Virus record (IMG/VR): IMGVR_UViG_3300021961_000038
Coordinates: 32,001 to 96,000 of that record
Source: a virus
Reading direction: 5' to 3' (one strand)
Length of the DNA: 64,000 nucleotides
Shown: piece after piece, positions 1-64,000 of the stretch
How positions within the stretch are numbered: the stretch's first letter is position 1
Layout: every line of letters starts with the position of its first letter
Position numbers and translations under genes: made by a program
The notes under the pieces: model-generated
The model's input: the letters and a program-made list of their open reading frames with translations, nothing else
What the model was told of the DNA's origin: nothing
Databases searched by the model: none

Positions 1-186
1 TCCATCTAGATGATAGTTGTTGCCAACTATTTCATGAACCATTTTTGGATCTACTGCTATTAGATAATCAGGAGCAAATGTTCGATAAACGGCATTACAG
101 GCATAAATTTTGCCTTTACCAACTAGTCGTTGTAAATCAAAATCCTGTCGTGATGTTCCGTTACCTATGACAAACGCTTTGCTCAT
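1..186 (-). CDS. 5' part of a gene running off the window start; Rossmann-like protein with an IGNGxS motif (Maf/Cst-II sialyltransferase-like or DUF115-like)
   Basis: Translated by hand from ATG at 186: MSKAFVIGNGTSRQDFDLQRLVGKGKIYACNAVYRTFAPDYLIAVDPKMVHEI...; open to the window edge; TAAATA box 5 nt upstream. Confidence 0.55.
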   Translation of the reverse strand, partial: MSKAFVIGNGTSRQDFDLQRLVGKGKIYACNAVYRTFAPDYLIAVDPKMVHEIVGNNYHLDG

Positions 187-208
187 AGTTTTATTTAAAA
201 AAGATAGA

Positions 209-454
209 TTATGCTATTGCGGCTTCTGGTGCAGGCAGACCGTACATTAACTTTATAAAGTCTAATTCTTTTGCCTGTTCCAACTCACGTGCTTCAGATG
301 TGCGTCTGATGGTATTGATTTGACTTAATGTAAGACGTGTTTTTCTAGTATCATCTGCTTTTACCACAGAGATATCTCTCTCCGCGTCATAACGTTTGTC
401 GTCTTCGAAGTTTTTACCGTCTTTATTAAAATAAAAAAACTCTTGTAATAGCAT
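209..454 (-). CDS. small hypothetical protein next to the portal, possibly head assembly/core protein
   Basis: 81-aa ORF directly downstream of the portal with its own TAAATA box. Confidence 0.55.
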   Translation of the reverse strand: MLLQEFFYFNKDGKNFEDDKRYDAERDISVVKADDTRKTRLTLSQINTIRRTSEARELEQAKELDFIKLMYGLPAPEAAIA

Positions 455-462
455 GATAATAT

Positions 463-2169
463 TTATGTTCCTGTTGGCGTAGTTTCACCAGGTGTAGGTT
501 CTGTACCTGTATCTTCTGCTGGTGGTTCCGGTGCATCTGCTCCTGGTTCTGCTGAACCAAGTGTATCTAAATCAGATTGCATTCCTCCTGGGGTTACTCC
601 AACACCACGCATCTGTTGTTGTGAACCAACATTATCAATTGCTTCACCTGAATTTTCTTCACGCCACATAGTTTCGTTTTCTGCAATTTCTTCTTGGCTT
701 AATCCTAAGAAACGTTTTAGTGCAAAACGTTTTGACATATACGGAACTTCTTGCAATGAAGCAAATGTATTAACACGAGCGTTATCCATTTCACTTTGTC
801 TGTATGCGGCAAAGTTTTGTGGTGGATTCATTTGTAAATCAAATAGATTATTATCAATGTTAACGCCTTTAGCGTTCAAGTACATTTTAAATTCTCTATC
901 AAAAATATGACTTATTAAACTTTGTAATCGTACACAGTACTTGTTAAAACGCAGTTCTTGAATGTATGCTGTGCCCACTCTACCATCATTATATTGTGCG
1001 GCACTGTCGTCTGCACCTGTTGGTAAGTATGAACTTGGAATACGTAATCCACGGAATAATTTATTTGTAAAATATTTTAAGTCGTCAATTTCGCCTAGGT
1101 TAGTACCACCTGGTAATGTTTCAACTTTAGATCCACGTCCTTCTGCTGTTTGTGGGAAAAAGTAATCTTCATTAATTGATAATGGATTAAAACTAGCATC
1201 AATAACATTAGTTCCACCACCTGTTGAACTTGGAATACGTCTTTGATGAATTTCGTTTTTAACTCTTTCAACAAATCCCATAGCAAGGTGGGTAGGCATA
1301 TTACCTACGTCAATATAAAATACTCTACGCTCTGGTGCTCTTTGCACACGGTAGATAATAATTGCATCTTCAAGTAATTCTTTTTGCTTGTAAACTTTAA
1401 AAACTGATTCTAACAGTGAATTACCAAACGGAAAATTTCTGTCCAGTCCTTCACTTAAACTTAAATGCACAACGTGATTGGCATCAATTGCTAATTGGTT
1501 GTTTTGTCTCTCAAATCTTGTACCAAAGTTTTGTGGACCAGATCCTACATAACCTCTACCATATGCACCACCGCTGGTTGTGTAATCAACCTGTCCTGAT
1601 CCTGCCTGTGCTGTAAGTTGTGTTACTGATAGATTTTGAAAGTTAGGATTAGGATCTCTTAATACATATTGTTCAGGCTCTTTGCCTTCGCTTTCGTTTA
1701 CAATAATTTTATCTAACTTTGCAGGGTCAACGTGATACCATTTAAATGTTTCCGGATCTCTAACAAAGAAAGCATCACCATATTTGAATATGTTACGAAC
1801 AATTTTAAAAATACGTCTTTCAAAGTTGTTTAGATCGCACCATTGTTGCAGATAACTTTTTAAGATTTTTGTTTCAGGACTTGTAGTTGCGGCTTTAAAG
1901 AAAATATTAAATGGTGTTTTGTTTTCTACATTAGTTTGTGTACAAAACTCAGCAAGGATATCTAATGCCGCGTTTACTTCACTGTCCACGTCCATTGTTT
2001 CATATTGGCCATAACGTTCAATACGATTAGGATGTCCTGAATAAACATCGGGTAAAAATGATGAATAATTGGACCTCGCAGGGCCGGCCTGTCCCGATCC
2101 TGTAATAGGACTGAGAGTTCCTGATGTATCTTTTGGTTTATATTCCTGAAAGTATTTTTTCCAACCCAT
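463..2169 (-). CDS. gp20: portal protein, T4 gp20-like
   Basis: Motifs LLEDAIIIYRVQRAPERRVFYIDVGNMP, EDYFFP..EGRGSKVETLPGG.NLGEIDD..YF..KL...L.IP.S and ELRF.KY..RLQ are typical of the gp20 family. Confidence 0.95.
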   Translation of the reverse strand: MGWKKYFQEYKPKDTSGTLSPITGSGQAGPARSNYSSFLPDVYSGHPNRIERYGQYETMDVDSEVNAALDILAEFCTQTNVENKTPFNIFFKAATTSPETKILKSYLQQWCDLNNFERRIFKIVRNIFKYGDAFFVRDPETFKWYHVDPAKLDKIIVNESEGKEPEQYVLRDPNPNFQNLSVTQLTAQAGSGQVDYTTSGGAYGRGYVGSGPQNFGTRFERQNNQLAIDANHVVHLSLSEGLDRNFPFGNSLLESVFKVYKQKELLEDAIIIYRVQRAPERRVFYIDVGNMPTHLAMGFVERVKNEIHQRRIPSSTGGGTNVIDASFNPLSINEDYFFPQTAEGRGSKVETLPGGTNLGEIDDLKYFTNKLFRGLRIPSSYLPTGADDSAAQYNDGRVGTAYIQELRFNKYCVRLQSLISHIFDREFKMYLNAKGVNIDNNLFDLQMNPPQNFAAYRQSEMDNARVNTFASLQEVPYMSKRFALKRFLGLSQEEIAENETMWREENSGEAIDNVGSQQQMRGVGVTPGGMQSDLDTLGSAEPGADAPEPPAEDTGTEPTPGETTPTGT

Positions 2170-2190
2170 TTATTTTCCTCTATGCTGATT

Positions 2191-4545
2191 CTACATACTT
2201 TGTAGTTCTGACAGCATATCTTTATTAATTCTTATTAATTCGTCAAACTTAGCACCAAGTCCGCCACCGTTAATGTTATTTACCGATGTTCCAGAACCTT
2301 GACTATTATTTGATTTTACACTCTCTTGCTCCAGTTTGTCAAGTTGTTCGTCACTCAAACCGGTGATATCTTTTGCCATTCCGCGTGTTTGTGATTTAAT
2401 ACCGGCTTCATTCTCTTTGGCATATGCATCATATTTGGCTCCCATCGACTGTGCTTGATTAATCATGGAACCAATATCCATTTTGCCGTCTTTCATTCCG
2501 GCCATCATGTTACCCATGTCGCCCTGCATCATGTTTAGCATACCACCCAATGGTGAATTTTTAGGAATAACCGCTTCTTCGCCGTGTAACATAGCGGCCT
2601 GACCCTTGCCAAAGTTTTTGAATAAACTTCCCATTCCTACGGTACCTTGGGACATACTGTTCTTTTTGTGTTCTTGCAACATTTTAGCAAGACCTTGCAT
2701 TTCTTCATCGGTAAATTTATCACCGTGAATATCTGCTTCCATATTTCCAAAAATATCACCTATAGGTCTTGCTACCACGCCAATAGCACTCATAATGTGA
2801 GCAAAACTACGATTCATCCAACTCTCATCTTGCTTCATTTTTTCAAGTTGGAGTGTTTTCACTTCCTGTAGGATATCGTTAATTTCTTCATCGCTGAATG
2901 ATCTTCCGTTGTCTTGTCTTTTCTGACTTAAATCTCTAGTTGCCAATGAACCAGTAAATCCTACACCCATATCACTGCCAGCAGTTCCACCCGCTCCTTC
3001 TCTTATTGCCGTCATAAGTGCATTTCCTATTTGCACCAGAAGGTCCTTTAACCCATTCATGATATTTTCTCTGCCTTTTTCATCAAAAGGATTTAGGTCT
3101 CCGTTAAACCTCTCTAGGAATTTTATTACGTCAGGAGTTTTTTCTCTAATCCATTTTGCAAAGTTGTCCATGGCTGTTTGGAACTCGCCACTTGAGAATA
3201 CTTTTGTAAACAAATCGGAAAATGCCGATCTAACATCTTTAAGTGCAATGTTCAGTGTGTTAAACAGATCAACAGCACCACCACTCTTGCCCATCTTACC
3301 TTGGACCTCTTCAACGCTACCACCAAATAGATTAATACCATTGATAATGTTGCTGAGTGCTGTACCATATGGATCTCCCATCAACATCAACGTACCAGCA
3401 AGTTTGGCATTGGCATCCGCAAATCCTTGATTTGAATTAGCAAGATTGTTAAAGTCTCCCATCAACATCTTGTTAAAGTCTTCTTGTGATCCTGCAAAAT
3501 TTCTTGCCGCATTGGCTGAACCGGTGATTGTTTGATTAAAGCCTGGCATCAAGGCAGTTATCTGCTGTGCCGCATCAGTAACAGGTCCAACGCCCATGAT
3601 AGCCGCCATGGCCGCTTCTTTACCCGCTTCACCAAATCCTGCTTCAGCGGTACCAACTATCTTTAACATTCTTGCACGAGTTTCTCCGTCAAGACCTGCA
3701 AGGAATCTTTCGAAACCTTTGTTCATGTTGGCTTGTTTTAATCCGTTTTCAATTTCGTCTGATTGTTTACCTGTTAGTTCAGATAATTCTCTTAGATATT
3801 TTGCGTAGTCACCTGATAGGTTAACCATCTGTGCTTCGCTCATGTTACGTCTTTGCATAGCCACAGCGTTCATGGCAAAGAAACTCATGAACCTGTCATT
3901 CTGCTCATCAAAGTCCATACCAAAACGCATTAATGTTCTACCGTTGGCCAACATTGCACGTTTGTTCATGTCAAGGGCCATTTCAGCACCACGTGTTGCT
4001 GTGCCTAGTGTGGCAAATGCTTCAACGTTTGCTCCCAATGATTTTAGCAGTTGTCCCGAATCAACACCCAGTGCCGCAAAATCAGACTGTAATCTTTCAA
4101 CCCTTAACCCAAATGCGATACCAGTTTTGGATAACTTTTGGAACATATCGTAGTTGGTGTTTAACATTGTTACCAATGTTTCCAACACTGTTCCTAGTCC
4201 TAAAAAGTCGCCTGTAACATTTTTAACTGTTTTTGCTAGATCCGTGACCTTTGGTTGTGACTGCACCATTGCACCCGCTAGTCCAACCGCCGCACCACCT
4301 ATTTTGGCTAGTCCGTTAAGCGTTGAAGCCGCTTTGGTTAGTACGCTGGCTAGTTTATCAAACGCTGAGGCAACATTCATACTGCTTTTTTCAACGCCTT
4401 TTAGTTGCTTTTGTGCATCCGCGACAGCACCAGAGAACCCGGTTTTACCCGAGGACATTACATCCAAAAGTTTTTGTAGCGTTGCTTCTTCGGCCGCATT
4501 GTTTAATTCGACCTGCTGTCCGCCAATTTCTCCTCTTACTGCCAT
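2191..4545 (-). CDS. putative tail tape-measure protein
   Basis: 784 aa, Ala/Gly/Met-rich and helical-looking; C-terminal FGKGQAAMLHGEEAVIP motif common in phage tape-measure proteins; next to hub genes. Confidence 0.65.
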   Translation of the reverse strand: MAVRGEIGGQQVELNNAAEEATLQKLLDVMSSGKTGFSGAVADAQKQLKGVEKSSMNVASAFDKLASVLTKAASTLNGLAKIGGAAVGLAGAMVQSQPKVTDLAKTVKNVTGDFLGLGTVLETLVTMLNTNYDMFQKLSKTGIAFGLRVERLQSDFAALGVDSGQLLKSLGANVEAFATLGTATRGAEMALDMNKRAMLANGRTLMRFGMDFDEQNDRFMSFFAMNAVAMQRRNMSEAQMVNLSGDYAKYLRELSELTGKQSDEIENGLKQANMNKGFERFLAGLDGETRARMLKIVGTAEAGFGEAGKEAAMAAIMGVGPVTDAAQQITALMPGFNQTITGSANAARNFAGSQEDFNKMLMGDFNNLANSNQGFADANAKLAGTLMLMGDPYGTALSNIINGINLFGGSVEEVQGKMGKSGGAVDLFNTLNIALKDVRSAFSDLFTKVFSSGEFQTAMDNFAKWIREKTPDVIKFLERFNGDLNPFDEKGRENIMNGLKDLLVQIGNALMTAIREGAGGTAGSDMGVGFTGSLATRDLSQKRQDNGRSFSDEEINDILQEVKTLQLEKMKQDESWMNRSFAHIMSAIGVVARPIGDIFGNMEADIHGDKFTDEEMQGLAKMLQEHKKNSMSQGTVGMGSLFKNFGKGQAAMLHGEEAVIPKNSPLGGMLNMMQGDMGNMMAGMKDGKMDIGSMINQAQSMGAKYDAYAKENEAGIKSQTRGMAKDITGLSDEQLDKLEQESVKSNNSQGSGTSVNNINGGGLGAKFDELIRINKDMLSELQSM

Positions 4546-4572
4546 AATCTAGGAATCCCCATTTTCTACGTA

Positions 4573-4602
4573 TATAAATATCTTTATACATTATTATTTA
4601 TG
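4573..4602. promoter_or_regulatory. back-to-back late promoters: TATAAATA on + (4573-4580) and CATAAATA on - (4602-4595)
   Basis: Exact T4 late consensus on + upstream of 4614; TAAATA on - upstream of 4545; gp55-like sigma present in the window. Confidence 0.7.
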
Positions 4603-4613
4603 TAGAGGAAAAA

Positions 4614-5477
4614 ATGGCGGATAATAACATTTTAAGCAAATATCAAAGACAACCTAAGATCTATATTAAGTTGCCTAGCGAAGGTAGATTCTACAAAAAG
4701 AATCCTATGGAAAATTCGGGCAGTGGTGAACTACCTGTTTACTCCATGACGGCCAAGGACGAGATCACGATGCGTACACCGGACTCACTGATGAACGGTG
4801 AATCCACAGCCAGCGTTATTAAAAGTTGCTGTCCTTTGATCGATGACCCATGGGAAATTCCCAGCATTGATCTAGATGCTATTCTAATAGCAATTAGAAT
4901 TGCTACCTATGGTGAAAGGATGACGCTTGACGTTAGGGTTCCTCTACCAAACAATGAAAACGAAATTATTGCAACCGAACTTGACCTGCGTCCACTGTTG
5001 GACAGCACATATGGAAAAACATTTCCAACAACAGTTGAGCATGGTGATCTAAAGTTTCACATTAAACCTCTAAGTTACAAGGATCAAAGTTCATTCTTTC
5101 AGAGCACCTATGAAACTTCAAGACTGGCTTCACTGATGTCTAGAAACGATATTGCCGATGAGCAGAAAAAAGAAGCGTTTGTGCAAGGGTTTAAACTGTT
5201 AAGCAAGACAACACTTGATGTTGTGCTTAAACAGGTGTTGGCGATCGAAACTCCCGAAGGCACTGAACAGAGCCCACAGGTAATCAAAGAATTCTTTGAC
5301 AACACCGACAAGGACACATTTGTTAAGGTACAGGAAACGTTGACCAAGGCAAAAGAAATGTTTGACATTCCACAACAAACCGTTAGGGTACCACACAATT
5401 TAATTGAAAGGGGAGCACCAGAAACTGTATCAGTTCCTGTGCTTTTTGACCAATCAAATTTTTTCGCTGGCAAGTAA
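4614..5477 (+). CDS. gp26: baseplate hub protein, T4 gp26-like (probable tail/hub assembly chaperone)
   Basis: N-terminal RQPKIYIKLPS.G, M TAKDEI, IDLDAILIAIRIATYGE, C-terminal NFF; GAGG Shine-Dalgarno upstream. Confidence 0.75.
   Translation: MADNNILSKYQRQPKIYIKLPSEGRFYKKNPMENSGSGELPVYSMTAKDEITMRTPDSLMNGESTASVIKSCCPLIDDPWEIPSIDLDAILIAIRIATYGERMTLDVRVPLPNNENEIIATELDLRPLLDSTYGKTFPTTVEHGDLKFHIKPLSYKDQSSFFQSTYETSRLASLMSRNDIADEQKKEAFVQGFKLLSKTTLDVVLKQVLAIETPEGTEQSPQVIKEFFDNTDKDTFVKVQETLTKAKEMFDIPQQTVRVPHNLIERGAPETVSVPVLFDQSNFFAGK
5456..5465 (+). other. putative -1 programmed frameshift site with overlapping heptamers A AAT TTT and T TTT TTC
   Basis: In-frame X XXY YYZ heptamers just before the gp26-like stop; the -1 frame is open into the next ORF. 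Confidence 0.65.
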
Positions 5478-5497
5478 GTACACTCGATTTCTCTGAG

Positions 5498-5695
5498 TTG
5501 GACGCTCTGGTAAAGCGTTATGAAAAAGAAGTCAGCACAATCACAGAAGAACTGATCAATCTCTGCTATTACATGAGAGGTGGTTTACAGTTGCACGAAG
5601 CATATCACACCACACTCGAAGAAAGAAAACTAATAAGCAAGATGGTTGAAAACCACATGAAGGTTACCAAAGATAGTGGTGTTAATTTTCTCTAG
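5498..5695 (+). CDS. gp51-like baseplate hub assembly domain, probably expressed mainly as a -1 frameshift extension of the gp26-like gene
   Basis: LCYYMRGGL...EAY....EER.LI resembles gp51-like domains; only a TTG start without a clear SD; frame open back to 5459. Confidence 0.6.
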   Translation: MDALVKRYEKEVSTITEELINLCYYMRGGLQLHEAYHTTLEERKLISKMVENHMKVTKDSGVNFL

Positions 5696-6309
5696 GAAGC
5701 GGCTTTTTTAGCGGCCTTTTGTGCTTGTTGAACAGCACGATGTTTTGCAATTTCCTGTTCCCAGCGTCTTACCTTTTCGCCACCGGTCATCTGTCCATGA
5801 ACAAAACCTGGAATTCCATCGCTGGGTGTTGGAGCAATCTTTTGTTGCAGTTTACCAATTAGGCTTTTTTCGTATTCATCCTGGCCACGTTTCATTCCTG
5901 TAACGGTACCCTTGTATGCTTGACCCACAGTTGAACCAACGGCCTTAGCACCTTTTCCTAATGCACTAGCACCCTTGGCAATGCCCGAACCCACGCCCTT
6001 GGCTACCATGCCCAAACCTTTCATGATTCCGCCCTGTCCTTGGCGTTGAGCCACCGCGGTTAGATGCGGAGCAACGTCGCGACCAGCGACGCGGCCGGTT
6101 TTAGAGTTTATCCACTGTGCACCGTGCCAAACATATGTTTGATTGTCCAAACCAACAACGTTAGTGCCCTTGGGAACGATCGGTCCCTGTGCTTTAGCCT
6201 GTTTTACACCCTGTTGATATCCTGTCTTAGCACCCTTTACAGCACCTTGAATACCCTTTTTAAGTTGTGTAAAAACACCTGCTTCATCTATAACGTCATT
6301 TATTTTCAT
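5692..6309 (-). CDS. basic Gly/Lys/Ala-rich protein, possible internal head protein
   Basis: 205 aa; AAGGAG SD; CTAAATA late box at 6337-6331; N-terminus MKINDVIDE resembles cleavable leaders of T4-like internal proteins (inference). Confidence 0.55.
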   Translation of the reverse strand: MKINDVIDEAGVFTQLKKGIQGAVKGAKTGYQQGVKQAKAQGPIVPKGTNVVGLDNQTYVWHGAQWINSKTGRVAGRDVAPHLTAVAQRQGQGGIMKGLGMVAKGVGSGIAKGASALGKGAKAVGSTVGQAYKGTVTGMKRGQDEYEKSLIGKLQQKIAPTPSDGIPGFVHGQMTGGEKVRRWEQEIAKHRAVQQAQKAAKKAAS

Positions 6310-6349
6310 GGTTCGAACTCCTTGTGAATGTATTTAGCGTGATATATGA

Positions 6350-6847
6350 TAATATATTGGTAAGTGAACTACGTTCACTTGTGTTTTCGCTATCGCTCAA
6401 ACACATTTATTCCTTATTATATGGAATTAATAATTGCGAAGCAATTTAGCATCATGTAGATTGTTTCAGTCAGACGGAACCTGTTAAAGGGTTCCATCTA
6501 ATCTTGAACATCATGTGAGTTCGTCACAGCCAAGACTGGAAGTAGGTGTTTGTTTATACACAAGTTCAATGGGCTCTAACCTTTCCCAACCTACATCGAC
6601 ATCACGAAAAAATCTGCTTTACCGCTTTACCGCTTCGCGGATCGCTTCGCTACCTCCTGCTTCGTTCCTTTGCACGGAGTTTTTATGAACTATGTTGTGT
6701 TTTTCGATTGCTAACAGTCAATCTACGCTAACCAGTGAGCCCAATTCTTTTGATGGCCTATCTCCCAATGGGGGTCGATTAACGTGTACGAGTGTCCGTG
6801 TCACGGGTACCTTTTACTCAGCGGTATTACAAACTGGCCCGCCAACC
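6350..6847 (-). ncRNA. candidate large structured non-coding element (ncRNA and/or replication origin), family not recognised
   Basis: About 500 nt without a credible ORF in an otherwise gene-dense genome; many complementary segments (6456-63/6719-26, 6471-81/6490-6500, 6542-47/6589-94, 6571-76/6737-42, 6514-18/6524-28, hairpins 6362-80, 6380-6405, 6432-46). Confidence 0.55.
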
Positions 6848-7288
6848 TTATGTGTTAGTATTTTTTGCCTGCTCTTGAAGTGCCTGTCGCAATTTGTTTG
6901 ATCCGCCAACCCTACAATTAATAATTCCGTTATAATAGTCATCCGTTTCTAATACACGGCGGTCAAATTGCTCTCTTGCCTCTATGTAGGACATTTCTGC
7001 CCTTGATCTACAAAAATATAATACTTCTCTTGTGAATTTTTCTGGTCCCAATTGATTAACGTCGGCAATAAGAGCATCCGAGGATCCCCAATATTCCTGC
7101 CAATCACTTTCTTTGTGCCCGCGTCTTTTATTCTTTCTGCCTTTGAGTGGTGGTTTTGTGGTTTTAAACTTTGCTAATTTCTTGCCTATGTACTTGCGAC
7201 CAGTGGTTGTATTGGTAATTAGATACACAAACCCTTCATATTCTTCCGGAATTGTGTCGATTGATTGTCCACGATATGTCCACTGCAT
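6848..7288 (-). CDS. compact GIY-YIG endonuclease (Seg/DenA-like catalytic domain only)
   Basis: GFVYLITN..TGRKYIGKK, YWGSS, conserved E (IEAREQ) and YYNG.I; 146 aa with no appended DNA-binding domain. Confidence 0.85.
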   Translation of the reverse strand: MQWTYRGQSIDTIPEEYEGFVYLITNTTTGRKYIGKKLAKFKTTKPPLKGRKNKRRGHKESDWQEYWGSSDALIADVNQLGPEKFTREVLYFCRSRAEMSYIEAREQFDRRVLETDDYYNGIINCRVGGSNKLRQALQEQAKNTNT

Positions 7289-7306
7289 AGTGATACTTAC
7301 CGAGTA

Positions 7307-7534
7307 CTAATCTTGTGTGTCTAAATTCTGACTTTGCCTCTTTTGAGCCTTGAGATTTTTGCGTTTTTCTTGAATTTCTTTGCGTCTTACGGTAGCCAAT
7401 CTTCGAATGTCACTTAAAATTACACGAGCCTTTCTTCCTGTTTCGTCAAACCCTTTAACTTCAAATCGTTCCTGTGCATTATAGTAATCCATAACGGCTT
7501 GTACCAGTAACTCGTGTGTGCTTTTATTTGACAT
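7307..7534 (-). CDS. small basic protein, Hc1 (histone H1-like)-type
   Basis: F..KG....GRKARV.L..I..LA..RRKEI pattern resembles the Hc1-like family; basic C-terminus. Confidence 0.5.
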   Translation of the reverse strand: MSNKSTHELLVQAVMDYYNAQERFEVKGFDETGRKARVILSDIRRLATVRRKEIQEKRKNLKAQKRQSQNLDTQD

Positions 7535-9311
7535 CTTCTATTACTTCCGTATCGTTGGAATATGATGTGAATCCGTTTTCCTTTATTACTTTTAATATAT
7601 TATTAACCCTGCTTGATAATTCGTCTTTGTGTGAAATTAGATAAATGTTTTTCTGTCTTTCACGTGCCATCTTCTTAAGAACAGCAATAGAACTTTCAAC
7701 ACCAGCGGCATCCATACCACTATCAATCAATTCGTCAATAAACAACAAATTAATACTGTGATATAGGCTTTCCCAAACGTCACGGAACGTCCAACTCAAT
7801 GATAAGATGAGTCTATTTCGTTCACCTCTGCTGAGGTTATCAAAGTCTAAGTCGCGTCCTAGTTCTGTAATTTCCACAGTTAAATCGTTCTGAAACACAA
7901 CCTGATGTGGTAATCCTAGTGTTTCTAAATAGTATTTTAATCTCTTGTTTAAGAAGTAAAGGTTCTGATCAATAATACGTTTACGTATAAACGAGTCTTT
8001 TGAAGTTAATAGTTTATATAAAAACTCCTGATGTTCCTTAATCTCAGTTAAGGAGTTCATATGATCCCAGGTTACCTGTTGCAATGCTGTATTTTGAAGT
8101 TCTGTCATCTGTTCAGCATAAGGGTTAACCTCAGTTTCCTTTTCTTGTTTTCTTTCTTGTAAACTTTTTAGATTATTTTTATGATTATATGCTTCTTCGG
8201 CCGCATCATAATATGTTGTAGGCTTGCCGTTGATATCTCCAATGTCGTCAATCTTGGTTTGAACAGCCAAAGTTTCGCCAACAACACCGTCATGGTATTG
8301 TTTACTTTCGTTGTAATCGTTTTGCTTTAGTGCAAGTAGGTCTTGATGTGCTTTGTCATGTAATTCTTGACCACAAGCATAACATTTCTTTTCTTGAACC
8401 TCTTCTAAATCTTTTTCATAACGTTTTAATTGTCTTTCTGCTCTAATCAATGTGCTTTCAAGACTTGCTTTTTCTTTTTGCAAAGATGTTAGTTCGTTAT
8501 TTTTTGTATTCCATTCTTCTGCAAGTTTATGATTGTTAATTTCTTTTTCAATATCAACTTGTTCAAGTTCTGTAATAGCACGGGATAGTTTATTGATTTC
8601 ATCAATCCTTGAACTACCCCATGCTTTACTTTTAATCTCCAAGTTATCAATTGATTCTTGGACTTTCTGATTTGCAGATTCAATTGAACGAATTTTAGCA
8701 TCTTCGGCCGTGATTTCATCACGAACGACTTTCATTTGTTCTTTTAGTTTTTCTGCTTTTTCAGATAAGATGGTGATACCTAACAGTTGCTCAATAATTT
8801 CTCGTTGAGCGTTCGGATTTAAGGAAAGGAAAGGCTCCGTATATGTGTTAAGTGCCACCAAATGCTTGAACATGGTATGACTCATACCAAGTAATCTATC
8901 AATTTCTTCTTGTGTTTTACGTGAATCACCCTGTGATTCGTCGATGTCATCTGCTATTTGTTCGTTGTCTTCAATGTAAAACTTTAATAAATTCTTTTTA
9001 CGGCCTCTTTCAATTCTATAACTCTTGCCGTTAACTTGAAATTCAACAGTAACCAACATATCTTTGCCGTTGGTTTTGTTTACTAGATTGTCTTTCCTAA
9101 TTTTTGTAAGTGCTTCACCGTAAAATGCATAACTTATTGCATTAATAATTGTAGTTTTACCAGTACCGTTACGTGACCCAGCATCATCACCACCTAGATC
9201 CATGTTTTCACCTAGTACAAGTGTTAAATGATCTCTATCAAAGTCAACGGCTTGGGTAGAATTACCCACACTCATAAAGTTTTTAACTGTAATTGTTTTA
9301 ATTTTAAACAT
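7524..9311 (-). CDS. gp46: recombination endonuclease ATPase subunit (gp46; Rad50/SbcC-like)
   Basis: KNFMSVGN, Walker A NGTGKTT, coiled coil with CYACG zinc hook, LSRGE signature, Walker B LLFIDE, ISH. Confidence 0.95.
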   Translation of the reverse strand: MFKIKTITVKNFMSVGNSTQAVDFDRDHLTLVLGENMDLGGDDAGSRNGTGKTTIINAISYAFYGEALTKIRKDNLVNKTNGKDMLVTVEFQVNGKSYRIERGRKKNLLKFYIEDNEQIADDIDESQGDSRKTQEEIDRLLGMSHTMFKHLVALNTYTEPFLSLNPNAQREIIEQLLGITILSEKAEKLKEQMKVVRDEITAEDAKIRSIESANQKVQESIDNLEIKSKAWGSSRIDEINKLSRAITELEQVDIEKEINNHKLAEEWNTKNNELTSLQKEKASLESTLIRAERQLKRYEKDLEEVQEKKCYACGQELHDKAHQDLLALKQNDYNESKQYHDGVVGETLAVQTKIDDIGDINGKPTTYYDAAEEAYNHKNNLKSLQERKQEKETEVNPYAEQMTELQNTALQQVTWDHMNSLTEIKEHQEFLYKLLTSKDSFIRKRIIDQNLYFLNKRLKYYLETLGLPHQVVFQNDLTVEITELGRDLDFDNLSRGERNRLILSLSWTFRDVWESLYHSINLLFIDELIDSGMDAAGVESSIAVLKKMARERQKNIYLISHKDELSSRVNNILKVIKENGFTSYSNDTEVIEDVK

Positions 9312-10333
9312 TATAAGTTCCTATACAAGTCTAATAATAGACTGCTCTTGAAGTTTTCACTAGAAATTTTAGTAATTTGTTCAGTTACAATTTGATCAAC
9401 GCTTTCAAACTCAACATCTCCTCGATCGGTACTTAAATCACTATCTTGATTTTCTGTATCGGGTAGTAAACTAATTTCTCTTAGATTATACTGTTTAGAA
9501 AACGTTTCTTTCATAAATGTAGCCTCTTCATATGATACATCAATATCTAATACAACACGAATATACAAGTTTTTAGGACTCAGTAATGTATCTGTTTCGT
9601 GCAACAGGTTAGAAAGTTTCATAGTTCTATACTTTGGACAGTCAGGCCAATCAACAAACTGTGGTTGTCCTCCCCATTCTAGTATCATCATACCGCGTTC
9701 ATCGTCCCAAGCATCGGCGTAGTTGTGTGGAAAGGCATTGCCGATGTACCAAATATTTTTATTATTTTGTCTTTTATGGAAGTGACCACTGAATACAAGT
9801 TCTTGATTAGTAAAATCGTCCGCTTTGATTTCGCCTGTGTCAGGCATATCAACCATGGCATTCATTTTAAAGTGTGGAAGTTCAAAGTGTCCAAACATAT
9901 ATTTGCATTTCATTTTAGAAACTTTCTTCCATTCTTCACCAACCAACCAAGGAATCAATGCAACATTGTCAATTAACATTGGTTCGTTGACCACAGTGAC
10001 GCCGGGTACGTGTTTACCAAATACCACAGAATGAATTTCACGCTTGTCTTTGTAATACAAATCGTGATTGCCCGGAAAGAAATAAAACTTTTTAAAAGCC
10101 GCACCAAGTTTTTCCAGCGATCTCAAACTAGCATCCATGGTGGTTAGATTTAACGCACTTCTATTATGATGCCAATCGCCGGTGAATATACCAACATCAC
10201 AGCCATTTGCTTTTGCTTGTTCAATATACCAATCAACAAATGCTTCACAATCGTCGTTGTGAATTTTACTATTGGACTTCAAACCAAAGTGTATGTCCGT
10301 GAAAACAGCCGCTTTTTCGAATAAATTTGCCAT
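9311..10333 (-). CDS. gp47: recombination endonuclease nuclease subunit (gp47; Mre11/SbcD-like)
   Basis: Metallophosphoesterase motifs DIHFG, GDWHH, GNHD, GHFE, SGHFH; adjacent to gp46. Confidence 0.95.
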   Translation of the reverse strand: MANLFEKAAVFTDIHFGLKSNSKIHNDDCEAFVDWYIEQAKANGCDVGIFTGDWHHNRSALNLTTMDASLRSLEKLGAAFKKFYFFPGNHDLYYKDKREIHSVVFGKHVPGVTVVNEPMLIDNVALIPWLVGEEWKKVSKMKCKYMFGHFELPHFKMNAMVDMPDTGEIKADDFTNQELVFSGHFHKRQNNKNIWYIGNAFPHNYADAWDDERGMMILEWGGQPQFVDWPDCPKYRTMKLSNLLHETDTLLSPKNLYIRVVLDIDVSYEEATFMKETFSKQYNLREISLLPDTENQDSDLSTDRGDVEFESVDQIVTEQITKISSENFKSSLLLDLYRNL

Positions 10334-10353
10334 GCCTCTCCTTATACTATAAA

Positions 10354-10383
10354 ATTATAGCACTCTTTAATTGTATTTGTCAA
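10354..10383 (-). promoter_or_regulatory. sigma70-type promoter for gp47/gp46
   Basis: TTGACA-N18-TATAAT with extended TG on the minus strand. Confidence 0.7.
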
Positions 10384-10385
10384 CC

Positions 10386-11240
10386 TTAATAATCAGCCTT
10401 TGGGCGTCTCATAGTTTTATAGAACTCGGCTAATTTTTCCTTGTCCTCTTTAAAATATTCTTCATTCTGTCTTGTAAATGAAGGGTTCAAACCATTTTCC
10501 TGAAGGATGTCATCACGTATGCTTTGATTTTTCTTTTCAATGTTTAGCACACGAGTGAATGAGTTTGTAACTGCCGCCGTGTAGTAAGCAAATGGATTTT
10601 CTGATTTACTCTCATCAAATTGCAATCCAATCTGCGAAAGTTGTAGCACAGCCTGAGATCTCATTTCATCATTGTAGGTATAACCACGCCAATTGCTTCT
10701 TGTTCCATAACGATCAGCAAGTTTTAAAAACATCATACCTAGGTTTTCTGTAATTCGTCCATGTTCTTTGCTAAATGCACCATTAACCATACCGCCTTTC
10801 CAATGACTTTTACCAACACAAATTAAATTGTCCTGATCATTATATTTCCAATGTTGAAATGGTGGAAAGTTAACTTTGGTATGTTTATCTGCTACACTTT
10901 TTGTTTTACGTTTACGACCGGGTTCTTCTGGAACATGATCAAAGGTCATAACCCTAAAAATTAAATCAGTTTTTTCAATCTTTTTCCAATCCGGAGTAAC
11001 TTCTGCTAATTTTGTCTTTTTGTCGCCGGATTCTCTGGCTTGTTCATATGCTTGTTTTCCAATACGATCTGCACGATTACGCTTGGCTTGTGCAACAGTA
11101 AGTCTGTTCACCTTATCCAAACCACTTAAGATAATGTCATAAGTAGAGTAAGCATCATCAGTAAAAGAACTGAACGAATTTTTAGACTTATGTATTTCTT
11201 TGAGCAGATCTCTATTGTTAAGATACTTTACTCTTTTCAT
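10386..11240 (-). CDS. gp55: late transcription sigma factor, T4 gp55-like (enlarged)
   Basis: YLNNRDLL N-terminus; NWRGYTYNDEM...FD..KS.NPFAYYT....NSF.R....EKK; same 55-47-46 order as T4. Confidence 0.85.
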   Translation of the reverse strand: MKRVKYLNNRDLLKEIHKSKNSFSSFTDDAYSTYDIILSGLDKVNRLTVAQAKRNRADRIGKQAYEQARESGDKKTKLAEVTPDWKKIEKTDLIFRVMTFDHVPEEPGRKRKTKSVADKHTKVNFPPFQHWKYNDQDNLICVGKSHWKGGMVNGAFSKEHGRITENLGMMFLKLADRYGTRSNWRGYTYNDEMRSQAVLQLSQIGLQFDESKSENPFAYYTAAVTNSFTRVLNIEKKNQSIRDDILQENGLNPSFTRQNEEYFKEDKEKLAEFYKTMRRPKADY

Positions 11241-11290
11241 ATATTTCTCCTATAATAAGTACTATTATAAACTACGCAGTTAATAAATGC

Positions 11291-11298
11291 AATAAATA
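11291..11298 (+). promoter_or_regulatory. late promoter (AATAAATA) heading the baseplate operon
   Basis: TAAATA box in the divergent intergenic region upstream of 11325. Confidence 0.6.
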
Positions 11299-11324
11299 TT
11301 TGTAACAAAAGGAACCAAAAAGTT

Positions 11325-12170
11325 ATGGATAGAGAAAAAGATTTAGCCAATCGTACATTTAACGATAAAGTCCAAGCCAACCAGATTAACGGAAATGGTG
11401 ACGCAGGAACCACCATTGCTGGCACCGGAGGGAACGTTGGAGGTGCTGTAACAGGGTTCCTTGGTAATGTTGCAGGTTCGGCCATAGAAGCAACTGGATT
11501 AAGTCCAGCAATTGGTAGACTTGCAGGCCTATTAAAAGGAGGCAAACAAGAAGAAGCAGGACCTGTTATGCCTAATACTGCTTTTACCGATGATTTTAGA
11601 GTCAAAATTAAAATTCCAGTGTTATATTTGCAAGGACCAGCACAGCGTTTGCAAGAAATTGGAGATAATGCTGTTGTGTTTCCTTATACTCCACAAATAG
11701 TTTTACAATCAAGAGCAAACTATACGCCTATCCATCCTACACACAGTAATTATGCCTTCTATGCTTACCAGAACTCACAAATTGACGCTATATCAATAGT
11801 AGGAACATTTACAGCACAGAATCAAGGTGATGCAAAAACAGTTATGGGTGCCATACACGCACTTAGAACTGTAACAAAAATGCATTTTGGCTCCAGTGAC
11901 TTTGCAGGTGCTCCACCTCCTGTTTGTAGATTGCACGGTTATGGTGATTATGTTTTTAATAATATGCCTGTTGTAATTTCAAGTTTCTTTTATACCATGA
12001 ACGATGACGTAGATTATATTGCTGTTGAAATTGACGGAGCAAGTGTAATGGTTCCATCACGTTCAGAATTTACAGTTGAATGTTTACCAGCATTTTCTAG
12101 AAGAGATCAAGCAACTTGGTCCATTAATGCATTCGCCAAAGGCGGATTAAAAGGCAAAGGATTTATATAA
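11325..12170 (+). CDS. baseplate/tail-tube initiator-like protein (gp48/gp54-like)
   Basis: VFPYTPQI, GAPPPVCRL.GYG....NMPVVISSF motifs typical of tube-fold baseplate proteins; first gene of the baseplate operon. Confidence 0.6.
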   Translation: MDREKDLANRTFNDKVQANQINGNGDAGTTIAGTGGNVGGAVTGFLGNVAGSAIEATGLSPAIGRLAGLLKGGKQEEAGPVMPNTAFTDDFRVKIKIPVLYLQGPAQRLQEIGDNAVVFPYTPQIVLQSRANYTPIHPTHSNYAFYAYQNSQIDAISIVGTFTAQNQGDAKTVMGAIHALRTVTKMHFGSSDFAGAPPPVCRLHGYGDYVFNNMPVVISSFFYTMNDDVDYIAVEIDGASVMVPSRSEFTVECLPAFSRRDQATWSINAFAKGGLKGKGFI

Positions 12171-12171
12171 A

Positions 12172-12474
12172 ATGGCTCTCTATTCTAAAACAAGTTTATA
12201 TTCAACAACACTACAAAGAAACAGTGCCCTGGGTGTGCTAGATTATATTGAAATACCTAAAAAGGACACAGATGTTGCATATACTATTTTACCTCAATAT
12301 AATTACAGACCAGATCTGTTAGCAAGTGACTTGTATGATGATCCTAATCTATGGTGGGTGTTTAAAAATCGAAATCCATCGGAGATAGATGATCCTATTT
12401 TTGATTTTGTTGCAGGTACAGTTATCAGGATTCCAACAATCGACGCAATTAGACAAGTAGTCGGAGGAGCATAA
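12172..12474 (+). CDS. gp53: baseplate wedge protein, gp53-like (LysM-like)
   Basis: YRPDLLASDLY.DPNLWWVF...N....DP...F..G..IRIP. Confidence 0.8.
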   Translation: MALYSKTSLYSTTLQRNSALGVLDYIEIPKKDTDVAYTILPQYNYRPDLLASDLYDDPNLWWVFKNRNPSEIDDPIFDFVAGTVIRIPTIDAIRQVVGGA

Positions 12475-15400
12475 TGTCTCAAAAAGTTGCAGGTGCTTCG
12501 GGCAGAACTAAAGATGCAGGCTTCATCGACAAAGCCAACAGTGTTGGAACCGCCAAAGGAAAAACAGGAGTAGTTACAGGTGCTTCTAAATCTGTAGGAA
12601 CAATGACAAATGTTCAAACAAATACAGGTGAAGCAATCAGTATGCCAAAGTCTATCAAGGTAGACAATCGAAATCCATTCGGAACAAAATCATTTACCGA
12701 CGAAGAAACAGGAGAAACAATCACAACCGACCGCGATGTCCATATGGCAGACTTTGATATGGAAATGAAGGGAGGTTATAATGTTCTTCACAATTATAAT
12801 TTGTACAATTATGTTATAACTCTATCAAGTTTAAGTAATTTAGAGGTTAAAGATCCTTCATCATATAAAAAAGGCGGCGTCGAAGGTGCCGATAGATTTA
12901 TTATATCACGTTCCGGCGGTTATGCAAGATCCAATGAAGCCACTGTCAATGTTGACTTGTCAGTTGATGGCAACACTGTATGGTATAGAGATAACAATCA
13001 TTTTAAAGACAGCGGCAATCGTCACCTTGATCTTTTTATAGACAATGTACAATTTAAAACCTTTATGGGAATAAATGGTCCTACCGGAAGTAATATGACC
13101 TCAGGATCTTTTGAAATTACAGAACCACACGGAGTGGGAGGGTTTTATGAGGCGTTATATAGTGCGGCAAAGTTTTCAGGACATAAAAGTTATTTGGCGG
13201 CACCCTTTTTATTAACAATTGAATTTATTGGAAGAAAGACCCAACTGAATTCTGGTGATATAACAACACTAGAAAATGTTCCAAGATCAACAAGACACTT
13301 TCCAATAATGATCACAAAAAGTAATATGAAAGTTGATGCGGGAGGTGCCAAATATAACGTAGAATTTGTTTCTAGAAGCCATCAAGAAGCAAACAAAGCC
13401 ACGGTAACACAGTTAAAAGACAACATCAATGGTCCTGGAACAGTAAAACAAACGGTTGGCTTGGTATTATATGATTTATTTTTGAAACTTAATTTCCAAG
13501 AAAACAAAAGAATGGACGACGCCAAAGGCGAAAGTGCATTAGGATTTAAAAAACCTCAACAGGTTGACGAAAAAGTAAAAGCATCACGTGAGGCCGCGGC
13601 CACTGCCGCCAAGGATGCCGGTTTAATAGTTCAACCTTTTCTAGAGCATAAATGGTGTGTATGGTTCCCTGAAGCATATCCTAACGAGGAGTTTTCGTTA
13701 AAGGGATTAAGTTATGAAACTTGGATTACAGCAGAAATTGATATGCTTAACATAAAAGAAAAAACATACAATCAATATAACAGTAAGGAAAATCAATTAA
13801 AATTTGAAATGGCATACAAAAATAAATTCAGTGACTCTCCTATGAGAGAAGATGAATTTACATACTCTGGTCATTTTGAAGTACCTGATATTGAAAACTT
13901 TGTTGAAGAACAAAAGAACGTTGTTGATAAAGACCTTGCTCCTAAATTAAAAGTTGCCCAGGATGAAGCAACACTGGCAAAAACATCTATTGCAAAATTA
14001 GAAGAAGAAATAGACGAAGAAAGTAAAAAAACAGGATTTAGTATTAAAATGGATGTAGAACCAGAAGGTGAAGGCAGTTACTATTACATTGGTAATGATC
14101 CTGAAGCCGTACTTGCAGGTTCAAAAGGAAGTCAATACACAATATCCGATCCCGGAGATGTAAAACAACCAACAGTGTACGAAGCACGAGAAAAATTACA
14201 ACAATTAATTGATAAACTTAATAAAGAAAGAGAAAGATTAAACAAAGCGGAAAGAGATATTAGAAGTTTAGAAAGCAGATACAAAACTATTAAAGAGAGC
14301 GTCAACACACAAACAACGCAAAAATACAAACGTTACGGTGACAATGCTAAAACTTGGAACTGGAAAAAAGGATCAACATTAGATTCAAATATTCATATGA
14401 CTATATTAGATAGTTCATATGCTACACTATTGCAAAAATCAGGTGAAGTGTTAAACAAAATTAAAACATCTCACTACATACCTTGGTATAAAATTGAAAA
14501 ATATGCTGTACAGCGTGGATACGACACTTATTATAATCAACCTGTTTATACATTTCATTATTGTATTGTTCCTTATGAACTACATTACAGCAAGATAGCC
14601 GCACAGTACGGAATCGCTGGTGCATATAACTATGATAAAGCATACAAAAATGCTGTAAGAGAATACAATTATATTTTTACTGGAAAAAATATTGATGTAC
14701 TAAATTTTGATTTAGAATATAATAATTTATTTTTTCAAGCAAGTACAAAAGCAGAGGATCAACAAGCAAAAGGTGAGACAGCACCACAGGCAGAAGAAAA
14801 ACCAAAACCGGTTTATAATACAGAGCCATTAAAATCTATTTTTGCTGAACTTAACATGGTTACTGGCGGTGCCGGTGCGGCATCACAAGAGATGGCGGCC
14901 ACAGGAGGAAATAGTGCTAGTGGAATGCCGGCTGATAGCGGAACACAAATTGCAAAAATATTGCATGACAGTTTATACAATGCAACTGAAAAAGGTTTAT
15001 TAAATGCACAATTACAAATTATTGGAGACCCTGTTTATCTAATTGGTTCGGGAATAGATGCTAGACCGCAACTAACAGGACAAAACAGTGAAACAATTGA
15101 AGGAGAGGCAAATATTTTTAGTAGAGAGTGTGACATTATTTTTAATTTTAGATTTCCCGGCGATTATCCAACGGCTAATGAACTTGCTGGAGGGTCGAAG
15201 TTTGTTGCTATGCCTCAACAGTCAAGATACAGCGGTTTATATCAAGTAGCCACAGTTGAAAATTTTTTAGGCGGAGGCGAATTTAAACAAACACTACAAC
15301 TATTAAGACGACCTAATCAAAAATCTGATTACGCACAACCTGTTGAAGAAGCAACAGTTCAATTAGATGAAGTTAAAAATCCTTTACTGGATAAAGGTGA

Positions 15401-15782
15401 TCCTGCACAACAAGATAAGATGGGAGAAAAACCTGTTACAGAATTAAAAGGAAAATCAGATCGTATAAGTCAAGAAGAACTTGCAAAAGCATCTGAAGTT
15501 GGACCTTTAAAAGCAACAGGAAACTTTATATCAAAAACAGCAACCGAGATTGGTAGCGGAATAAGTCAGGTTGCTGGAGGTGTTGGTACTGTTATTACCG
15601 GCGTAGGCGGAGCAATTACAGGAACAATAGGTCAGATTGTTAATACAGTCAAAGGTGCTGGTAGTAATGTAGAAGGACAAATAACTAGTGTAACAGGAAA
15701 AAATGTTTCCGGTGGAAACACAACAACAAGTCTTGTTGATAAAGCAAAATCAGTCGAAAACACAACTGGAGGACCTAGATAA
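12474..15782 (+). CDS. large baseplate hub protein (gp27-like) with insertions
   Basis: Lies between gp53-like and gp5-like genes; C-terminal L.IIGDP.YL and YSGLYQV..VEN...GG.FKQTL.L.R motifs typical of hub proteins. Confidence 0.6.
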   Translation: MSQKVAGASGRTKDAGFIDKANSVGTAKGKTGVVTGASKSVGTMTNVQTNTGEAISMPKSIKVDNRNPFGTKSFTDEETGETITTDRDVHMADFDMEMKGGYNVLHNYNLYNYVITLSSLSNLEVKDPSSYKKGGVEGADRFIISRSGGYARSNEATVNVDLSVDGNTVWYRDNNHFKDSGNRHLDLFIDNVQFKTFMGINGPTGSNMTSGSFEITEPHGVGGFYEALYSAAKFSGHKSYLAAPFLLTIEFIGRKTQLNSGDITTLENVPRSTRHFPIMITKSNMKVDAGGAKYNVEFVSRSHQEANKATVTQLKDNINGPGTVKQTVGLVLYDLFLKLNFQENKRMDDAKGESALGFKKPQQVDEKVKASREAAATAAKDAGLIVQPFLEHKWCVWFPEAYPNEEFSLKGLSYETWITAEIDMLNIKEKTYNQYNSKENQLKFEMAYKNKFSDSPMREDEFTYSGHFEVPDIENFVEEQKNVVDKDLAPKLKVAQDEATLAKTSIAKLEEEIDEESKKTGFSIKMDVEPEGEGSYYYIGNDPEAVLAGSKGSQYTISDPGDVKQPTVYEAREKLQQLIDKLNKERERLNKAERDIRSLESRYKTIKESVNTQTTQKYKRYGDNAKTWNWKKGSTLDSNIHMTILDSSYATLLQKSGEVLNKIKTSHYIPWYKIEKYAVQRGYDTYYNQPVYTFHYCIVPYELHYSKIAAQYGIAGAYNYDKAYKNAVREYNYIFTGKNIDVLNFDLEYNNLFFQASTKAEDQQAKGETAPQAEEKPKPVYNTEPLKSIFAELNMVTGGAGAASQEMAATGGNSASGMPADSGTQIAKILHDSLYNATEKGLLNAQLQIIGDPVYLIGSGIDARPQLTGQNSETIEGEANIFSRECDIIFNFRFPGDYPTANELAGGSKFVAMPQQSRYSGLYQVATVENFLGGGEFKQTLQLLRRPNQKSDYAQPVEEATVQLDEVKNPLLDKGDPAQQDKMGEKPVTELKGKSDRISQEELAKASEVGPLKATGNFISKTATEIGSGISQVAGGVGTVITGVGGAITGTIGQIVNTVKGAGSNVEGQITSVTGKNVSGGNTTTSLVDKAKSVENTTGGPR

Positions 15783-17710
15783 TGCCATTTTATGATAAAG
15801 GAGCAAAGTCAGGAAAAGTATCAGCGGCTAGAGTTTCTCGTCAGGAAAACAAACAAAAACTAACTGATAGTCCTATACTAATAGGTGTTGTTGAGTCAAC
15901 GACAGACTTTACAAAAACTGGAACTTTTAGAGTAAGTTTATTTTCAACATCAAAACAAACTGATAGAACACAAGCAATAGGACAAGCATCTGTTAGGATG
16001 TTATTTCCTTTTTATAGTTTAAAAGATTATAGAAATTCCGGGGACAATCCTCAACGCTTTGGTGACACACAACAAGCATATGGAATGGTGTTTCCAGCAC
16101 CACAAATAGGAACCAAAGGAATAGTGTTATGTGTAGATGGTAACACATCTAATGCTTATTGGTGCGGATACTTACATGAAGAGGGAATGAATCATGCACT
16201 ACCAGATTATGCTAACTCAACAAGTATTACTGCTGACAATCAAACATATAATTCTTATAGTTCTGCAACAGGATTACCTGCAGGTGAATACCTAAAAAAA
16301 CAAGCAGTCGGACAAGTTGCAAACGGCGACGAAAGAAGACCAATTCATCCTTTTGCAGATGTGTTGCGTTCTCAAGGATTATTAGTTGACACTATTAGAG
16401 GTTCAACAACATCAAGTTTTTCTAGAGACACATCGAACAGAATGTTTGGTATTAACACACCAGGTGCATTAAGTAATGATCCTTTTGATAAAAAATTAGT
16501 AGGACCAAACAAAACAAAATTTAAAGTTACTCCTATGGGAGGCCATGTTTTTGTAATGGATGATGGTGATGAACAAGGTCTTAATAATTTAGTAAGATTG
16601 CGTTCTAGAAGTGGCCATCAAATTTTATTGCATGATACAGATGATTTAATCTATATTGGTAATGCTAAAGGAACAGCGTGGATTGAATTGACAGCAGATG
16701 GAAAGATAGATGTATTTGCATCAGACAGTGTTAGTATTCATTCTAAAGCAGACTTTAATTTTGTTGCTGATAGAGATATTAATTTTGAAGCAAAAAGAAA
16801 TATTAATTACAAAGCCGCAAATAGATTTTATATGGAAGGCAGTAAACTAAGATTACTTGCAAGAAATGATGCAACTATTGAGGTTAGAGGAACTGTCGAC
16901 TTACGTGCAACAGATACAAGGATAGACATTAATAATCTACACCTAAACACACTTAATACTGATTGGGTCAATAGACATAAACTGAGAATGAAATCAGCAA
17001 ACTTTGATTTATCCGCAGTTAACACAGCAAGAATTACCGCTTCTGAAAATATTGATCTAAGTGCAAACACACCTCAAACTTTTGCTACGGATCATGTAAT
17101 AGGTAGAGTTTATCATCCTGGTTACCAAGTTATAGGAGAAGGTTACAGTGGGTTTGGTATCTATCAGTGTACAGACAGAAATATCAAATATCCTGAAAGA
17201 ACAGTTATTAATCCTAATGATGATGGTGCGGCAGATTTCTGGGAAGTTGTTCCTTGGGAAGAATCATTTACAGTAACAAATGAAGGAACACCAAGATATG
17301 ACATAAGATTAGATTCTTCAGGAGCAGTACCAGGACAAATACATATGTTAACCAACGGACAAATTTATGTTTCTACAGATGACAATATTAATGTAAAAAC
17401 TCCGGCAACAGTTTACATTGATGGAACACAAGCAGTGCATTTAAATTTACCAGGTGCCATTGATGCATCGGCGGCACTATCGGCTAGTGAAGCGTTAGCA
17501 ACGCCAGGTAAGCCAACACAAGATTTACCTGTGTGGTCTAATCCTAATACAGATCCAACAGCAAAATGGGACGAATTTAATTGGTATAAAGTTCCTGAAA
17601 CATTTGACATTGTTAAGAGAAAACCTGTGCATGAACCTTGGGTAAATCACGAAAACATATCCAAGTCTAGAAGTTCTACATCAAGCACAGACAGAGATTC
17701 GGGCAATTAA
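15782..17710 (+). CDS. baseplate central spike (gp5/VgrG-like), no lysozyme domain seen
   Basis: OB-fold-like N-terminus (YGM...P.IGT), GHVFVMDD, RLRSRSGHQILLHDT, beta-helix-like repeats, C-terminal PVHEPW..HE. Confidence 0.75.
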   Translation: MPFYDKGAKSGKVSAARVSRQENKQKLTDSPILIGVVESTTDFTKTGTFRVSLFSTSKQTDRTQAIGQASVRMLFPFYSLKDYRNSGDNPQRFGDTQQAYGMVFPAPQIGTKGIVLCVDGNTSNAYWCGYLHEEGMNHALPDYANSTSITADNQTYNSYSSATGLPAGEYLKKQAVGQVANGDERRPIHPFADVLRSQGLLVDTIRGSTTSSFSRDTSNRMFGINTPGALSNDPFDKKLVGPNKTKFKVTPMGGHVFVMDDGDEQGLNNLVRLRSRSGHQILLHDTDDLIYIGNAKGTAWIELTADGKIDVFASDSVSIHSKADFNFVADRDINFEAKRNINYKAANRFYMEGSKLRLLARNDATIEVRGTVDLRATDTRIDINNLHLNTLNTDWVNRHKLRMKSANFDLSAVNTARITASENIDLSANTPQTFATDHVIGRVYHPGYQVIGEGYSGFGIYQCTDRNIKYPERTVINPNDDGAADFWEVVPWEESFTVTNEGTPRYDIRLDSSGAVPGQIHMLTNGQIYVSTDDNINVKTPATVYIDGTQAVHLNLPGAIDASAALSASEALATPGKPTQDLPVWSNPNTDPTAKWDEFNWYKVPETFDIVKRKPVHEPWVNHENISKSRSSTSSTDRDSGN

Positions 17711-17730
17711 TATAGGGGTTAAATACAAGC

Positions 17731-18171
17731 ATGGCAAGATACAATGATATAAGAATTAAACCAAACCCAAATACGCTTGGTAACCAAGGCAGTAGAACCC
17801 AGGTTTACCGAGGCGTCAGCACGGTTAATCCTGATAACAGGAGTTTTACTACATATGATATTAATCTTATCAAGCAGGATATTATTAATCACTTTCATAT
17901 ACGCAAGGGTGAAAAGATTTATAATCCAGAATTTGGAACAATTATTTGGAACATTTTATTTGAGCCATTTACAAACGTTGTTAAAGAGGCAGTAGCGAAT
18001 GATGTTGCTGACATTTTAAACAGCGAACCAAGAATTACAGTAGATAGTTTAAACATAGTTGAAAAGGACTACGGACTTCAAATTTTAGCGTCTGTAACCT
18101 ATAAAACTTACAACATAAGTGAAACTTTACAGTTAAATTTTGACAGAGACAATGGGCTCATCTCGAATTAA
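17731..18171 (+). CDS. gp25: baseplate wedge protein, gp25-like
   Basis: LIKQDIINHF..RKGEK...PEFGT.IW..LFEP and EPRI. Confidence 0.9.
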   Translation: MARYNDIRIKPNPNTLGNQGSRTQVYRGVSTVNPDNRSFTTYDINLIKQDIINHFHIRKGEKIYNPEFGTIIWNILFEPFTNVVKEAVANDVADILNSEPRITVDSLNIVEKDYGLQILASVTYKTYNISETLQLNFDRDNGLISN

Positions 18172-18203
18172 CTGGGTAGTTAAAGATAAAGGTAAATATT
18201 GCT

Positions 18204-21200
18204 ATGGCAAGTAATAACAGACAGAATTCACTATTAGCGAACGAAGATTGGAGCAAGATTTATAAGTCTTTCACCGACGCTGATTTCACATCATATGATT
18301 TTCCTACTTTACGTAGAACAATGCTTACATATCTTCGTAACAATTATCCAGAAGATTTTAACGATTACATTGAATCAAGTGAATATCTTGCCTTAATAGA
18401 TCTTATAGCATTTTTAGGTCAAAGTATCTCTTATAGAATTGACTTAAATGCTAGGGAAAACTTTATTGAATTAGCAGAACAAAAAGATAGTGTTTTAAGA
18501 TTAGCAAGATTAGTAGGATATAACACAAAACGTAATCAGGGTGCAAGAGGATTACTAAAAGTTATCGGTGTGCAAACAACAGAAGGAGTACAAGATAGTT
18601 TAGGTGTTAGCCTTGCAAACAGATTTATTGTATGGAACGATGAAACAAACACAAACTGGTTAGAACAATTTCAAACAGTTTTAAATTCAGCAATGCCAGG
18701 ACAAATGGTAGTTGGTAAACCATCACAGTCAAATGTTGTCGGTGGAATTCAAACAGAACAATATAAACTTAACACAACAAACACTGATGTTCCTTTGTTT
18801 AACTTTTCTAAAACAATACAAGGAAGAAACGTTACATTTGAAATTGTTAGTGCGGGTGTTGAAAACTCAGATGTTACTGAAGAAACTCCAGTTTTAGGAA
18901 ACAGTGTTGGATTTTTATATAGAAATGACAAAAGAGGAAACAGTTCACCTAACACAGGATTTTTCTTTCATTTTAAACAAGGATCACTACAAAGTTCAGC
19001 ATTTACATTAAATGACCCAAGTCCAAACGAAATTGTAAATGTTGATGTTCCTAATATTAACAATTCTGATGTTTGGTTATGGCAAGTAGATAGATTCGGC
19101 AACTACACAAATCTATGGACAAAACTAGATTCTGTTTATGGAAGCAATGTTGTTTACAATTCTATCAATCAAAAAACAAGAACAATTTATAGTATTGCAA
19201 CTAGAGATCAAGATCAGGTTAGTTTAAATTTTGCTGACGGAAATTTTGGCGAATTACCAAAAGGTGATTTCCGTTTGTATTATAGAACTTCAAACGGGTT
19301 AAGTTACATAATATCTCCAACTAATATGCAAAACATTGTTATTGAAGTTCCTTATGTAAACAAGAACGGTGTTTCTCATACATTAATTGTACAGATGGGA
19401 TTACAATCTTCTGTAACAAATTCTTCTGCAACTGAAACAGTTGATTCGATTAGAGAAAATGCACCACAGGCATTCTACACACAAAACAGAATGATTACCG
19501 GTGAGGATTATAATACATATCCATTAACAAGTAATCAATCAATTATCAAAGCAAAAGCAGTTAATAGAGCAAGTTCAGGAATTTCAAGACAGTATGATAT
19601 TGCAGACCCAACAGGAAAATATTCAACAACTAATTTAATTGCTGACGATGGTATTTTATACAAAAATGATTTTGAAACTGATTTTACATTTACATTCCAA
19701 ACACGTAATGATGTATTGGGTGTATTAAGAAATAATATTGAACCTATTATTACAAGTTTGCCAACAAAAGCATTTTACTATGATAAGTTTCCAAGAATTA
19801 GTACAAGCGGTATTAATATTGATTGGGTGCATTCAACATCAGCATCGAGTTCATCAACGGGTTATTTCCGTAACAATGTAAACAATGCTCCAATTACAGT
19901 CGGAACGTTTACAAGTAACAACTTTAAATTTGTGCAATCAGATTCAATGATTAAATTTGTTCCACCTAGTGGAAGATACTTTTTGCCTAATGGTACACTA
20001 ACAACAGTTAGAGGAAAAACAACTTCCAATTATATTTGGGCAAAAGTTATTAATGTTGTAGGTGACGGTTCAAATGGCGGACTAGGTAATTTAGATGATG
20101 ATACAGGACCTGTAATTTTAAGTGAACAAATTCCTTCACTAGCAATACCAAGTGAAGTTATTCCTAATATTATTACAGATTTACCTACTGATATTGAAAC
20201 AGAAATTGTTGATCTAGTGTTTAACTACAAAACATTTGGTTTACGCTATGATCAGTCTAGTTTAACATGGAAAATTATTGCTAACGCTAACCTAAACACA
20301 AAAGAAGGCTTTAGTTTAGATCGACAAGGTGATACAACAGGAACCAAGTCAGATAAAAGTTGGTTTGTCTTATTTTCTAATGACGGTGAAACATATACTG
20401 TAACATATCGTGGATTAGATTATAGATTTGAAAGCGAAAATCTAATTCAATTCTTTGTTGATATTGGTAGTAAAAAGTTCAACAGTGAAACAGGTAAAGT
20501 AATTAAGGATCAGGTAAAAGTTCTTAAAGTAAATGAAGATCCAACACAGGATACAATTCTTGCAAAAGATTTCCAATGGGAAATTATTGCTCCTGTAACA
20601 AGTATTGATGGATATCAAGAAACTAATAAAATTGCAGTAAACTTTTATGATTCAGATGACGACGGAATGATAGATGATCCTGATTCTTTTATAAACATTG
20701 TTTCTCCTAATAATGTAGATAATAGAGGATATAAAAATAAATTTGTTTTCTTTCAAACATCAGTGGTTGGTAACAATACAATTACTTCTAAAGTAAGTTC
20801 AGACAACTTTGTAATTTTTGACAAAGAAGAAAAAGTAACACTAGCAAACTTTACAGATGGACAATTATTTTATTTTTATGATCAAACAGAAGATGTTGTA
20901 AAACAGTATAATGCAACACTAGGTTCTTTGGTTTTAAAAAATGATTATTATGCAAAACCAGGTCGAGATGCGATCAAGTTTCAGTATATTCATAATGCAG
21001 AAAACGATAGACGTTTAGATCCAAGTAAGACTAACATTATCGACCTGTATGTTTTAACAGATACATACGACAATCAATATAGATCATATATTAACGGTGG
21101 TGCGTCTAAACCAACTGCACCAACAACTGAACAACTTCGTATGCAGTTTGAAACTGAATTGAATAAAGTTAAAGCAATCAGTGATGAAATCATTTTCCAT

Positions 21201-21662
21201 AGTGTAAGATATAAATCATTATTTGGTGCGGATTCGGAAACAGCATTACAGGCAACATTTAAAGTTGTTAAATCGCCCGGAATAACTCTAAGTGATAACG
21301 AAATTAGATCAAATGTAATTGAGGCAATTAATGAATTCTTTACAATTGATAATTGGAATTTTGGAGATAGTTTTTATTTTACAGAATTAGCAACATATGT
21401 ACAAACCAAGTTAATACCTAATGTTGCAAACTTTGTGATAGTTCCAAGAAGTAGCAGTCAGACTTTTGGATCACTATTTCAGGTATCAAGCAGATCAGAC
21501 GAAATTTTTATTAGTACTGCAACTGTGGACAATGTTGAAATCATAGATAGCATAACAGCCGCTAACTTAAAAGCAGACGGTAATATTATTACCACAATCG
21601 ATCAGGTTACAGGCGGAGTTTCAATTGCTTCTGGAACCGCAACATCGAGCAGTGGTTACTAG
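18204..21662 (+). CDS. gp6: baseplate wedge protein, gp6-like
   Basis: DFNDYIESSE..ALIDLIAF, ENF...AE...SVLRLA...GY, FADG.FG.LP, ETVDSIR.NAP..FYTQNRMITGEDY. Confidence 0.85.
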   Translation: MASNNRQNSLLANEDWSKIYKSFTDADFTSYDFPTLRRTMLTYLRNNYPEDFNDYIESSEYLALIDLIAFLGQSISYRIDLNARENFIELAEQKDSVLRLARLVGYNTKRNQGARGLLKVIGVQTTEGVQDSLGVSLANRFIVWNDETNTNWLEQFQTVLNSAMPGQMVVGKPSQSNVVGGIQTEQYKLNTTNTDVPLFNFSKTIQGRNVTFEIVSAGVENSDVTEETPVLGNSVGFLYRNDKRGNSSPNTGFFFHFKQGSLQSSAFTLNDPSPNEIVNVDVPNINNSDVWLWQVDRFGNYTNLWTKLDSVYGSNVVYNSINQKTRTIYSIATRDQDQVSLNFADGNFGELPKGDFRLYYRTSNGLSYIISPTNMQNIVIEVPYVNKNGVSHTLIVQMGLQSSVTNSSATETVDSIRENAPQAFYTQNRMITGEDYNTYPLTSNQSIIKAKAVNRASSGISRQYDIADPTGKYSTTNLIADDGILYKNDFETDFTFTFQTRNDVLGVLRNNIEPIITSLPTKAFYYDKFPRISTSGINIDWVHSTSASSSSTGYFRNNVNNAPITVGTFTSNNFKFVQSDSMIKFVPPSGRYFLPNGTLTTVRGKTTSNYIWAKVINVVGDGSNGGLGNLDDDTGPVILSEQIPSLAIPSEVIPNIITDLPTDIETEIVDLVFNYKTFGLRYDQSSLTWKIIANANLNTKEGFSLDRQGDTTGTKSDKSWFVLFSNDGETYTVTYRGLDYRFESENLIQFFVDIGSKKFNSETGKVIKDQVKVLKVNEDPTQDTILAKDFQWEIIAPVTSIDGYQETNKIAVNFYDSDDDGMIDDPDSFINIVSPNNVDNRGYKNKFVFFQTSVVGNNTITSKVSSDNFVIFDKEEKVTLANFTDGQLFYFYDQTEDVVKQYNATLGSLVLKNDYYAKPGRDAIKFQYIHNAENDRRLDPSKTNIIDLYVLTDTYDNQYRSYINGGASKPTAPTTEQLRMQFETELNKVKAISDEIIFHSVRYKSLFGADSETALQATFKVVKSPGITLSDNEIRSNVIEAINEFFTIDNWNFGDSFYFTELATYVQTKLIPNVANFVIVPRSSSQTFGSLFQVSSRSDEIFISTATVDNVEIIDSITAANLKADGNIITTIDQVTGGVSIASGTATSSSGY

Positions 21663-21676
21663 AAGGTAATTGAAAG

Positions 21677-24600
21677 ATGGCATATAGCGAAGACAATCAA
21701 ACACCAATAAGTGTTGAAAATAAAGACAAGCACCGTAATAGTGCTGATCTTTTACCTTTGTATTTTAGAACTGAAGCAAATAAAAAGTTCTTAGGTGCAA
21801 CACTTGACAGTTTAATTTCTAAAGGTAATTTAGAAAGATTAAACGGTTATGTTGGTTCAAGATATTCTAAAAATAGCAAACCCTCAGACGTTTATATTCC
21901 TGAACCAACTAATAATAGAAGAAGATATAATTTTCTTCCTAGCGTTGTAATTCGAGATGATTTTGCGGATAAGACAGAATGGGTAGCAACGTATGATGAT
22001 CTAATAAATCAAATTAATTATTTTAACGGTGAAACAACCAATCATAGTAGATTAACATCAAGCGATTATTACGTATGGAATCCACTAATTGATTTTGACA
22101 AGTTTGTTAATTACCGTCAATATTATTGGCTACCTAATGGTCCTTCTCCGGTAACAGTAACAGGAAATTCTGAAGGTACTACAAGCACATTTCAGGTAAC
22201 AAACAGCGGAAACGAAGCATGGGTGTTTACGCCTAACGGTTTTAGCAAAAATCCTATATTAACATTGTATAGAGGTGCAACATATGTCTTTGATGTTAAT
22301 GCAGTAGGACATCCTTTCTATCTTAAAGTATCAAAACAGATTGGTGCAGTAGATCAATACAATGATGGTGTACAAAATAACGGAACAGAAGTAGGAGTAG
22401 TTACTTTTACAGTACCGTCATCTGCTCCAGACACATTATATTATGTCTGTGGTAGACATCAATCAATGCAGGGATTTTTTGAAATTAAAAATGCCGAAGA
22501 AGAATTAACGGTTAATATTAATACAGAAATTTTAGGTAAGAAAGAATACACCAGTGCTAACGGTGTTAAGTTTACTAACGGACTTAAGGTTAACTTTGAA
22601 GGAGAGGTTACTCCTACAACTTATAAGAATAGAAATTTTTATGTTGAAGGTGTTGGAGATAAGATAAAACTTATTCCAGAAGATCAATTAAGAACTCCGG
22701 AAATTTACAGTTCAAACTTTGACTATGAGTTTGATGTTGAAGAATATGATGACACTCCGTTTGATGATGTTGAGAGTTATCCAACAAAGCAAGAATATAT
22801 TACAATTAACAGAAGTGCTCAAGATAAAAATCCATGGAGCAGATATAATAGATGGGTTCACAAAGATGTTATCGAAGCATCTGCAACATACAATAACACA
22901 GTTATTGTTCTTGATGAAAATCAACGTGCAAAAAGACCTATTATTGAATTTAATCCTAATATTAAATTACATAACTTTGCCTCTTATGGTAGAGATTATA
23001 TTGATCTAATCGATACTCGAACAACAGATGTTATGAGTGATGTTGAAGGGTCAATTGGATACTATGTAGATGAAGTTATTCTTAAAAAAGGAATGCGTAT
23101 TATTTTCAATGCAGATCCTGATATTACTGTTAAAGGTAAAATTTATGAAGTAGACTTTGTTGAATTTGAAGGTAAATCAAGAGTACATTTAGAAGAAGTA
23201 TATACTCCTGTTGTAGGCGACGGTGTTGTTGTTGTCGACGGCGAAGGTAATCAAGGTAAGAGTTGGTTTTATAATGGAACAACTTGGATTCAAGGACAGC
23301 AGAAAACTTCTTTAAACCAAGCACCTAAATTTGATTTATTTGACAAAGCAGGTAATAGTTATTCAGATGAAACTTATTATAGTGGAACAACATTTAAAGG
23401 TAATGAACTTGTTAGTTACAAAGTAGGTAGCGGATCCAATGACGTAATTTTAGGATTTCCTATCTCCTACCAAAACGTAAACAACGTTGGTGATATTGTT
23501 TTTGAATTTGATTGGGACGATAATACTTTTAATTTTACAGACAATACAACAATTAAAACGGTTGACACAGCAAGTGGATATGTTAAAATCTTTTCTGATG
23601 CTACAACAAGTCGTTATGAAGGCGGATGGTTAAAAGCAAAACAAAAAACAAGACAAGGTATTATACAGTTAAATGATATTGAACAAGCAACAAATACATT
23701 ACAAATAGTTTGTATTGATAATCCACATCTTTATCTCAATGATATGGAGATCACAATTGAGTTTAATGATAAGGTATACAAACCAACAACTGACTTTAAT
23801 CTTATTACAAACGAAGTTACAAACACAGTATCTTTGGTGTTTTCAAGTGTAACAATACCTGCAAATACAAGAACAGTTTTAAAAGTTCATACAAAACAAA
23901 AACCAAATGCAAATGGTTTTTATGAACCACCTCTTAACTTAACAAACAATGCTGAAAACAACGACTTAACTACATTTACTTTAGGTAGTATAAGTGACCA
24001 TTTCAAAACTATATTTGAAAACAATGTTAACATTACAGGCGAAGCATTTGGACCTAACAATTCAAGAGATTTAACAAATATTCATGTAAGTGGATTACGC
24101 TATGTTAAACACGGTGGTTCGTTATTGAATAGTATTTTTAGTTTAGTTGATTATGATACTAATCTTATTAAAGCAATTAGAAAACAAGCAAAAGATTATA
24201 ACTTCTTTAAAGAACAGTTTTTAGTTAAAGGCTTAGAACTTGAATTATCAGGTAACGTAAGCAATGATGTTGACGACATTCTTTATGCAATGTCATTGGA
24301 TAAAAAAATATCATCACCTTATTACTATTCTGATATGGCTGGATTTGGTAAAAAAGTATCCATTAGAGAATATACAAAGTCAGCACCAACACAACAGGTA
24401 TTTGGTTTAGATTCTAACTTTAAAATTTCCGAACTATCAAATAGATCAATCTATGTTTATGTTAATGATCAACAATTATATTATGGTCAAGATTATGAAT
24501 TTGATCCTGTCGATAACGGTGTAACTATTTTAAAGAAAACAGCAGTTGGCGACAAAATTACAATCAAAGATTATGATACAGTTGGTAACGTCATTCCACA

Positions 24601-27600
24601 AACACCAACTAAGTTAGGATTATATCCTAAATTTAAACCAGAAATTTATACTGACACGTCTTATGTAACTCCTCGTGAAATGCTTAAAGGTCATGACGGA
24701 TCAATTACAGCAACATACGGCGATGTAAGAGATGACTTATTATTAGAATTTGAAAAGAGAATTTACAACAATATTAAAGTTTCTTACAACAGAGATGTGT
24801 TTGATATTAATGAATACATACCAGGTGCATTTAGAGATACAGAATATTCTTTAGAAGAATTTACAAGAATTATGCGTAATGATTTTGGATCATGGGCATC
24901 ATTATATCAAGTAGATATCACAACAAATAATGTAACGGATGTTGATAATCTTTTTACAATAAATTATAATTCAACATTAGATACAATTAATAACGAATTA
25001 TTGCCAGGTTACTGGAAAGGAATCTATAATAAGTTTTACGGAACATGGAGACCTAATATTGCTCCGTGGGAGTGTTTAGGTTTTAGTGAAAAACCTGATT
25101 GGTGGGAAAGCGAATACGGTCCAGCACCATACACTTCTGGTAACAAAAAATTATGGGATGATATACAACTAGGAAGAATACGATATAAAACAGGAGAACA
25201 AATTAATCCTGTTTATGCGAGATCAAAACTGTCAAGCATTATTCCTGTTAATGAGTATGGTGATTTATTAGATCCTGTTAGAGTAGGAATTGTTGGAGAA
25301 CTTAATAATGCAACATTAACTAGAGACTTTGTGTTTGGTGATTTTCATCCAGCAGAAATTTCTTGGAGAACATCTAGTTGGTATCCATATGCATTACAGA
25401 TTGCATTAGCACTAACTAAACCTGCACAGTATTTAGGTAGTTTGTTTGATACATCACAAAATGAAATTGCACCTAGTGGAAGTTTATTGTATAAATCATC
25501 AGGAAAAATATTAGATTTAACTGATGCAAAAATACACACATTAGATTATAATAATGTAAAGCACTTTGGGTTAGGCTATCATGTTTTTGTTGTTGAGTAC
25601 TTAAAAAGTTTAGATAAACCTGTTAGTGAAAGTTATTACACAAAAATTTCTAAAACAAGTATGAACTTGGTTTATAAGTTAGGCGGCTTTGCGGCTAAAA
25701 GCAGATTGCGTGTTTTATTAGAAAGTTCAAACCCTGACAGCAAAGAAACAAGCATTTTCTTACCGGCAGAAAATTACGAATTAAAATTTAGAACATCTAA
25801 TCCTGTAAAATCATCAAAACTAAGTGGAATTATTGTTGAAAAAACAGAAAGAGGATATCTAGTTAGAGGATATGATAATTTACAGCCTTACTTTACAGTT
25901 TATGATCCAATCCATCAAAAGGACGATCCTGTTATTAATGTTGGCGGAACAAGTGCCAAATATGTTTTATGGACTAGAGAGAAATTCTATGGCATAGGAC
26001 AAATTGTCGAATCAGGCGGAAGATATTATCGTTGTAAAGAACAGCACACAAGCACGAATGAATTTGATCCTAGCAAATTTACAACATTACCAAATCTTCC
26101 TTTAACAGGCGGTGCCGAAGTACAAAAACCAAGACGATGGAAAACTAAATCTAAAGTTGTTCCATACGGCACAACTTATCAAAAAATACAGGATGTTTAT
26201 GATCTTATCTTAGGTTATGGTAAATGGCTAGAAGATGAAGGTTTTATATTTGACAAATATCTATCAGAATTATTAGAAATTCAAAACTGGGAATTCTCTG
26301 GTAAAGAATTTTTATTCTGGACCACACAAGGATGGTCATCAAACAGTGTTATTGCATTGGCTCCTTTTGCAGACGGAATTAAATTTAGTTTCAGTGCAGG
26401 ACAAGTTGACAATGTATTAAACAGTTTTTATGATTATACTATTTTAACAGCAAGTGGTAGTATATTACCGCGTGATCAATTTAGCACAACAAGACAAGAC
26501 GGTGCGTTTACAATTAGACCTCGCGATACAAATAACGGAATTTATTTTATACAATTAAATCTTGTACAAAAAGAACACGTTATTGTATTTGATGATAAAA
26601 GTCAGTTCGGTGATATTCTTTATGATCAAGAAGCAGGTTATAGAGCAAAACGTATTAAACTATTAGGGTTTAAAACTAGTGAGTGGAATGGTGATTACTA
26701 TTCTCCAGGTTTTATTTACGATGAAGCACAAATTACAGATTGGTTACAGTTTAAAGATTATTATCTAGGTGAAGTTGTAAGATATAAAAGCGTTTATTAT
26801 AGTGCTAAAAAGTTTATTCCTGGAGTAGATAAATTTGAAATCAATGATTGGATATATCTAGGAACAAAACCGATTGCTGAACTTTTACCAAACTTAGATT
26901 ATAAAGCAAGTTCTTTTGAAGATTTTTATAGTTTAGAAAGTGAAAACTTTGATGTTAATCAAACTAAATTTGCACAACATTTGGTAGGATATCAAAAGCG
27001 TACATATCTTGACAATTTAATTCAAGACGAAACTACACAGTATAAATTCTATCAAGGATTTATTAAAGAAAAAGGAACAAAAAATTCAATTGAAAAAATT
27101 CAACGTTTAAGAATTGAAGGCGTTGACACAAACATTGATATTGACGAAGAATGGGCATTTAAGGTCGGAAGTTTAGGAAGTAATTCGACTGTTAAAGAAA
27201 TAGAGTTTGCATTAGATGAAACATTAAATGTCGATAATCCTCAAGGTTACGATTTTGTTTCTCAACGATCTACAGGAACTACAAGCAGTAACATTATTAA
27301 GTTATTATCAAAAGATATTGCTGTTAAGCCATCGGACTATAATAACAATCCTTGGCCGTTGTATGATAGATCAGTATCTGAAAACACCATTGATTATCTT
27401 CAAAAACTTCCTGTTGCAGGAACACCTAGGCTTGATGATGTAACAATAACGCTTTTTAATTATGATGATATTATTGGTAACGCTGTTGTAAATTCTTTAA
27501 AAGAAGGAGATACTATCTGGCTTGCTAAAAATAAAAGAAAAGATTGGGACGTTTTAAGATTAACAGGACTTAGATCTAGATTAACACAAACAGAAAACAA

Positions 27601-30600
27601 AACACCTAGCATTGACGGTAACGGTATTGTAACACTATACACAGATTTACCGCACGGTTTATCACAAGGATCAATTATTTCAATTAAAGACTTTGATCCT
27701 TTAATTGATAATGTTTATGAAGTTAATAGTGTATTAAGTTCTGATACATTTACTATAAGAACAGATTATGATACATTACCTTTGCAGTCTGATAGTTCAA
27801 CAGGCAGTTTATTAGAATTTGTTTCAATCAGATTAGCAAACATTGACGATTTAAATGATCTAAAAGAAGTAACAGAATTTGCTGTGGGAAGTAAAGTATT
27901 TGCTGATTCAGATTCTAACGGTAATTGGGGAGTATACGAAAAGTCAACAGCATTTGTAAGAAACAAATTTGGATGTGTTAATAACATTCCTGATCAATCA
28001 TTTGGTCAAACAGTTATTTCTGGAGACTCAGGAAGATTAATTGTTGTTGGTGCAACACAGGGCGGCGATGAAGGTAACGTTTATATATTAAGAAGAAAAT
28101 TTAATACTGATATATCAACACTTGAAGGAGTACAAGGTTTTGCTCTCAGTGCCAACGCACTAGACAATCTTGTTGATGGAAGACCTAAGTTCGGTTGGAG
28201 TTTAGCACTATCACAAACAGATACACATTTGGTTGCAGGTGCACCGTTTGCCTCAAACTTTAGATCTACAAGCGATTCGAATAAACCTAAATTCTTTTTT
28301 GGAGCAACAGGTTCTGCTGTTCAAGGAAGCGTAAAATCAGGCGTTATAAAAGTTTTAAAATACAACACACTAACAAACTTGTATGATACAGAATATGTTT
28401 TAGGATCACCAGATCCTCAATCAAATGCAGAGTTTGGTTATTCTGTTGCTATTTCAGATACAAGATTATTGGTAGGTGCCCCTGGACAAACAGGAGATCA
28501 AGGTAATGTGTTTATTTTCGAAAAAGTTAATGACGATTGGCGTGTTGCAACAAACTATAAATTAGGATTTTCAAATGCTAGATCGGGAGATAGATTTGGT
28601 GAAATTATTGCTTCATCAAAAGACCTATCAACTATTGCCGTAAGTGCGTCAGGCTATGAAGTAAACGAGGATAGCACTTATGACATTTCAGAAGGTGCTG
28701 TTCATATCTATACATATAACACATCAACATCTTCATATGATTTATTGCAATCACTAACAGCATCTACACTTGGTCTTGGAATAACAACAGGAGACCAATT
28801 TGGTAGAGCAATTTCTTTAAATGATGACGGAACAGTTTTAGTTGTTGGTACACCTTATAGTGATATTAAGACTAATAACAATGGAGCAGTATACTACTTT
28901 AAAAAATCAGGTAATACATTTGTTCTTGATCAAGTAATACTTTCGCCAGAAAAACTTTTAGGAGAAAGATTCGGAACCAACATTTCTTTGAATTCTGCAG
29001 GTGATTCTTTTGTGGTATATGCTGAGGGCGGTAGAAACGAAACCGAAACAGTATTTGATCAATACATTACACCAAATAATCCTGCTAGTGGTGAGAACGA
29101 TTTCCCAACTACCTTTGATGCAAACACAACAAAGATTACAGACTTTACACAAGCAACAGGTACAGTTTACTCTTATACTAAACTAGGAACTAAATTTGTG
29201 TTTGGTCAAAAGTTGGTTAGTTATGATATTTCAACTAATGATGGTTTTGGTCAAGGATTAGATTATTCCACTAATAGTGTATTAATTGGTGCACCGCAAG
29301 GAAATCTTGATACAGGAGAGCAAACTGGTACGTTATATGTTTACCAGAAAGAAAAAACTGCTGGTTGGAATCTATTAAGACAAGAAACAGAATTTACTAA
29401 CCCTTATAAAATTAAAAACGTATTCACATATGATACAACAAAAAGTGAAGTAAAAGATTATTTAGAAGTGTTAGACCCTGCTAAAGGAAAAATTCCTTTC
29501 CTAGCAGAAGCAGAATTAAGTTACAAAACAAACGTAGATCCGGCAATTTATAGCGTTAGTGATAAAAATGTAAATGTTAATGAGAATAAGCCTTGGACTG
29601 ATGAACACGTGGGCGAGTTGTGGTGGGATTTAGACTCGGTTCGTTATGTTTATTACGAACAAGGAGATACAGAATTTAGAACTAATAACTGGGGAACATT
29701 ATTTCCTGGATCGTCAATTGACATCTATGAATGGATTGAATCAGACATATTACCAAGTGAATGGAATGAAATTGCAGACACCAACGAAGGTATTGCAATA
29801 GGATTTAGCGGACAAGCAAGATATGATAACAACACACTAGCAGTTAAACGTGTGTACAATTCAACCACAAATTCATTCCAAACAAGATATTACTATTGGG
29901 TTAAAAATTCAGTTATTGTTCCAGATGAAAATAACAAAAGAAGAATTCCTGCAATTGAAGTAGCGAATATCATTACTAATCCTATTGCTTACGGAATTAA
30001 AAGTTTACAAGTTTTAAGTAAAAATAGTATTAGTTTGTCTAATATTAAAACTACATTAGCAGATAAAAATGTAAGTATTGCAATTTACTATTCTAATGTT
30101 GAAACAGATTTACCTGAACACAACGAGTGGTTACTATTAAGAAATAATCAAACTGCTAAGATTGATCATAGTTTATTAATCAAAAAATTATACGACAGTT
30201 TAGTTGGTTTTGATGATCAAGGAAATGCTGTTCCGGATCCTAACTTACCTGCACAACGAAAATACGGATTACAGATACGTCCAAGACAGTCTATGTTTAA
30301 AGATAGATTACAGGCGTTAAAAGTAGTGCTTACATTTGTTAACCAAGTAATGACAGGTGAAAGAATTGTTGATACTAAAAACATTTCAAAACTTCGTCAA
30401 AACGACCCACAACCAACTGCTATTTCAGGAAAATATGATGTTAAGGTTGATAACTTTAGCGATATAGAACTTATTGGAACACAGGAACTAATTCAAGGCA
30501 AACTATCGCCAGTGTTTAAAAATGGTCGTTTAAGTAAAGTTAATATTGTAACACAAGGATTTGGTTATAAAATTGCACCAGAAGTAGTTATTGTTGGTGA

Positions 30601-33600
30601 CGGTTCCGGAGCAAAAGTTCAAACTACTATTGATAGCAAGGGAAAGATTACCGGAGTTGAAATTCTAAAAACAGGAAAAAATTATACAACCGGCGAGTTG
30701 ACGGTTAGACCATTTAAAGTATTAGTAGATGTTGACGAAACAGCAAACAACTATTGGACAATGTACGAATGGAATTCGTCAACAGAATTGTGGACAAGAA
30801 CTAATACACAAACTTATGATTTATCACGTTTTTGGTCATATGCTGATTTTAAATTACCTACCTTTGATCTAGATACTATTATCAATTACAAAATTTCAGC
30901 ACCTTACCAGTTAGATACTATTGTTCCAACTGTTGGAGATTATGTAAGAATTGAAAACGCAGGCGACGGTAACATTATGATTCTACAACGTGTTGAATCA
31001 GGTGGAAGTTATAACAATGAGTATGAACTTGTTTATAAGCAAAATAGCACAATTAAGTTTAATGAAAACTTATATGACTATTCGTTACTAAATTTTGGGT
31101 TTGGTGGTTTAGAAAATTTTGATATTAACTTGTTTGATGAACAACCAATTACAGAAACTAGATTAATTTTAGATGTAATTCAAAACTATATTTTTGTTGA
31201 CGAGTTACGTCCTAAGTGGAATGATTTGTTCTTCATTGCAATCAAGTACGCAATGAGTGAACAGTTATTTGTTGACTGGGTATTTAAAACAAGTTTTGTT
31301 AATATTAAAAACAACATCGGCGGGTTTAGTAGAAAACTAAACTACAACTTAAACGATCCTGCATATATTGAAGAATATATCAAGGAAGTTAAACCGTACC
31401 GTTCGAGCATTAGAGAATTTATTACTTCATATGAAACGTTAGAACAAAGCAACATTGGTAACACAGACTTTGACTTACCAAGTTACTATAATAGTGAAAC
31501 TAAAAAGTTTGAAGTTTTAGATACTAACAGTGTTAAAATATCTGAGCAACCTTATGTTAATTGGTTCGACAACTATCAATATAGTGTTGGAGAAGTAAGA
31601 ATTAGTGACTCAGGCGAAGGGTATACACAAAATCCTTTGGTTGTAATAACTGGAGGTAGAGAAGTAAAACCAGATATCTTACAAACCAGTCCTTTCTTAA
31701 GTTTGGTTGATACAGATTATGATGCTACACATTTCTACATCAAGACCAGTAATATTCCTAATCATAATTTTGATTCGGAAAAACTTGAAAGACAAAATTA
31801 TATTTTTAAAATTGCTAGAACACCACAACAAGCAACTACTAAGGTTAGCACACAATTAGGTCCTATTGCTGTTGCAACTAACGGAGTTGTTATGTTTAAT
31901 CCTAAAGCACTTGAAAAAGAAAATAGAAATGGTGTTGCGTATCAAATTAATGCAGTTGCTAGTCATGTAGAACTTGGTATTGATGACGGGTCGGGTCATG
32001 CACAGGCAGAAGGTGTTTATCATTATCATTCAGATCCTAGATTAATGTATGAAAAAGATAAAACAACACATTCTCCTATTATCGGTTATGCTTTTGATGG
32101 ACATCCAATTTATGGTCCATATGCATATGAGAATGTTAGCGGACCTAGTCAAATTAAACTTATACAATCTAGTTACAGATTAAAAACAACACCACGTGCT
32201 GATGGCTCAATACCTAATGGACGTTACATTGAAGATTATGAATATGTTGCAGGTCTAGGTGATCTAGATGAACACAATGGTAGATATACCGTAACACCAG
32301 AGTATCCAAGTGGAACTTATGCTTACTTTGTTACTGTTGATCCTAATGATGTTGATAAAGCAGTATATCCGTATATCATTGGCCCTTCATACTATGGTGT
32401 TCCTTTAATACCAAATGGAAACTACGTATTACCAACAGGTGTACAAGAAGATGCACTTGCTCAAGCATTTATTTCTCGAGGAAAATTAAGAGAAATTAGA
32501 TTAACCAAAGAAGGTTCTGGATATACAACAGCACCAACAGTAAGTATTGTTGGCGGCGGTGGATCAGATGATGTTACCAGATTAGCAAAAGCAGTACCTA
32601 TTCTTAAAAATAAAAAGGTACGTATTAATACAGTCAAAATGAAGTTTGATAGATTGTCAAGCCAAAAAGTAATTCAAACTTTGAATGCAATTGATACATT
32701 TACAGCGTTACCTGGACAAGTTAAATTTAAATTAACGTATGTACCAACTTTAGATAAACGTAAATTTACAATTGATATCAATAACGAAACAGCATATATT
32801 GAAAGTTATAATATTAGTATTGCAACTAAAGAAAATGCTACCTACAAAGCACAAGAAGGATACATTATCTTTAACACACCTCCAGGCGATGGTGCAGTAG
32901 TAACAATCACATATCAAAAATCAATTGACCTAATGCAGGCAACTGATAGAATTGATTATTACTATTCTCCAACAGCAGGTATGCCGGGCAAAGATCCAGC
33001 ACAGTTAATGTCAGGGGTTGAGTATGATGGAGTACAAATTCAAGGTTTAGAATTTGGTGTAAGTGTGGGTTGGGATGGATTACCTTGGTTTAGTCATGGA
33101 TGGGATACATTCTCAGGATCAAATACAGATTATGCTTTTAGAGCCGACGGAAACACAAGTACATTTACGCTTCCTTATGTTCCTGCAAATCAAACAAATG
33201 TTAATATCTACTTTGACGGTGTAAGACAAGATCCAACTAACACTCCAACAATAGTTGGAGATGGAACCACAGACACATATACATTGTTGGTGACTCCAGC
33301 AGATGGTGTTCTAGTTGTGTTTAGACCAGATACTTCAGACGGAAGTTTAGCACCAACTGACGTTAACAATTTAGATACATTATTAAGCGGTGGTACTTTT
33401 GCTACTACTAACGGAGCATTTAATACAGCAGTTGGTCAGAACCCAGAAGATATTGAACTCGATGGTGATGGATTTGTAACACCAGATACAAGTCATGCTC
33501 CAGAAGAAGTCGTACCAGGACAAGTGTTTGATACATTTTCGATCAAGGTTTATAATTCACCTGCAGATGGTTCACCGATTATTAAAACTAATAGATACTA

Positions 33601-35593
33601 TGCATCAGGTACAACTAACGAATTTAATTTTGATCAATTACCAGGAACAGAAGCAAGTATTTTTGTAACTGTTGCAGGTATATATCTAAAAGATTCTGAA
33701 TATACCATTGATTGGGAAAATAAAAAAGTAACACTAGTAACTACACCACAGACAGATGATATGGTTACAGTACAAACTTTAAACATTTCTGGTAGCAAAA
33801 TATTAGAAAGAGAAACATTTACAGGTGATGGTTCAACAACAGAATTCTTGTTAACTGCGAAATATGAAGATGTACAAAGTGCTTTCGTTACAGTTAATGG
33901 CATAAGCAAAAATTATGTTTTAAGAAAAGCAAATAACGGATCAGTTATTGTTGACATTTCATATACAGCCGCTTCAGGTGATGCGATACAAATTATTGTG
34001 ATGACAACATCTGAAAAAACATACAGCGAAATTAAAAAAGAACAATTTACATATACTGGTACCACAGAATATACATTGAGTGAACAACCGGCAAATATTG
34101 CACCGTTGCATTCAATGGTCATTGTTGAAGTTACGGATCAGAATACAAATGTAACAAGAAGATTAAGAGCACCAGATACAGTTTACTATGTATCAAACGG
34201 TGTAACGTTGGATTATCTTGTAAGTCAAAATCCAGAGTATCCAACATTTACACTAGCACTTGGTGAATTGGAAGTTTATCTAAATGGTACTAAGTTAACT
34301 GCTATTGCAGATTATCAATTTGATACAACAACTAACTTGTTAACTTTCTATGATGGAAATTTACAAGCAGGTGATGTAATTGCAATTACAATTCTAAGAA
34401 ATCATCAATATGAAATTTCTTTGCAGAATTTAGCAGATAGCAGTAGAGCAAGTTATTTGAATTTAGATGTACCAACACCGTCTCCAATAAATGTAGGTGA
34501 CGTAATTAGTGTAACAACATTTACTAATCATGACACTAACTTAATTAGAAAAGAAGTGTTTGTAGGAAATGTTGGCGGAACATATACGCTTTCAAGAAAA
34601 GCAGTTGATACAAATTATGTTTGGGTAGAACTAGATGGTAAACCTTTAGTAGGAGATGTTGACTATAAAGTACTAGATGATAGACAAACATTCTATATAG
34701 ATGATAAATTTGAACAGTTACCAACAAGTAGAGTTGTTGCAATGACATTTAGTGAAGAAATATCTTATGATGCGGTTGGTTATCATGTGTTCAAAGATAT
34801 GATTAATAGGGTTCACTTCAAACGTATTAGTGAGCAAGACAGAACTAAACTTACGGCTGTGTTAAACAAAAATGACAAAGAAATTAAACTTGCCGATGCT
34901 AGTTTCTTACCAAAACCAAGCAAACAAAGAAAAATTCCAGGCGTGGTGTTTATTGATAGAGAACGTATTGAATACTACGAAAAAGATGGTAATACACTAA
35001 AACAAATTACCAGAGGTACATTAGGAACAGGTGTAAAAGACACATATCCTATTGGAACGTCAGTTGAAGATGCTTCAGTTAATCAAACATTACCATATAC
35101 TGATACAACAAACGTTTATGAAAGTATTATACGCCCAGGATTACCAAACGGTAGACAAATTCATGTGTTAGAAACTATTAACATTGCTTCTGGAGTACAA
35201 GCACATGATCAAGTTGAAGTGTACTTGGGTGGTAGAAAACTACAAAAACCAACTGCAACTGTTAATCCTATTAAAAAGCATGACATTGAGATTGCTTATG
35301 ATAGCGATGAAACTAACAGTTTAGGTGTTGCAAGTGATGTAGTACAAACTCCAGAATTTACCATTGAGCCAGTAGGAGATAGTACAGGTAAAGGGTATTA
35401 TAAATTAGTATTACGAGATGAACCTCAAGACGGTTTAGAACTAAAAGTAGTTCAAAAACAAGGAAGAATTTGGTACGAGCAAGGGGTAGGAACCGCGTCA
35501 AACGGTGCCACACTGCAAAGGGCAGAAACTAAAGAGGCTAAGTTCTTACTAGAGAGAACCTCTGGTTTACCTGTAATAAATATTAAGGAATAA
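21677..35593 (+). CDS. giant (4638 aa) multidomain baseplate/virion protein (gp7-like position) with cupredoxin-like, FG-GAP propeller and YHYH domains
   Basis: Follows gp6; LLP..FRT..NKKFL N-terminus, YI.EVKPY gp7-like motif, about 7 FG-GAP repeats (about 28000-29350), YHYH domain (about 31730-32400). Confidence 0.75.
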   Translation: MAYSEDNQTPISVENKDKHRNSADLLPLYFRTEANKKFLGATLDSLISKGNLERLNGYVGSRYSKNSKPSDVYIPEPTNNRRRYNFLPSVVIRDDFADKTEWVATYDDLINQINYFNGETTNHSRLTSSDYYVWNPLIDFDKFVNYRQYYWLPNGPSPVTVTGNSEGTTSTFQVTNSGNEAWVFTPNGFSKNPILTLYRGATYVFDVNAVGHPFYLKVSKQIGAVDQYNDGVQNNGTEVGVVTFTVPSSAPDTLYYVCGRHQSMQGFFEIKNAEEELTVNINTEILGKKEYTSANGVKFTNGLKVNFEGEVTPTTYKNRNFYVEGVGDKIKLIPEDQLRTPEIYSSNFDYEFDVEEYDDTPFDDVESYPTKQEYITINRSAQDKNPWSRYNRWVHKDVIEASATYNNTVIVLDENQRAKRPIIEFNPNIKLHNFASYGRDYIDLIDTRTTDVMSDVEGSIGYYVDEVILKKGMRIIFNADPDITVKGKIYEVDFVEFEGKSRVHLEEVYTPVVGDGVVVVDGEGNQGKSWFYNGTTWIQGQQKTSLNQAPKFDLFDKAGNSYSDETYYSGTTFKGNELVSYKVGSGSNDVILGFPISYQNVNNVGDIVFEFDWDDNTFNFTDNTTIKTVDTASGYVKIFSDATTSRYEGGWLKAKQKTRQGIIQLNDIEQATNTLQIVCIDNPHLYLNDMEITIEFNDKVYKPTTDFNLITNEVTNTVSLVFSSVTIPANTRTVLKVHTKQKPNANGFYEPPLNLTNNAENNDLTTFTLGSISDHFKTIFENNVNITGEAFGPNNSRDLTNIHVSGLRYVKHGGSLLNSIFSLVDYDTNLIKAIRKQAKDYNFFKEQFLVKGLELELSGNVSNDVDDILYAMSLDKKISSPYYYSDMAGFGKKVSIREYTKSAPTQQVFGLDSNFKISELSNRSIYVYVNDQQLYYGQDYEFDPVDNGVTILKKTAVGDKITIKDYDTVGNVIPQTPTKLGLYPKFKPEIYTDTSYVTPREMLKGHDGSITATYGDVRDDLLLEFEKRIYNNIKVSYNRDVFDINEYIPGAFRDTEYSLEEFTRIMRNDFGSWASLYQVDITTNNVTDVDNLFTINYNSTLDTINNELLPGYWKGIYNKFYGTWRPNIAPWECLGFSEKPDWWESEYGPAPYTSGNKKLWDDIQLGRIRYKTGEQINPVYARSKLSSIIPVNEYGDLLDPVRVGIVGELNNATLTRDFVFGDFHPAEISWRTSSWYPYALQIALALTKPAQYLGSLFDTSQNEIAPSGSLLYKSSGKILDLTDAKIHTLDYNNVKHFGLGYHVFVVEYLKSLDKPVSESYYTKISKTSMNLVYKLGGFAAKSRLRVLLESSNPDSKETSIFLPAENYELKFRTSNPVKSSKLSGIIVEKTERGYLVRGYDNLQPYFTVYDPIHQKDDPVINVGGTSAKYVLWTREKFYGIGQIVESGGRYYRCKEQHTSTNEFDPSKFTTLPNLPLTGGAEVQKPRRWKTKSKVVPYGTTYQKIQDVYDLILGYGKWLEDEGFIFDKYLSELLEIQNWEFSGKEFLFWTTQGWSSNSVIALAPFADGIKFSFSAGQVDNVLNSFYDYTILTASGSILPRDQFSTTRQDGAFTIRPRDTNNGIYFIQLNLVQKEHVIVFDDKSQFGDILYDQEAGYRAKRIKLLGFKTSEWNGDYYSPGFIYDEAQITDWLQFKDYYLGEVVRYKSVYYSAKKFIPGVDKFEINDWIYLGTKPIAELLPNLDYKASSFEDFYSLESENFDVNQTKFAQHLVGYQKRTYLDNLIQDETTQYKFYQGFIKEKGTKNSIEKIQRLRIEGVDTNIDIDEEWAFKVGSLGSNSTVKEIEFALDETLNVDNPQGYDFVSQRSTGTTSSNIIKLLSKDIAVKPSDYNNNPWPLYDRSVSENTIDYLQKLPVAGTPRLDDVTITLFNYDDIIGNAVVNSLKEGDTIWLAKNKRKDWDVLRLTGLRSRLTQTENKTPSIDGNGIVTLYTDLPHGLSQGSIISIKDFDPLIDNVYEVNSVLSSDTFTIRTDYDTLPLQSDSSTGSLLEFVSIRLANIDDLNDLKEVTEFAVGSKVFADSDSNGNWGVYEKSTAFVRNKFGCVNNIPDQSFGQTVISGDSGRLIVVGATQGGDEGNVYILRRKFNTDISTLEGVQGFALSANALDNLVDGRPKFGWSLALSQTDTHLVAGAPFASNFRSTSDSNKPKFFFGATGSAVQGSVKSGVIKVLKYNTLTNLYDTEYVLGSPDPQSNAEFGYSVAISDTRLLVGAPGQTGDQGNVFIFEKVNDDWRVATNYKLGFSNARSGDRFGEIIASSKDLSTIAVSASGYEVNEDSTYDISEGAVHIYTYNTSTSSYDLLQSLTASTLGLGITTGDQFGRAISLNDDGTVLVVGTPYSDIKTNNNGAVYYFKKSGNTFVLDQVILSPEKLLGERFGTNISLNSAGDSFVVYAEGGRNETETVFDQYITPNNPASGENDFPTTFDANTTKITDFTQATGTVYSYTKLGTKFVFGQKLVSYDISTNDGFGQGLDYSTNSVLIGAPQGNLDTGEQTGTLYVYQKEKTAGWNLLRQETEFTNPYKIKNVFTYDTTKSEVKDYLEVLDPAKGKIPFLAEAELSYKTNVDPAIYSVSDKNVNVNENKPWTDEHVGELWWDLDSVRYVYYEQGDTEFRTNNWGTLFPGSSIDIYEWIESDILPSEWNEIADTNEGIAIGFSGQARYDNNTLAVKRVYNSTTNSFQTRYYYWVKNSVIVPDENNKRRIPAIEVANIITNPIAYGIKSLQVLSKNSISLSNIKTTLADKNVSIAIYYSNVETDLPEHNEWLLLRNNQTAKIDHSLLIKKLYDSLVGFDDQGNAVPDPNLPAQRKYGLQIRPRQSMFKDRLQALKVVLTFVNQVMTGERIVDTKNISKLRQNDPQPTAISGKYDVKVDNFSDIELIGTQELIQGKLSPVFKNGRLSKVNIVTQGFGYKIAPEVVIVGDGSGAKVQTTIDSKGKITGVEILKTGKNYTTGELTVRPFKVLVDVDETANNYWTMYEWNSSTELWTRTNTQTYDLSRFWSYADFKLPTFDLDTIINYKISAPYQLDTIVPTVGDYVRIENAGDGNIMILQRVESGGSYNNEYELVYKQNSTIKFNENLYDYSLLNFGFGGLENFDINLFDEQPITETRLILDVIQNYIFVDELRPKWNDLFFIAIKYAMSEQLFVDWVFKTSFVNIKNNIGGFSRKLNYNLNDPAYIEEYIKEVKPYRSSIREFITSYETLEQSNIGNTDFDLPSYYNSETKKFEVLDTNSVKISEQPYVNWFDNYQYSVGEVRISDSGEGYTQNPLVVITGGREVKPDILQTSPFLSLVDTDYDATHFYIKTSNIPNHNFDSEKLERQNYIFKIARTPQQATTKVSTQLGPIAVATNGVVMFNPKALEKENRNGVAYQINAVASHVELGIDDGSGHAQAEGVYHYHSDPRLMYEKDKTTHSPIIGYAFDGHPIYGPYAYENVSGPSQIKLIQSSYRLKTTPRADGSIPNGRYIEDYEYVAGLGDLDEHNGRYTVTPEYPSGTYAYFVTVDPNDVDKAVYPYIIGPSYYGVPLIPNGNYVLPTGVQEDALAQAFISRGKLREIRLTKEGSGYTTAPTVSIVGGGGSDDVTRLAKAVPILKNKKVRINTVKMKFDRLSSQKVIQTLNAIDTFTALPGQVKFKLTYVPTLDKRKFTIDINNETAYIESYNISIATKENATYKAQEGYIIFNTPPGDGAVVTITYQKSIDLMQATDRIDYYYSPTAGMPGKDPAQLMSGVEYDGVQIQGLEFGVSVGWDGLPWFSHGWDTFSGSNTDYAFRADGNTSTFTLPYVPANQTNVNIYFDGVRQDPTNTPTIVGDGTTDTYTLLVTPADGVLVVFRPDTSDGSLAPTDVNNLDTLLSGGTFATTNGAFNTAVGQNPEDIELDGDGFVTPDTSHAPEEVVPGQVFDTFSIKVYNSPADGSPIIKTNRYYASGTTNEFNFDQLPGTEASIFVTVAGIYLKDSEYTIDWENKKVTLVTTPQTDDMVTVQTLNISGSKILERETFTGDGSTTEFLLTAKYEDVQSAFVTVNGISKNYVLRKANNGSVIVDISYTAASGDAIQIIVMTTSEKTYSEIKKEQFTYTGTTEYTLSEQPANIAPLHSMVIVEVTDQNTNVTRRLRAPDTVYYVSNGVTLDYLVSQNPEYPTFTLALGELEVYLNGTKLTAIADYQFDTTTNLLTFYDGNLQAGDVIAITILRNHQYEISLQNLADSSRASYLNLDVPTPSPINVGDVISVTTFTNHDTNLIRKEVFVGNVGGTYTLSRKAVDTNYVWVELDGKPLVGDVDYKVLDDRQTFYIDDKFEQLPTSRVVAMTFSEEISYDAVGYHVFKDMINRVHFKRISEQDRTKLTAVLNKNDKEIKLADASFLPKPSKQRKIPGVVFIDRERIEYYEKDGNTLKQITRGTLGTGVKDTYPIGTSVEDASVNQTLPYTDTTNVYESIIRPGLPNGRQIHVLETINIASGVQAHDQVEVYLGGRKLQKPTATVNPIKKHDIEIAYDSDETNSLGVASDVVQTPEFTIEPVGDSTGKGYYKLVLRDEPQDGLELKVVQKQGRIWYEQGVGTASNGATLQRAETKEAKFLLERTSGLPVINIKE

Positions 35594-35597
35594 CGAT

Positions 35598-36260
35598 ATG
35601 TCTAACAACGAAAACAGTAAGGATAATAAGGTGCAAACAGAAAGCAAAAAACCTAATGAAAACTCAGGAGTAATGATGGAGGGTCACATTAAGATATTTG
35701 ATCCAGAAACTAAAGAAGTTTTTATAGATAAGCGTAATGCTATCCATTATGAAAACATGAGTATTTCACTAGCAGAATCGCTAGGTAATGAAGGCAAAGG
35801 TAACATTGTAGAAATGGCCTTTGGTAATGGCGGTACTACTGTTGATCCTACAGGTATTATTACATATCTAACACCAAACAATGCTGGTGTTAATGCTTCC
35901 TTATACAATCAAACTTATTACAAAACTGTTGATGATAATAACACAAACAATACAGATCCTGCACGTAACTTTATTGAAACTAGACATACATTAGGTACAA
36001 CATATACAGATATTTTAATCAGTTGTTTGCTTGACTACGGTGAACCTACCGGACAACAAGCGTTTGACAACTCAACAGACATGGATGGTAATTATGTGTT
36101 TGATGAATTAGGACTTAAAGCCTATTCACCAAGCGGTGCTAATCAAGGAAGATTATTAACACACGTTATCTTCCACCCTGTACAAAAAAGTTTAAACAGA
36201 TTAATACAGATTGATTACACAATTAGAATTCAAAGTTTGACAAACATAAGTGAGATTTAA
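35598..36260 (+). CDS. virion structural protein (baseplate/fibre attachment)
   Basis: 220 aa within the structural operon; EMAFGNGG, FDELGL, HPVQKSLNR.I.I.YTIRI; AAGGA SD. Confidence 0.6.
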   Translation: MSNNENSKDNKVQTESKKPNENSGVMMEGHIKIFDPETKEVFIDKRNAIHYENMSISLAESLGNEGKGNIVEMAFGNGGTTVDPTGIITYLTPNNAGVNASLYNQTYYKTVDDNNTNNTDPARNFIETRHTLGTTYTDILISCLLDYGEPTGQQAFDNSTDMDGNYVFDELGLKAYSPSGANQGRLLTHVIFHPVQKSLNRLIQIDYTIRIQSLTNISEI

Positions 36261-36262
36261 GA

Positions 36263-38281
36263 ATGGCTTATACCGTTAATTTTTCTAACTCAGTACAAAA
36301 GACACCTATAGTTGTTGATGACAACAGTAGAAATACTTCTGATACATCATTAACACTAATTGGTCGTAATGAACCTAGTTACGGTCAGGCTATTGCTGAA
36401 AATTTTGTACGTGTTTTAGAAAATTTTGCAAACGACACACCACCTAACAACCCAATTGAAGGTCAGTTATGGTTTGATAGTGGTACGAACAGATTAAGAA
36501 TAAATGATTCAACAGCAGGTGCAAGTAATTGGAGACCAGCAGGCGGTGTTCATGTTGAAGCAGTTGAACCAAGCAATCCGTTAAAAGGAGATGTTTGGGT
36601 AGATACAACAAACAATCAACTTTATCTTTATACTGGTGCACAGTTTCAATTAGTTGGACCTAACTTTGCTGGAGGTTTACAATCAGGTGCACAAGCCGAA
36701 GAAGTTATTGACACCAAAGGTGTAACACACACTGTTATTAAAAATTATGTAGCAGACAAAGTTGTAACTATTATTTCAAAAGATCAATTTATTCCAAGAC
36801 AGGTAATTGAAGGTTTCTCAGAATTATATCCTGGAGTTAATATTTCTGCAACAGACTTTGACGGTAATGGTATAGTTCTTAACAAACTTCATGCAACAGC
36901 AACAAAGGCAGATGCGTTAAATGTAACACAACCTTCTATTGAAGTTGTAAATGCAAATAATTTTTTAAGAAGTGACATTACAGACACAACAAGCGGACAA
37001 TTATATATTAGAAATGACGGCGGATTAACTATTGGATCAAACCAATCAGGAACATTTGAGTATGCGGGTACTTCTAATTCTATTGTGTTGAAAAATAGTG
37101 ATATTGACGGAAACATTGATTTTAAAGTTTATCCAGACCTAGACAAAGTAGTTAAAACAGTTTTACGTATTGAAGGTAGAAATAAAAGAGTAGGTATTAA
37201 TAACTTATCGCCAACAGTTGATTTAGATGTTACAGGTGCAGGTCATTTTTCAGATTCATTGATTGTAAGTTCAACTACTAATGTTGATACAACTCTAGTA
37301 GCAGGTAACACAGGTGCTTTAAGAGTAGCAGGTGGTATGGGTGTTGGAGCAGGTTTACAAGTAGGTGGAAATGCTACCTTTGAAGGACATTTAGTTTTAG
37401 GTGAAATTGGTGGCGGTGGTGGTATTGCTATATTACCAAGAACAACTAATAACCTAACAATCGGGGGTGACCCAGGTGACGGTAATGGAATAAGAAGATT
37501 TTCAAATATCTATTCTGAAACATTTACAGGAAGACTTGTTGGTACAATGGTTGGTGATGTAAATGGTAATGTTAATGGTACAGCAGATAGATTAGTTGCA
37601 TCAACAGTATTTAAAATTGGCGGCCATGTTGCAGATTCAACAGGATTCAGTTTCGACGGACAAACAGGCGGATCAATAAAAACATTTAATGTGTCTTTAA
37701 CACAAGATGCTATTACAGATCAAGGTGAAGTTTCAAATACAGCAGTTGACGACTTTGTATTAGTTGCCAGAGATGGTGCTGGATTAAAGAAAATATCTTA
37801 TCAAAACTTCTTTACAGGTGCGGCAACTGTACCAATTGGTGCTATTATGCCTTACGCAGGTGCTACTGCACCAACAGGATATTTGTTATGTGATGGATCA
37901 GAAGTTCCTGTTGCTGTGTTTAACGATTTATATAATGTTATTGGTAACACATATGGTACAGGTATTAATCCTGCAACCTTTAAACTTCCAGACTTACGTG
38001 GTAGATTTGCACTAGGTAAGGATAATATGGACAATAACAGAACTGTTCAGGATACAAATAACTTACCTGTTGATGCAGGTGGCGGTGTTGCTGGACGAGT
38101 AACTGACACTAATGCACAATCACTTGCAGGTTCAGGCGGACGTGAGATTATTACTACTACAAGTTCAGCAGTTGGTACTGGATCACAATTACCTGGAGGT
38201 TCGGGTGCTGGTGCGTATACACAATTGAACGTAATGAATCCGTTCTTAACGGTAAATTACATTATAAGGGCGAATCCATAA
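36263..38281 (+). CDS. tail fibre protein 1 with C-terminal tail-collar domain
   Basis: Shared fibre N-terminal domain; VPIGAIMPYAG..AP.GYLLCDGS...F.LPDLRGRF and MNPFL.VNYII collar motifs. Confidence 0.85.
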   Translation: MAYTVNFSNSVQKTPIVVDDNSRNTSDTSLTLIGRNEPSYGQAIAENFVRVLENFANDTPPNNPIEGQLWFDSGTNRLRINDSTAGASNWRPAGGVHVEAVEPSNPLKGDVWVDTTNNQLYLYTGAQFQLVGPNFAGGLQSGAQAEEVIDTKGVTHTVIKNYVADKVVTIISKDQFIPRQVIEGFSELYPGVNISATDFDGNGIVLNKLHATATKADALNVTQPSIEVVNANNFLRSDITDTTSGQLYIRNDGGLTIGSNQSGTFEYAGTSNSIVLKNSDIDGNIDFKVYPDLDKVVKTVLRIEGRNKRVGINNLSPTVDLDVTGAGHFSDSLIVSSTTNVDTTLVAGNTGALRVAGGMGVGAGLQVGGNATFEGHLVLGEIGGGGGIAILPRTTNNLTIGGDPGDGNGIRRFSNIYSETFTGRLVGTMVGDVNGNVNGTADRLVASTVFKIGGHVADSTGFSFDGQTGGSIKTFNVSLTQDAITDQGEVSNTAVDDFVLVARDGAGLKKISYQNFFTGAATVPIGAIMPYAGATAPTGYLLCDGSEVPVAVFNDLYNVIGNTYGTGINPATFKLPDLRGRFALGKDNMDNNRTVQDTNNLPVDAGGGVAGRVTDTNAQSLAGSGGREIITTTSSAVGTGSQLPGGSGAGAYTQLNVMNPFLTVNYIIRANP

Positions 38282-40089
38282 TGAGTTATACAGTTAATAA
38301 AACAGACGGAACAGTTTTAACCATCGTTGGTGATGGTACTGTAGATAATACATCAACTGATATTTCATTAGTTGGAAGAAAATTCAGCGGATATGGTGAG
38401 ATTCTAAATGAAAACTTTGTAAAACTTCTAGAAAGTTTTGCAAATAATACGTCACCAAATAATCCTGTTGCTGGACAAATATGGTATGACACGTTAGAAG
38501 GTCGTTTAAAAGTTTATACAGGAACACAATTTAAACCAACAGGTGGACCGTTGGTTAGTGAAGTACAGCCACAGGGATTAGTTAAAGGTGATCTTTGGGT
38601 TGATTCTTTAAACAATCAATTATATTTCTATGATGGCATTGACTTAACATTGGCAGGCCCTATATATTCTAATGCTCAAGACGTTAATGGATGGAAAGTA
38701 GAAACTATTGTTGATAGTGGAAACAACGGTAGAGTTGTTTCTAAGTTATTTGTTAATGGTTTATTAGTTGCAATATTAAGTAGATACGAATTTACTCCTA
38801 AAGCACCGATCACAGGTTTTGCATCTATTAAGGTTGGATTAAATTTTAGCACAAATGTTTCAGGATTAAAATTACACGGTGCGGCAACATCAGCAGATAC
38901 TATTGCAGGTATTGACCCAGGTAACTTCTTAAGAGCAGATATTGCCTCAAGTGCAAATGCTCAATTAAGTATTCAAGATGACGGCGGATTAACAATTGGT
39001 GAAGACTCTGATTTAACAATATCTATCAGTGGTGCAACCACTATTGTTAAGAATAACCTACAAAACAGAGATTTTAAAATACAGGTTAACAATGATGTAA
39101 CTGGTATATTAGATGCATTATCCATTGATACTTCTCTTTTAAGAATGGATCTATTCACAGGTCAACTTACAAGTACTATTGTTACTGGTGGTAACATGGT
39201 TGTTAATGGTAATTTAACAGTTAATGGTGATACAACATATGTCGATACGCAAAATGTTAGATCAAGAGATAAAAATATTGAACTAGCATATGGTGATTCA
39301 CCAACTGATGTGTTGGCAGATGGCGGCGGTATTACACTTAGAGGTAATACAGATCACATTATTTCTTGGAGCAATGCAAACGACAGTTGGCAAACAACTG
39401 AATCTTTTAGTGTAGCAACAGGAAGAGAGTTTAGAGTTAATGATGTGTTGGTATTAAGTGCAGATACACTTGGTACTGGAGTTGTAAATTCTAATTTAGA
39501 AAATGTTGGAACACTTACAGAATTACAAATTGATGACATCTATATCAATGATGGTGTTATTAGCACTAATGTTAGTAACGTAGATATTACATTAGACCCT
39601 AACGGTACTGGTGCGGTAAGATTTAGCAATAGTCAAATCAAAGATGTTGCTACTCCAACCGATGCCAACGATGGTGCAAATAAATCATATGTTGATGCAA
39701 CAGTAAACGCAAAAAGTTTAGCATTAACAATGAATGTCACAGGTATGACTGATCCAGAAGGAACTGATATTCCTTTATGGTTAGGAACTATTGCACCTGT
39801 AGGCAACTACGAATCAGGCACCGAAGCCAGAGTACTGTGTGAAACATTATCATTAGGTGGCGGTGCAACAGCAATTGATGTTGTAAGATCAGGAACAGGT
39901 GTAACTAACCAAGTTGTTGTTACCGATGTTGCTGTTGATAAAGGCGGAGTGTTAAATAGTGCTAGTGCGGTACAAGATTTTAGTTTCCCACTTGGTATTA
40001 CACTTTCAGGTAGTGCTATCGGAGTTACAAGGGTAGTAAAACTGTTTAGAATTGTAAACAACAACTGGACATTTATACAGGATTTATAG
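38281..40089 (+). CDS. tail fibre protein 2
   Basis: Paralogous N-terminus (LVGR...GYGE..NENFV.LLE.FA); beta-rich Gly/Thr/Asn body. Confidence 0.75.
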   Translation: MSYTVNKTDGTVLTIVGDGTVDNTSTDISLVGRKFSGYGEILNENFVKLLESFANNTSPNNPVAGQIWYDTLEGRLKVYTGTQFKPTGGPLVSEVQPQGLVKGDLWVDSLNNQLYFYDGIDLTLAGPIYSNAQDVNGWKVETIVDSGNNGRVVSKLFVNGLLVAILSRYEFTPKAPITGFASIKVGLNFSTNVSGLKLHGAATSADTIAGIDPGNFLRADIASSANAQLSIQDDGGLTIGEDSDLTISISGATTIVKNNLQNRDFKIQVNNDVTGILDALSIDTSLLRMDLFTGQLTSTIVTGGNMVVNGNLTVNGDTTYVDTQNVRSRDKNIELAYGDSPTDVLADGGGITLRGNTDHIISWSNANDSWQTTESFSVATGREFRVNDVLVLSADTLGTGVVNSNLENVGTLTELQIDDIYINDGVISTNVSNVDITLDPNGTGAVRFSNSQIKDVATPTDANDGANKSYVDATVNAKSLALTMNVTGMTDPEGTDIPLWLGTIAPVGNYESGTEARVLCETLSLGGGATAIDVVRSGTGVTNQVVVTDVAVDKGGVLNSASAVQDFSFPLGITLSGSAIGVTRVVKLFRIVNNNWTFIQDL

Positions 40090-40098
40090 GAATAAGAT

Positions 40099-42474
40099 AT
40101 GCCATACCAAATAGATAAAACAGACGGAACAAGGTTAATAACACTAGCAGATGGTGTTGTTGATATATCTACGGATTTACAATTAGTAGGTAGAAATGTT
40201 GCTGGATATGGTGAGATTCAAAACGAAAATTTCGTAAAACTTCTAGAAAATTTTGCTAGAGCAGATACACCACCAAGCAAAGCATTGGTAGGTCAAGTAT
40301 GGTTTGATAAAAATGTTAATAAATTAAGACCTGCGGTATTCGACGGTGTTGAATGGCGTCAACTTTCTTTATTAGAAGTAAGCAACATTGAACCACAAAC
40401 AAGAAAAGAAGGCGATCTATGGTGGGATTCTGTTAACAATCAACTATATGCTTGGACGGCAGACGGTGATGAACACGTTTTAATTGGTCCAGAAAGTATT
40501 AAACCTTTCGGAAAAACAAGATGGGTAACAACTGCACTAACAGATACATCAGCAGTTGATCATCCTGTGACAATTGGTTACATTGATAACGCTCCGTATG
40601 TTGTTTTAGCAGATACAAACTTTACTATTGATCAAAATGTAACACCGTTGGTAGGATTTACAGATGTTAAACGTGGTATGACCCTAGACGGAACTACCGC
40701 AACAGGATTAACAACCACTACAAGATTTCATGGAACTGCAAGTAACTCAGAAAGACTGGGAGATCGACCTGCAAACGGTTATGCTTATATTAGTGACAAC
40801 GAAGATATTACAGGCGACTGGAGATTTGTAACAGATGCTGGTATTGTTATTGGAGATTCACAAGAAGTATCATTAAAAGTTCAAAATACTAATCAACCAA
40901 TATTGGTTAACGAGTCAGGAACAACATTAAGACTTGGTGTTGACTATGTAGGTAACACCGGAGACAAAACAGTTGTACTAGTTGACGGTAAAAGTTTTAA
41001 ACCTTATACAGATAATGAAGTTAACTTAGGTGCTCCAACAACTAAATGGAGAAACATCTATGCGGATGCCATTTATGCTAACGTGGTTGGTGATGCAATA
41101 GGTTCATTTACAGGTAATGTAGCAGGTAATGTAGCAGGTAATGTAACAGGAAGTGTAACAGGTGCAGTAACAGGTACATTAAAATCAACTTCTGGATCGG
41201 TAATTGTTGATAATGATGCGACAACTTCAACACCAGAGTTAGATAGCACAGCAGGAACGGTTGCTGGACGCTTTAATGGCACAGCAAAATATGTTGATTT
41301 TGGTGTTTATAGAAATAACACACAAACGATCACTGGTGACAAAACATTTACAGGCGGCTTAACAGTAAACACAAGTCCGTTGGTGGTTAATAGTACAGCA
41401 CTATTAAATGGAACATCTCAACATCTTAATTCTCAGATTAAAAAAGTTAAAATTGGTAACACATCAGGTATTAATCCTAGTTCACCTATTACACTATCAT
41501 CACGTGATGTTGTAATTGATACAGCAAACATTGAAGGCAGTGAAATTACAACAACACTATTCAAGGGCGGTGAACTAAGAGAAGGAACAAAAATTAATGG
41601 TGCGTCAATAGGTGATAGTATTCCTGTTACTAAAGTTGTTTCAAACATCTATTATGACACAACAGGAAAGTCGTTTACTAAAATTTCATATGATGATACT
41701 TTTGCAAATGCAGACAATACAACTGTAATGACAGCACTTGCAATTAAAAATTACATTGATGCTAAGGTTGATGATGTTGTAAGTGATATTCAGTTCCATA
41801 TTGATAATAAAGATATGAGTGTTGAAGATGTTAAAACACAATTAACAAGAATTGCACCTCCTTTAGAATATCCAGAAGGAACTAAAGCAAGAATTTTAGG
41901 ATCTCATTATTATAATAACATTGGTGTTGACTATTACGGTAACAAACGATATGTTACGTTTTATGGTCAAGGACGCTTATACTATGGAATTGGTTACATT
42001 GGCGGTAGAGCAACATCTTCGAATGTAAATTCAACTGAAGTTTTAACAGCCAAGAGTGGATTTACAGGTTATCTATTCCAGCGTGAAGCAGGTGGTACAC
42101 CTATCGTTAAGAATGAAGCAAAAAATAACAGTTCAGATGCTAATAATATTGTAGCACAAATTACAAACAGAACGTTTGTAGGTTGGATTGAATTCGATAA
42201 TCCAATTCCACAAGCGATTGCAAATGCATTTGGTGATCCTGCTATTGTAAATGCAAGGGTTATTGCTGTAGAAAATGGTATTGTTAGAGATTATTCAAGT
42301 ACTGCTAATACCACAATTTTATATGATAACGTAAACAATTATCAAAGAGCGTTAGTTGAAGACTACGAAACTACTGCATCTATAGGAGGAGTTAGTGTAC
42401 ACTTCGAGGTTTATGATTATAGTTTAACAACTGTAACAAGTAATGCTTCGTGGGTGTTCAAAACTTATATCTAA
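40099..42474 (+). CDS. tail fibre protein 3
   Basis: Same paralogous N-terminus; GNVA/GxVT tetrapeptide repeats. Confidence 0.75.
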   Translation: MPYQIDKTDGTRLITLADGVVDISTDLQLVGRNVAGYGEIQNENFVKLLENFARADTPPSKALVGQVWFDKNVNKLRPAVFDGVEWRQLSLLEVSNIEPQTRKEGDLWWDSVNNQLYAWTADGDEHVLIGPESIKPFGKTRWVTTALTDTSAVDHPVTIGYIDNAPYVVLADTNFTIDQNVTPLVGFTDVKRGMTLDGTTATGLTTTTRFHGTASNSERLGDRPANGYAYISDNEDITGDWRFVTDAGIVIGDSQEVSLKVQNTNQPILVNESGTTLRLGVDYVGNTGDKTVVLVDGKSFKPYTDNEVNLGAPTTKWRNIYADAIYANVVGDAIGSFTGNVAGNVAGNVTGSVTGAVTGTLKSTSGSVIVDNDATTSTPELDSTAGTVAGRFNGTAKYVDFGVYRNNTQTITGDKTFTGGLTVNTSPLVVNSTALLNGTSQHLNSQIKKVKIGNTSGINPSSPITLSSRDVVIDTANIEGSEITTTLFKGGELREGTKINGASIGDSIPVTKVVSNIYYDTTGKSFTKISYDDTFANADNTTVMTALAIKNYIDAKVDDVVSDIQFHIDNKDMSVEDVKTQLTRIAPPLEYPEGTKARILGSHYYNNIGVDYYGNKRYVTFYGQGRLYYGIGYIGGRATSSNVNSTEVLTAKSGFTGYLFQREAGGTPIVKNEAKNNSSDANNIVAQITNRTFVGWIEFDNPIPQAIANAFGDPAIVNARVIAVENGIVRDYSSTANTTILYDNVNNYQRALVEDYETTASIGGVSVHFEVYDYSLTTVTSNASWVFKTYI
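41111..41175 (+). repeat. 12-nt coding tandem repeat (CAGGTAATGTAG-like; GNVAGNVAGNVTGSVTGAVTG)
   Basis: Visible tandem copies; a similar GxVT run occurs at about 44461-44508. Confidence 0.7.
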
Positions 42475-42962
42475 TGTATAAGATAGTTGAAAATTATATA
42501 ACAAATGTTGATGAAATTATGTTGAAAGTAAAAGAACACGAACAAAACAATAAATTTACTTTCCGTGGTATCGGCGGTGACGAAAAGCATGGAACAAAAT
42601 ATGGTGAAAGTCATTTTAGTTCATTGTTCCAACGAGATATGGATACAGATTTAATTGAAACTATATGGAAAACTATTCCAAATGAACGTAAATGGTGCAG
42701 TCAAGTTGTGGTAAACAAATATGCACCTGGAGATTGGTTAGTCAAGCATCAAGATAGTGCCGGTGGCTATTGGAAATTTAAATTGGTTTATCTAACAGAA
42801 GGAAAACCCCATTTCAAATATTGGGATGGTGAAGACCGTGAACATTTAGTCCAAGAGAAAAAAGGTGCAATGTTTGATATGCCAATTGATACTTGGCACG
42901 AAGTAACAAAAATGGAAAAAGATGAAGATCCGAAATACAGTCTTTGTCTAATATGGGAATAA
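42474..42962 (+). CDS. 2OG-Fe(II) dioxygenase-like protein
   Basis: VNKY.PGD.L..HQD ... WHEV ... KYSL double-stranded beta-helix pattern; ATG overlaps the fibre-3 stop (TAATG), so the start is 42474 rather than 42450. Confidence 0.7.
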   Translation: MYKIVENYITNVDEIMLKVKEHEQNNKFTFRGIGGDEKHGTKYGESHFSSLFQRDMDTDLIETIWKTIPNERKWCSQVVVNKYAPGDWLVKHQDSAGGYWKFKLVYLTEGKPHFKYWDGEDREHLVQEKKGAMFDMPIDTWHEVTKMEKDEDPKYSLCLIWE

Positions 42963-42966
42963 AATT

Positions 42967-43449
42967 ATGGCAATAAAAAGTATGGTATTAATGTTTAATA
43001 AAAGTAACGGTGAGTTAATCGGCGATTTACCACCTGAACAAAAAATACGAGGACTCAACGGTAATGAAGTAATGACCAAGGTAGTTGAATACGATCCAAG
43101 TACTCATGTTTACATTGGCACATACCATGAAGGTAAAGTAGTTGCTATTGATGATATTAGAGCAGACGATGTTCCTGTTATTGACGAAGAAATTTTAAAC
43201 TTAAATGTTAAAGGTAACATCGAAGGTGAATATCCTTTACACAAACAGTTAAACATTATGATGGAAATGCTAAACAATTCGTCTATTTCTAACACAGAAG
43301 AGTTTCAGAAAATGTATGATTACATTAAAGACGAAAGAGAACGTAATAAAGCACGTAAGGATGTTTATAAATCAACTGAATCTTCTTACATATTCATAAG
43401 CAAGGAAAATATTAAACTTGCTAAAGATAAAAAACTAGGGAAAGCATAG
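42967..43449 (+). CDS. hypothetical protein (possible fibre assembly/accessory protein)
   Basis: 160-aa ORF between fibre genes. Confidence 0.55.
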   Translation: MAIKSMVLMFNKSNGELIGDLPPEQKIRGLNGNEVMTKVVEYDPSTHVYIGTYHEGKVVAIDDIRADDVPVIDEEILNLNVKGNIEGEYPLHKQLNIMMEMLNNSSISNTEEFQKMYDYIKDERERNKARKDVYKSTESSYIFISKENIKLAKDKKLGKA

Positions 43450-43464
43450 AGGGTAAATACAGTT

Positions 43465-45210
43465 ATGCCATACATTGTAAACACATATAACGGTCAGCAA
43501 ATTACAATAGTAAACGATGGAACTATTGATCAAACAACCGATCTTAAACTCATCGGAAAAAACTATGCAGGGTTTGGAGAAATCTTAAATGAAAACCTTG
43601 TTTATCTTTTAGAAAATTTTGCTGGTGCAACTGAGCCGCCTAATGCAGTAGCAGGTCAGGTTTGGTTTGACTCTGCAAATAAAGTTTTAAAGTTTTACGA
43701 TGGTAATAAATTTAGAATAGCAGGTGGTGCCGAAATAGGTGCTAATGCTCCTACTGGATTAGCAAAAGGCGATATGTGGTGGGAAGAAGATGGTGAACAA
43801 CTTTATGTTTACAATGGACAAGATTTTATTCTAGTTGGACCTGTTGCAACAGGTGGTGAAGGTGTTTCTCAATTATCAGCAATTACTATTAAAGACACAC
43901 TAGCCAATGATAGAACAGTTCTTAAAGTAACAATACAAGACGATGTTGTTGCTTTAATTTCTAAAAACGAATTTACGATTGATGATAGTAAAAATCCTAT
44001 TCCAGGATTTAGTAATGTTAACAAAGGATTTAATTTAGCCAGTGAAGCGGTATATCCTGCAATTAAGTATTGGGGAACAGCAAGAAACTCTGATCAATTA
44101 GGTGGTATTGATGCTTCTCAATATATTTTAGATAGCGGAAACCAAATCTTTAGTGATTTAGTTAATTTTAATAATGACACAGGTATATTAATTGGTGCAG
44201 GTAGTGACTTGCATTTATATATTACCAACGGTGACGAAGTCAATATTACAAACGAAATTGGTAACGTTATTAAATTTGGAGTTAACTCGGGTGTTGGTGC
44301 ACAAGAAGTTGCACGTTTTGAAAATGCAACTCTTATTCCTGCATCAGATAACACAGGTTCGTTAGGAACACTTACAGTTAAATGGCGTAATATTTTTGCT
44401 TATGACATTGCCCTAGACGACAACGGTGCATTGGATGGAAACACAATAGGATTACATACTGGTGATGTTACAGGTAATGTTACAGGTAATTTAACAGGAG
44501 ATGTTACATCGGGTGGTAATAGCACATTTAATAATGTAACAGTTAATGGAACTATCACAGGTTCACTTGTTGGTACATCAACAACTGCTGAATTAGTAGA
44601 AGTTGATGGTGGTGCGGGAAGAGCCGCGGTAACTACTGCAACAGCAAATACAATAGCGGCAAGAGATAGCAACGGTGATATTACTGCTAACTTGTTTAAC
44701 GGTACATCAACAGATTCACAACAACTAGATGGCTCACCAGCAGATATTACACAAACAGCAGATACTATTGCTAAACGTGATACAAACGGAGACTTGGTTG
44801 CACGTAAATTCCAAGGTACTGCAACAGCGGCTCAGTTTGCTGACTTGGCAGAAATGTATGCCAGCGATAAAGATTATGAACCAGGTACGGTTTTAATATT
44901 CGGCGGAGAAGCAGAAGTTACAACAACAGATGTTTTCTGCGATCATAGAGTAGCAGGTATTGTATCAACTGATCCAGCACACTTAATGAATAGCACTCAA
45001 GAAGGTGTTGCGGTAGCACTAAGAGGTAGAGTTCCTTGCAAGGTAGAAGGTCCTGTCCAAAAAGGCGATCTAATTGTTACAAGTCCTAAACCGGGCGTAG
45101 CAACAGCAATAGCCAAAGATAGTGCTATGCCAAATTCAATTTGTGTAATTGGAAAAGCAATCCAAAATAATTCAGATACAGGCGTAAAACTAGTAGAAGT
45201 AGTAGTATAA
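43465..45210 (+). CDS. tail fibre protein 4 with C-terminal ADLAE-type chaperone/peptidase-like domain
   Basis: Paralogous N-terminus; C-terminal ADLAEMY...YEPGTVL...VAGIVST.PA..MN...VAL.GRVPCKV.G.V.KGDLIV. Confidence 0.8.
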   Translation: MPYIVNTYNGQQITIVNDGTIDQTTDLKLIGKNYAGFGEILNENLVYLLENFAGATEPPNAVAGQVWFDSANKVLKFYDGNKFRIAGGAEIGANAPTGLAKGDMWWEEDGEQLYVYNGQDFILVGPVATGGEGVSQLSAITIKDTLANDRTVLKVTIQDDVVALISKNEFTIDDSKNPIPGFSNVNKGFNLASEAVYPAIKYWGTARNSDQLGGIDASQYILDSGNQIFSDLVNFNNDTGILIGAGSDLHLYITNGDEVNITNEIGNVIKFGVNSGVGAQEVARFENATLIPASDNTGSLGTLTVKWRNIFAYDIALDDNGALDGNTIGLHTGDVTGNVTGNLTGDVTSGGNSTFNNVTVNGTITGSLVGTSTTAELVEVDGGAGRAAVTTATANTIAARDSNGDITANLFNGTSTDSQQLDGSPADITQTADTIAKRDTNGDLVARKFQGTATAAQFADLAEMYASDKDYEPGTVLIFGGEAEVTTTDVFCDHRVAGIVSTDPAHLMNSTQEGVAVALRGRVPCKVEGPVQKGDLIVTSPKPGVATAIAKDSAMPNSICVIGKAIQNNSDTGVKLVEVVV

Positions 45211-45224
45211 ACTACGCATATAAA

Positions 45225-45250
45225 GGCGTCTTAAACGTGTTTTAAGCGTC
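45225..45250. terminator. hairpin between convergent transcription units
   Basis: GGCG(T)CTTAAA-CGTGT-TTTAAGCGTC inverted repeat at the +/- strand switch; no strong U tract. Confidence 0.4.
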
Positions 45251-45286
45251 ATACAGCGGTGTTAATGCTCTAGGACAGTACTTTGC

Positions 45287-45721
45287 CTACCCTACGTGCA
45301 TAACGCCTACTTTAGACGCTTGTAAGAAGTCTATTCCGTCTGTGTTACGATAATGCTCACCAAAATAAACTGTTTTAATTCCACTTTGGTAAATCAATTT
45401 GGCACATTCTAAACAGGGAGAATGGGTAACAAAAAGTGTTGCTTCATTACCGCTCTCGGTTGAACGAGCCAATTTGGCAATAGCATTTGATTCAGCGTGG
45501 AGTACTTCTGGTTTTGTTACTAGGGTAGGATTACCCACATCATCGACGTGAGTACACGTTTCGCATTCGTTCTCCCAACCAGCAGGTGTGCCATTATAAC
45601 CGTAGGCAATAATTCTATCATCCTTAACGATCACAGCACCAACATTTAATCTTTTGGCATACGATAATTGTGCAAATCGTTTTGCAACATCCATGTATGC
45701 ATCAATAAACCTTTGTTTCAT
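45287..45721 (-). CDS. cd: dCMP deaminase
   Basis: VGAVIV, GYNG.P, HAESNAI, THSPCLEC zinc motifs. Confidence 0.92.
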   Translation of the reverse strand: MKQRFIDAYMDVAKRFAQLSYAKRLNVGAVIVKDDRIIAYGYNGTPAGWENECETCTHVDDVGNPTLVTKPEVLHAESNAIAKLARSTESGNEATLFVTHSPCLECAKLIYQSGIKTVYFGEHYRNTDGIDFLQASKVGVMHVG

Positions 45722-46042
45722 TTAATGATTTCTCTTTCCGTCAAAGACGCATATAAAATATAAACCCTGTGGACCGGTAGTTACCCTATGATGAACTCCG
45801 TCCTTGATTAATACAGTATCGCCTTCTTGCACATATTGGGGAACATCATCTAAAAAGATTGTTCCTGCTCCCTTGATAAAAATGTAAACTTCTTCTTGTC
45901 CTTCGTGTTTGTGTCCGGAAGTGCTTTTATAAGGATGTAATTCGGTGCTACTAACAATTAAATTTTTTAGTTCGGTATTATCTTTAACTATATAACGGTC
46001 GTCTTCCTTAACGATGTTTCCGCCAATATCCCACTTCTTCAT
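45722..46042 (-). CDS. cupin-domain protein
   Basis: GHKH..QEEVY.F..G.G and GD.VLI..G..HRV cupin motifs. Confidence 0.8.
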   Translation of the reverse strand: MKKWDIGGNIVKEDDRYIVKDNTELKNLIVSSTELHPYKSTSGHKHEGQEEVYIFIKGAGTIFLDDVPQYVQEGDTVLIKDGVHHRVTTGPQGLYFICVFDGKRNH

Positions 46043-46052
46043 TTTGCCTCTC

Positions 46053-46727
46053 TTACAAAGTGTTAACCATAGGAAAGATTTTAGAAATTACTTCAGCACA
46101 AGCATGAGCAATTTCCATATGTTCTTTCTGCGTACCATTTGCACCACGAAGTTGAATATAATGTACCCAACTACGTAAAGTTCCGTTCATATATAAACGT
46201 GTTTTAGTTAAGCCTTCAGGTAATACAGCACGAGCCTGTTCCTTGGCAATACCATTATCAATTGCCCATTCATATGCTTCCTTGGCTTTTGCAATTACTT
46301 CACGCTGATAGTCATGCCATTTAATATCAATGTCACCGTGTTCCAGTGCATTAATTTCGATAGAATTTTGTCTGTTCTTTGTATCCTGTAGGCGTGTTTC
46401 GCGATATGTAAACTGTTCTCCAAACTCCTTTGGATCAGCATAGCGTTGGCTAAACTCCTGGAAACTGAAACTACGATGACGCACAATCTGATGTGCAATG
46501 TCACGTGTGGTATTAATTTCCAAACAAGCACTAACCATTTCAAGTGGTGACCAATGACCCCATTTGATTAGATACCCAATTAATTTTTCTGCTGTTTCTT
46601 TATTATATTGGTTTGCTGGATTTGATACCCTAGCACAAAAGGCAATAAGATCTTGTGCATTTTCTAATCCTTCACTAATAAACTCTCCTGTTGGTTGCGA
46701 ATAGGATACAAGTTTAACTTGGGTCAT
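46053..46727 (-). CDS. thyX: FAD-dependent thymidylate synthase
   Basis: ThyX motif RHRSFSFQEFSQRY, H.SPLE, AR.VLP. Confidence 0.95.
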   Translation of the reverse strand: MTQVKLVSYSQPTGEFISEGLENAQDLIAFCARVSNPANQYNKETAEKLIGYLIKWGHWSPLEMVSACLEINTTRDIAHQIVRHRSFSFQEFSQRYADPKEFGEQFTYRETRLQDTKNRQNSIEINALEHGDIDIKWHDYQREVIAKAKEAYEWAIDNGIAKEQARAVLPEGLTKTRLYMNGTLRSWVHYIQLRGANGTQKEHMEIAHACAEVISKIFPMVNTL

Positions 46728-47067
46728 TTTTATTTTTTCCTTCTCTTTTAATTTTAAAGTTTACTTTTTTTGTAAATTTTTCTCTAGCCTTTGTAACATC
46801 GGCCTGCAATGAAGTTACATCTACTGTAAAATCAATACTCTTAATTGAACCTTTGTATTTGCTTATAATCTCATTAACTTTTTTAGTTGCCAAAGTAACA
46901 GACATATGACGTAAAATGTTTTTCACATCAATAATTTGTACTCTGTTATTTTGTAAATTTAGTTTAAGATTAACGAGGAATTGAATTGGGAGACTGTCTA
47001 TGTTTATAGACTCTAGAACGTTCTCCCAATCCTTATTGCTGATTTCTATATGATTGTCCTTTTTCAT
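46714..47067 (-). CDS. hypothetical protein
   Basis: ORF in a tightly packed minus-strand run; start uncertain (47067 ATG or 47073 TTG). Confidence 0.55.
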   Translation of the reverse strand: MKKDNHIEISNKDWENVLESINIDSLPIQFLVNLKLNLQNNRVQIIDVKNILRHMSVTLATKKVNEIISKYKGSIKSIDFTVDVTSLQADVTKAREKFTKKVNFKIKREGKNKNDPS

Positions 47068-47081
47068 GGGCAATCATAGTA

Positions 47082-47645
47082 TTATGCAGTGGTCTTAGAA
47101 GTTGTTTTTTTATCAACTTTAGTAACAGGATCAATTTCGTCTGCTCTACGTCGTAAGTCAACCACTTCTTTGTACATTGCATCTGCTCTTGCTCTATAGT
47201 TCTTAGCAATAGTTTTCTGGTTACCTTGTTCGATTTTTTTACTATCTGAACCAGATGAAACTGCTAAGTCCTCTACTGACACACCCTTTTGTTCTGCAAT
47301 TTTTAGATTTAACTCATCGAGTTTAATCCAAGTGCTTCTATCAGAAGTTGGTGTCATAGTCACTGAAGCCGTAGGAACTTTTTTAAGGTGTCCTGTTTGA
47401 TGTAAAACTGGTAACATTGTTGTACCGTCAGAAAACTTTCTAACGCCTAGAACAGTAGCCAATTCAACTGCTTCTTGACCTGCAGGAGAATCCACAACAT
47501 TAAAAAGTTCGTCATGATACGAACCACTTAACTTTGCTGATTCAACGATCAATGCAGATTGTGAGTCGCCTGGAATAGTACGAAACGGAACAATTACTTT
47601 TGCTCCATTATCTAAAATTCCAACGTGCTTAACTGCTTTTGCCAT
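47082..47645 (-). CDS. hypothetical protein
   Basis: 187-aa ORF with AGGAG SD. Confidence 0.65.
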   Translation of the reverse strand: MAKAVKHVGILDNGAKVIVPFRTIPGDSQSALIVESAKLSGSYHDELFNVVDSPAGQEAVELATVLGVRKFSDGTTMLPVLHQTGHLKKVPTASVTMTPTSDRSTWIKLDELNLKIAEQKGVSVEDLAVSSGSDSKKIEQGNQKTIAKNYRARADAMYKEVVDLRRRADEIDPVTKVDKKTTSKTTA

Positions 47646-47657
47646 AATTTTTTCTCC

Positions 47658-47969
47658 TTAGTTGGATGGAACACCAGTAACTGCTTCTGCTGTCGCATCA
47701 CCTTTTGCTGGAGCAGGTGTTTGTGTACCTTCAGGTTGTGCAGGTTTTACTGCGTCTAAAAATTGCATTAGTCTGTTGTATGTGTTACCTACTACTGCCA
47801 TTTCTGCCGCCTTAAAAGCACCGCGTGATTGAGCAACATCAATGATTGTTTTCAAGGCCTGTAAATCACTTACTGTGAGATCAGGTGCCGCCGGGGTTGC
47901 CGGATTAGCAGGATGATTTTTATCAACCGCTTGTTGCTCGGCTTTGTTTGTTTTTGCTTCTTCAGTCAT
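47658..47969 (-). CDS. hypothetical protein
   Basis: 103-aa ORF with AGGAG SD; core DL..LK.IIDVA.SRGAFKA.EM..VG..YN.L..FL. Confidence 0.65.
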   Translation of the reverse strand: MTEEAKTNKAEQQAVDKNHPANPATPAAPDLTVSDLQALKTIIDVAQSRGAFKAAEMAVVGNTYNRLMQFLDAVKPAQPEGTQTPAPAKGDATAEAVTGVPSN

Positions 47970-47995
47970 ATCGATATAACTCCTTGTATTATTAA

Positions 47996-48304
47996 TTATA
48001 CTAGTTTAATGTTGGTGCCATGCAAAACTGGACACCCTAAACTAAACATAGTGGATTCAGATGCTTCTTCGAAGCCAATCTGAAATACAGTTTCCAATTT
48101 GTTGTCGACTAGTTTCAAATCTTCCACTATACAATATCTTCCACTTAGATTATTATATATCCATGTACGACATTGGTCAATATTTTTCTGAATCAACCAA
48201 CTATCAGATTGGACAATAAGTTTGGTAAAATGCTCCGGACAAAATTTTAATTCTCTCATGTCTAAAACATTTAATGGATTTGGATTATCAATTAACAGTC
48301 TCAT
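47996..48304 (-). CDS. hypothetical protein
   Basis: 102-aa ORF translationally coupled to the VWA gene. Confidence 0.6.
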   Translation of the reverse strand: MRLLIDNPNPLNVLDMRELKFCPEHFTKLIVQSDSWLIQKNIDQCRTWIYNNLSGRYCIVEDLKLVDNKLETVFQIGFEEASESTMFSLGCPVLHGTNIKLV

Positions 48305-49584
48305 TAAGCCGCCTGTAAATCATAATGGCAAGTAATACCATGAGGTGCTTCAATTGACTTATCAGAATGAATTACCCAAATAGTATCACAGTAGTTTTCG
48401 TCTCCCCAATTCCATGAATAGCCATCTGTAAACACAATAAGTTTTTTAGGTTCAATACCATTGTCTTTCATGTATCTCCAGTTAGCATCAAAGTCGGTAC
48501 CGCCTCCACCGTGAAGTTCGTAGTCAACAATGCTTTCTCCAGAATCAGGAGTAAAGTCTTGTTCGTTATAAACTTCAGTGTCAAAGCACCATACTTTAAT
48601 TTTGTAATCATCATATTGATCACAAATACCTTTAACTTCGCCTAGGAAATCTTCTGTTTCTTTGCTACCAATTGATCCTGACATATCAAGTGCAATAGCA
48701 ATATCAATTGTTTGATCAAAGTCCATGCCTGGCAGTACAGCACCAGTATGCCATCCTTTACGTGAAGGACGCATAAAAGTATAATTGCTTTTCATTACAC
48801 TTTGAATCTGTTGATTCAACAGTTCACGCCAGTTCATTTTAGGATCAGTAAGATCTTTAATAATTCGTGCTACACCTTTAGGAACATTACCAACACCAGC
48901 CGCCTGTGCCGCTGATACCATAGCCTCTTTAATTTCATCGCGAATTTTTTTAAGTTCTTCTTTGCTATAAGAAGGTTTCTTGCCATCAGCACCTTTAGGC
49001 TTTTTAGTATCGCCATGGGGGCCTTGACCTTTGCCTTTTTCCCAATCAATGTGTTCGTCAAGAAGTTTACCCAACTGTTTAAGTTGTTCTTCATCATACT
49101 TTTTGTAGATGTCATCATACACAGCCTCTGATGCCCAACCGTAATACTTTGGATCATGAAAGGGTTTAACCTGTGTGATTACTTCACCGATGTTATGACG
49201 AATCAAATCACCGTTAACACAATAGTCGGCGGCAATGTTATAAATTTGAGAATCACGATCATCTCTACGTGTAAAGTGATCATATACACAGTGTAGGATT
49301 TCGTGTCCAAATAGGAATTCTGTTTGTTTTTGAGTTAAACTATCAACAAAGTTTTCATTGTAATAGAAGTTACGTCCGTCTGTTGCGGCCGTTGAACACC
49401 AATCAGTAGCATCGATAATCTTAAGACGTGTAGCAAGGTTACCAAAAAATGGTTGACGAATTAACAAGGCAATACGTGCCGTTGTTAATTTTTCTTTTAC
49501 TTTAGCACCGTCGATTGAAGGATTACGTTCGTAGATCTTACCCTCGATCATGCTTTGTTCTACTGCGGTTGTTGCCTGTGACAT
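48304..49584 (-). CDS. metallopeptidase-like + VWA domain protein (MoxR partner, DUF2201-type)
   Basis: TAATDG, HEILH zincin motif, DMSGS MIDAS, GGGGTDF, VFTDG. Confidence 0.85.
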   Translation of the reverse strand: MSQATTAVEQSMIEGKIYERNPSIDGAKVKEKLTTARIALLIRQPFFGNLATRLKIIDATDWCSTAATDGRNFYYNENFVDSLTQKQTEFLFGHEILHCVYDHFTRRDDRDSQIYNIAADYCVNGDLIRHNIGEVITQVKPFHDPKYYGWASEAVYDDIYKKYDEEQLKQLGKLLDEHIDWEKGKGQGPHGDTKKPKGADGKKPSYSKEELKKIRDEIKEAMVSAAQAAGVGNVPKGVARIIKDLTDPKMNWRELLNQQIQSVMKSNYTFMRPSRKGWHTGAVLPGMDFDQTIDIAIALDMSGSIGSKETEDFLGEVKGICDQYDDYKIKVWCFDTEVYNEQDFTPDSGESIVDYELHGGGGTDFDANWRYMKDNGIEPKKLIVFTDGYSWNWGDENYCDTIWVIHSDKSIEAPHGITCHYDLQAA

Positions 49585-49611
49585 TTTTAACTCCTATCTA
49601 ACTATACTTAT

Positions 49612-49639
49612 AGTATAGCATCAAACAGGTATTTGTCAA
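49612..49639 (-). promoter_or_regulatory. sigma70-type promoter for the VWA gene
   Basis: TTGACA-N16-TATACT with extended TG; nearly identical to the promoter at 52693-52720. Confidence 0.65.
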
Positions 49640-49640
49640 C

Positions 49641-50216
49641 CTAGAATTGTGATAAAAATGCCTGTTGCATATTCATTTTGGCTTGTAAATAGGACCTAGA
49701 TTCTTCCAATTTGACCGGTTTATATTCTCCCGGTTTGAATACATATTCTACCTTTTCACTTGGTAATTTGGACGTTTTTAATCCGTCACCTGCATCTACT
49801 ACATAAGGAATAAGATCCGTTTTGGATATAATTGCTACTGAATCTTTATCGCAAATTAACAGAAATTGTGCATACGATTCTGGTAGTGTTCGTCCTTCAC
49901 TGCTACCTCGCGAGTTCATAAGTTGTAGATCTGAAACGTGTTTTTTAGGTTGTTTCTTCTTCCTAGTAAACAAACATCCGTCGCTGTACTTCATTTCAAT
50001 AGTAATACCGTTTGGTCCAATATGATCAACACCTTCTTGATTTACGTATTGTAGATCTTGATTGCTGAACAATTCTAATGCTTTTTCAAACAAATCACTT
50101 TTATCAAAACGAAGTTTACGTTCATTTAGTTCGTCGCCAATTTGATCTACAAGCGTTACATACTTGTTCCAATCTACATTATTAGACAACCAATTTTTTA
50201 AATCTACAGTTTGCAC
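49641..50216 (-). CDS. putative PD-(D/E)xK restriction-endonuclease-like protein
   Basis: E..LE...GVD(x8)IEMK pattern; GTG start with AGGAG SD. Confidence 0.45.
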   Translation of the reverse strand: MQTVDLKNWLSNNVDWNKYVTLVDQIGDELNERKLRFDKSDLFEKALELFSNQDLQYVNQEGVDHIGPNGITIEMKYSDGCLFTRKKKQPKKHVSDLQLMNSRGSSEGRTLPESYAQFLLICDKDSVAIISKTDLIPYVVDAGDGLKTSKLPSEKVEYVFKPGEYKPVKLEESRSYLQAKMNMQQAFLSQF

Positions 50217-50241
50217 ACTTTTCTCCTTTGCAACTGTAATT

Positions 50242-50270
50242 ATTATAGATGATTATAACTTATGCGTCAA
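50242..50270 (-). promoter_or_regulatory. sigma70-type promoter
   Basis: TTGACG-N17-TATAAT upstream of 50216. Confidence 0.65.
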
Positions 50271-51012
50271 CTGATTTTGATAAAATTTCTTCAAGAAGTT
50301 TTTTATGATCGTATTTTATTACTTTAGGAATAGGTAATATTATAGTTTCTCGTTGTTTAAAACGTTCGATACTTCTATGAATTATGTAACAGTTTTGTTG
50401 TCTGCCTGTTCCACTAGAATTCCTAGAAACAATTTTTTTACCCTCTTTAAAACCTATTACACTTTGTCGTCCTTTATATTTGCTATTAGGACCGTGTAAA
50501 TTTTCACGCCATTCTAATTCTTTAGCAACAGGATGAATATGATCTTCTATAAAAACATCAACAATATATTTTGTTTGTGTTCGGTCAATACCGTGTCGAA
50601 CAATTATATCTTTGGTATCTATTGTTTTAAATTTAGCAAAACTTTCTGCTTCAAACTTTTTAAAGTTATCTATTGTTTCTTTACCAATAATTGCAGGATC
50701 CTCAATCATATCGTTTAAATGAGGTAACCCTACTCTACGTTGTACAAGTTCAAGAACAGAATTAAAATGTTCAGGATGACTTACAAAATCTCTGCTTGGT
50801 GTGTTTTTTCTAATATGGGGTTTAAAATTAACTGTTTTGATATTAAGATTGCTAGTATTATAAACTCCGTCTGCAAGATACTTGTCACCCGGAATGTGTG
50901 TTGCATCTAAACAATCACACATAATCTTTTCCCATTCTTCGGAATCAAGATTATTAGTTTTTAATCCGTAATAAACTCTGGTTTTTAATATATCTAAATT
51001 AATTTGCATCAA
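50260..51012 (-). CDS. hypothetical protein, possibly restriction-endonuclease-like
   Basis: 250 aa, very AT-rich; WE.I...AD(x)nIKT loosely fits a degenerate PD-(D/E)xK core. Confidence 0.4.
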   Translation of the reverse strand: MMQINLDILKTRVYYGLKTNNLDSEEWEKIMCDCLDATHIPGDKYLADGVYNTSNLNIKTVNFKPHIRKNTPSRDFVSHPEHFNSVLELVQRRVGLPHLNDMIEDPAIIGKETIDNFKKFEAESFAKFKTIDTKDIIVRHGIDRTQTKYIVDVFIEDHIHPVAKELEWRENLHGPNSKYKGRQSVIGFKEGKKIVSRNSSGTGRQQNCYIIHRSIERFKQRETIILPIPKVIKYDHKKLLEEILSKSVDA

Positions 51013-51508
51013 ATACTTTTTTATAATGTGGTTTTAATTGTTCTAATACTCTATAATATTCTTTTTCGTCCTTGTACAATTTCTTAGGAACTAGATCTCC
51101 TGCAAGTGTACTTTTAATCATATTACAATCCAAACAAAGTGTTTGGGTATTTTGATCGCAATGGCTACCACCGTCTCTTTGCGTTTCAATATGATCTACA
51201 AATAACATACCCCATGCAACACGATCACGAATTAATTCATCTTCTATTAGTTTTACTTTAGGATGTTCCCATGGATTATGTCCACAAATTTCGCAAAACC
51301 TTTTCTTATTAAATGTCCACGGACGATCCATTCTAGCAGGACCTCCATACTCTCTTAGTAAGCCTTGATGGTGTTCACAAAGACGTGAGCCTGCTCCTTT
51401 GTACTTAGATGATTGCTCGTTGCAGTAAGGAAGTTTACAAGTTGTGGTTACAGAATTTTTTATACCTGCATAACCTTGTTTGTGTCTTTCGAAAAAATGT
51501 CTGCTCAT
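50999..51508 (-). CDS. HNH endonuclease-like protein with Cys motifs
   Basis: CEICG ... VDHI....GG.H...N.QTLC..CN..KS; extra N-terminal Cx4C..CEHH. Confidence 0.75.
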   Translation of the reverse strand: MSRHFFERHKQGYAGIKNSVTTTCKLPYCNEQSSKYKGAGSRLCEHHQGLLREYGGPARMDRPWTFNKKRFCEICGHNPWEHPKVKLIEDELIRDRVAWGMLFVDHIETQRDGGSHCDQNTQTLCLDCNMIKSTLAGDLVPKKLYKDEKEYYRVLEQLKPHYKKVFDAN

Positions 51509-51526
51509 AGCAACCTCTAATAGAGC

Positions 51527-51548
51527 GAGGGGATCCGAAGACCCCCTC
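51527..51548 (-). terminator. cUUCGg-capped GC-rich hairpin after the AAA gene
   Basis: Minus strand GAGGGGGTC-TTCG-GATCCCCTC; lacks a U tract, so may be a stabiliser or attenuator rather than a terminator. Confidence 0.55.
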
Positions 51549-51557
51549 TATAGTTAG

Positions 51558-52655
51558 TTAGGACGCCATAGCGGCCTGTACATACTTCCCATACTTACTA
51601 TGGAAACGGTCAAAGTTTTTAAGATCTTTGGGTGAGAACGGCAACTTGTATGTTGCAATAGCCACCCTAGTACCCATCACTACAAGTTCAGTTTCAAAAT
51701 TGTCCATCATAAAGCCGAAGAAATTATCAGCCATAGAATTCCAATCTTTAGCCTTTGCCTTAAAAGCCTCTTGTAGTTCATAGCACATAGAAACTGTTAG
51801 TGAGTACATCGCTGAGATGTCCTTAGTTTCCATAGACTTAACTTTACCGTTAAGTATGTCTGTTGGATTAGGTAAACTTGAAGCAACCTTACGGTGAGCA
51901 CCAAACTTAACTGCCAACCCTTCTCCGACTGCACCTGACACGAGGTCTGTCAATGTCGATTCTGCCAAGTCGTCGTCGAGAAGTTCGCTCACAAAACTCC
52001 AAGAACGAGGAGTCGCAAATGCACGTGAACTTGACTTAGGATCAAAATCATAAAGATCTTGTTTTGAAAAAGTCAAGTAACCAACTACATCTGGGTGAAT
52101 CTTGTGTTCAGTTGCCCAAACCAACCAGTCTTCAAAATCCACTCGCATTTCCAAGTGAACAAAACGGTTAGCCAATGGTGCCGGCATACGATAAGTTACA
52201 CCCTTATCAGTTTCACGGTTACCTGCGGCAACGATCATTACGTTGTCTGGTAGTACATAAGTACCAACCCTACGATTAAGAATAAGTTGATAAGCCGCCG
52301 CTTGTACAGCCGGAGCCGCTGAATTCAACTCATCTAAGAATAAAACAATTTTTTTATGCTTCTTGGCCAATTCGGCATCAGGAAGTTCTATAGGTGGTGC
52401 CCATTTCATAGTGTTATCGTTTGCACTATAATAAGGCATACCCTTAATATCTGTTGGATCCCACAACGATAAACGAATATCGATTACGTGAGCATTTAGT
52501 TGATCACCAATTTGTTTGATGATATCTGATTTACCAATGCCTGGAGGACCCCATAAAAAGATGGGACGCTTCAGCATCATTGCGTGTTGTACAGCCGTCT
52601 TCGCTTCATTAGGCGTAACTGTACGACTTTCAGTTGTTGCAGTTGTTTTTGACAT
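51558..52655 (-). CDS. MoxR-like AAA+ ATPase
   Basis: Walker A GPPGIGKS, Walker B LFLDE, AAGN, LANRF, TPRSW. Confidence 0.9.
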   Translation of the reverse strand: MSKTTATTESRTVTPNEAKTAVQHAMMLKRPIFLWGPPGIGKSDIIKQIGDQLNAHVIDIRLSLWDPTDIKGMPYYSANDNTMKWAPPIELPDAELAKKHKKIVLFLDELNSAAPAVQAAAYQLILNRRVGTYVLPDNVMIVAAGNRETDKGVTYRMPAPLANRFVHLEMRVDFEDWLVWATEHKIHPDVVGYLTFSKQDLYDFDPKSSSRAFATPRSWSFVSELLDDDLAESTLTDLVSGAVGEGLAVKFGAHRKVASSLPNPTDILNGKVKSMETKDISAMYSLTVSMCYELQEAFKAKAKDWNSMADNFFGFMMDNFETELVVMGTRVAIATYKLPFSPKDLKNFDRFHSKYGKYVQAAMAS

Positions 52656-52692
52656 TATTGACCTCTCTTTGTTTGTTACTAACTATAATATA

Positions 52693-52748
52693 ATAATAAC
52701 ATCAAACAGGGATTTGTCAACTGTTTTTCCAAATTAATTTTGGAAAAA
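52693..52748 (-). promoter_or_regulatory. sigma70-type promoter for the AAA gene plus upstream 10-bp inverted repeat
   Basis: TTGACA-N16-TATTAT; TTTTTCCAAA-N5-TTTGGAAAAA at 52724-52748. Confidence 0.6.
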
Positions 52749-52766
52749 ACTGTCCAAAATGAGGTG

Positions 52767-53159
52767 TTATTCTGCGGAAATTTCTTTAGCCATTGCACGG
52801 GCCAACCCATATTGCTTGATATCGCCAGCAAACATCATAAGTTGTAGTGCCATCTTTTCGCTAAAAACAAAGATTCTTTTCTTTGTAACAAAATACGGAC
52901 AGTCAATAAATTCGTCTAGATAAAGGAATACTTGAGGAGTAAATTGTATCTCGTTTGGAAATCCAATTTCATATGTTTGAAGTTCTGCTTTATCGGTTGC
53001 ATACTCAAACCCTTGCCTTGTAAGACGCATACCCTGAGCACCTTTTTCTCTAGTATTCTGCCACCAAAGCATATAGTTCTTTTTAATTGCTTCAGGTGAT
53101 TTGTCTTCTTCACCAGCACCTATCATAAAGGTTTTGGTGTAGGCATACTTAATATCCAT
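52767..53159 (-). CDS. hypothetical protein
   Basis: 130-aa ORF; WW.N.R.....G.RLT..G motif. Confidence 0.65.
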   Translation of the reverse strand: MDIKYAYTKTFMIGAGEEDKSPEAIKKNYMLWWQNTREKGAQGMRLTRQGFEYATDKAELQTYEIGFPNEIQFTPQVFLYLDEFIDCPYFVTKKRIFVFSEKMALQLMMFAGDIKQYGLARAMAKEISAE

Positions 53160-53441
53160 CTAAATTTTTTCGCCTGTAGTTAATTTGTAAACAGCGAAAT
53201 CCTCTACTTTGTACATAGCATTTAATTTCTTTGCTAGATTATGTGCATGACCTGGATTAGAAAAACTAACTTTTTTATATTTTGGACCTGGTACTGGGGA
53301 AACCATATTTGATGTTTTTAGATTAAAGGGTTTTCCTTTGTAAAAAACTGCCCATATGGCATCAGCCTGAAGCACCTGTTCAGTCTTGTAAGTATTCTTG
53401 TCAGTATGATCTAACAAAATAGTTGGCTTTGGTCTGCTCAT
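53160..53441 (-). CDS. hypothetical protein
   Basis: 93-aa ORF; GATAAATA late box at 53481-53474 and AAGGA SD upstream. Confidence 0.65.
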   Translation of the reverse strand: MSRPKPTILLDHTDKNTYKTEQVLQADAIWAVFYKGKPFNLKTSNMVSPVPGPKYKKVSFSNPGHAHNLAKKLNAMYKVEDFAVYKLTTGEKI

Positions 53442-53486
53442 TATACGTAATTCCTTTAAATTAACTACGTATATATTTATCTGATA

Positions 53487-53708
53487 TTAGAAAGATCCGC
53501 CATCCATTTGCACGTCGATTGCTTCTTCTTGTTTAGGTTGTGCGTCCTGTAACTCAACTAGACGTGCTAACACCATTGCAATAGAGTCTGCTAGTGCTTT
53601 AAATGTGTCTTTTGACAGCATTAATTCTTTTTGTTGTGTTTTTGTAGCAATACGAACAGAATCAAGAAACTGTTCAATAGCAACTGTATTAAGAGGCTTT
53701 CGAGACAT
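53487..53708 (-). CDS. hypothetical protein
   Basis: 73-aa ORF overlapping its upstream neighbour. Confidence 0.55.
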   Translation of the reverse strand: MSRKPLNTVAIEQFLDSVRIATKTQQKELMLSKDTFKALADSIAMVLARLVELQDAQPKQEEAIDVQMDGGSF

Positions 53709-54159
53709 TTGATAGTACCTGTTTCATTTCGAATTCAGTTTTAAACGGACCTTTGTATCCGTAACGTTGTAGTGTAATAAGTTTAGGACAAAATGATTTA
53801 ACCCATCCTTTAGCAAATTTAATGCAATAATAACCAGCACAGTAAAGGCTTTTTGACTTTCTACTTTTGCTGTACAAAGGTAACGCATTCTTTACATCAT
53901 ATAAAGGATTGTAAGGTGTTGTTGAAGTAGGATATTCATACACTTCTAAAACCTTTTGATTTTTTGTTTTTGCTTTAACTATTTCTTCAAAGAAGTCATT
54001 ACCAAAAGTACTGTAAATATCTTCTTTTGTATCAAACCTAATTTTTTCCATCTTAGTCACAAAATAATAACAATTGGTGTCCTTCTGCAAGGTCCCAACT
54101 TTCTTTCCATTATCTTGCACGATCCAAAATTTATTAGGCACTAACGGCTTGGCTTGCAT
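53689..54159 (-). CDS. hypothetical protein
   Basis: ORF-track start is 54180; the in-frame ATG at 54159 (MQAKP) has a GGAGG SD and is more likely. Confidence 0.6.
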   Translation of the reverse strand: MQAKPLVPNKFWIVQDNGKKVGTLQKDTNCYYFVTKMEKIRFDTKEDIYSTFGNDFFEEIVKAKTKNQKVLEVYEYPTSTTPYNPLYDVKNALPLYSKSRKSKSLYCAGYYCIKFAKGWVKSFCPKLITLQRYGYKGPFKTEFEMKQVLSNVSKAS

Positions 54160-55147
54160 ATTTTCCTCCATATTTTGCATTTAACGGTTCTGCGTAACTT
54201 TGTGCTTGTTCTGTTATTCTATTAAGTTCGTAACTACTTGCAAACTTAACAAGTCTTACGCCAACCTGTTGAATATCTTTGTTAGCAGAAATACCCTCTG
54301 CTATTGTTACATTAATTAATTCTTTAATATCTTTTGGTTGTGCAGTTAAATCACAAAGTACTACATTACGATTATAATCATCTAGCACACGATGTTCTTT
54401 ACCTTCATGATCAACCCAACGTTGTAACATTAAGTTATTCCAGTTATAACCTTTAGACTTTCTATCTTCAAATGCTTCTTGTAAACCGACTTTGCTCTTT
54501 GTACCTTTTACACGAACACCCGGATATGCACTAAAAACATTATCACTTGTGTCTCCACGCATACATTTTTCAAACAACAGCCATTCAGGATTAGGTGCAG
54601 ACTTTTCTTCTTTAGTTTTTTTATCTATAACACGAGCACCTTTTTCATCAAAATAACCTTCGTGTGTAGTTGTTATTTTCATTACACCATTGTATTGTTT
54701 TACATTAGGAGCAATCAATTGTGCAAAGTCACCATCTGTGCTAATAACAACATGATCGTCTTCAGGATGTGCTTGAATCCAGCCTGCAATTAAATCATCT
54801 GCTTCTAGTTGTGGATGCTGTAATACTGTGCAATTTGTCTTAGTTTCAACAAATTGTTTAAATTCGTCAAAGGTTTCCCAAAAGATTTTATCTTCTTCTT
54901 GTTGTGCTACTGTTAGTGCATCGCGACTTTCCTGTCTATTGCGTTTATAAGGTGCATAAAAGTCTTTACGCCAACTTCTTCCTTCTAAACAGAATACAAC
55001 ATGACTGCCGTCAAAGTCCTTCCACGCTTTTCTAATACTTCCAAAGGTTGCGTGTAAGGCCATACCTATCTTAATATCAGCATCACCTCTTACGGCGTGT
55101 CTAGCACGGAAAAATGTATTTGCTGTGTCTACAAGTATGTATGTCAT
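54134..55147 (-). CDS. rnh: RNase H / 5'-3' exonuclease (T4 rnh-like)
   Basis: YILVD, WRK..Y..YK.NR, EADDLI, ISTDGDF.QL, GD.SDNV. Confidence 0.9.
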   Translation of the reverse strand: MTYILVDTANTFFRARHAVRGDADIKIGMALHATFGSIRKAWKDFDGSHVVFCLEGRSWRKDFYAPYKRNRQESRDALTVAQQEEDKIFWETFDEFKQFVETKTNCTVLQHPQLEADDLIAGWIQAHPEDDHVVISTDGDFAQLIAPNVKQYNGVMKITTTHEGYFDEKGARVIDKKTKEEKSAPNPEWLLFEKCMRGDTSDNVFSAYPGVRVKGTKSKVGLQEAFEDRKSKGYNWNNLMLQRWVDHEGKEHRVLDDYNRNVVLCDLTAQPKDIKELINVTIAEGISANKDIQQVGVRLVKFASSYELNRITEQAQSYAEPLNAKYGGKYASQAVSA

Positions 55148-55149
55148 TA

Positions 55150-55824
55150 CTAAACCTTTATAAATTCTATTTCGTTGCCGTTTGTAAATTTATCACCTTC
55201 AACATATAAATCAAATGCTAAACTTACTCTTTCTTTATTTTCTGTATGTTTCTCAACACTGTGTTTAACATAACTAGGAAAGATTGTTAATCCACCTTTT
55301 ACATTATTAAACAATTTTACATTCTTTTCGTTAAATGGGCAATAGTATAATGTACTCGTTTTGTAGTTGTCCAAATGCATATTACCACTTAGATATGCAT
55401 ACTCACCTGATCCATGATCGTGTGCTTCAAATTCTTGACCCTGTCTTACTACATTTGCCCAACTTAGAAAAACACAGTTTCTTACTTTACCGTTTGAATA
55501 TTCATCAATAAATTTAACATATTGATGTTTAATAAAAGAAAAAATATTTTTAAATGCCGGAATATCTCTAGTTAATTTAAACAAATTAAAATAAGGATAT
55601 TTACTGGTCAAACTATCACTGCCTAATCCAGTGCCGCCATCGCCGTGTGTTCTGTGACTTGGATCATTAAACTGTTCGATAATTTTCTTTTCATTATTAA
55701 TAATCCATTCTCTTGCAAAATCAATATCTGCAGGATTTGTATACACAGAGTTCCAAAAAGGTATGTTCCAACTCGGTGCAAATTCTGTTTGTGGATGAGA
55801 ACTTTTCCAAGTCTGGAGCATCAA
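55150..55824 (-). CDS. 2OG-Fe(II) oxygenase-like protein
   Basis: WANV...GQ....HDH...LSG..., G.L.IFPS...H.V......RVSLAF. Confidence 0.75.
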   Translation of the reverse strand: MMLQTWKSSHPQTEFAPSWNIPFWNSVYTNPADIDFAREWIINNEKKIIEQFNDPSHRTHGDGGTGLGSDSLTSKYPYFNLFKLTRDIPAFKNIFSFIKHQYVKFIDEYSNGKVRNCVFLSWANVVRQGQEFEAHDHGSGEYAYLSGNMHLDNYKTSTLYYCPFNEKNVKLFNNVKGGLTIFPSYVKHSVEKHTENKERVSLAFDLYVEGDKFTNGNEIEFIKV

Positions 55825-56186
55825 CTTACCTCTGATTTATTATCACCAATTTTTTTAGTGTTGATATAACCAGCACCCATTGGATTATCGTCACTAGCAA
55901 CACCTTCATCTTTTGCAATATTACCGCAAAGTTCTTTAAACCATGCATCTACAATTTCTTCTTCGCTATCACCTTGATAACCATTTAATCTAAGATCACG
56001 AACAAAATACTCATTCCAGTCCAGTTCAAAGAAACCATTACGTGGATTATCTTTTTTCATTTCAACATTAACAACTGTTATGTAAGGTTGTTTCTTTTTT
56101 GTTGCTTCTGCTTTTGCATCTGTAGTAACAGTTTTACTAACAGGCTTTTCTTTTTTAGCAAACAAGTTTTTTAGTTTATCAATCAT
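55821..56186 (-). CDS. hypothetical protein
   Basis: 121-aa ORF; GFFELDWN..FV..L...GY.G..EEEIVD.WF; GAGGAG SD. Confidence 0.65.
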   Translation of the reverse strand: MIDKLKNLFAKKEKPVSKTVTTDAKAEATKKKQPYITVVNVEMKKDNPRNGFFELDWNEYFVRDLRLNGYQGDSEEEIVDAWFKELCGNIAKDEGVASDDNPMGAGYINTKKIGDNKSEVS

Positions 56187-56240
56187 AATGCTCCTCGTTT
56201 TCTCATTTCTTCTAGTTTGTCAATTTCTCCATTTAAATTT

Positions 56241-57134
56241 TTATGTTCCCCACGCATTGCCGAAGATGTCGACGTGTAGTCTGGGGGTATAACGCCACCC
56301 TCGCTCCATTGCCAATCTTGCGACTCCTTTTGTGTTGAGCGTGTATTCTTCGTGTCTGCCACCCAAGGGCATAACATATACAGGGACATCAATCCCTGCT
56401 TCACGGTATTGACCAACCGCTTTAGAAACTTCGTCCACGTCTTGTTCATCAGCCACAACAAACTTGAAGTACATATCACTGTTAGGTATGTTATAGTATG
56501 ATAAAGCAATTTCAGGCTGTATCGCATCACCCCAAGACTCTCCTGAAACGGAAAGTTTCGGACTGCACGACCAAGTGATTTTAATTCTATCTTGAGATCC
56601 GAGGTACTCTCTGAAATCTCCTCTAAGTGCTTGTGTTGTATTTGTTTCAAATGTAACATTTTTTAAGTCTCTCATTCTAGGATGCTCAAATAATTCTATA
56701 TAGAGTCGTTGCCATCCTAATAGTGGTTCCCCACCAGTTAAAATAAAATGAACATCCTGTCCGTTTGACATAGTCCATTTGCCTTCAGGAGTTAAACTAA
56801 GAATATAGTCTACTACCTGATCAACATCATGATCCTTCATGTATTTTTTAAACTCAGGATAGATACTTGCATATGTATCACAGCCTGTGTGAATAATAGG
56901 AAGGTCTTCAAATGTTTCTACTTTATTTGTAATACCTTCGTCCAAAAGTTTTTTTACTTCTGGATTATATTTAACGCCTGTTTCACGCATTGGAGTACCT
57001 CTCGGTAATCCAAAGTTCATGCAACGAAAGTTACAACCAAAGGTACGCAAGAATACACTAGGAACTCCTACATATCGACCTTCACCTTGTATGCTATAAA
57101 AGGCTTCACTATATCTTAATTTCATTCTATTCAA
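56241..57134 (-). CDS. queE: 7-carboxy-7-deazaguanine synthase QueE-like radical SAM enzyme
   Basis: E.FYSIQGEG...G.PSVFLR.FGCN..C...CDT, TGGEPL, ETN, SPKL, KFVV, PRLH. Confidence 0.88.
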   Translation of the reverse strand: MNRMKLRYSEAFYSIQGEGRYVGVPSVFLRTFGCNFRCMNFGLPRGTPMRETGVKYNPEVKKLLDEGITNKVETFEDLPIIHTGCDTYASIYPEFKKYMKDHDVDQVVDYILSLTPEGKWTMSNGQDVHFILTGGEPLLGWQRLYIELFEHPRMRDLKNVTFETNTTQALRGDFREYLGSQDRIKITWSCSPKLSVSGESWGDAIQPEIALSYYNIPNSDMYFKFVVADEQDVDEVSKAVGQYREAGIDVPVYVMPLGGRHEEYTLNTKGVARLAMERGWRYTPRLHVDIFGNAWGT

Positions 57135-57148
57135 CTCCTATACTATAT

Positions 57149-57177
57149 AATATAGTACATATTTAGGTTTTTGTCAA
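57149..57177 (-). promoter_or_regulatory. sigma70-type promoter with an embedded CTAAATA late box, upstream of queE
   Basis: TTGACA-N17-TATATT on the minus strand; the spacer contains TAAATA. Confidence 0.6.
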
Positions 57178-57179
57178 GT

Positions 57180-57902
57180 CTATTCTACAATATTTCTTTT
57201 TATTATCTTCAAAACTCGTTTTTGCATATTAGCATTAACAAAGTAATCGTAGAGTTTCTTTAAAGGAACCACACCAAACGTATTTTTGGTTAATGTACTA
57301 CAAATCCAACTTGGGTGTTTTTCTGCCATTAAACGCATTTCAGCATCATCAAATTCAATTAAATTGATTTTATCATTGGTATTAAAACGAATGTAAATTA
57401 ACGGATCACCCTCTTTAATTATGAGTTGACGTGCATCATTATTAATTAAAAATGTTGGTTTCCAAAGATGAAACCATTTTCCAATATCAAATGTAGCACT
57501 TAACACTCTTGTATTTCTTGTAAAACTATTTAGATCGTAATAAGCAGGTAATTGAGTTGCTTCCAAACTTTGTTCAGCAAAGAAGTAATAAGAAAATGCT
57601 AATTGATGTAAACCACGTTTTCCTTGTGGAGCACCAAAGAAGTGTTGAACAAATTCATTGCTTTGACCTTGTATATCCCAATTTCCATCGGGCAGGATAT
57701 TAATTGAAATATCTATAGGTGCTTTAATAACAATAGTATTTTTCATTTCATTTGTTACTGGTGTGCATCTATAAGCCATTTCTCCTAGAAAGTCTTTTAC
57801 ATCTAAATGCTTAATTAAAGTTATAGGAGCAGGATACCTTAGTTCACTAATGTGCCCCGGTGAATTCATAGGTTCTGTTGCTCTACACCAATAAATGTTC
57901 AT
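57180..57902 (-). CDS. hypothetical protein (possibly dUTPase-like beta fold)
   Basis: 240-aa ORF; IK.GDPL.Y.RF motif; family not confirmed. Confidence 0.5.
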   Translation of the reverse strand: MNIYWCRATEPMNSPGHISELRYPAPITLIKHLDVKDFLGEMAYRCTPVTNEMKNTIVIKAPIDISINILPDGNWDIQGQSNEFVQHFFGAPQGKRGLHQLAFSYYFFAEQSLEATQLPAYYDLNSFTRNTRVLSATFDIGKWFHLWKPTFLINNDARQLIIKEGDPLIYIRFNTNDKINLIEFDDAEMRLMAEKHPSWICSTLTKNTFGVVPLKKLYDYFVNANMQKRVLKIIKRNIVE

Positions 57903-58264
57903 TTTCTATAATTTCCTTTTTCTGGAATAACGTGTCTAACACCACCTCTTGGATCTTCCATATCTCCCTTACGTCTTGGAATTAAATGTACGTGCGGCCA
58001 CATAATAGTTTGTCCTGCTTCTACACCAACATTTTGTCCAATGTTATATGAATCGCAATATCCCTTTTGTACCCAATCGTGTCCCCAAGCATACGCGGCC
58101 TTATAACACTTTGCCAAGTGTTCCCAATCTTCCACTTTAGGCACGAATAGGACATGACCTTCTGTAACAGGATATCCATCTTTAAAAACTGTAAAGTCTC
58201 GGGTATCAATCAGTACGTCAGTCCAAGGAACGTCTTTGAATTCTTTAACGACTTGGTGGCTCAT
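57899..58264 (-). CDS. HIT family nucleotide hydrolase
   Basis: D.YPVT.GH.LFVP, YNIG.N.G..AGQT..WPHVHLIPR; start placed at ATG 58264 behind a GAGG SD (track start 58330). Confidence 0.85.
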   Translation of the reverse strand: MSHQVVKEFKDVPWTDVLIDTRDFTVFKDGYPVTEGHVLFVPKVEDWEHLAKCYKAAYAWGHDWVQKGYCDSYNIGQNVGVEAGQTIMWPHVHLIPRRKGDMEDPRGGVRHVIPEKGNYRK

Positions 58265-58970
58265 ATGTTTCCTCATAAAAATGAATTGTATAACCTTTAC
58301 CTCTGGTGTCCCCACCGTTGTTTTCAACATCTACTTCTTTTCCTTCTTCACCATATCTAACACCCTGAATATAAACTTCATCGTTAGGCATAGTGTTTTG
58401 ATCTACTATAAGTTTTGTTGGATCAAATGTTTGACCTACCAAATGTAAAACACCATCAAAGAAAGTTCCTTTTTCACTGCTGATCATTTGTGCATACCAA
58501 CCCTTAGGAATAACTGCATCAGCATCTTCAATTGTGCATTCAATACCATCTTCGTCAATAGCATTATGAAAGTCCTTACCATCGATTATGGTTTCGATTA
58601 CAGGAGCATTGTACTCGGAAGACTCAAGTTCTTCTATGGTAATGTTTGCACCTGAATCTGACACACCCCAAAAATGTCCTGCTTCTTCCGGTGGTTCATG
58701 CCAACCATTATAATAAGTTTCTCCCTTGTCATTTTTAAATGCTAGGAAATCAGCAAAATCTGGAATAGTGTGTTCTTTTACAAACTCTTCAGGATCACTC
58801 ATGTATTCTTCTGCTGATAGATCTTCCTGTGAGTTCCACCAATCAGCACATTCTTTGGAAACTCTATTCCATACCATTTCACTACCATAACCCCAAATGC
58901 TGATACGATAGTATCTATCAGGTCTTTTAATAGTTTCTATTAACTGTTCTTTTTCTTTAAGCGTGGCCAT
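58245..58970 (-). CDS. hypothetical acidic protein
   Basis: 241-aa ORF overlapping both neighbours. Confidence 0.6.
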   Translation of the reverse strand: MATLKEKEQLIETIKRPDRYYRISIWGYGSEMVWNRVSKECADWWNSQEDLSAEEYMSDPEEFVKEHTIPDFADFLAFKNDKGETYYNGWHEPPEEAGHFWGVSDSGANITIEELESSEYNAPVIETIIDGKDFHNAIDEDGIECTIEDADAVIPKGWYAQMISSEKGTFFDGVLHLVGQTFDPTKLIVDQNTMPNDEVYIQGVRYGEEGKEVDVENNGGDTRGKGYTIHFYEETYEPPSR

Positions 58971-59361
58971 ACGTTAGTTCCTCTGTAATGTATCGTTTAA
59001 GTTCCTTGTCCTGAACATCGTTGGGTATTTCGTTTTTATAAAAGATTCTGTAACTGTCACTACCGTACTTGCCAATGCCATAAAGTTGTGTAGCATCGTT
59101 ACCATCCCAATCTTCTATCTGTATGCTCATCTTATAAATGCGTTTTGCTCTTACCTTTTGCATACCCAATGGTGCTAAAAACTCTTCCAGCATAGGAATA
59201 GTTGCTGAACGCAATAGTTTATTTGCTGTGGGCCATCGTTTAAAGAATTTTGTAAGCAATGGTTTAGTTTGACGTCTATTAACTTGATTTAAACAGATGA
59301 CACCAACCATGTGTTGCCATACATTTTTCACCTGTTGTTGTACCATCAAGTCTTCACGCAT
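58957..59361 (-). CDS. HhH-GPD DNA glycosylase, MBD4-like catalytic domain
   Basis: W..MV..ICLNQ...Q......FF.RWP, L.PLGM...RA.RI..MS, LYGIGKYG.DSY.IF, D..L..Y. Confidence 0.8.
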   Translation of the reverse strand: MREDLMVQQQVKNVWQHMVGVICLNQVNRRQTKPLLTKFFKRWPTANKLLRSATIPMLEEFLAPLGMQKVRAKRIYKMSIQIEDWDGNDATQLYGIGKYGSDSYRIFYKNEIPNDVQDKELKRYITEELTYGHA

Positions 59362-59924
59362 TAGTACAGTTCTTCTATTTTATCACAAATTTTTAGTTTT
59401 TTTGCTTCTTGTGCCGACAACCACACATCTTGTGGTGGTAACAAAATTTCACGTATTTGTTTTTCTGTCATACCAATACACTTTTTGTAGTGTTCAATCA
59501 TTCTATTAGTTGATAGTTCAAACTCTTTTACTCTAGCATACAGTTCGTGTTCTTTACCCCTGCTACCCCAACTGTACTGATGTGATAGAATACTTGTATT
59601 AGGTGTTAATATACGTTTACCTTTAGTACCCGCAATAAAAATTAAGAATCCGCAACTTGCAATTAATCCTAGTCCTACTGTTTTAATAGGAATCGAACTT
59701 GCCTTCATTGTGTCAATCAACGCAAAAGCGGCATGAACATCTCCGCCCGGTGAATTAATTATTATTGTTAATTGTGGTAATGGATTATCACTTAAATTAT
59801 GATTCATTATCCATTTAATTGCTTCTTTGCAACTAGCATACGTAATTTGATCCATTAAAAGATACACACCGTTATTATCGATGTTATTAGGTTGCTGTTG
59901 TATTCCTTCTCCTTTTTTAGCCAT
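59361..59924 (-). CDS. clpP: ClpP-family protease subunit
   Basis: INSPGGDV, G..ASCG (catalytic Ser), HQ, D.WLSA.EA....ICD. Confidence 0.88.
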   Translation of the reverse strand: MAKKGEGIQQQPNNIDNNGVYLLMDQITYASCKEAIKWIMNHNLSDNPLPQLTIIINSPGGDVHAAFALIDTMKASSIPIKTVGLGLIASCGFLIFIAGTKGKRILTPNTSILSHQYSWGSRGKEHELYARVKEFELSTNRMIEHYKKCIGMTEKQIREILLPPQDVWLSAQEAKKLKICDKIEELY

Positions 59925-60477
59925 AGTGTCCTACATTCTCCCAGGGATATACTAACCATACATCCTCTTCTGCTTTGTTTACTTCATCGCACCAGTATGA
60001 CACATCGTCAAACTCACTGCTTAGGTTTTCTGTTAATACTGCGAAGCGAACGTTGTCTTTCCAAACTTGGTCCCATACAGGACTATGTGGTAAACAACTA
60101 CTCTTCCAATCTTGTTTAATCCAATTAAATGTTGAGCCAGTATCATTAATATCGTCTATGACAAGAATGTTTTGGCCCATTGGTTTATTTTTAAAGAATC
60201 CCATCTCTGGGGCATATGAACCGTTTTCATCGTAGCCGTACGCATCTTCGGCCATCCAAAAGTTGCTTTCGCTTTCACGGCTATCGTCACGCAAACTAAC
60301 TTTTAGTGCTTCGCAACGTATGCCGGTCATATTTGAAATAATAGTAGCAGGAACGTTACCTCCACGTGTAATGCCTACAATGTAATCAGGACTCCACTTG
60401 TCCTTGTACATTTGGGTAACAATGTTTGTACACATTACTTCCACATCATGCCAACTATAAAACTTTTTCTTAATCAT
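59917..60477 (-). CDS. type I phosphoribosyltransferase (Gpt-like)
   Basis: IVGITRGG.VPA, PRPP loop ILVIDDINDTGST, WLVYPWE. Confidence 0.88.
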   Translation of the reverse strand: MIKKKFYSWHDVEVMCTNIVTQMYKDKWSPDYIVGITRGGNVPATIISNMTGIRCEALKVSLRDDSRESESNFWMAEDAYGYDENGSYAPEMGFFKNKPMGQNILVIDDINDTGSTFNWIKQDWKSSCLPHSPVWDQVWKDNVRFAVLTENLSSEFDDVSYWCDEVNKAEEDVWLVYPWENVGHYG

Positions 60478-60773
60478 TTCTCCTCCCCAAGAGAAAATTC
60501 AACTTTTTTTACGTTATCCCATCTAAAAGAACGCCAGCCTTGGGCATTGATATCCCATACACTGCAAACTTTGTCTGCATCTACTTCACGCACCTTTTTT
60601 TGACTTTGCGGATCTGTTTTTGTTGCTTGTGGTAAAACAGATTCGTTTAGTGTGCAAGTCATTACACGTTCGTCACCGTTAATCTTTGTAAATGTAACAA
60701 CTACATTTCTTTCTTTAAGTAGGTCTCGTAGCCAATCACGTCCTTCTGGTGTATTAATTTGATTAGATTCCAT
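60474..60773 (-). CDS. small SH3/WYL-like phage protein (DUF2693-type)
   Basis: V.FTK.NG.ER.M.CTL ... VWD....GWRSFR.D. Confidence 0.7.
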   Translation of the reverse strand: MESNQINTPEGRDWLRDLLKERNVVVTFTKINGDERVMTCTLNESVLPQATKTDPQSQKKVREVDADKVCSVWDINAQGWRSFRWDNVKKVEFSLGEEK

Positions 60774-61224
60774 TTGCTCTTTCCTTTAAATATATTTCAC
60801 TTTCAACCCATTTTCCGTCTTTTACAAAACCCCATTTTCCATCATTTACTTTTTTACCCATATAGAATAAACTCCAGCAAGGTAGTTCATTACCATTTTC
60901 ATCCTTGGCAAGTTCTAGCCTATGCAGGTCCGTGCTCTTGCGGTAACGAAAATGACCTGGTCCTCTCCAAAACTTGCCTTCAGGGGTATGTTCATAATAT
61001 CCTCCCTTGAGAATTAGAGTTGCATAATTCCAAGGATGATCATGTAAGTCGTCCAAGTCGCTTACAAGAATCTTGTGTAGTGTGATATTAAACGGAAAGT
61101 TCTGTCGATCTTTTAAGAAAATATAATACCTTACTAGGTAAGGCACTAATCCTTCTCTGTCATATATAGTTCTTTTTCTGTCTTTAAAAAAATTAAAAAG
61201 AGATTGTACCATTGTTCTTTTCAT
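60763..61224 (-). CDS. cupin-like protein
   Basis: YL.RY, LH.I..SD...LHDHPW...TLIL.GGY.E, HRLEL, WGF. Confidence 0.65.
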   Translation of the reverse strand: MKRTMVQSLFNFFKDRKRTIYDREGLVPYLVRYYIFLKDRQNFPFNITLHKILVSDLDDLHDHPWNYATLILKGGYYEHTPEGKFWRGPGHFRYRKSTDLHRLELAKDENGNELPCWSLFYMGKKVNDGKWGFVKDGKWVESEIYLKERANGI

Positions 61225-61519
61225 CCTCTTCCCAGTCTCTCTTTACCATTTCGTAAACATATGAAAATTGTTCCCATAATGCTTTACAAGTTGGATTGCT
61301 GTCAACAATGTTTTTGTTAACGAATTCTTTGCTAGTATAATCAGTCCATGGATCTACGTTTACCGATGTTGCAGTAAATGTATGTGATGGCATAGATGTT
61401 GTATCAATGCTATAAGTCCCTGTGTAATATTCTGCTTCGGTTGTTATACCTGTTGTATCAATTTTAGGAGATTCTAACGTTATAGTATAACTTTCGGGAT
61501 CATATGATTTAATAGTCAT
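61193..61519 (-). CDS. hypothetical protein
   Basis: 108-aa Thr-rich ORF between folE and the cupin gene. Confidence 0.55.
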   Translation of the reverse strand: MTIKSYDPESYTITLESPKIDTTGITTEAEYYTGTYSIDTTSMPSHTFTATSVNVDPWTDYTSKEFVNKNIVDSNPTCKALWEQFSYVYEMVKRDWEEDEKNNGTISF

Positions 61520-61530
61520 AGTCTTTAACC

Positions 61531-62217
61531 TTATCTAGGTGCAAACTCCTGTTGTAGTTTGATATTATCCATAAACTCTTTTTTAGTTGCAGGATCGTCT
61601 TTAAATGAACCTTTAAGCACTGTTGTTTGTGTTAAACTTGAATGTGCCATAATACCTCTGTTCTCACAACAACCATGTGTTGCTTGAATATAAACACCTA
61701 AGTGTTTTGCATCTGTGGCCTTTTCAATTTCACGTGCAATGTCATTACAAAGTTCTTCTTGTAGTGTACCACGTCTAGCACACCATTGTGCGATACGTGT
61801 ATATTTAGAAAGTCCAATTACCTTACCATTAGGAATAACACCAATGTATGCTACACCTGTTACTGGTTGATGATGATGTGAACAAACACTCTTTAGTTCG
61901 CTTCGTACAACAAGCATACCTGTATATGCATTTTCACCTTCATTAGGAAAAGCAGTTGCAGTAGGAATACGATCATAACGTCCTTGCATTAGTTCATTAA
62001 AATACATTTTAGCAAGACGTTTAGCAGTACCATGACTGTTAGGATCATTTTCTCTATCAATAATAAGTGAGTCTAGAACACCTTCAAACTTTTCTGCGGC
62101 TTCATCGATTAGTGTTTGCTTTTCACCTTCATAGATGAATTCACTAATATTATCACCCGCCCAAAAACGTTTATTAGCATCTTTGATTCTGCGTGTTACT
62201 TCTTCATACTTTTTCAT
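61531..62217 (-). CDS. folE: GTP cyclohydrolase I
   Basis: TAKRLAKM, S.CSHH, IGLSKY.R....ARR..LQE, H.C...RG. Confidence 0.93.
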   Translation of the reverse strand: MKKYEEVTRRIKDANKRFWAGDNISEFIYEGEKQTLIDEAAEKFEGVLDSLIIDRENDPNSHGTAKRLAKMYFNELMQGRYDRIPTATAFPNEGENAYTGMLVVRSELKSVCSHHHQPVTGVAYIGVIPNGKVIGLSKYTRIAQWCARRGTLQEELCNDIAREIEKATDAKHLGVYIQATHGCCENRGIMAHSSLTQTTVLKGSFKDDPATKKEFMDNIKLQQEFAPR

Positions 62218-62719
62218 TCACTTCTCCGTGCATTATAATATTAATGCTAATTCTAGCAGGACTAGTATTCTTTATTGCTTGATGTTTAATATTGCTATTA
62301 AACAAAACTGCTCTATTAGCCTTATGTTCAACAACTTCACCACCAATAGTAGTTCCGCCATCACTATCATTTACATAGTATAACAGACTATATCTATCTT
62401 GTCTATCAGTATCTATATGTTCTTCTACCGTTTGTCCCGGCGTATATAAATTGGCTCTACAACGTTCAAACTCAATAAGTTTAAACCAATCTTTATTTTT
62501 ATCAAACCAATGATCCATTATAAATGTTAGGCTAGGAGCATAATTTAATGCATTATGTCCTCTTGTACTATGAAACAATTCATGTCCAAATGCACTAACA
62601 TCAGGATGATCACTATATGCACCGCTAGGCCAATACCAAGGAAAAACTCCTGTAGACATTTCAGAGAGATTTCTCTGATATAACCAATCTGGTGCAAAGT
62701 TATCAAATATCTTTATCAT
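62204..62719 (-). CDS. 2OG-Fe(II) oxygenase-like protein
   Basis: R..ANLY......HID, LLYYVN.SDGGT, NRAVLF.S...H, RISINI. Confidence 0.78.
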   Translation of the reverse strand: MIKIFDNFAPDWLYQRNLSEMSTGVFPWYWPSGAYSDHPDVSAFGHELFHSTRGHNALNYAPSLTFIMDHWFDKNKDWFKLIEFERCRANLYTPGQTVEEHIDTDRQDRYSLLYYVNDSDGGTTIGGEVVEHKANRAVLFNSNIKHQAIKNTSPARISINIIMHGEVNEKV

Positions 62720-62723
62720 ACTA

Positions 62724-63827
62724 CTATACTAAACTATTTTTTAGGTTTTTGCAACTAAAATATTCATCAGATAGGAATTTTGATAGTTTATAGATCTCTG
62801 GTAAATGCTTCTTATGATCAGTCATTACCCATCTAATTTTTTCAACAAGTTTATCTTTGTTTGCAATGTAACTATCCCAATCTTGTGTCCATTCGCTTGG
62901 ATATTTGAAATAGTCATCATACATTTCTGTATAACTTAGTCTATCTGGTACTAATGGAAACGTATCTACAATAGCACCTTCATATGCACTAATACCTAAT
63001 GTCTCTTGTAGGTTAGCACTAAAGATCATTTTTGCTTCACCTAGCAAATTATGATATTCAACTTTTGTTAAATGCTGTTCCATACAGATTACAAACTCGT
63101 AATCTTCTTGTAGTGTTTCTTTTAAATCTCTAAATATTTCAGGTTGTTTTTCTGGAGCAACTCTGTGTGGGAAAAGAATTAAGTTTTTCTTTTTCATGCC
63201 TTTAAATGGTACCAACGAATCTTTGGTATACTCCATTGGCCAGCCTGTGCGAACAATTTTTTTAGTTTCTAAAAAGCGTTTACGTTCTTCTTCAAGATGA
63301 TCTTTATCAATTTCTAATAGGTTAGTTAAAAACATATCTATATGAAATTCACTAGCAAAGTGATTATGATCATAACTGTGAAAGAAACTCTTTTCAGCAG
63401 TTCTTACCCAAGGTTTATCACCAATCAATCTACCTAAGAAATCAGCAGGATCATAACTGCCGGCGTGCCATAGTCCGTGTGTTATTACATTGATACCTAG
63501 CAATTCTGCCATGTACTTCACATTAATAATACCAGGATGCCACGCATCTGTAAAGATAACATGATCTCCGTCCTTTACTTTTCCTGCTGTAAAGGCTCTA
63601 GAAAGTTTTTCAATCTGTGTACATTTATAAATGTTAGTTCCACCAAAGTTTAAAAATGCACCTGGAGTTGTTGCATCAGGAATGTCATCTGCACCATCCA
63701 TCACTTCAACTTCCACTGGTTTAGATAGAAATGAAACAGATTTAAGAATCTTAGGCACATGGACTTTCCATTCAGATGTATACCTAGTTTCAACCGCTTC
63801 TAAATCTACTAACCAAATTTTCTTCAT
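62724..63827 (-). CDS. GT-B fold glycosyltransferase
   Basis: C-terminal FPHR.APEKQP..F, Y..LL..AK..FS...QETLGI...EG....P.VP.RLSY.EM nucleotide-sugar-binding pattern. Confidence 0.75.
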   Translation of the reverse strand: MKKIWLVDLEAVETRYTSEWKVHVPKILKSVSFLSKPVEVEVMDGADDIPDATTPGAFLNFGGTNIYKCTQIEKLSRAFTAGKVKDGDHVIFTDAWHPGIINVKYMAELLGINVITHGLWHAGSYDPADFLGRLIGDKPWVRTAEKSFFHSYDHNHFASEFHIDMFLTNLLEIDKDHLEEERKRFLETKKIVRTGWPMEYTKDSLVPFKGMKKKNLILFPHRVAPEKQPEIFRDLKETLQEDYEFVICMEQHLTKVEYHNLLGEAKMIFSANLQETLGISAYEGAIVDTFPLVPDRLSYTEMYDDYFKYPSEWTQDWDSYIANKDKLVEKIRWVMTDHKKHLPEIYKLSKFLSDEYFSCKNLKNSLV

Positions 63828-64000
63828 TAATTTGTCCTTTTGTTTTTATTAAAGGATTTATTCTTCCAATGATTTTTATTGAAAGGCTTTTTTCCTTTAT
63901 AATTTGACCCTTTAACAGGCCAGTTACTTTTGTTATTTAGAAAACTTTGCCATTCAATGCTTTCATTTTTGTACAAGTTGGCTTCATCCCACTTGTAAGC
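63827..64000 (-). CDS. 3' end of a hypothetical gene entering from beyond the window
   Basis: Open frame ...AYKWDEANLYKNESIEWQSF...KNKRTN* whose TAA overlaps the ATG of the glycosyltransferase. Confidence 0.55.
   Translation of the reverse strand, partial: AYKWDEANLYKNESIEWQSFLNNKSNWPVKGSNYKGKKPFNKNHWKNKSFNKNKRTN

Follow-up and report, generated by a model that had tools for sequence, protein, structure and literature searches.

The locus studied here raises the question of what is encoded by a long non-coding stretch that directly follows the gene of a small GIY-YIG nuclease in an uncultured phage, and of whether the two belong together. In the window (i.e., the whole stretch of DNA that was analysed, 64 kb in length), the largest space between open reading frames (ORFs) of at least 90 aa is the 538-nt gap at positions 6310-6847, as claimed in the original prediction, which had gone on to propose a large structured RNA acting as guide, scaffold or primer for the nuclease. 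No minus-strand ORFs of at least 30 aa lie inside this gap, except for two that overlap its edges. The whole structured element occupies positions 6355-6880 of the minus strand: its leader is shared with the final ~30 nt of the nuclease ORF, and its 3' end is a hairpin located ahead of the next late-type promoter. The outer limit of the element is set by the promoter-like box of the next gene, read from the sequence (CTAAATAC, 6320-6327, minus strand), which we take to be a T4-type late promoter. The reading that best accounts for these data, to which a probability of about 0.55 is assigned, is that positions 6355-6880 (minus strand) are a free-standing gene for a large folded non-coding RNA, belonging to an undescribed family from marine T4-like phages.

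Single-sequence folding gives a z-score of -2.76, and 2 of 100 shuffles fold equally well; as this is only moderately above chance, the case for an RNA rests on comparative data. Such data bear out a large structured RNA on the strand of the nuclease. In 62 non-redundant relatives, the 76 proposed pairs are 89.8% paired (36.7-41.5% in controls with slid partners), and 38 of the 76 show compensatory changes, i.e., changes on both sides (16-21 with slid partners). The observed covariation was reached by none of 500 shuffles. The original prediction had named conservation and covariation among related phages as a check, and both were found, with those 38 pairs changed on both sides. Furthermore, U-G and G-U pairs are frequent on the minus strand only and, in consequence, the minus strand can be regarded as the RNA strand.

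Coding alternatives were considered as well. Plus-strand ORFs of 57-69 aa in the gap and antisense ORFs of 60-93 aa in the relatives were rejected as genes, since the variability across the element has no codon (3-base) periodicity and the indels among relatives are mostly of 1-2 nt (838 are not multiples of three vs. 192 that are). A degraded Seg C-terminal domain was also rejected: the best 120 nuclease relatives measure 141-177 aa, and the region is kept as structure. Median identity to 57 relatives amounts to 84.3% for the RNA core, 74.7% for the GIY-YIG gene and 70.4% for the gp46 gene; by this measure, the putative RNA gene is the best-conserved DNA of its neighbourhood. In nuclease-anchored loci, the element directly follows the nuclease stop codon in 76 of 80, the contigs of the other four ending within 24 nt.

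In general terms, the comparison of relatives shows the following parts: (i) a 5' domain (P1-P4) that is variable and joined through a pseudoknot to (ii) a near-invariant core (P5, P7, P7.1); and (iii) a 3' module where a hairpin stands between two ~22-nt direct repeats, with two more hairpins after them. All positions given below refer to the minus strand. The RNA opens with a conserved leader, AGGCA-N9-10-AACAC-N-UAAGG (6848-6872), which here lies at the end of the nuclease ORF and is kept whether coding or not; six relatives (L101, L099, L135, L084, L115, L122) have it behind unrelated ORFs or within non-coding DNA. The P1 hairpin (6842-39/6824-21) is 100% paired and invariant in the main alignment, and changes from GCGG/CCGC to CCCG/CGGG in L084, L115 and L122. 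One pair of P2 (6820-16/6793-89) is U-A in 46 sequences vs. A-U in 16, and the four pairs of the hairpin inside P2 (6810-06/6797-94) all vary on both sides. P3 (6785-79/6731-25), which encloses a variable sub-domain, is 99.3% paired with both-sided changes in 3 of its 7 pairs; for the P4 hairpin (6723-19/6710-06), the corresponding values are 98.1% and 5 of 5.

The long-range pseudoknot GUUCA/UGAAC (6690-86/6568-64), which crosses P7, is 91.9% paired, changes on both sides in 5 of 5 pairs and, as judged by eye, is retained with other sequences in L105, L115 and L080. P5 (6679-76/6657-54; 89.3% paired, 3 of 4 pairs with both-sided changes) carries an invariant loop, GGAACGA.G, at 6668-6660. It is followed by a hairpin of variable length (6605-6649), whose pair 6649/6605 is C-G in 22 sequences, U-A in 19 and A-U in 9, and which is reduced in the shortest relatives to a stem of 2-4 bp capped by GUAA, GAAA or GGAAAC. 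P7 (6594-89/6547-42), a helix already drawn in the original prediction, is 99.7% paired, changes from GUAGGU/ACCUAC to GCAGGU/ACCUGC in L115, L084 and L122, and encloses P7.1 (6588-85/6573-70; 99.6% paired), which has a near-invariant 11-nt loop. Alternative pairings within the core (GUAGGUUG/CAAUCUAC, the P7.1 loop with UCUGACU, and GUCGA/UYGGC) are 99% compatible but invariant and, hence, carry no information. Two other helices of the original prediction are not supported: the 8-bp long-range helix 6456-63/6719-26 has both-sided changes in 0 of 8 pairs and 37 of 62 cells unpaired at one pair, its 5' strand covarying instead with local partners; and, in the 6-bp GC pseudoknot (6571-76/6737-42), pairing stands at 66.1% and both-sided changes are seen in none of the 6 pairs. 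The nested helices of that prediction, 6502-06/6531-35 and 6514-18/6524-28, are 85-86% paired, 1 of 10 pairs having a both-sided change.

The 3' module is built around P9 (6471-81/6490-6500), the 11-bp hairpin that had been noticed at the outset. It is 97.2% paired in the 62 relatives, with one-sided G-U changes only and with U-G pairs on the minus strand only; in a variant form of the RNA, its place is taken by another hairpin, which has a GCAA loop. Beyond the repeats, the P12 hairpin (6405-6399/6386-80), whose top GAGCG-NNA-GCGA is conserved, has both-sided changes in 7 of 9 pairs and is 77.2% paired in a ragged part of the alignment. The terminal hairpin P13 (6363-6379), variable in sequence, shows both-sided changes in 5 of 5 outer and 1 of 2 inner pairs, this region being absent from 40-41 of the 62 alignment rows. 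On the minus strand of this window, P13 is not followed by a T-run.

The 8-mer previously reported at 6450-57 and 6509-16 is indeed present twice and forms part of repeat 2 (6450-6471) and repeat 1 (6509-6531), respectively. Aligned across lineages, the two ~22-nt repeats that flank the conserved hairpin are seen to change in concert: columns 502/571 and 504/573 agree in all 62 sequences, and columns 506/575 in 60 of the 62. The repeats are identical within a genome and different between genomes. Pairing of one repeat with the other through a CAUG palindrome was discarded, as it is broken by the variants CAUAAAG, CAUCAAG and AGAUGAUG. Readings of the repeats as box C/D-like motifs, start-codon mimics, anticodon-loop-binding sequences or translational-bypass signals were dropped too, because variants break the motif or a test is lacking. 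No columns covary complementarily with the repeat columns, the sole match (column 49) resting on two sequences and having no neighbouring pairs. Likewise, no consistent reverse-complement 7-mer to the repeats was found from -700 to +400 nt in 18 loci, and nothing stands out as a complementary partner across the 113-kb record. Most likely, a single trans-acting factor, common to both repeats, would read or cut them as its two sites.

Regarding novelty, the original prediction had called for a search of Rfam: with the Rfam 15 covariance models, positions 5500-8000 of the window gave 0 matches at E up to 10, and 16 diverse relatives gave only three chance-level snoRNA matches (E 0.25-0.5). The RNA has no match in 50,697 deposited phage genomes and two in 185,579 species genomes; a single MAG accounts for both, and they lie on contigs that are phage-like. 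By comparison, at least 600 stretches of IMG/VR were retrieved by the nuclease-anchored scan and at least 119 matches by the RNA-motif scan. Judging from these searches, the RNA is of a kind not yet catalogued and common to hundreds of uncultured marine phages; the T4-like phages that carry it are probably jumbo phages of about 350 kb. In the literature on structured RNAs of marine phages and viruses and on GIY-YIG nucleases, the RNA was not found described; an IMG/VR screen, whose reported candidates are of 29-151 bases only (PMC10690425), may include pieces of it.

RNAs of similar general appearance are GOLLD and ROOL. Both are large, ornate and often carried by phages, and the element studied here resembles them in being a large, elaborate, phage-borne non-coding RNA revealed by comparative analysis of environmental sequence. 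But Rfam matches to either are absent, and there are no tRNA genes nearby (ARAGORN found 0 tRNA or tmRNA genes in the 64-kb window and 0 in the 113-kb record). To our knowledge, the twin repeats that change in concert have no counterpart in GOLLD or ROOL.

As for transcription, the RNA would be transcribed along with the early recombination genes gp47-gp46-orf75-nuclease, or shortly after them, and transcription would stop at the hairpin before the next late promoter. In L084, L115 and L122, inspection by eye revealed that the leader and the RNA are preceded by TTGACA-17-TATTTT and, further upstream, by a terminator hairpin with a T-run, which suggests that in some phages the RNA is a transcription unit of its own. 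Assembled contigs of four RNA libraries cover relatives of both the RNA and the nuclease gene, DNA carry-over being possible, and one 413-nt contig is confined to the RNA. No RNA-library contigs were found at 85% likeness over 5600-6309; this hole says nothing, because the gene there is poorly conserved.

The GIY-YIG nuclease gene (6848-7288, minus strand) encodes 146 aa, of which residues 3-123 match the Pfam family PF19835 (SegE_GIY-YIG, E 1.8e-33), that is, a Seg-family GIY-YIG catalytic domain. Its AlphaFold model has a pLDDT of 87.5, and the best PDB fold is the I-TevI catalytic domain (probability 0.97, TM 0.67 on target, E 0.13); phmmer found no match among PDB sequences. As anticipated, the protein is a catalytic domain only: past this domain there is one C-terminal helix (131-144), and the separate DNA-binding domain expected of a Seg-type homing endonuclease was not found in it. 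Orthology with T4 endonuclease II (DenA) was rejected (BLASTP E 17). The homologue in Melnitz, 65% identical, is located after nrdB, the same place as denA in T4.

Whether the nuclease and the RNA are partners can be judged from how they are distributed. In a motif-based sample of 80 loci, a GIY-YIG gene lies upstream of the RNA in 61 and downstream in 2, whereas no such gene is present in the 1200 nt upstream in 5, and another 12 do not extend far enough to decide; thus, the nuclease adjoins the RNA, on either side, in 63 of the 68 loci with enough sequence. In some relatives, the RNA precedes the GIY-YIG gene and has its own promoter. Co-transcription in both gene orders, as read from the loci, could reflect a functional tie. 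Nevertheless, the guide, scaffold or primer role originally proposed for the RNA is not upheld, as RNA and nuclease each occur without the other and their similarities are discordant. Homologous nucleases do exist without the element: they are found in 755 deposited phage records, with no blastn match to the RNA in any of these, and the whole genome of Melnitz has no covariance-model match to it. In L155 and L230, the slot is occupied by a PD-(D/E)XK/RusA-like nuclease and, whenever the occupant is recognisable, it is always a small nuclease. The nuclease is present in 18 of 18 complete loci with gp46 identity of at least 74%. Relatives with gp46 identities of 74-77% have RNA identities of 81.5-83.6% and GIY-YIG identities of 68-75%, while those with gp46 near 60% have 69-78% and 77-86%, respectively; as far as these identities go, the similarities of the nuclease disagree with those of the RNA and gp46.

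This discordance fits the way T4 SegB spreads. As described, SegB is a GIY-YIG homing endonuclease within the T4 tRNA and stable-RNA gene cluster, where conserved RNA-gene DNA can be the recognition site and the nuclease spreads together with its flanks (PMC2330249). Both cases place a Seg-type GIY-YIG gene of a T4-like phage directly beside conserved structured-RNA genes; here, unlike in SegB, the nuclease has 146 aa, lacks a DNA-binding domain, occurs in almost all of the sampled relatives, and accompanies one ~500-nt pseudoknotted RNA rather than tRNAs. The GIY-YIG gene would then stand beside the RNA without being its partner, as a small-nuclease cassette, exchangeable and possibly Seg-like and mobile, that has settled next to the best-conserved DNA of the region. 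The evidence favours this lodging of nuclease cassettes beside a conserved RNA gene, as with T4 SegB, and the RNA appears to work independently of the adjacent nuclease.

It is, hence, unlikely that the folded RNA, or single-stranded DNA of the same strand, serves the single-domain nuclease as scaffold, guide or target, a view which covers both the idea of the original prediction and an Ssn-like recognition of hairpins. Apart from the adjacency in 63 of 68 informative loci, in either order and, it seems, within a single transcription unit, such a partnership is favoured by the lack of a DNA-binding domain in the protein. Single-domain GIY-YIG Ssn nucleases do recognise folded hairpins by their genes, and the likeness to a minimal GIY-YIG protein beside a folded nucleic acid is plain; but the Ssn targets (SRM) are hairpins of 20-50 nt, in many copies, on both sides of the gene (PMC11893778). 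The element here is instead ~500 nt long and single-copy in its record, the Pfam family is of SegE type, and the published motif has 0 matches in the 113-kb record (mean 0.1 in 20 shuffles). Against the partnership also stand the RNAs accompanied by a PD-(D/E)XK nuclease or by neither, the nucleases that occur without the RNA and the conflicting similarities. The guide RNAs of IscB and TnpB (HEARO/OMEGA) offer a similar picture, in that a structured RNA abuts a small nuclease gene and begins at or within the end of its ORF. Their proteins are RuvC/HNH nucleases, not GIY-YIG or, as in L155 and L230, PD-(D/E)XK; in the present family, transposon ends, obligatory pairing and a match to the Rfam HEARO model are missing, and a hypervariable, unstructured guide-like segment is absent, the variable parts being covarying hairpins.

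A replication-origin element is a possible, if rather improbable, explanation. By analogy with ColE1 RNA II and T4 oriE, the fold of a pre-primer would position an R-loop, the repeats would be iterons and the hairpins would be single-strand initiation signals. The element shares with those systems a long folded transcript near AT-rich DNA and genome-specific direct repeats; iterons are, in fact, identical within a genome and different between genomes. Its location is also suggestive: it lies within the replication/recombination gene block at an early/late boundary, beside the baseplate genes, the DNA beyond it is AT-rich (GC 0.335 at 6300-6499), and GAA-type mini-hairpin loops are present on both strands. 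However, the repeats number only two, no GC-skew turn was found at the element, and the hairpin between the repeats has the GNRA-type loops and G-U pairs typical of RNA. The near-invariant loops, joints and pseudoknot, conserved above the protein genes, exceed what primer RNAs are known to require.

It seems very unlikely that the RNA is a ribozyme that descends from a group I intron core, or has converged on one, and that shares a history with a GIY-YIG homing endonuclease, like the td intron of T4. The helix order (5' pseudoknot strand, two hairpins, P7, P7.1, 3' pseudoknot strand, hairpin, P7 3' strand) appears to match that of subgroup IA introns (P3/P4-P6/P7/P7.1/P3'/P8/P7'), with a covarying pseudoknot that crosses P7 and has two hairpins between its strands. 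GNRA loops are present, and the T4-like host with a GIY-YIG neighbour is shared with the td and nrdB introns. But the Rfam model RF00028, which detects these introns at the same settings (td, E 9.2e-8; nrdB, E 2.3e-6), is silent at E up to 10 for the RNA and 16 relatives. An interrupted gene, with its exons and splice sites, P1 and a terminal G are not assignable, the upstream ORFs end with stops, and the gene downstream differs from relative to relative. Splice joints are absent from the RNA-library contigs, which is weak evidence because contigs drop rare forms.

Highly improbable, finally, is a fold used not in RNA but in single-stranded DNA of minus polarity, during replication, recombination or packaging. 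Loops of the C-GAA-G type and tandem G-A motifs, known from stable DNA mini-hairpins, do occur in P5, in the variable hairpin and in a plus-strand hairpin after repeat 2. Yet a multi-domain fold of 500 nt, pseudoknotted and rich in G-U pairs, would be far more usual for an RNA, a promoter and a terminator bracket the element in three loci, and (weak evidence) it is represented in RNA-library assemblies. In any case, the fold of an RNA gene could in principle also form in single-stranded DNA of the same polarity.

Going back to the preferred reading of a free-standing RNA gene, its product might tentatively be viewed as a large RNA of a new class, catalytic or part of a ribonucleoprotein, from abundant marine jumbo phages. 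Its near-invariant, pseudoknotted core would act on the repeats, for instance by excision or exchange of the ~60-nt hairpin segment between them; alternatively, it would show both repeats to a single partner in trans, the specificity of which evolves along with theirs. In either form, the adjacent nuclease genes would merely exploit the conserved DNA of the RNA. Large, highly structured RNAs of unknown function are rare and, historically, have turned out to be ribozymes, ribonucleoprotein scaffolds or self-assembling particles. The present one is widespread in marine phages, without a match in any cultured phage searched, and it cautions that the adjacency of a nuclease and an RNA is not always a guide system. 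The concerted change of its two direct repeats is an unusual signature and, as such, points to a specific molecular partner that could be found by experiment.

The window belongs to a 113-kb IMG/VR virus record to which CheckV assigns a completeness of 32%; together with the 6-11% given to relatives of 21-40 kb, this implies phage genomes of about 350 kb. Contigs carrying relatives of the locus measure 261-335 kb. On the minus strand, the following features can be distinguished: (i) a gp47-like gene (9311-10333); (ii) a gp46/SbcC-like gene (7524-9311; phrog_77, E 5e-102); (iii) orf75, the gene of a 75-aa basic protein (7307-7534); (iv) the gene of a 146-aa GIY-YIG protein (6848-7288; PF19835, E 1.8e-33, residues 3-123); and, beyond a 538-nt gap with no credible ORF, (v) a 205-aa gene (5692-6309) preceded by a CTAAATAC box. 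The large non-coding gap that the original prediction placed after the GIY-YIG stop codon is indeed the largest space between ORFs of at least 90 aa in the window. The basic protein has no match in Pfam or PHROG; in its nearest protein-atlas clusters (score 0.94), 15-29% of the members carry the Hc1 histone-like family and, as a lead only, the protein could be a nucleic-acid-binding partner. Elsewhere, a single ORF of 4638 aa (21677-35593, plus strand) presumably encodes a giant structural protein like those called VrlC in pelagimyophage papers (PMC12379486).

Comparative evidence shows a conserved, structured gap that does not code for protein. Its sequence was found by blastn, at 69-90% identity, immediately past the nuclease stop codon in 76 of 80 IMG/VR loci anchored on the nuclease; the remaining four contigs stop at most 24 nt past that codon. 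Column variability lacks a 3-base periodicity (0.636, 0.631 and 0.673 over positions 1-160), and pairwise indels that are not multiples of three outnumber those that are (838 vs 192). No other DNA of the neighbourhood is as well conserved as the core (6446-6605), whose median identity to 57 relatives is 84.3%, as compared to 74.7% for the GIY gene and 70.4% for the gp46 gene.

The proposed structure, with 76 pairs forming 14 helices, was scored on 62 non-redundant sequences aligned with MAFFT. The proportion of paired cells was 89.8% (36.7-41.5% with slid partners), while 38 pairs and 361 cells were changed on both sides (16-21 and 44-100, respectively, with slid partners), and none of 500 shuffles reached the covariation score. 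The large structured RNA proposed to follow the nuclease is, hence, borne out above both kinds of control. The fold of the single sequence is modestly better than that of its shuffles (z -2.76), and one helix, a small hairpin within the variable P3 sub-domain, is 37.9% paired in a poorly aligned region. Wobble pairs are common (in P3, U-G in 55 and G-U in 56 of the 62 sequences) and occur on the minus strand only; in consequence, the fold belongs to the sense strand of the nuclease.

From its 5' end, the RNA comprises, all on the minus strand, a leader (6872-6848) conserved whether coding or non-coding; P1 (6842-39/6824-21); P2 (6820-16/6793-89), with an inner hairpin; P3 (6785-79/6731-25), enclosing a sub-domain swapped between lineages; P4 (6723-19/6710-06); the 5' strand of a pseudoknot (6690-86); P5 (6679-76/6657-54), with an invariant loop; a length-variable hairpin (6649-6605), which some phages have reduced to a stem of 2-4 bp capped by a GNRA-type loop; P7 (6594-89/6547-42), which encloses both the pseudoknot's 3' strand (6568-64) and P7.1 (6588-85/6573-70), whose 11-nt loop is near-invariant; and the 3' module, which holds the direct repeats. 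All five pseudoknot pairs are changed on both sides, and 91.9% of their cells are paired. Among the helices predicted originally, pair counts on the relatives uphold the 11-bp hairpin (6471-81/6490-6500) and the helix at 6542-47/6589-94. Those at 6502-06/6531-35 and 6514-18/6524-28 are 85-86% paired, with one of 10 pairs changed on both sides. The 8-bp long-range helix (6456-63/6719-26) is not supported: it breaks wherever its 5' strand varies, and that strand covaries locally instead. The proposed 6-bp GC pseudoknot (6571-76/6737-42) is 66% paired with zero compensation and likewise lacks support. GCGAAGC-type words (a C-GAA-G triloop closed by G-C), which form very stable DNA mini-hairpins, are present on both strands: one on the plus strand (6432-6446), in the hairpin after repeat 2, and two on the minus strand (6610-6650), in the variable hairpin.

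The 8-mer noticed twice in the sequence proved to be the 3' end of two direct repeats of about 22 nt (6531-6509 and 6471-6450), one on either side of the 11-bp hairpin. Their three variable positions match between copies in 62, 62 and 60 of the 62 sequences. The family contains the repeat-core forms CAUGAAG, CAUGAUG, CGUGAAG, CAUAAAG and CAUCAAG, and the variant form of the RNA contains AGAUGAUG, AGAUAAUG and GAAUAAUG; both copies have the same form in nearly all sequences, the exceptions affecting one position, usually the last. Pairing of the copies with each other is not a requirement, as several variants break it. Since, furthermore, no complementary co-varying partner was found within the element or the 113-kb record, we infer that the repeats share a common trans partner, either protein or nucleic acid.

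Regarding its distribution, neither the RNA nor 16 diverse relatives matched any Rfam family, and three different family members used as blastn queries found no match in 50,697 deposited phage records. A search of 185,579 species genomes for the 26-base core motif gave two hits, on two phage-like contigs with the same gp46-orf72-GIY-RNA locus; the distribution is phage-only. These contigs (335 and 153 kb) are near-identical and binned together in a single Neomarinimicrobiota MAG, which is either due to mis-binning or a hint at the host. A covariance model of the core scores 173 bits on the window and gives a weak but end-to-end alignment with a second form of the RNA that occupies this genomic position in other loci (L230:1280-1700, 32.7 bits, E 1.3e-4; L077, 28.3 bits, E 1e-3; L013, 24.2 bits, E 7e-3; L233:4650-5070, 16.6 bits, E 0.23). 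The core of this form, which is also present in L018 and L058, differs, while the leader, twin repeats, GNRA hairpin, GAGCG-type hairpin and terminal hairpin are alike, and the 3' module is clearly common to both. The RNA is not described in the text covered of PMC12379486, PMC9004378, PMC10690425, 10.64898/2026.10.21.760802, PMC11893778 and PMC2330249. The IMG/VR-wide screen of PMC10690425 reports, in the text covered, candidates of 29-151 bases only.

Many contigs end within the RNA gene: 26 of the 80 nuclease-anchored ones stop within about 510 nt past the nuclease stop (equivalent to 6340-6847), nine of them at 139-147 nt, and 12 of 80 motif-anchored contigs have less than 500 nt of sequence ahead of the core motif. 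Such ends probably arise where the assembly graph branches at DNA that co-occurring strains share, as at rRNA genes, or, less probably, are real genome ends.

As for the nuclease, all 8000 scored candidate homologues fall below E 0.001, and the best 120 of them have 141-177 aa and 78-100% identity; its short length is conserved, and it is not a truncated form. Its AlphaFold model (pLDDT 87.5) most resembles the I-TevI catalytic domain (probability 0.97, TM 0.67 on target, E 0.13) and adds to the domain just one C-terminal helix, in agreement with the view that only a catalytic domain is present. No sequence match was found in the PDB, nor any similarity to T4 DenA. Homologues occur in 755 deposited phage records, the closest (65%) in phage Melnitz, where the gene (3998-4438 of locus L082) lies directly 3' of the ribonucleotide reductase small-subunit gene, the position of denA in T4.

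It had been proposed that the RNA guides or scaffolds this nuclease. A GIY-YIG gene does lie upstream of the RNA in 61 of 68 motif-anchored loci with enough sequence (58 directly adjoining, three with one small ORF between), and directly downstream of it in two (L084 and L122). Nevertheless, five have none within 1200 nt upstream. In L155 and in the close relative L230 (gp46 87% identical), the slot is filled by a PD-(D/E)XK nuclease (L155:408-923, L230:731-1279; PF24608, E 1.6e-27; phrog_244 'RusA-like resolvase', E about 1e-20), which points to competition between mobile nucleases or to a non-orthologous replacement. In L084, L115 and L122, reading by eye shows the RNA and its leader as a separate unit, behind a terminator and a sigma-70-like promoter; between that promoter and the RNA, some 100 nt before the latter, the leader word AGGCA is present three times at a spacing of about 20-30 nt. 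An unbiased sample of 33 gp46-anchored loci comprises orf75-GIY-RNA in 18 (with a further two cut by the contig end), a PD-(D/E)XK nuclease with the variant RNA in one, a 53%-identical GIY with the variant RNA in four, and neither in four; four others end too early to tell. Conversely, the whole Melnitz genome has the nuclease and no RNA, so the homologous nuclease is not always accompanied by the element. Similarities are discordant as well: relatives with 74-77% gp46 identity have 81.5-83.6% for the RNA and 68-75% for GIY, and those with about 60% have 69-78% and 77-86%, respectively; therefore, the RNA follows gp46 and the nuclease does not. The RNA is independent of any one nuclease; the proposed guide role is not supported, and a true nuclease-RNA partnership is improbable. 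In our reading, a conserved RNA gene is adjoined by a nuclease cassette that can be exchanged; the closest precedent is T4 SegB, which lies in the tRNA cluster and recognises conserved tRNA-gene DNA (PMC2330249). An equally probable view is that the recombination module employs structure-specific nucleases of which the GIY-YIG and PD-(D/E)XK proteins are analogous versions. The RNA is needed by neither reading.

With regard to what the RNA does, the repeats might serve as iterons of an origin or pre-primer element, which is possible, if rather unlikely. That it is a group-I-like ribozyme seems very unlikely, given the absence of Rfam matches here and in the 16 relatives in a search that does detect the T4 td and nrdB introns. 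Still less probable is a fold of single-stranded DNA. In assemblies of RNA libraries (four runs from four studies), contigs of at least 85% likeness extend over relatives of the RNA and the nuclease gene, and one of 413 nt lies wholly on 6457-6856; being assembled contigs, these indicate presence in RNA libraries and are not proof of transcription, strand or ends. What is observed is a conserved, single-strand-specific, pseudoknotted fold with concerted twin repeats; this RNA family of phages, large and structured, is real and apparently undescribed. We favour, with a probability of roughly 0.55, that it would be a free-standing early RNA whose repeats would have a partner in trans.
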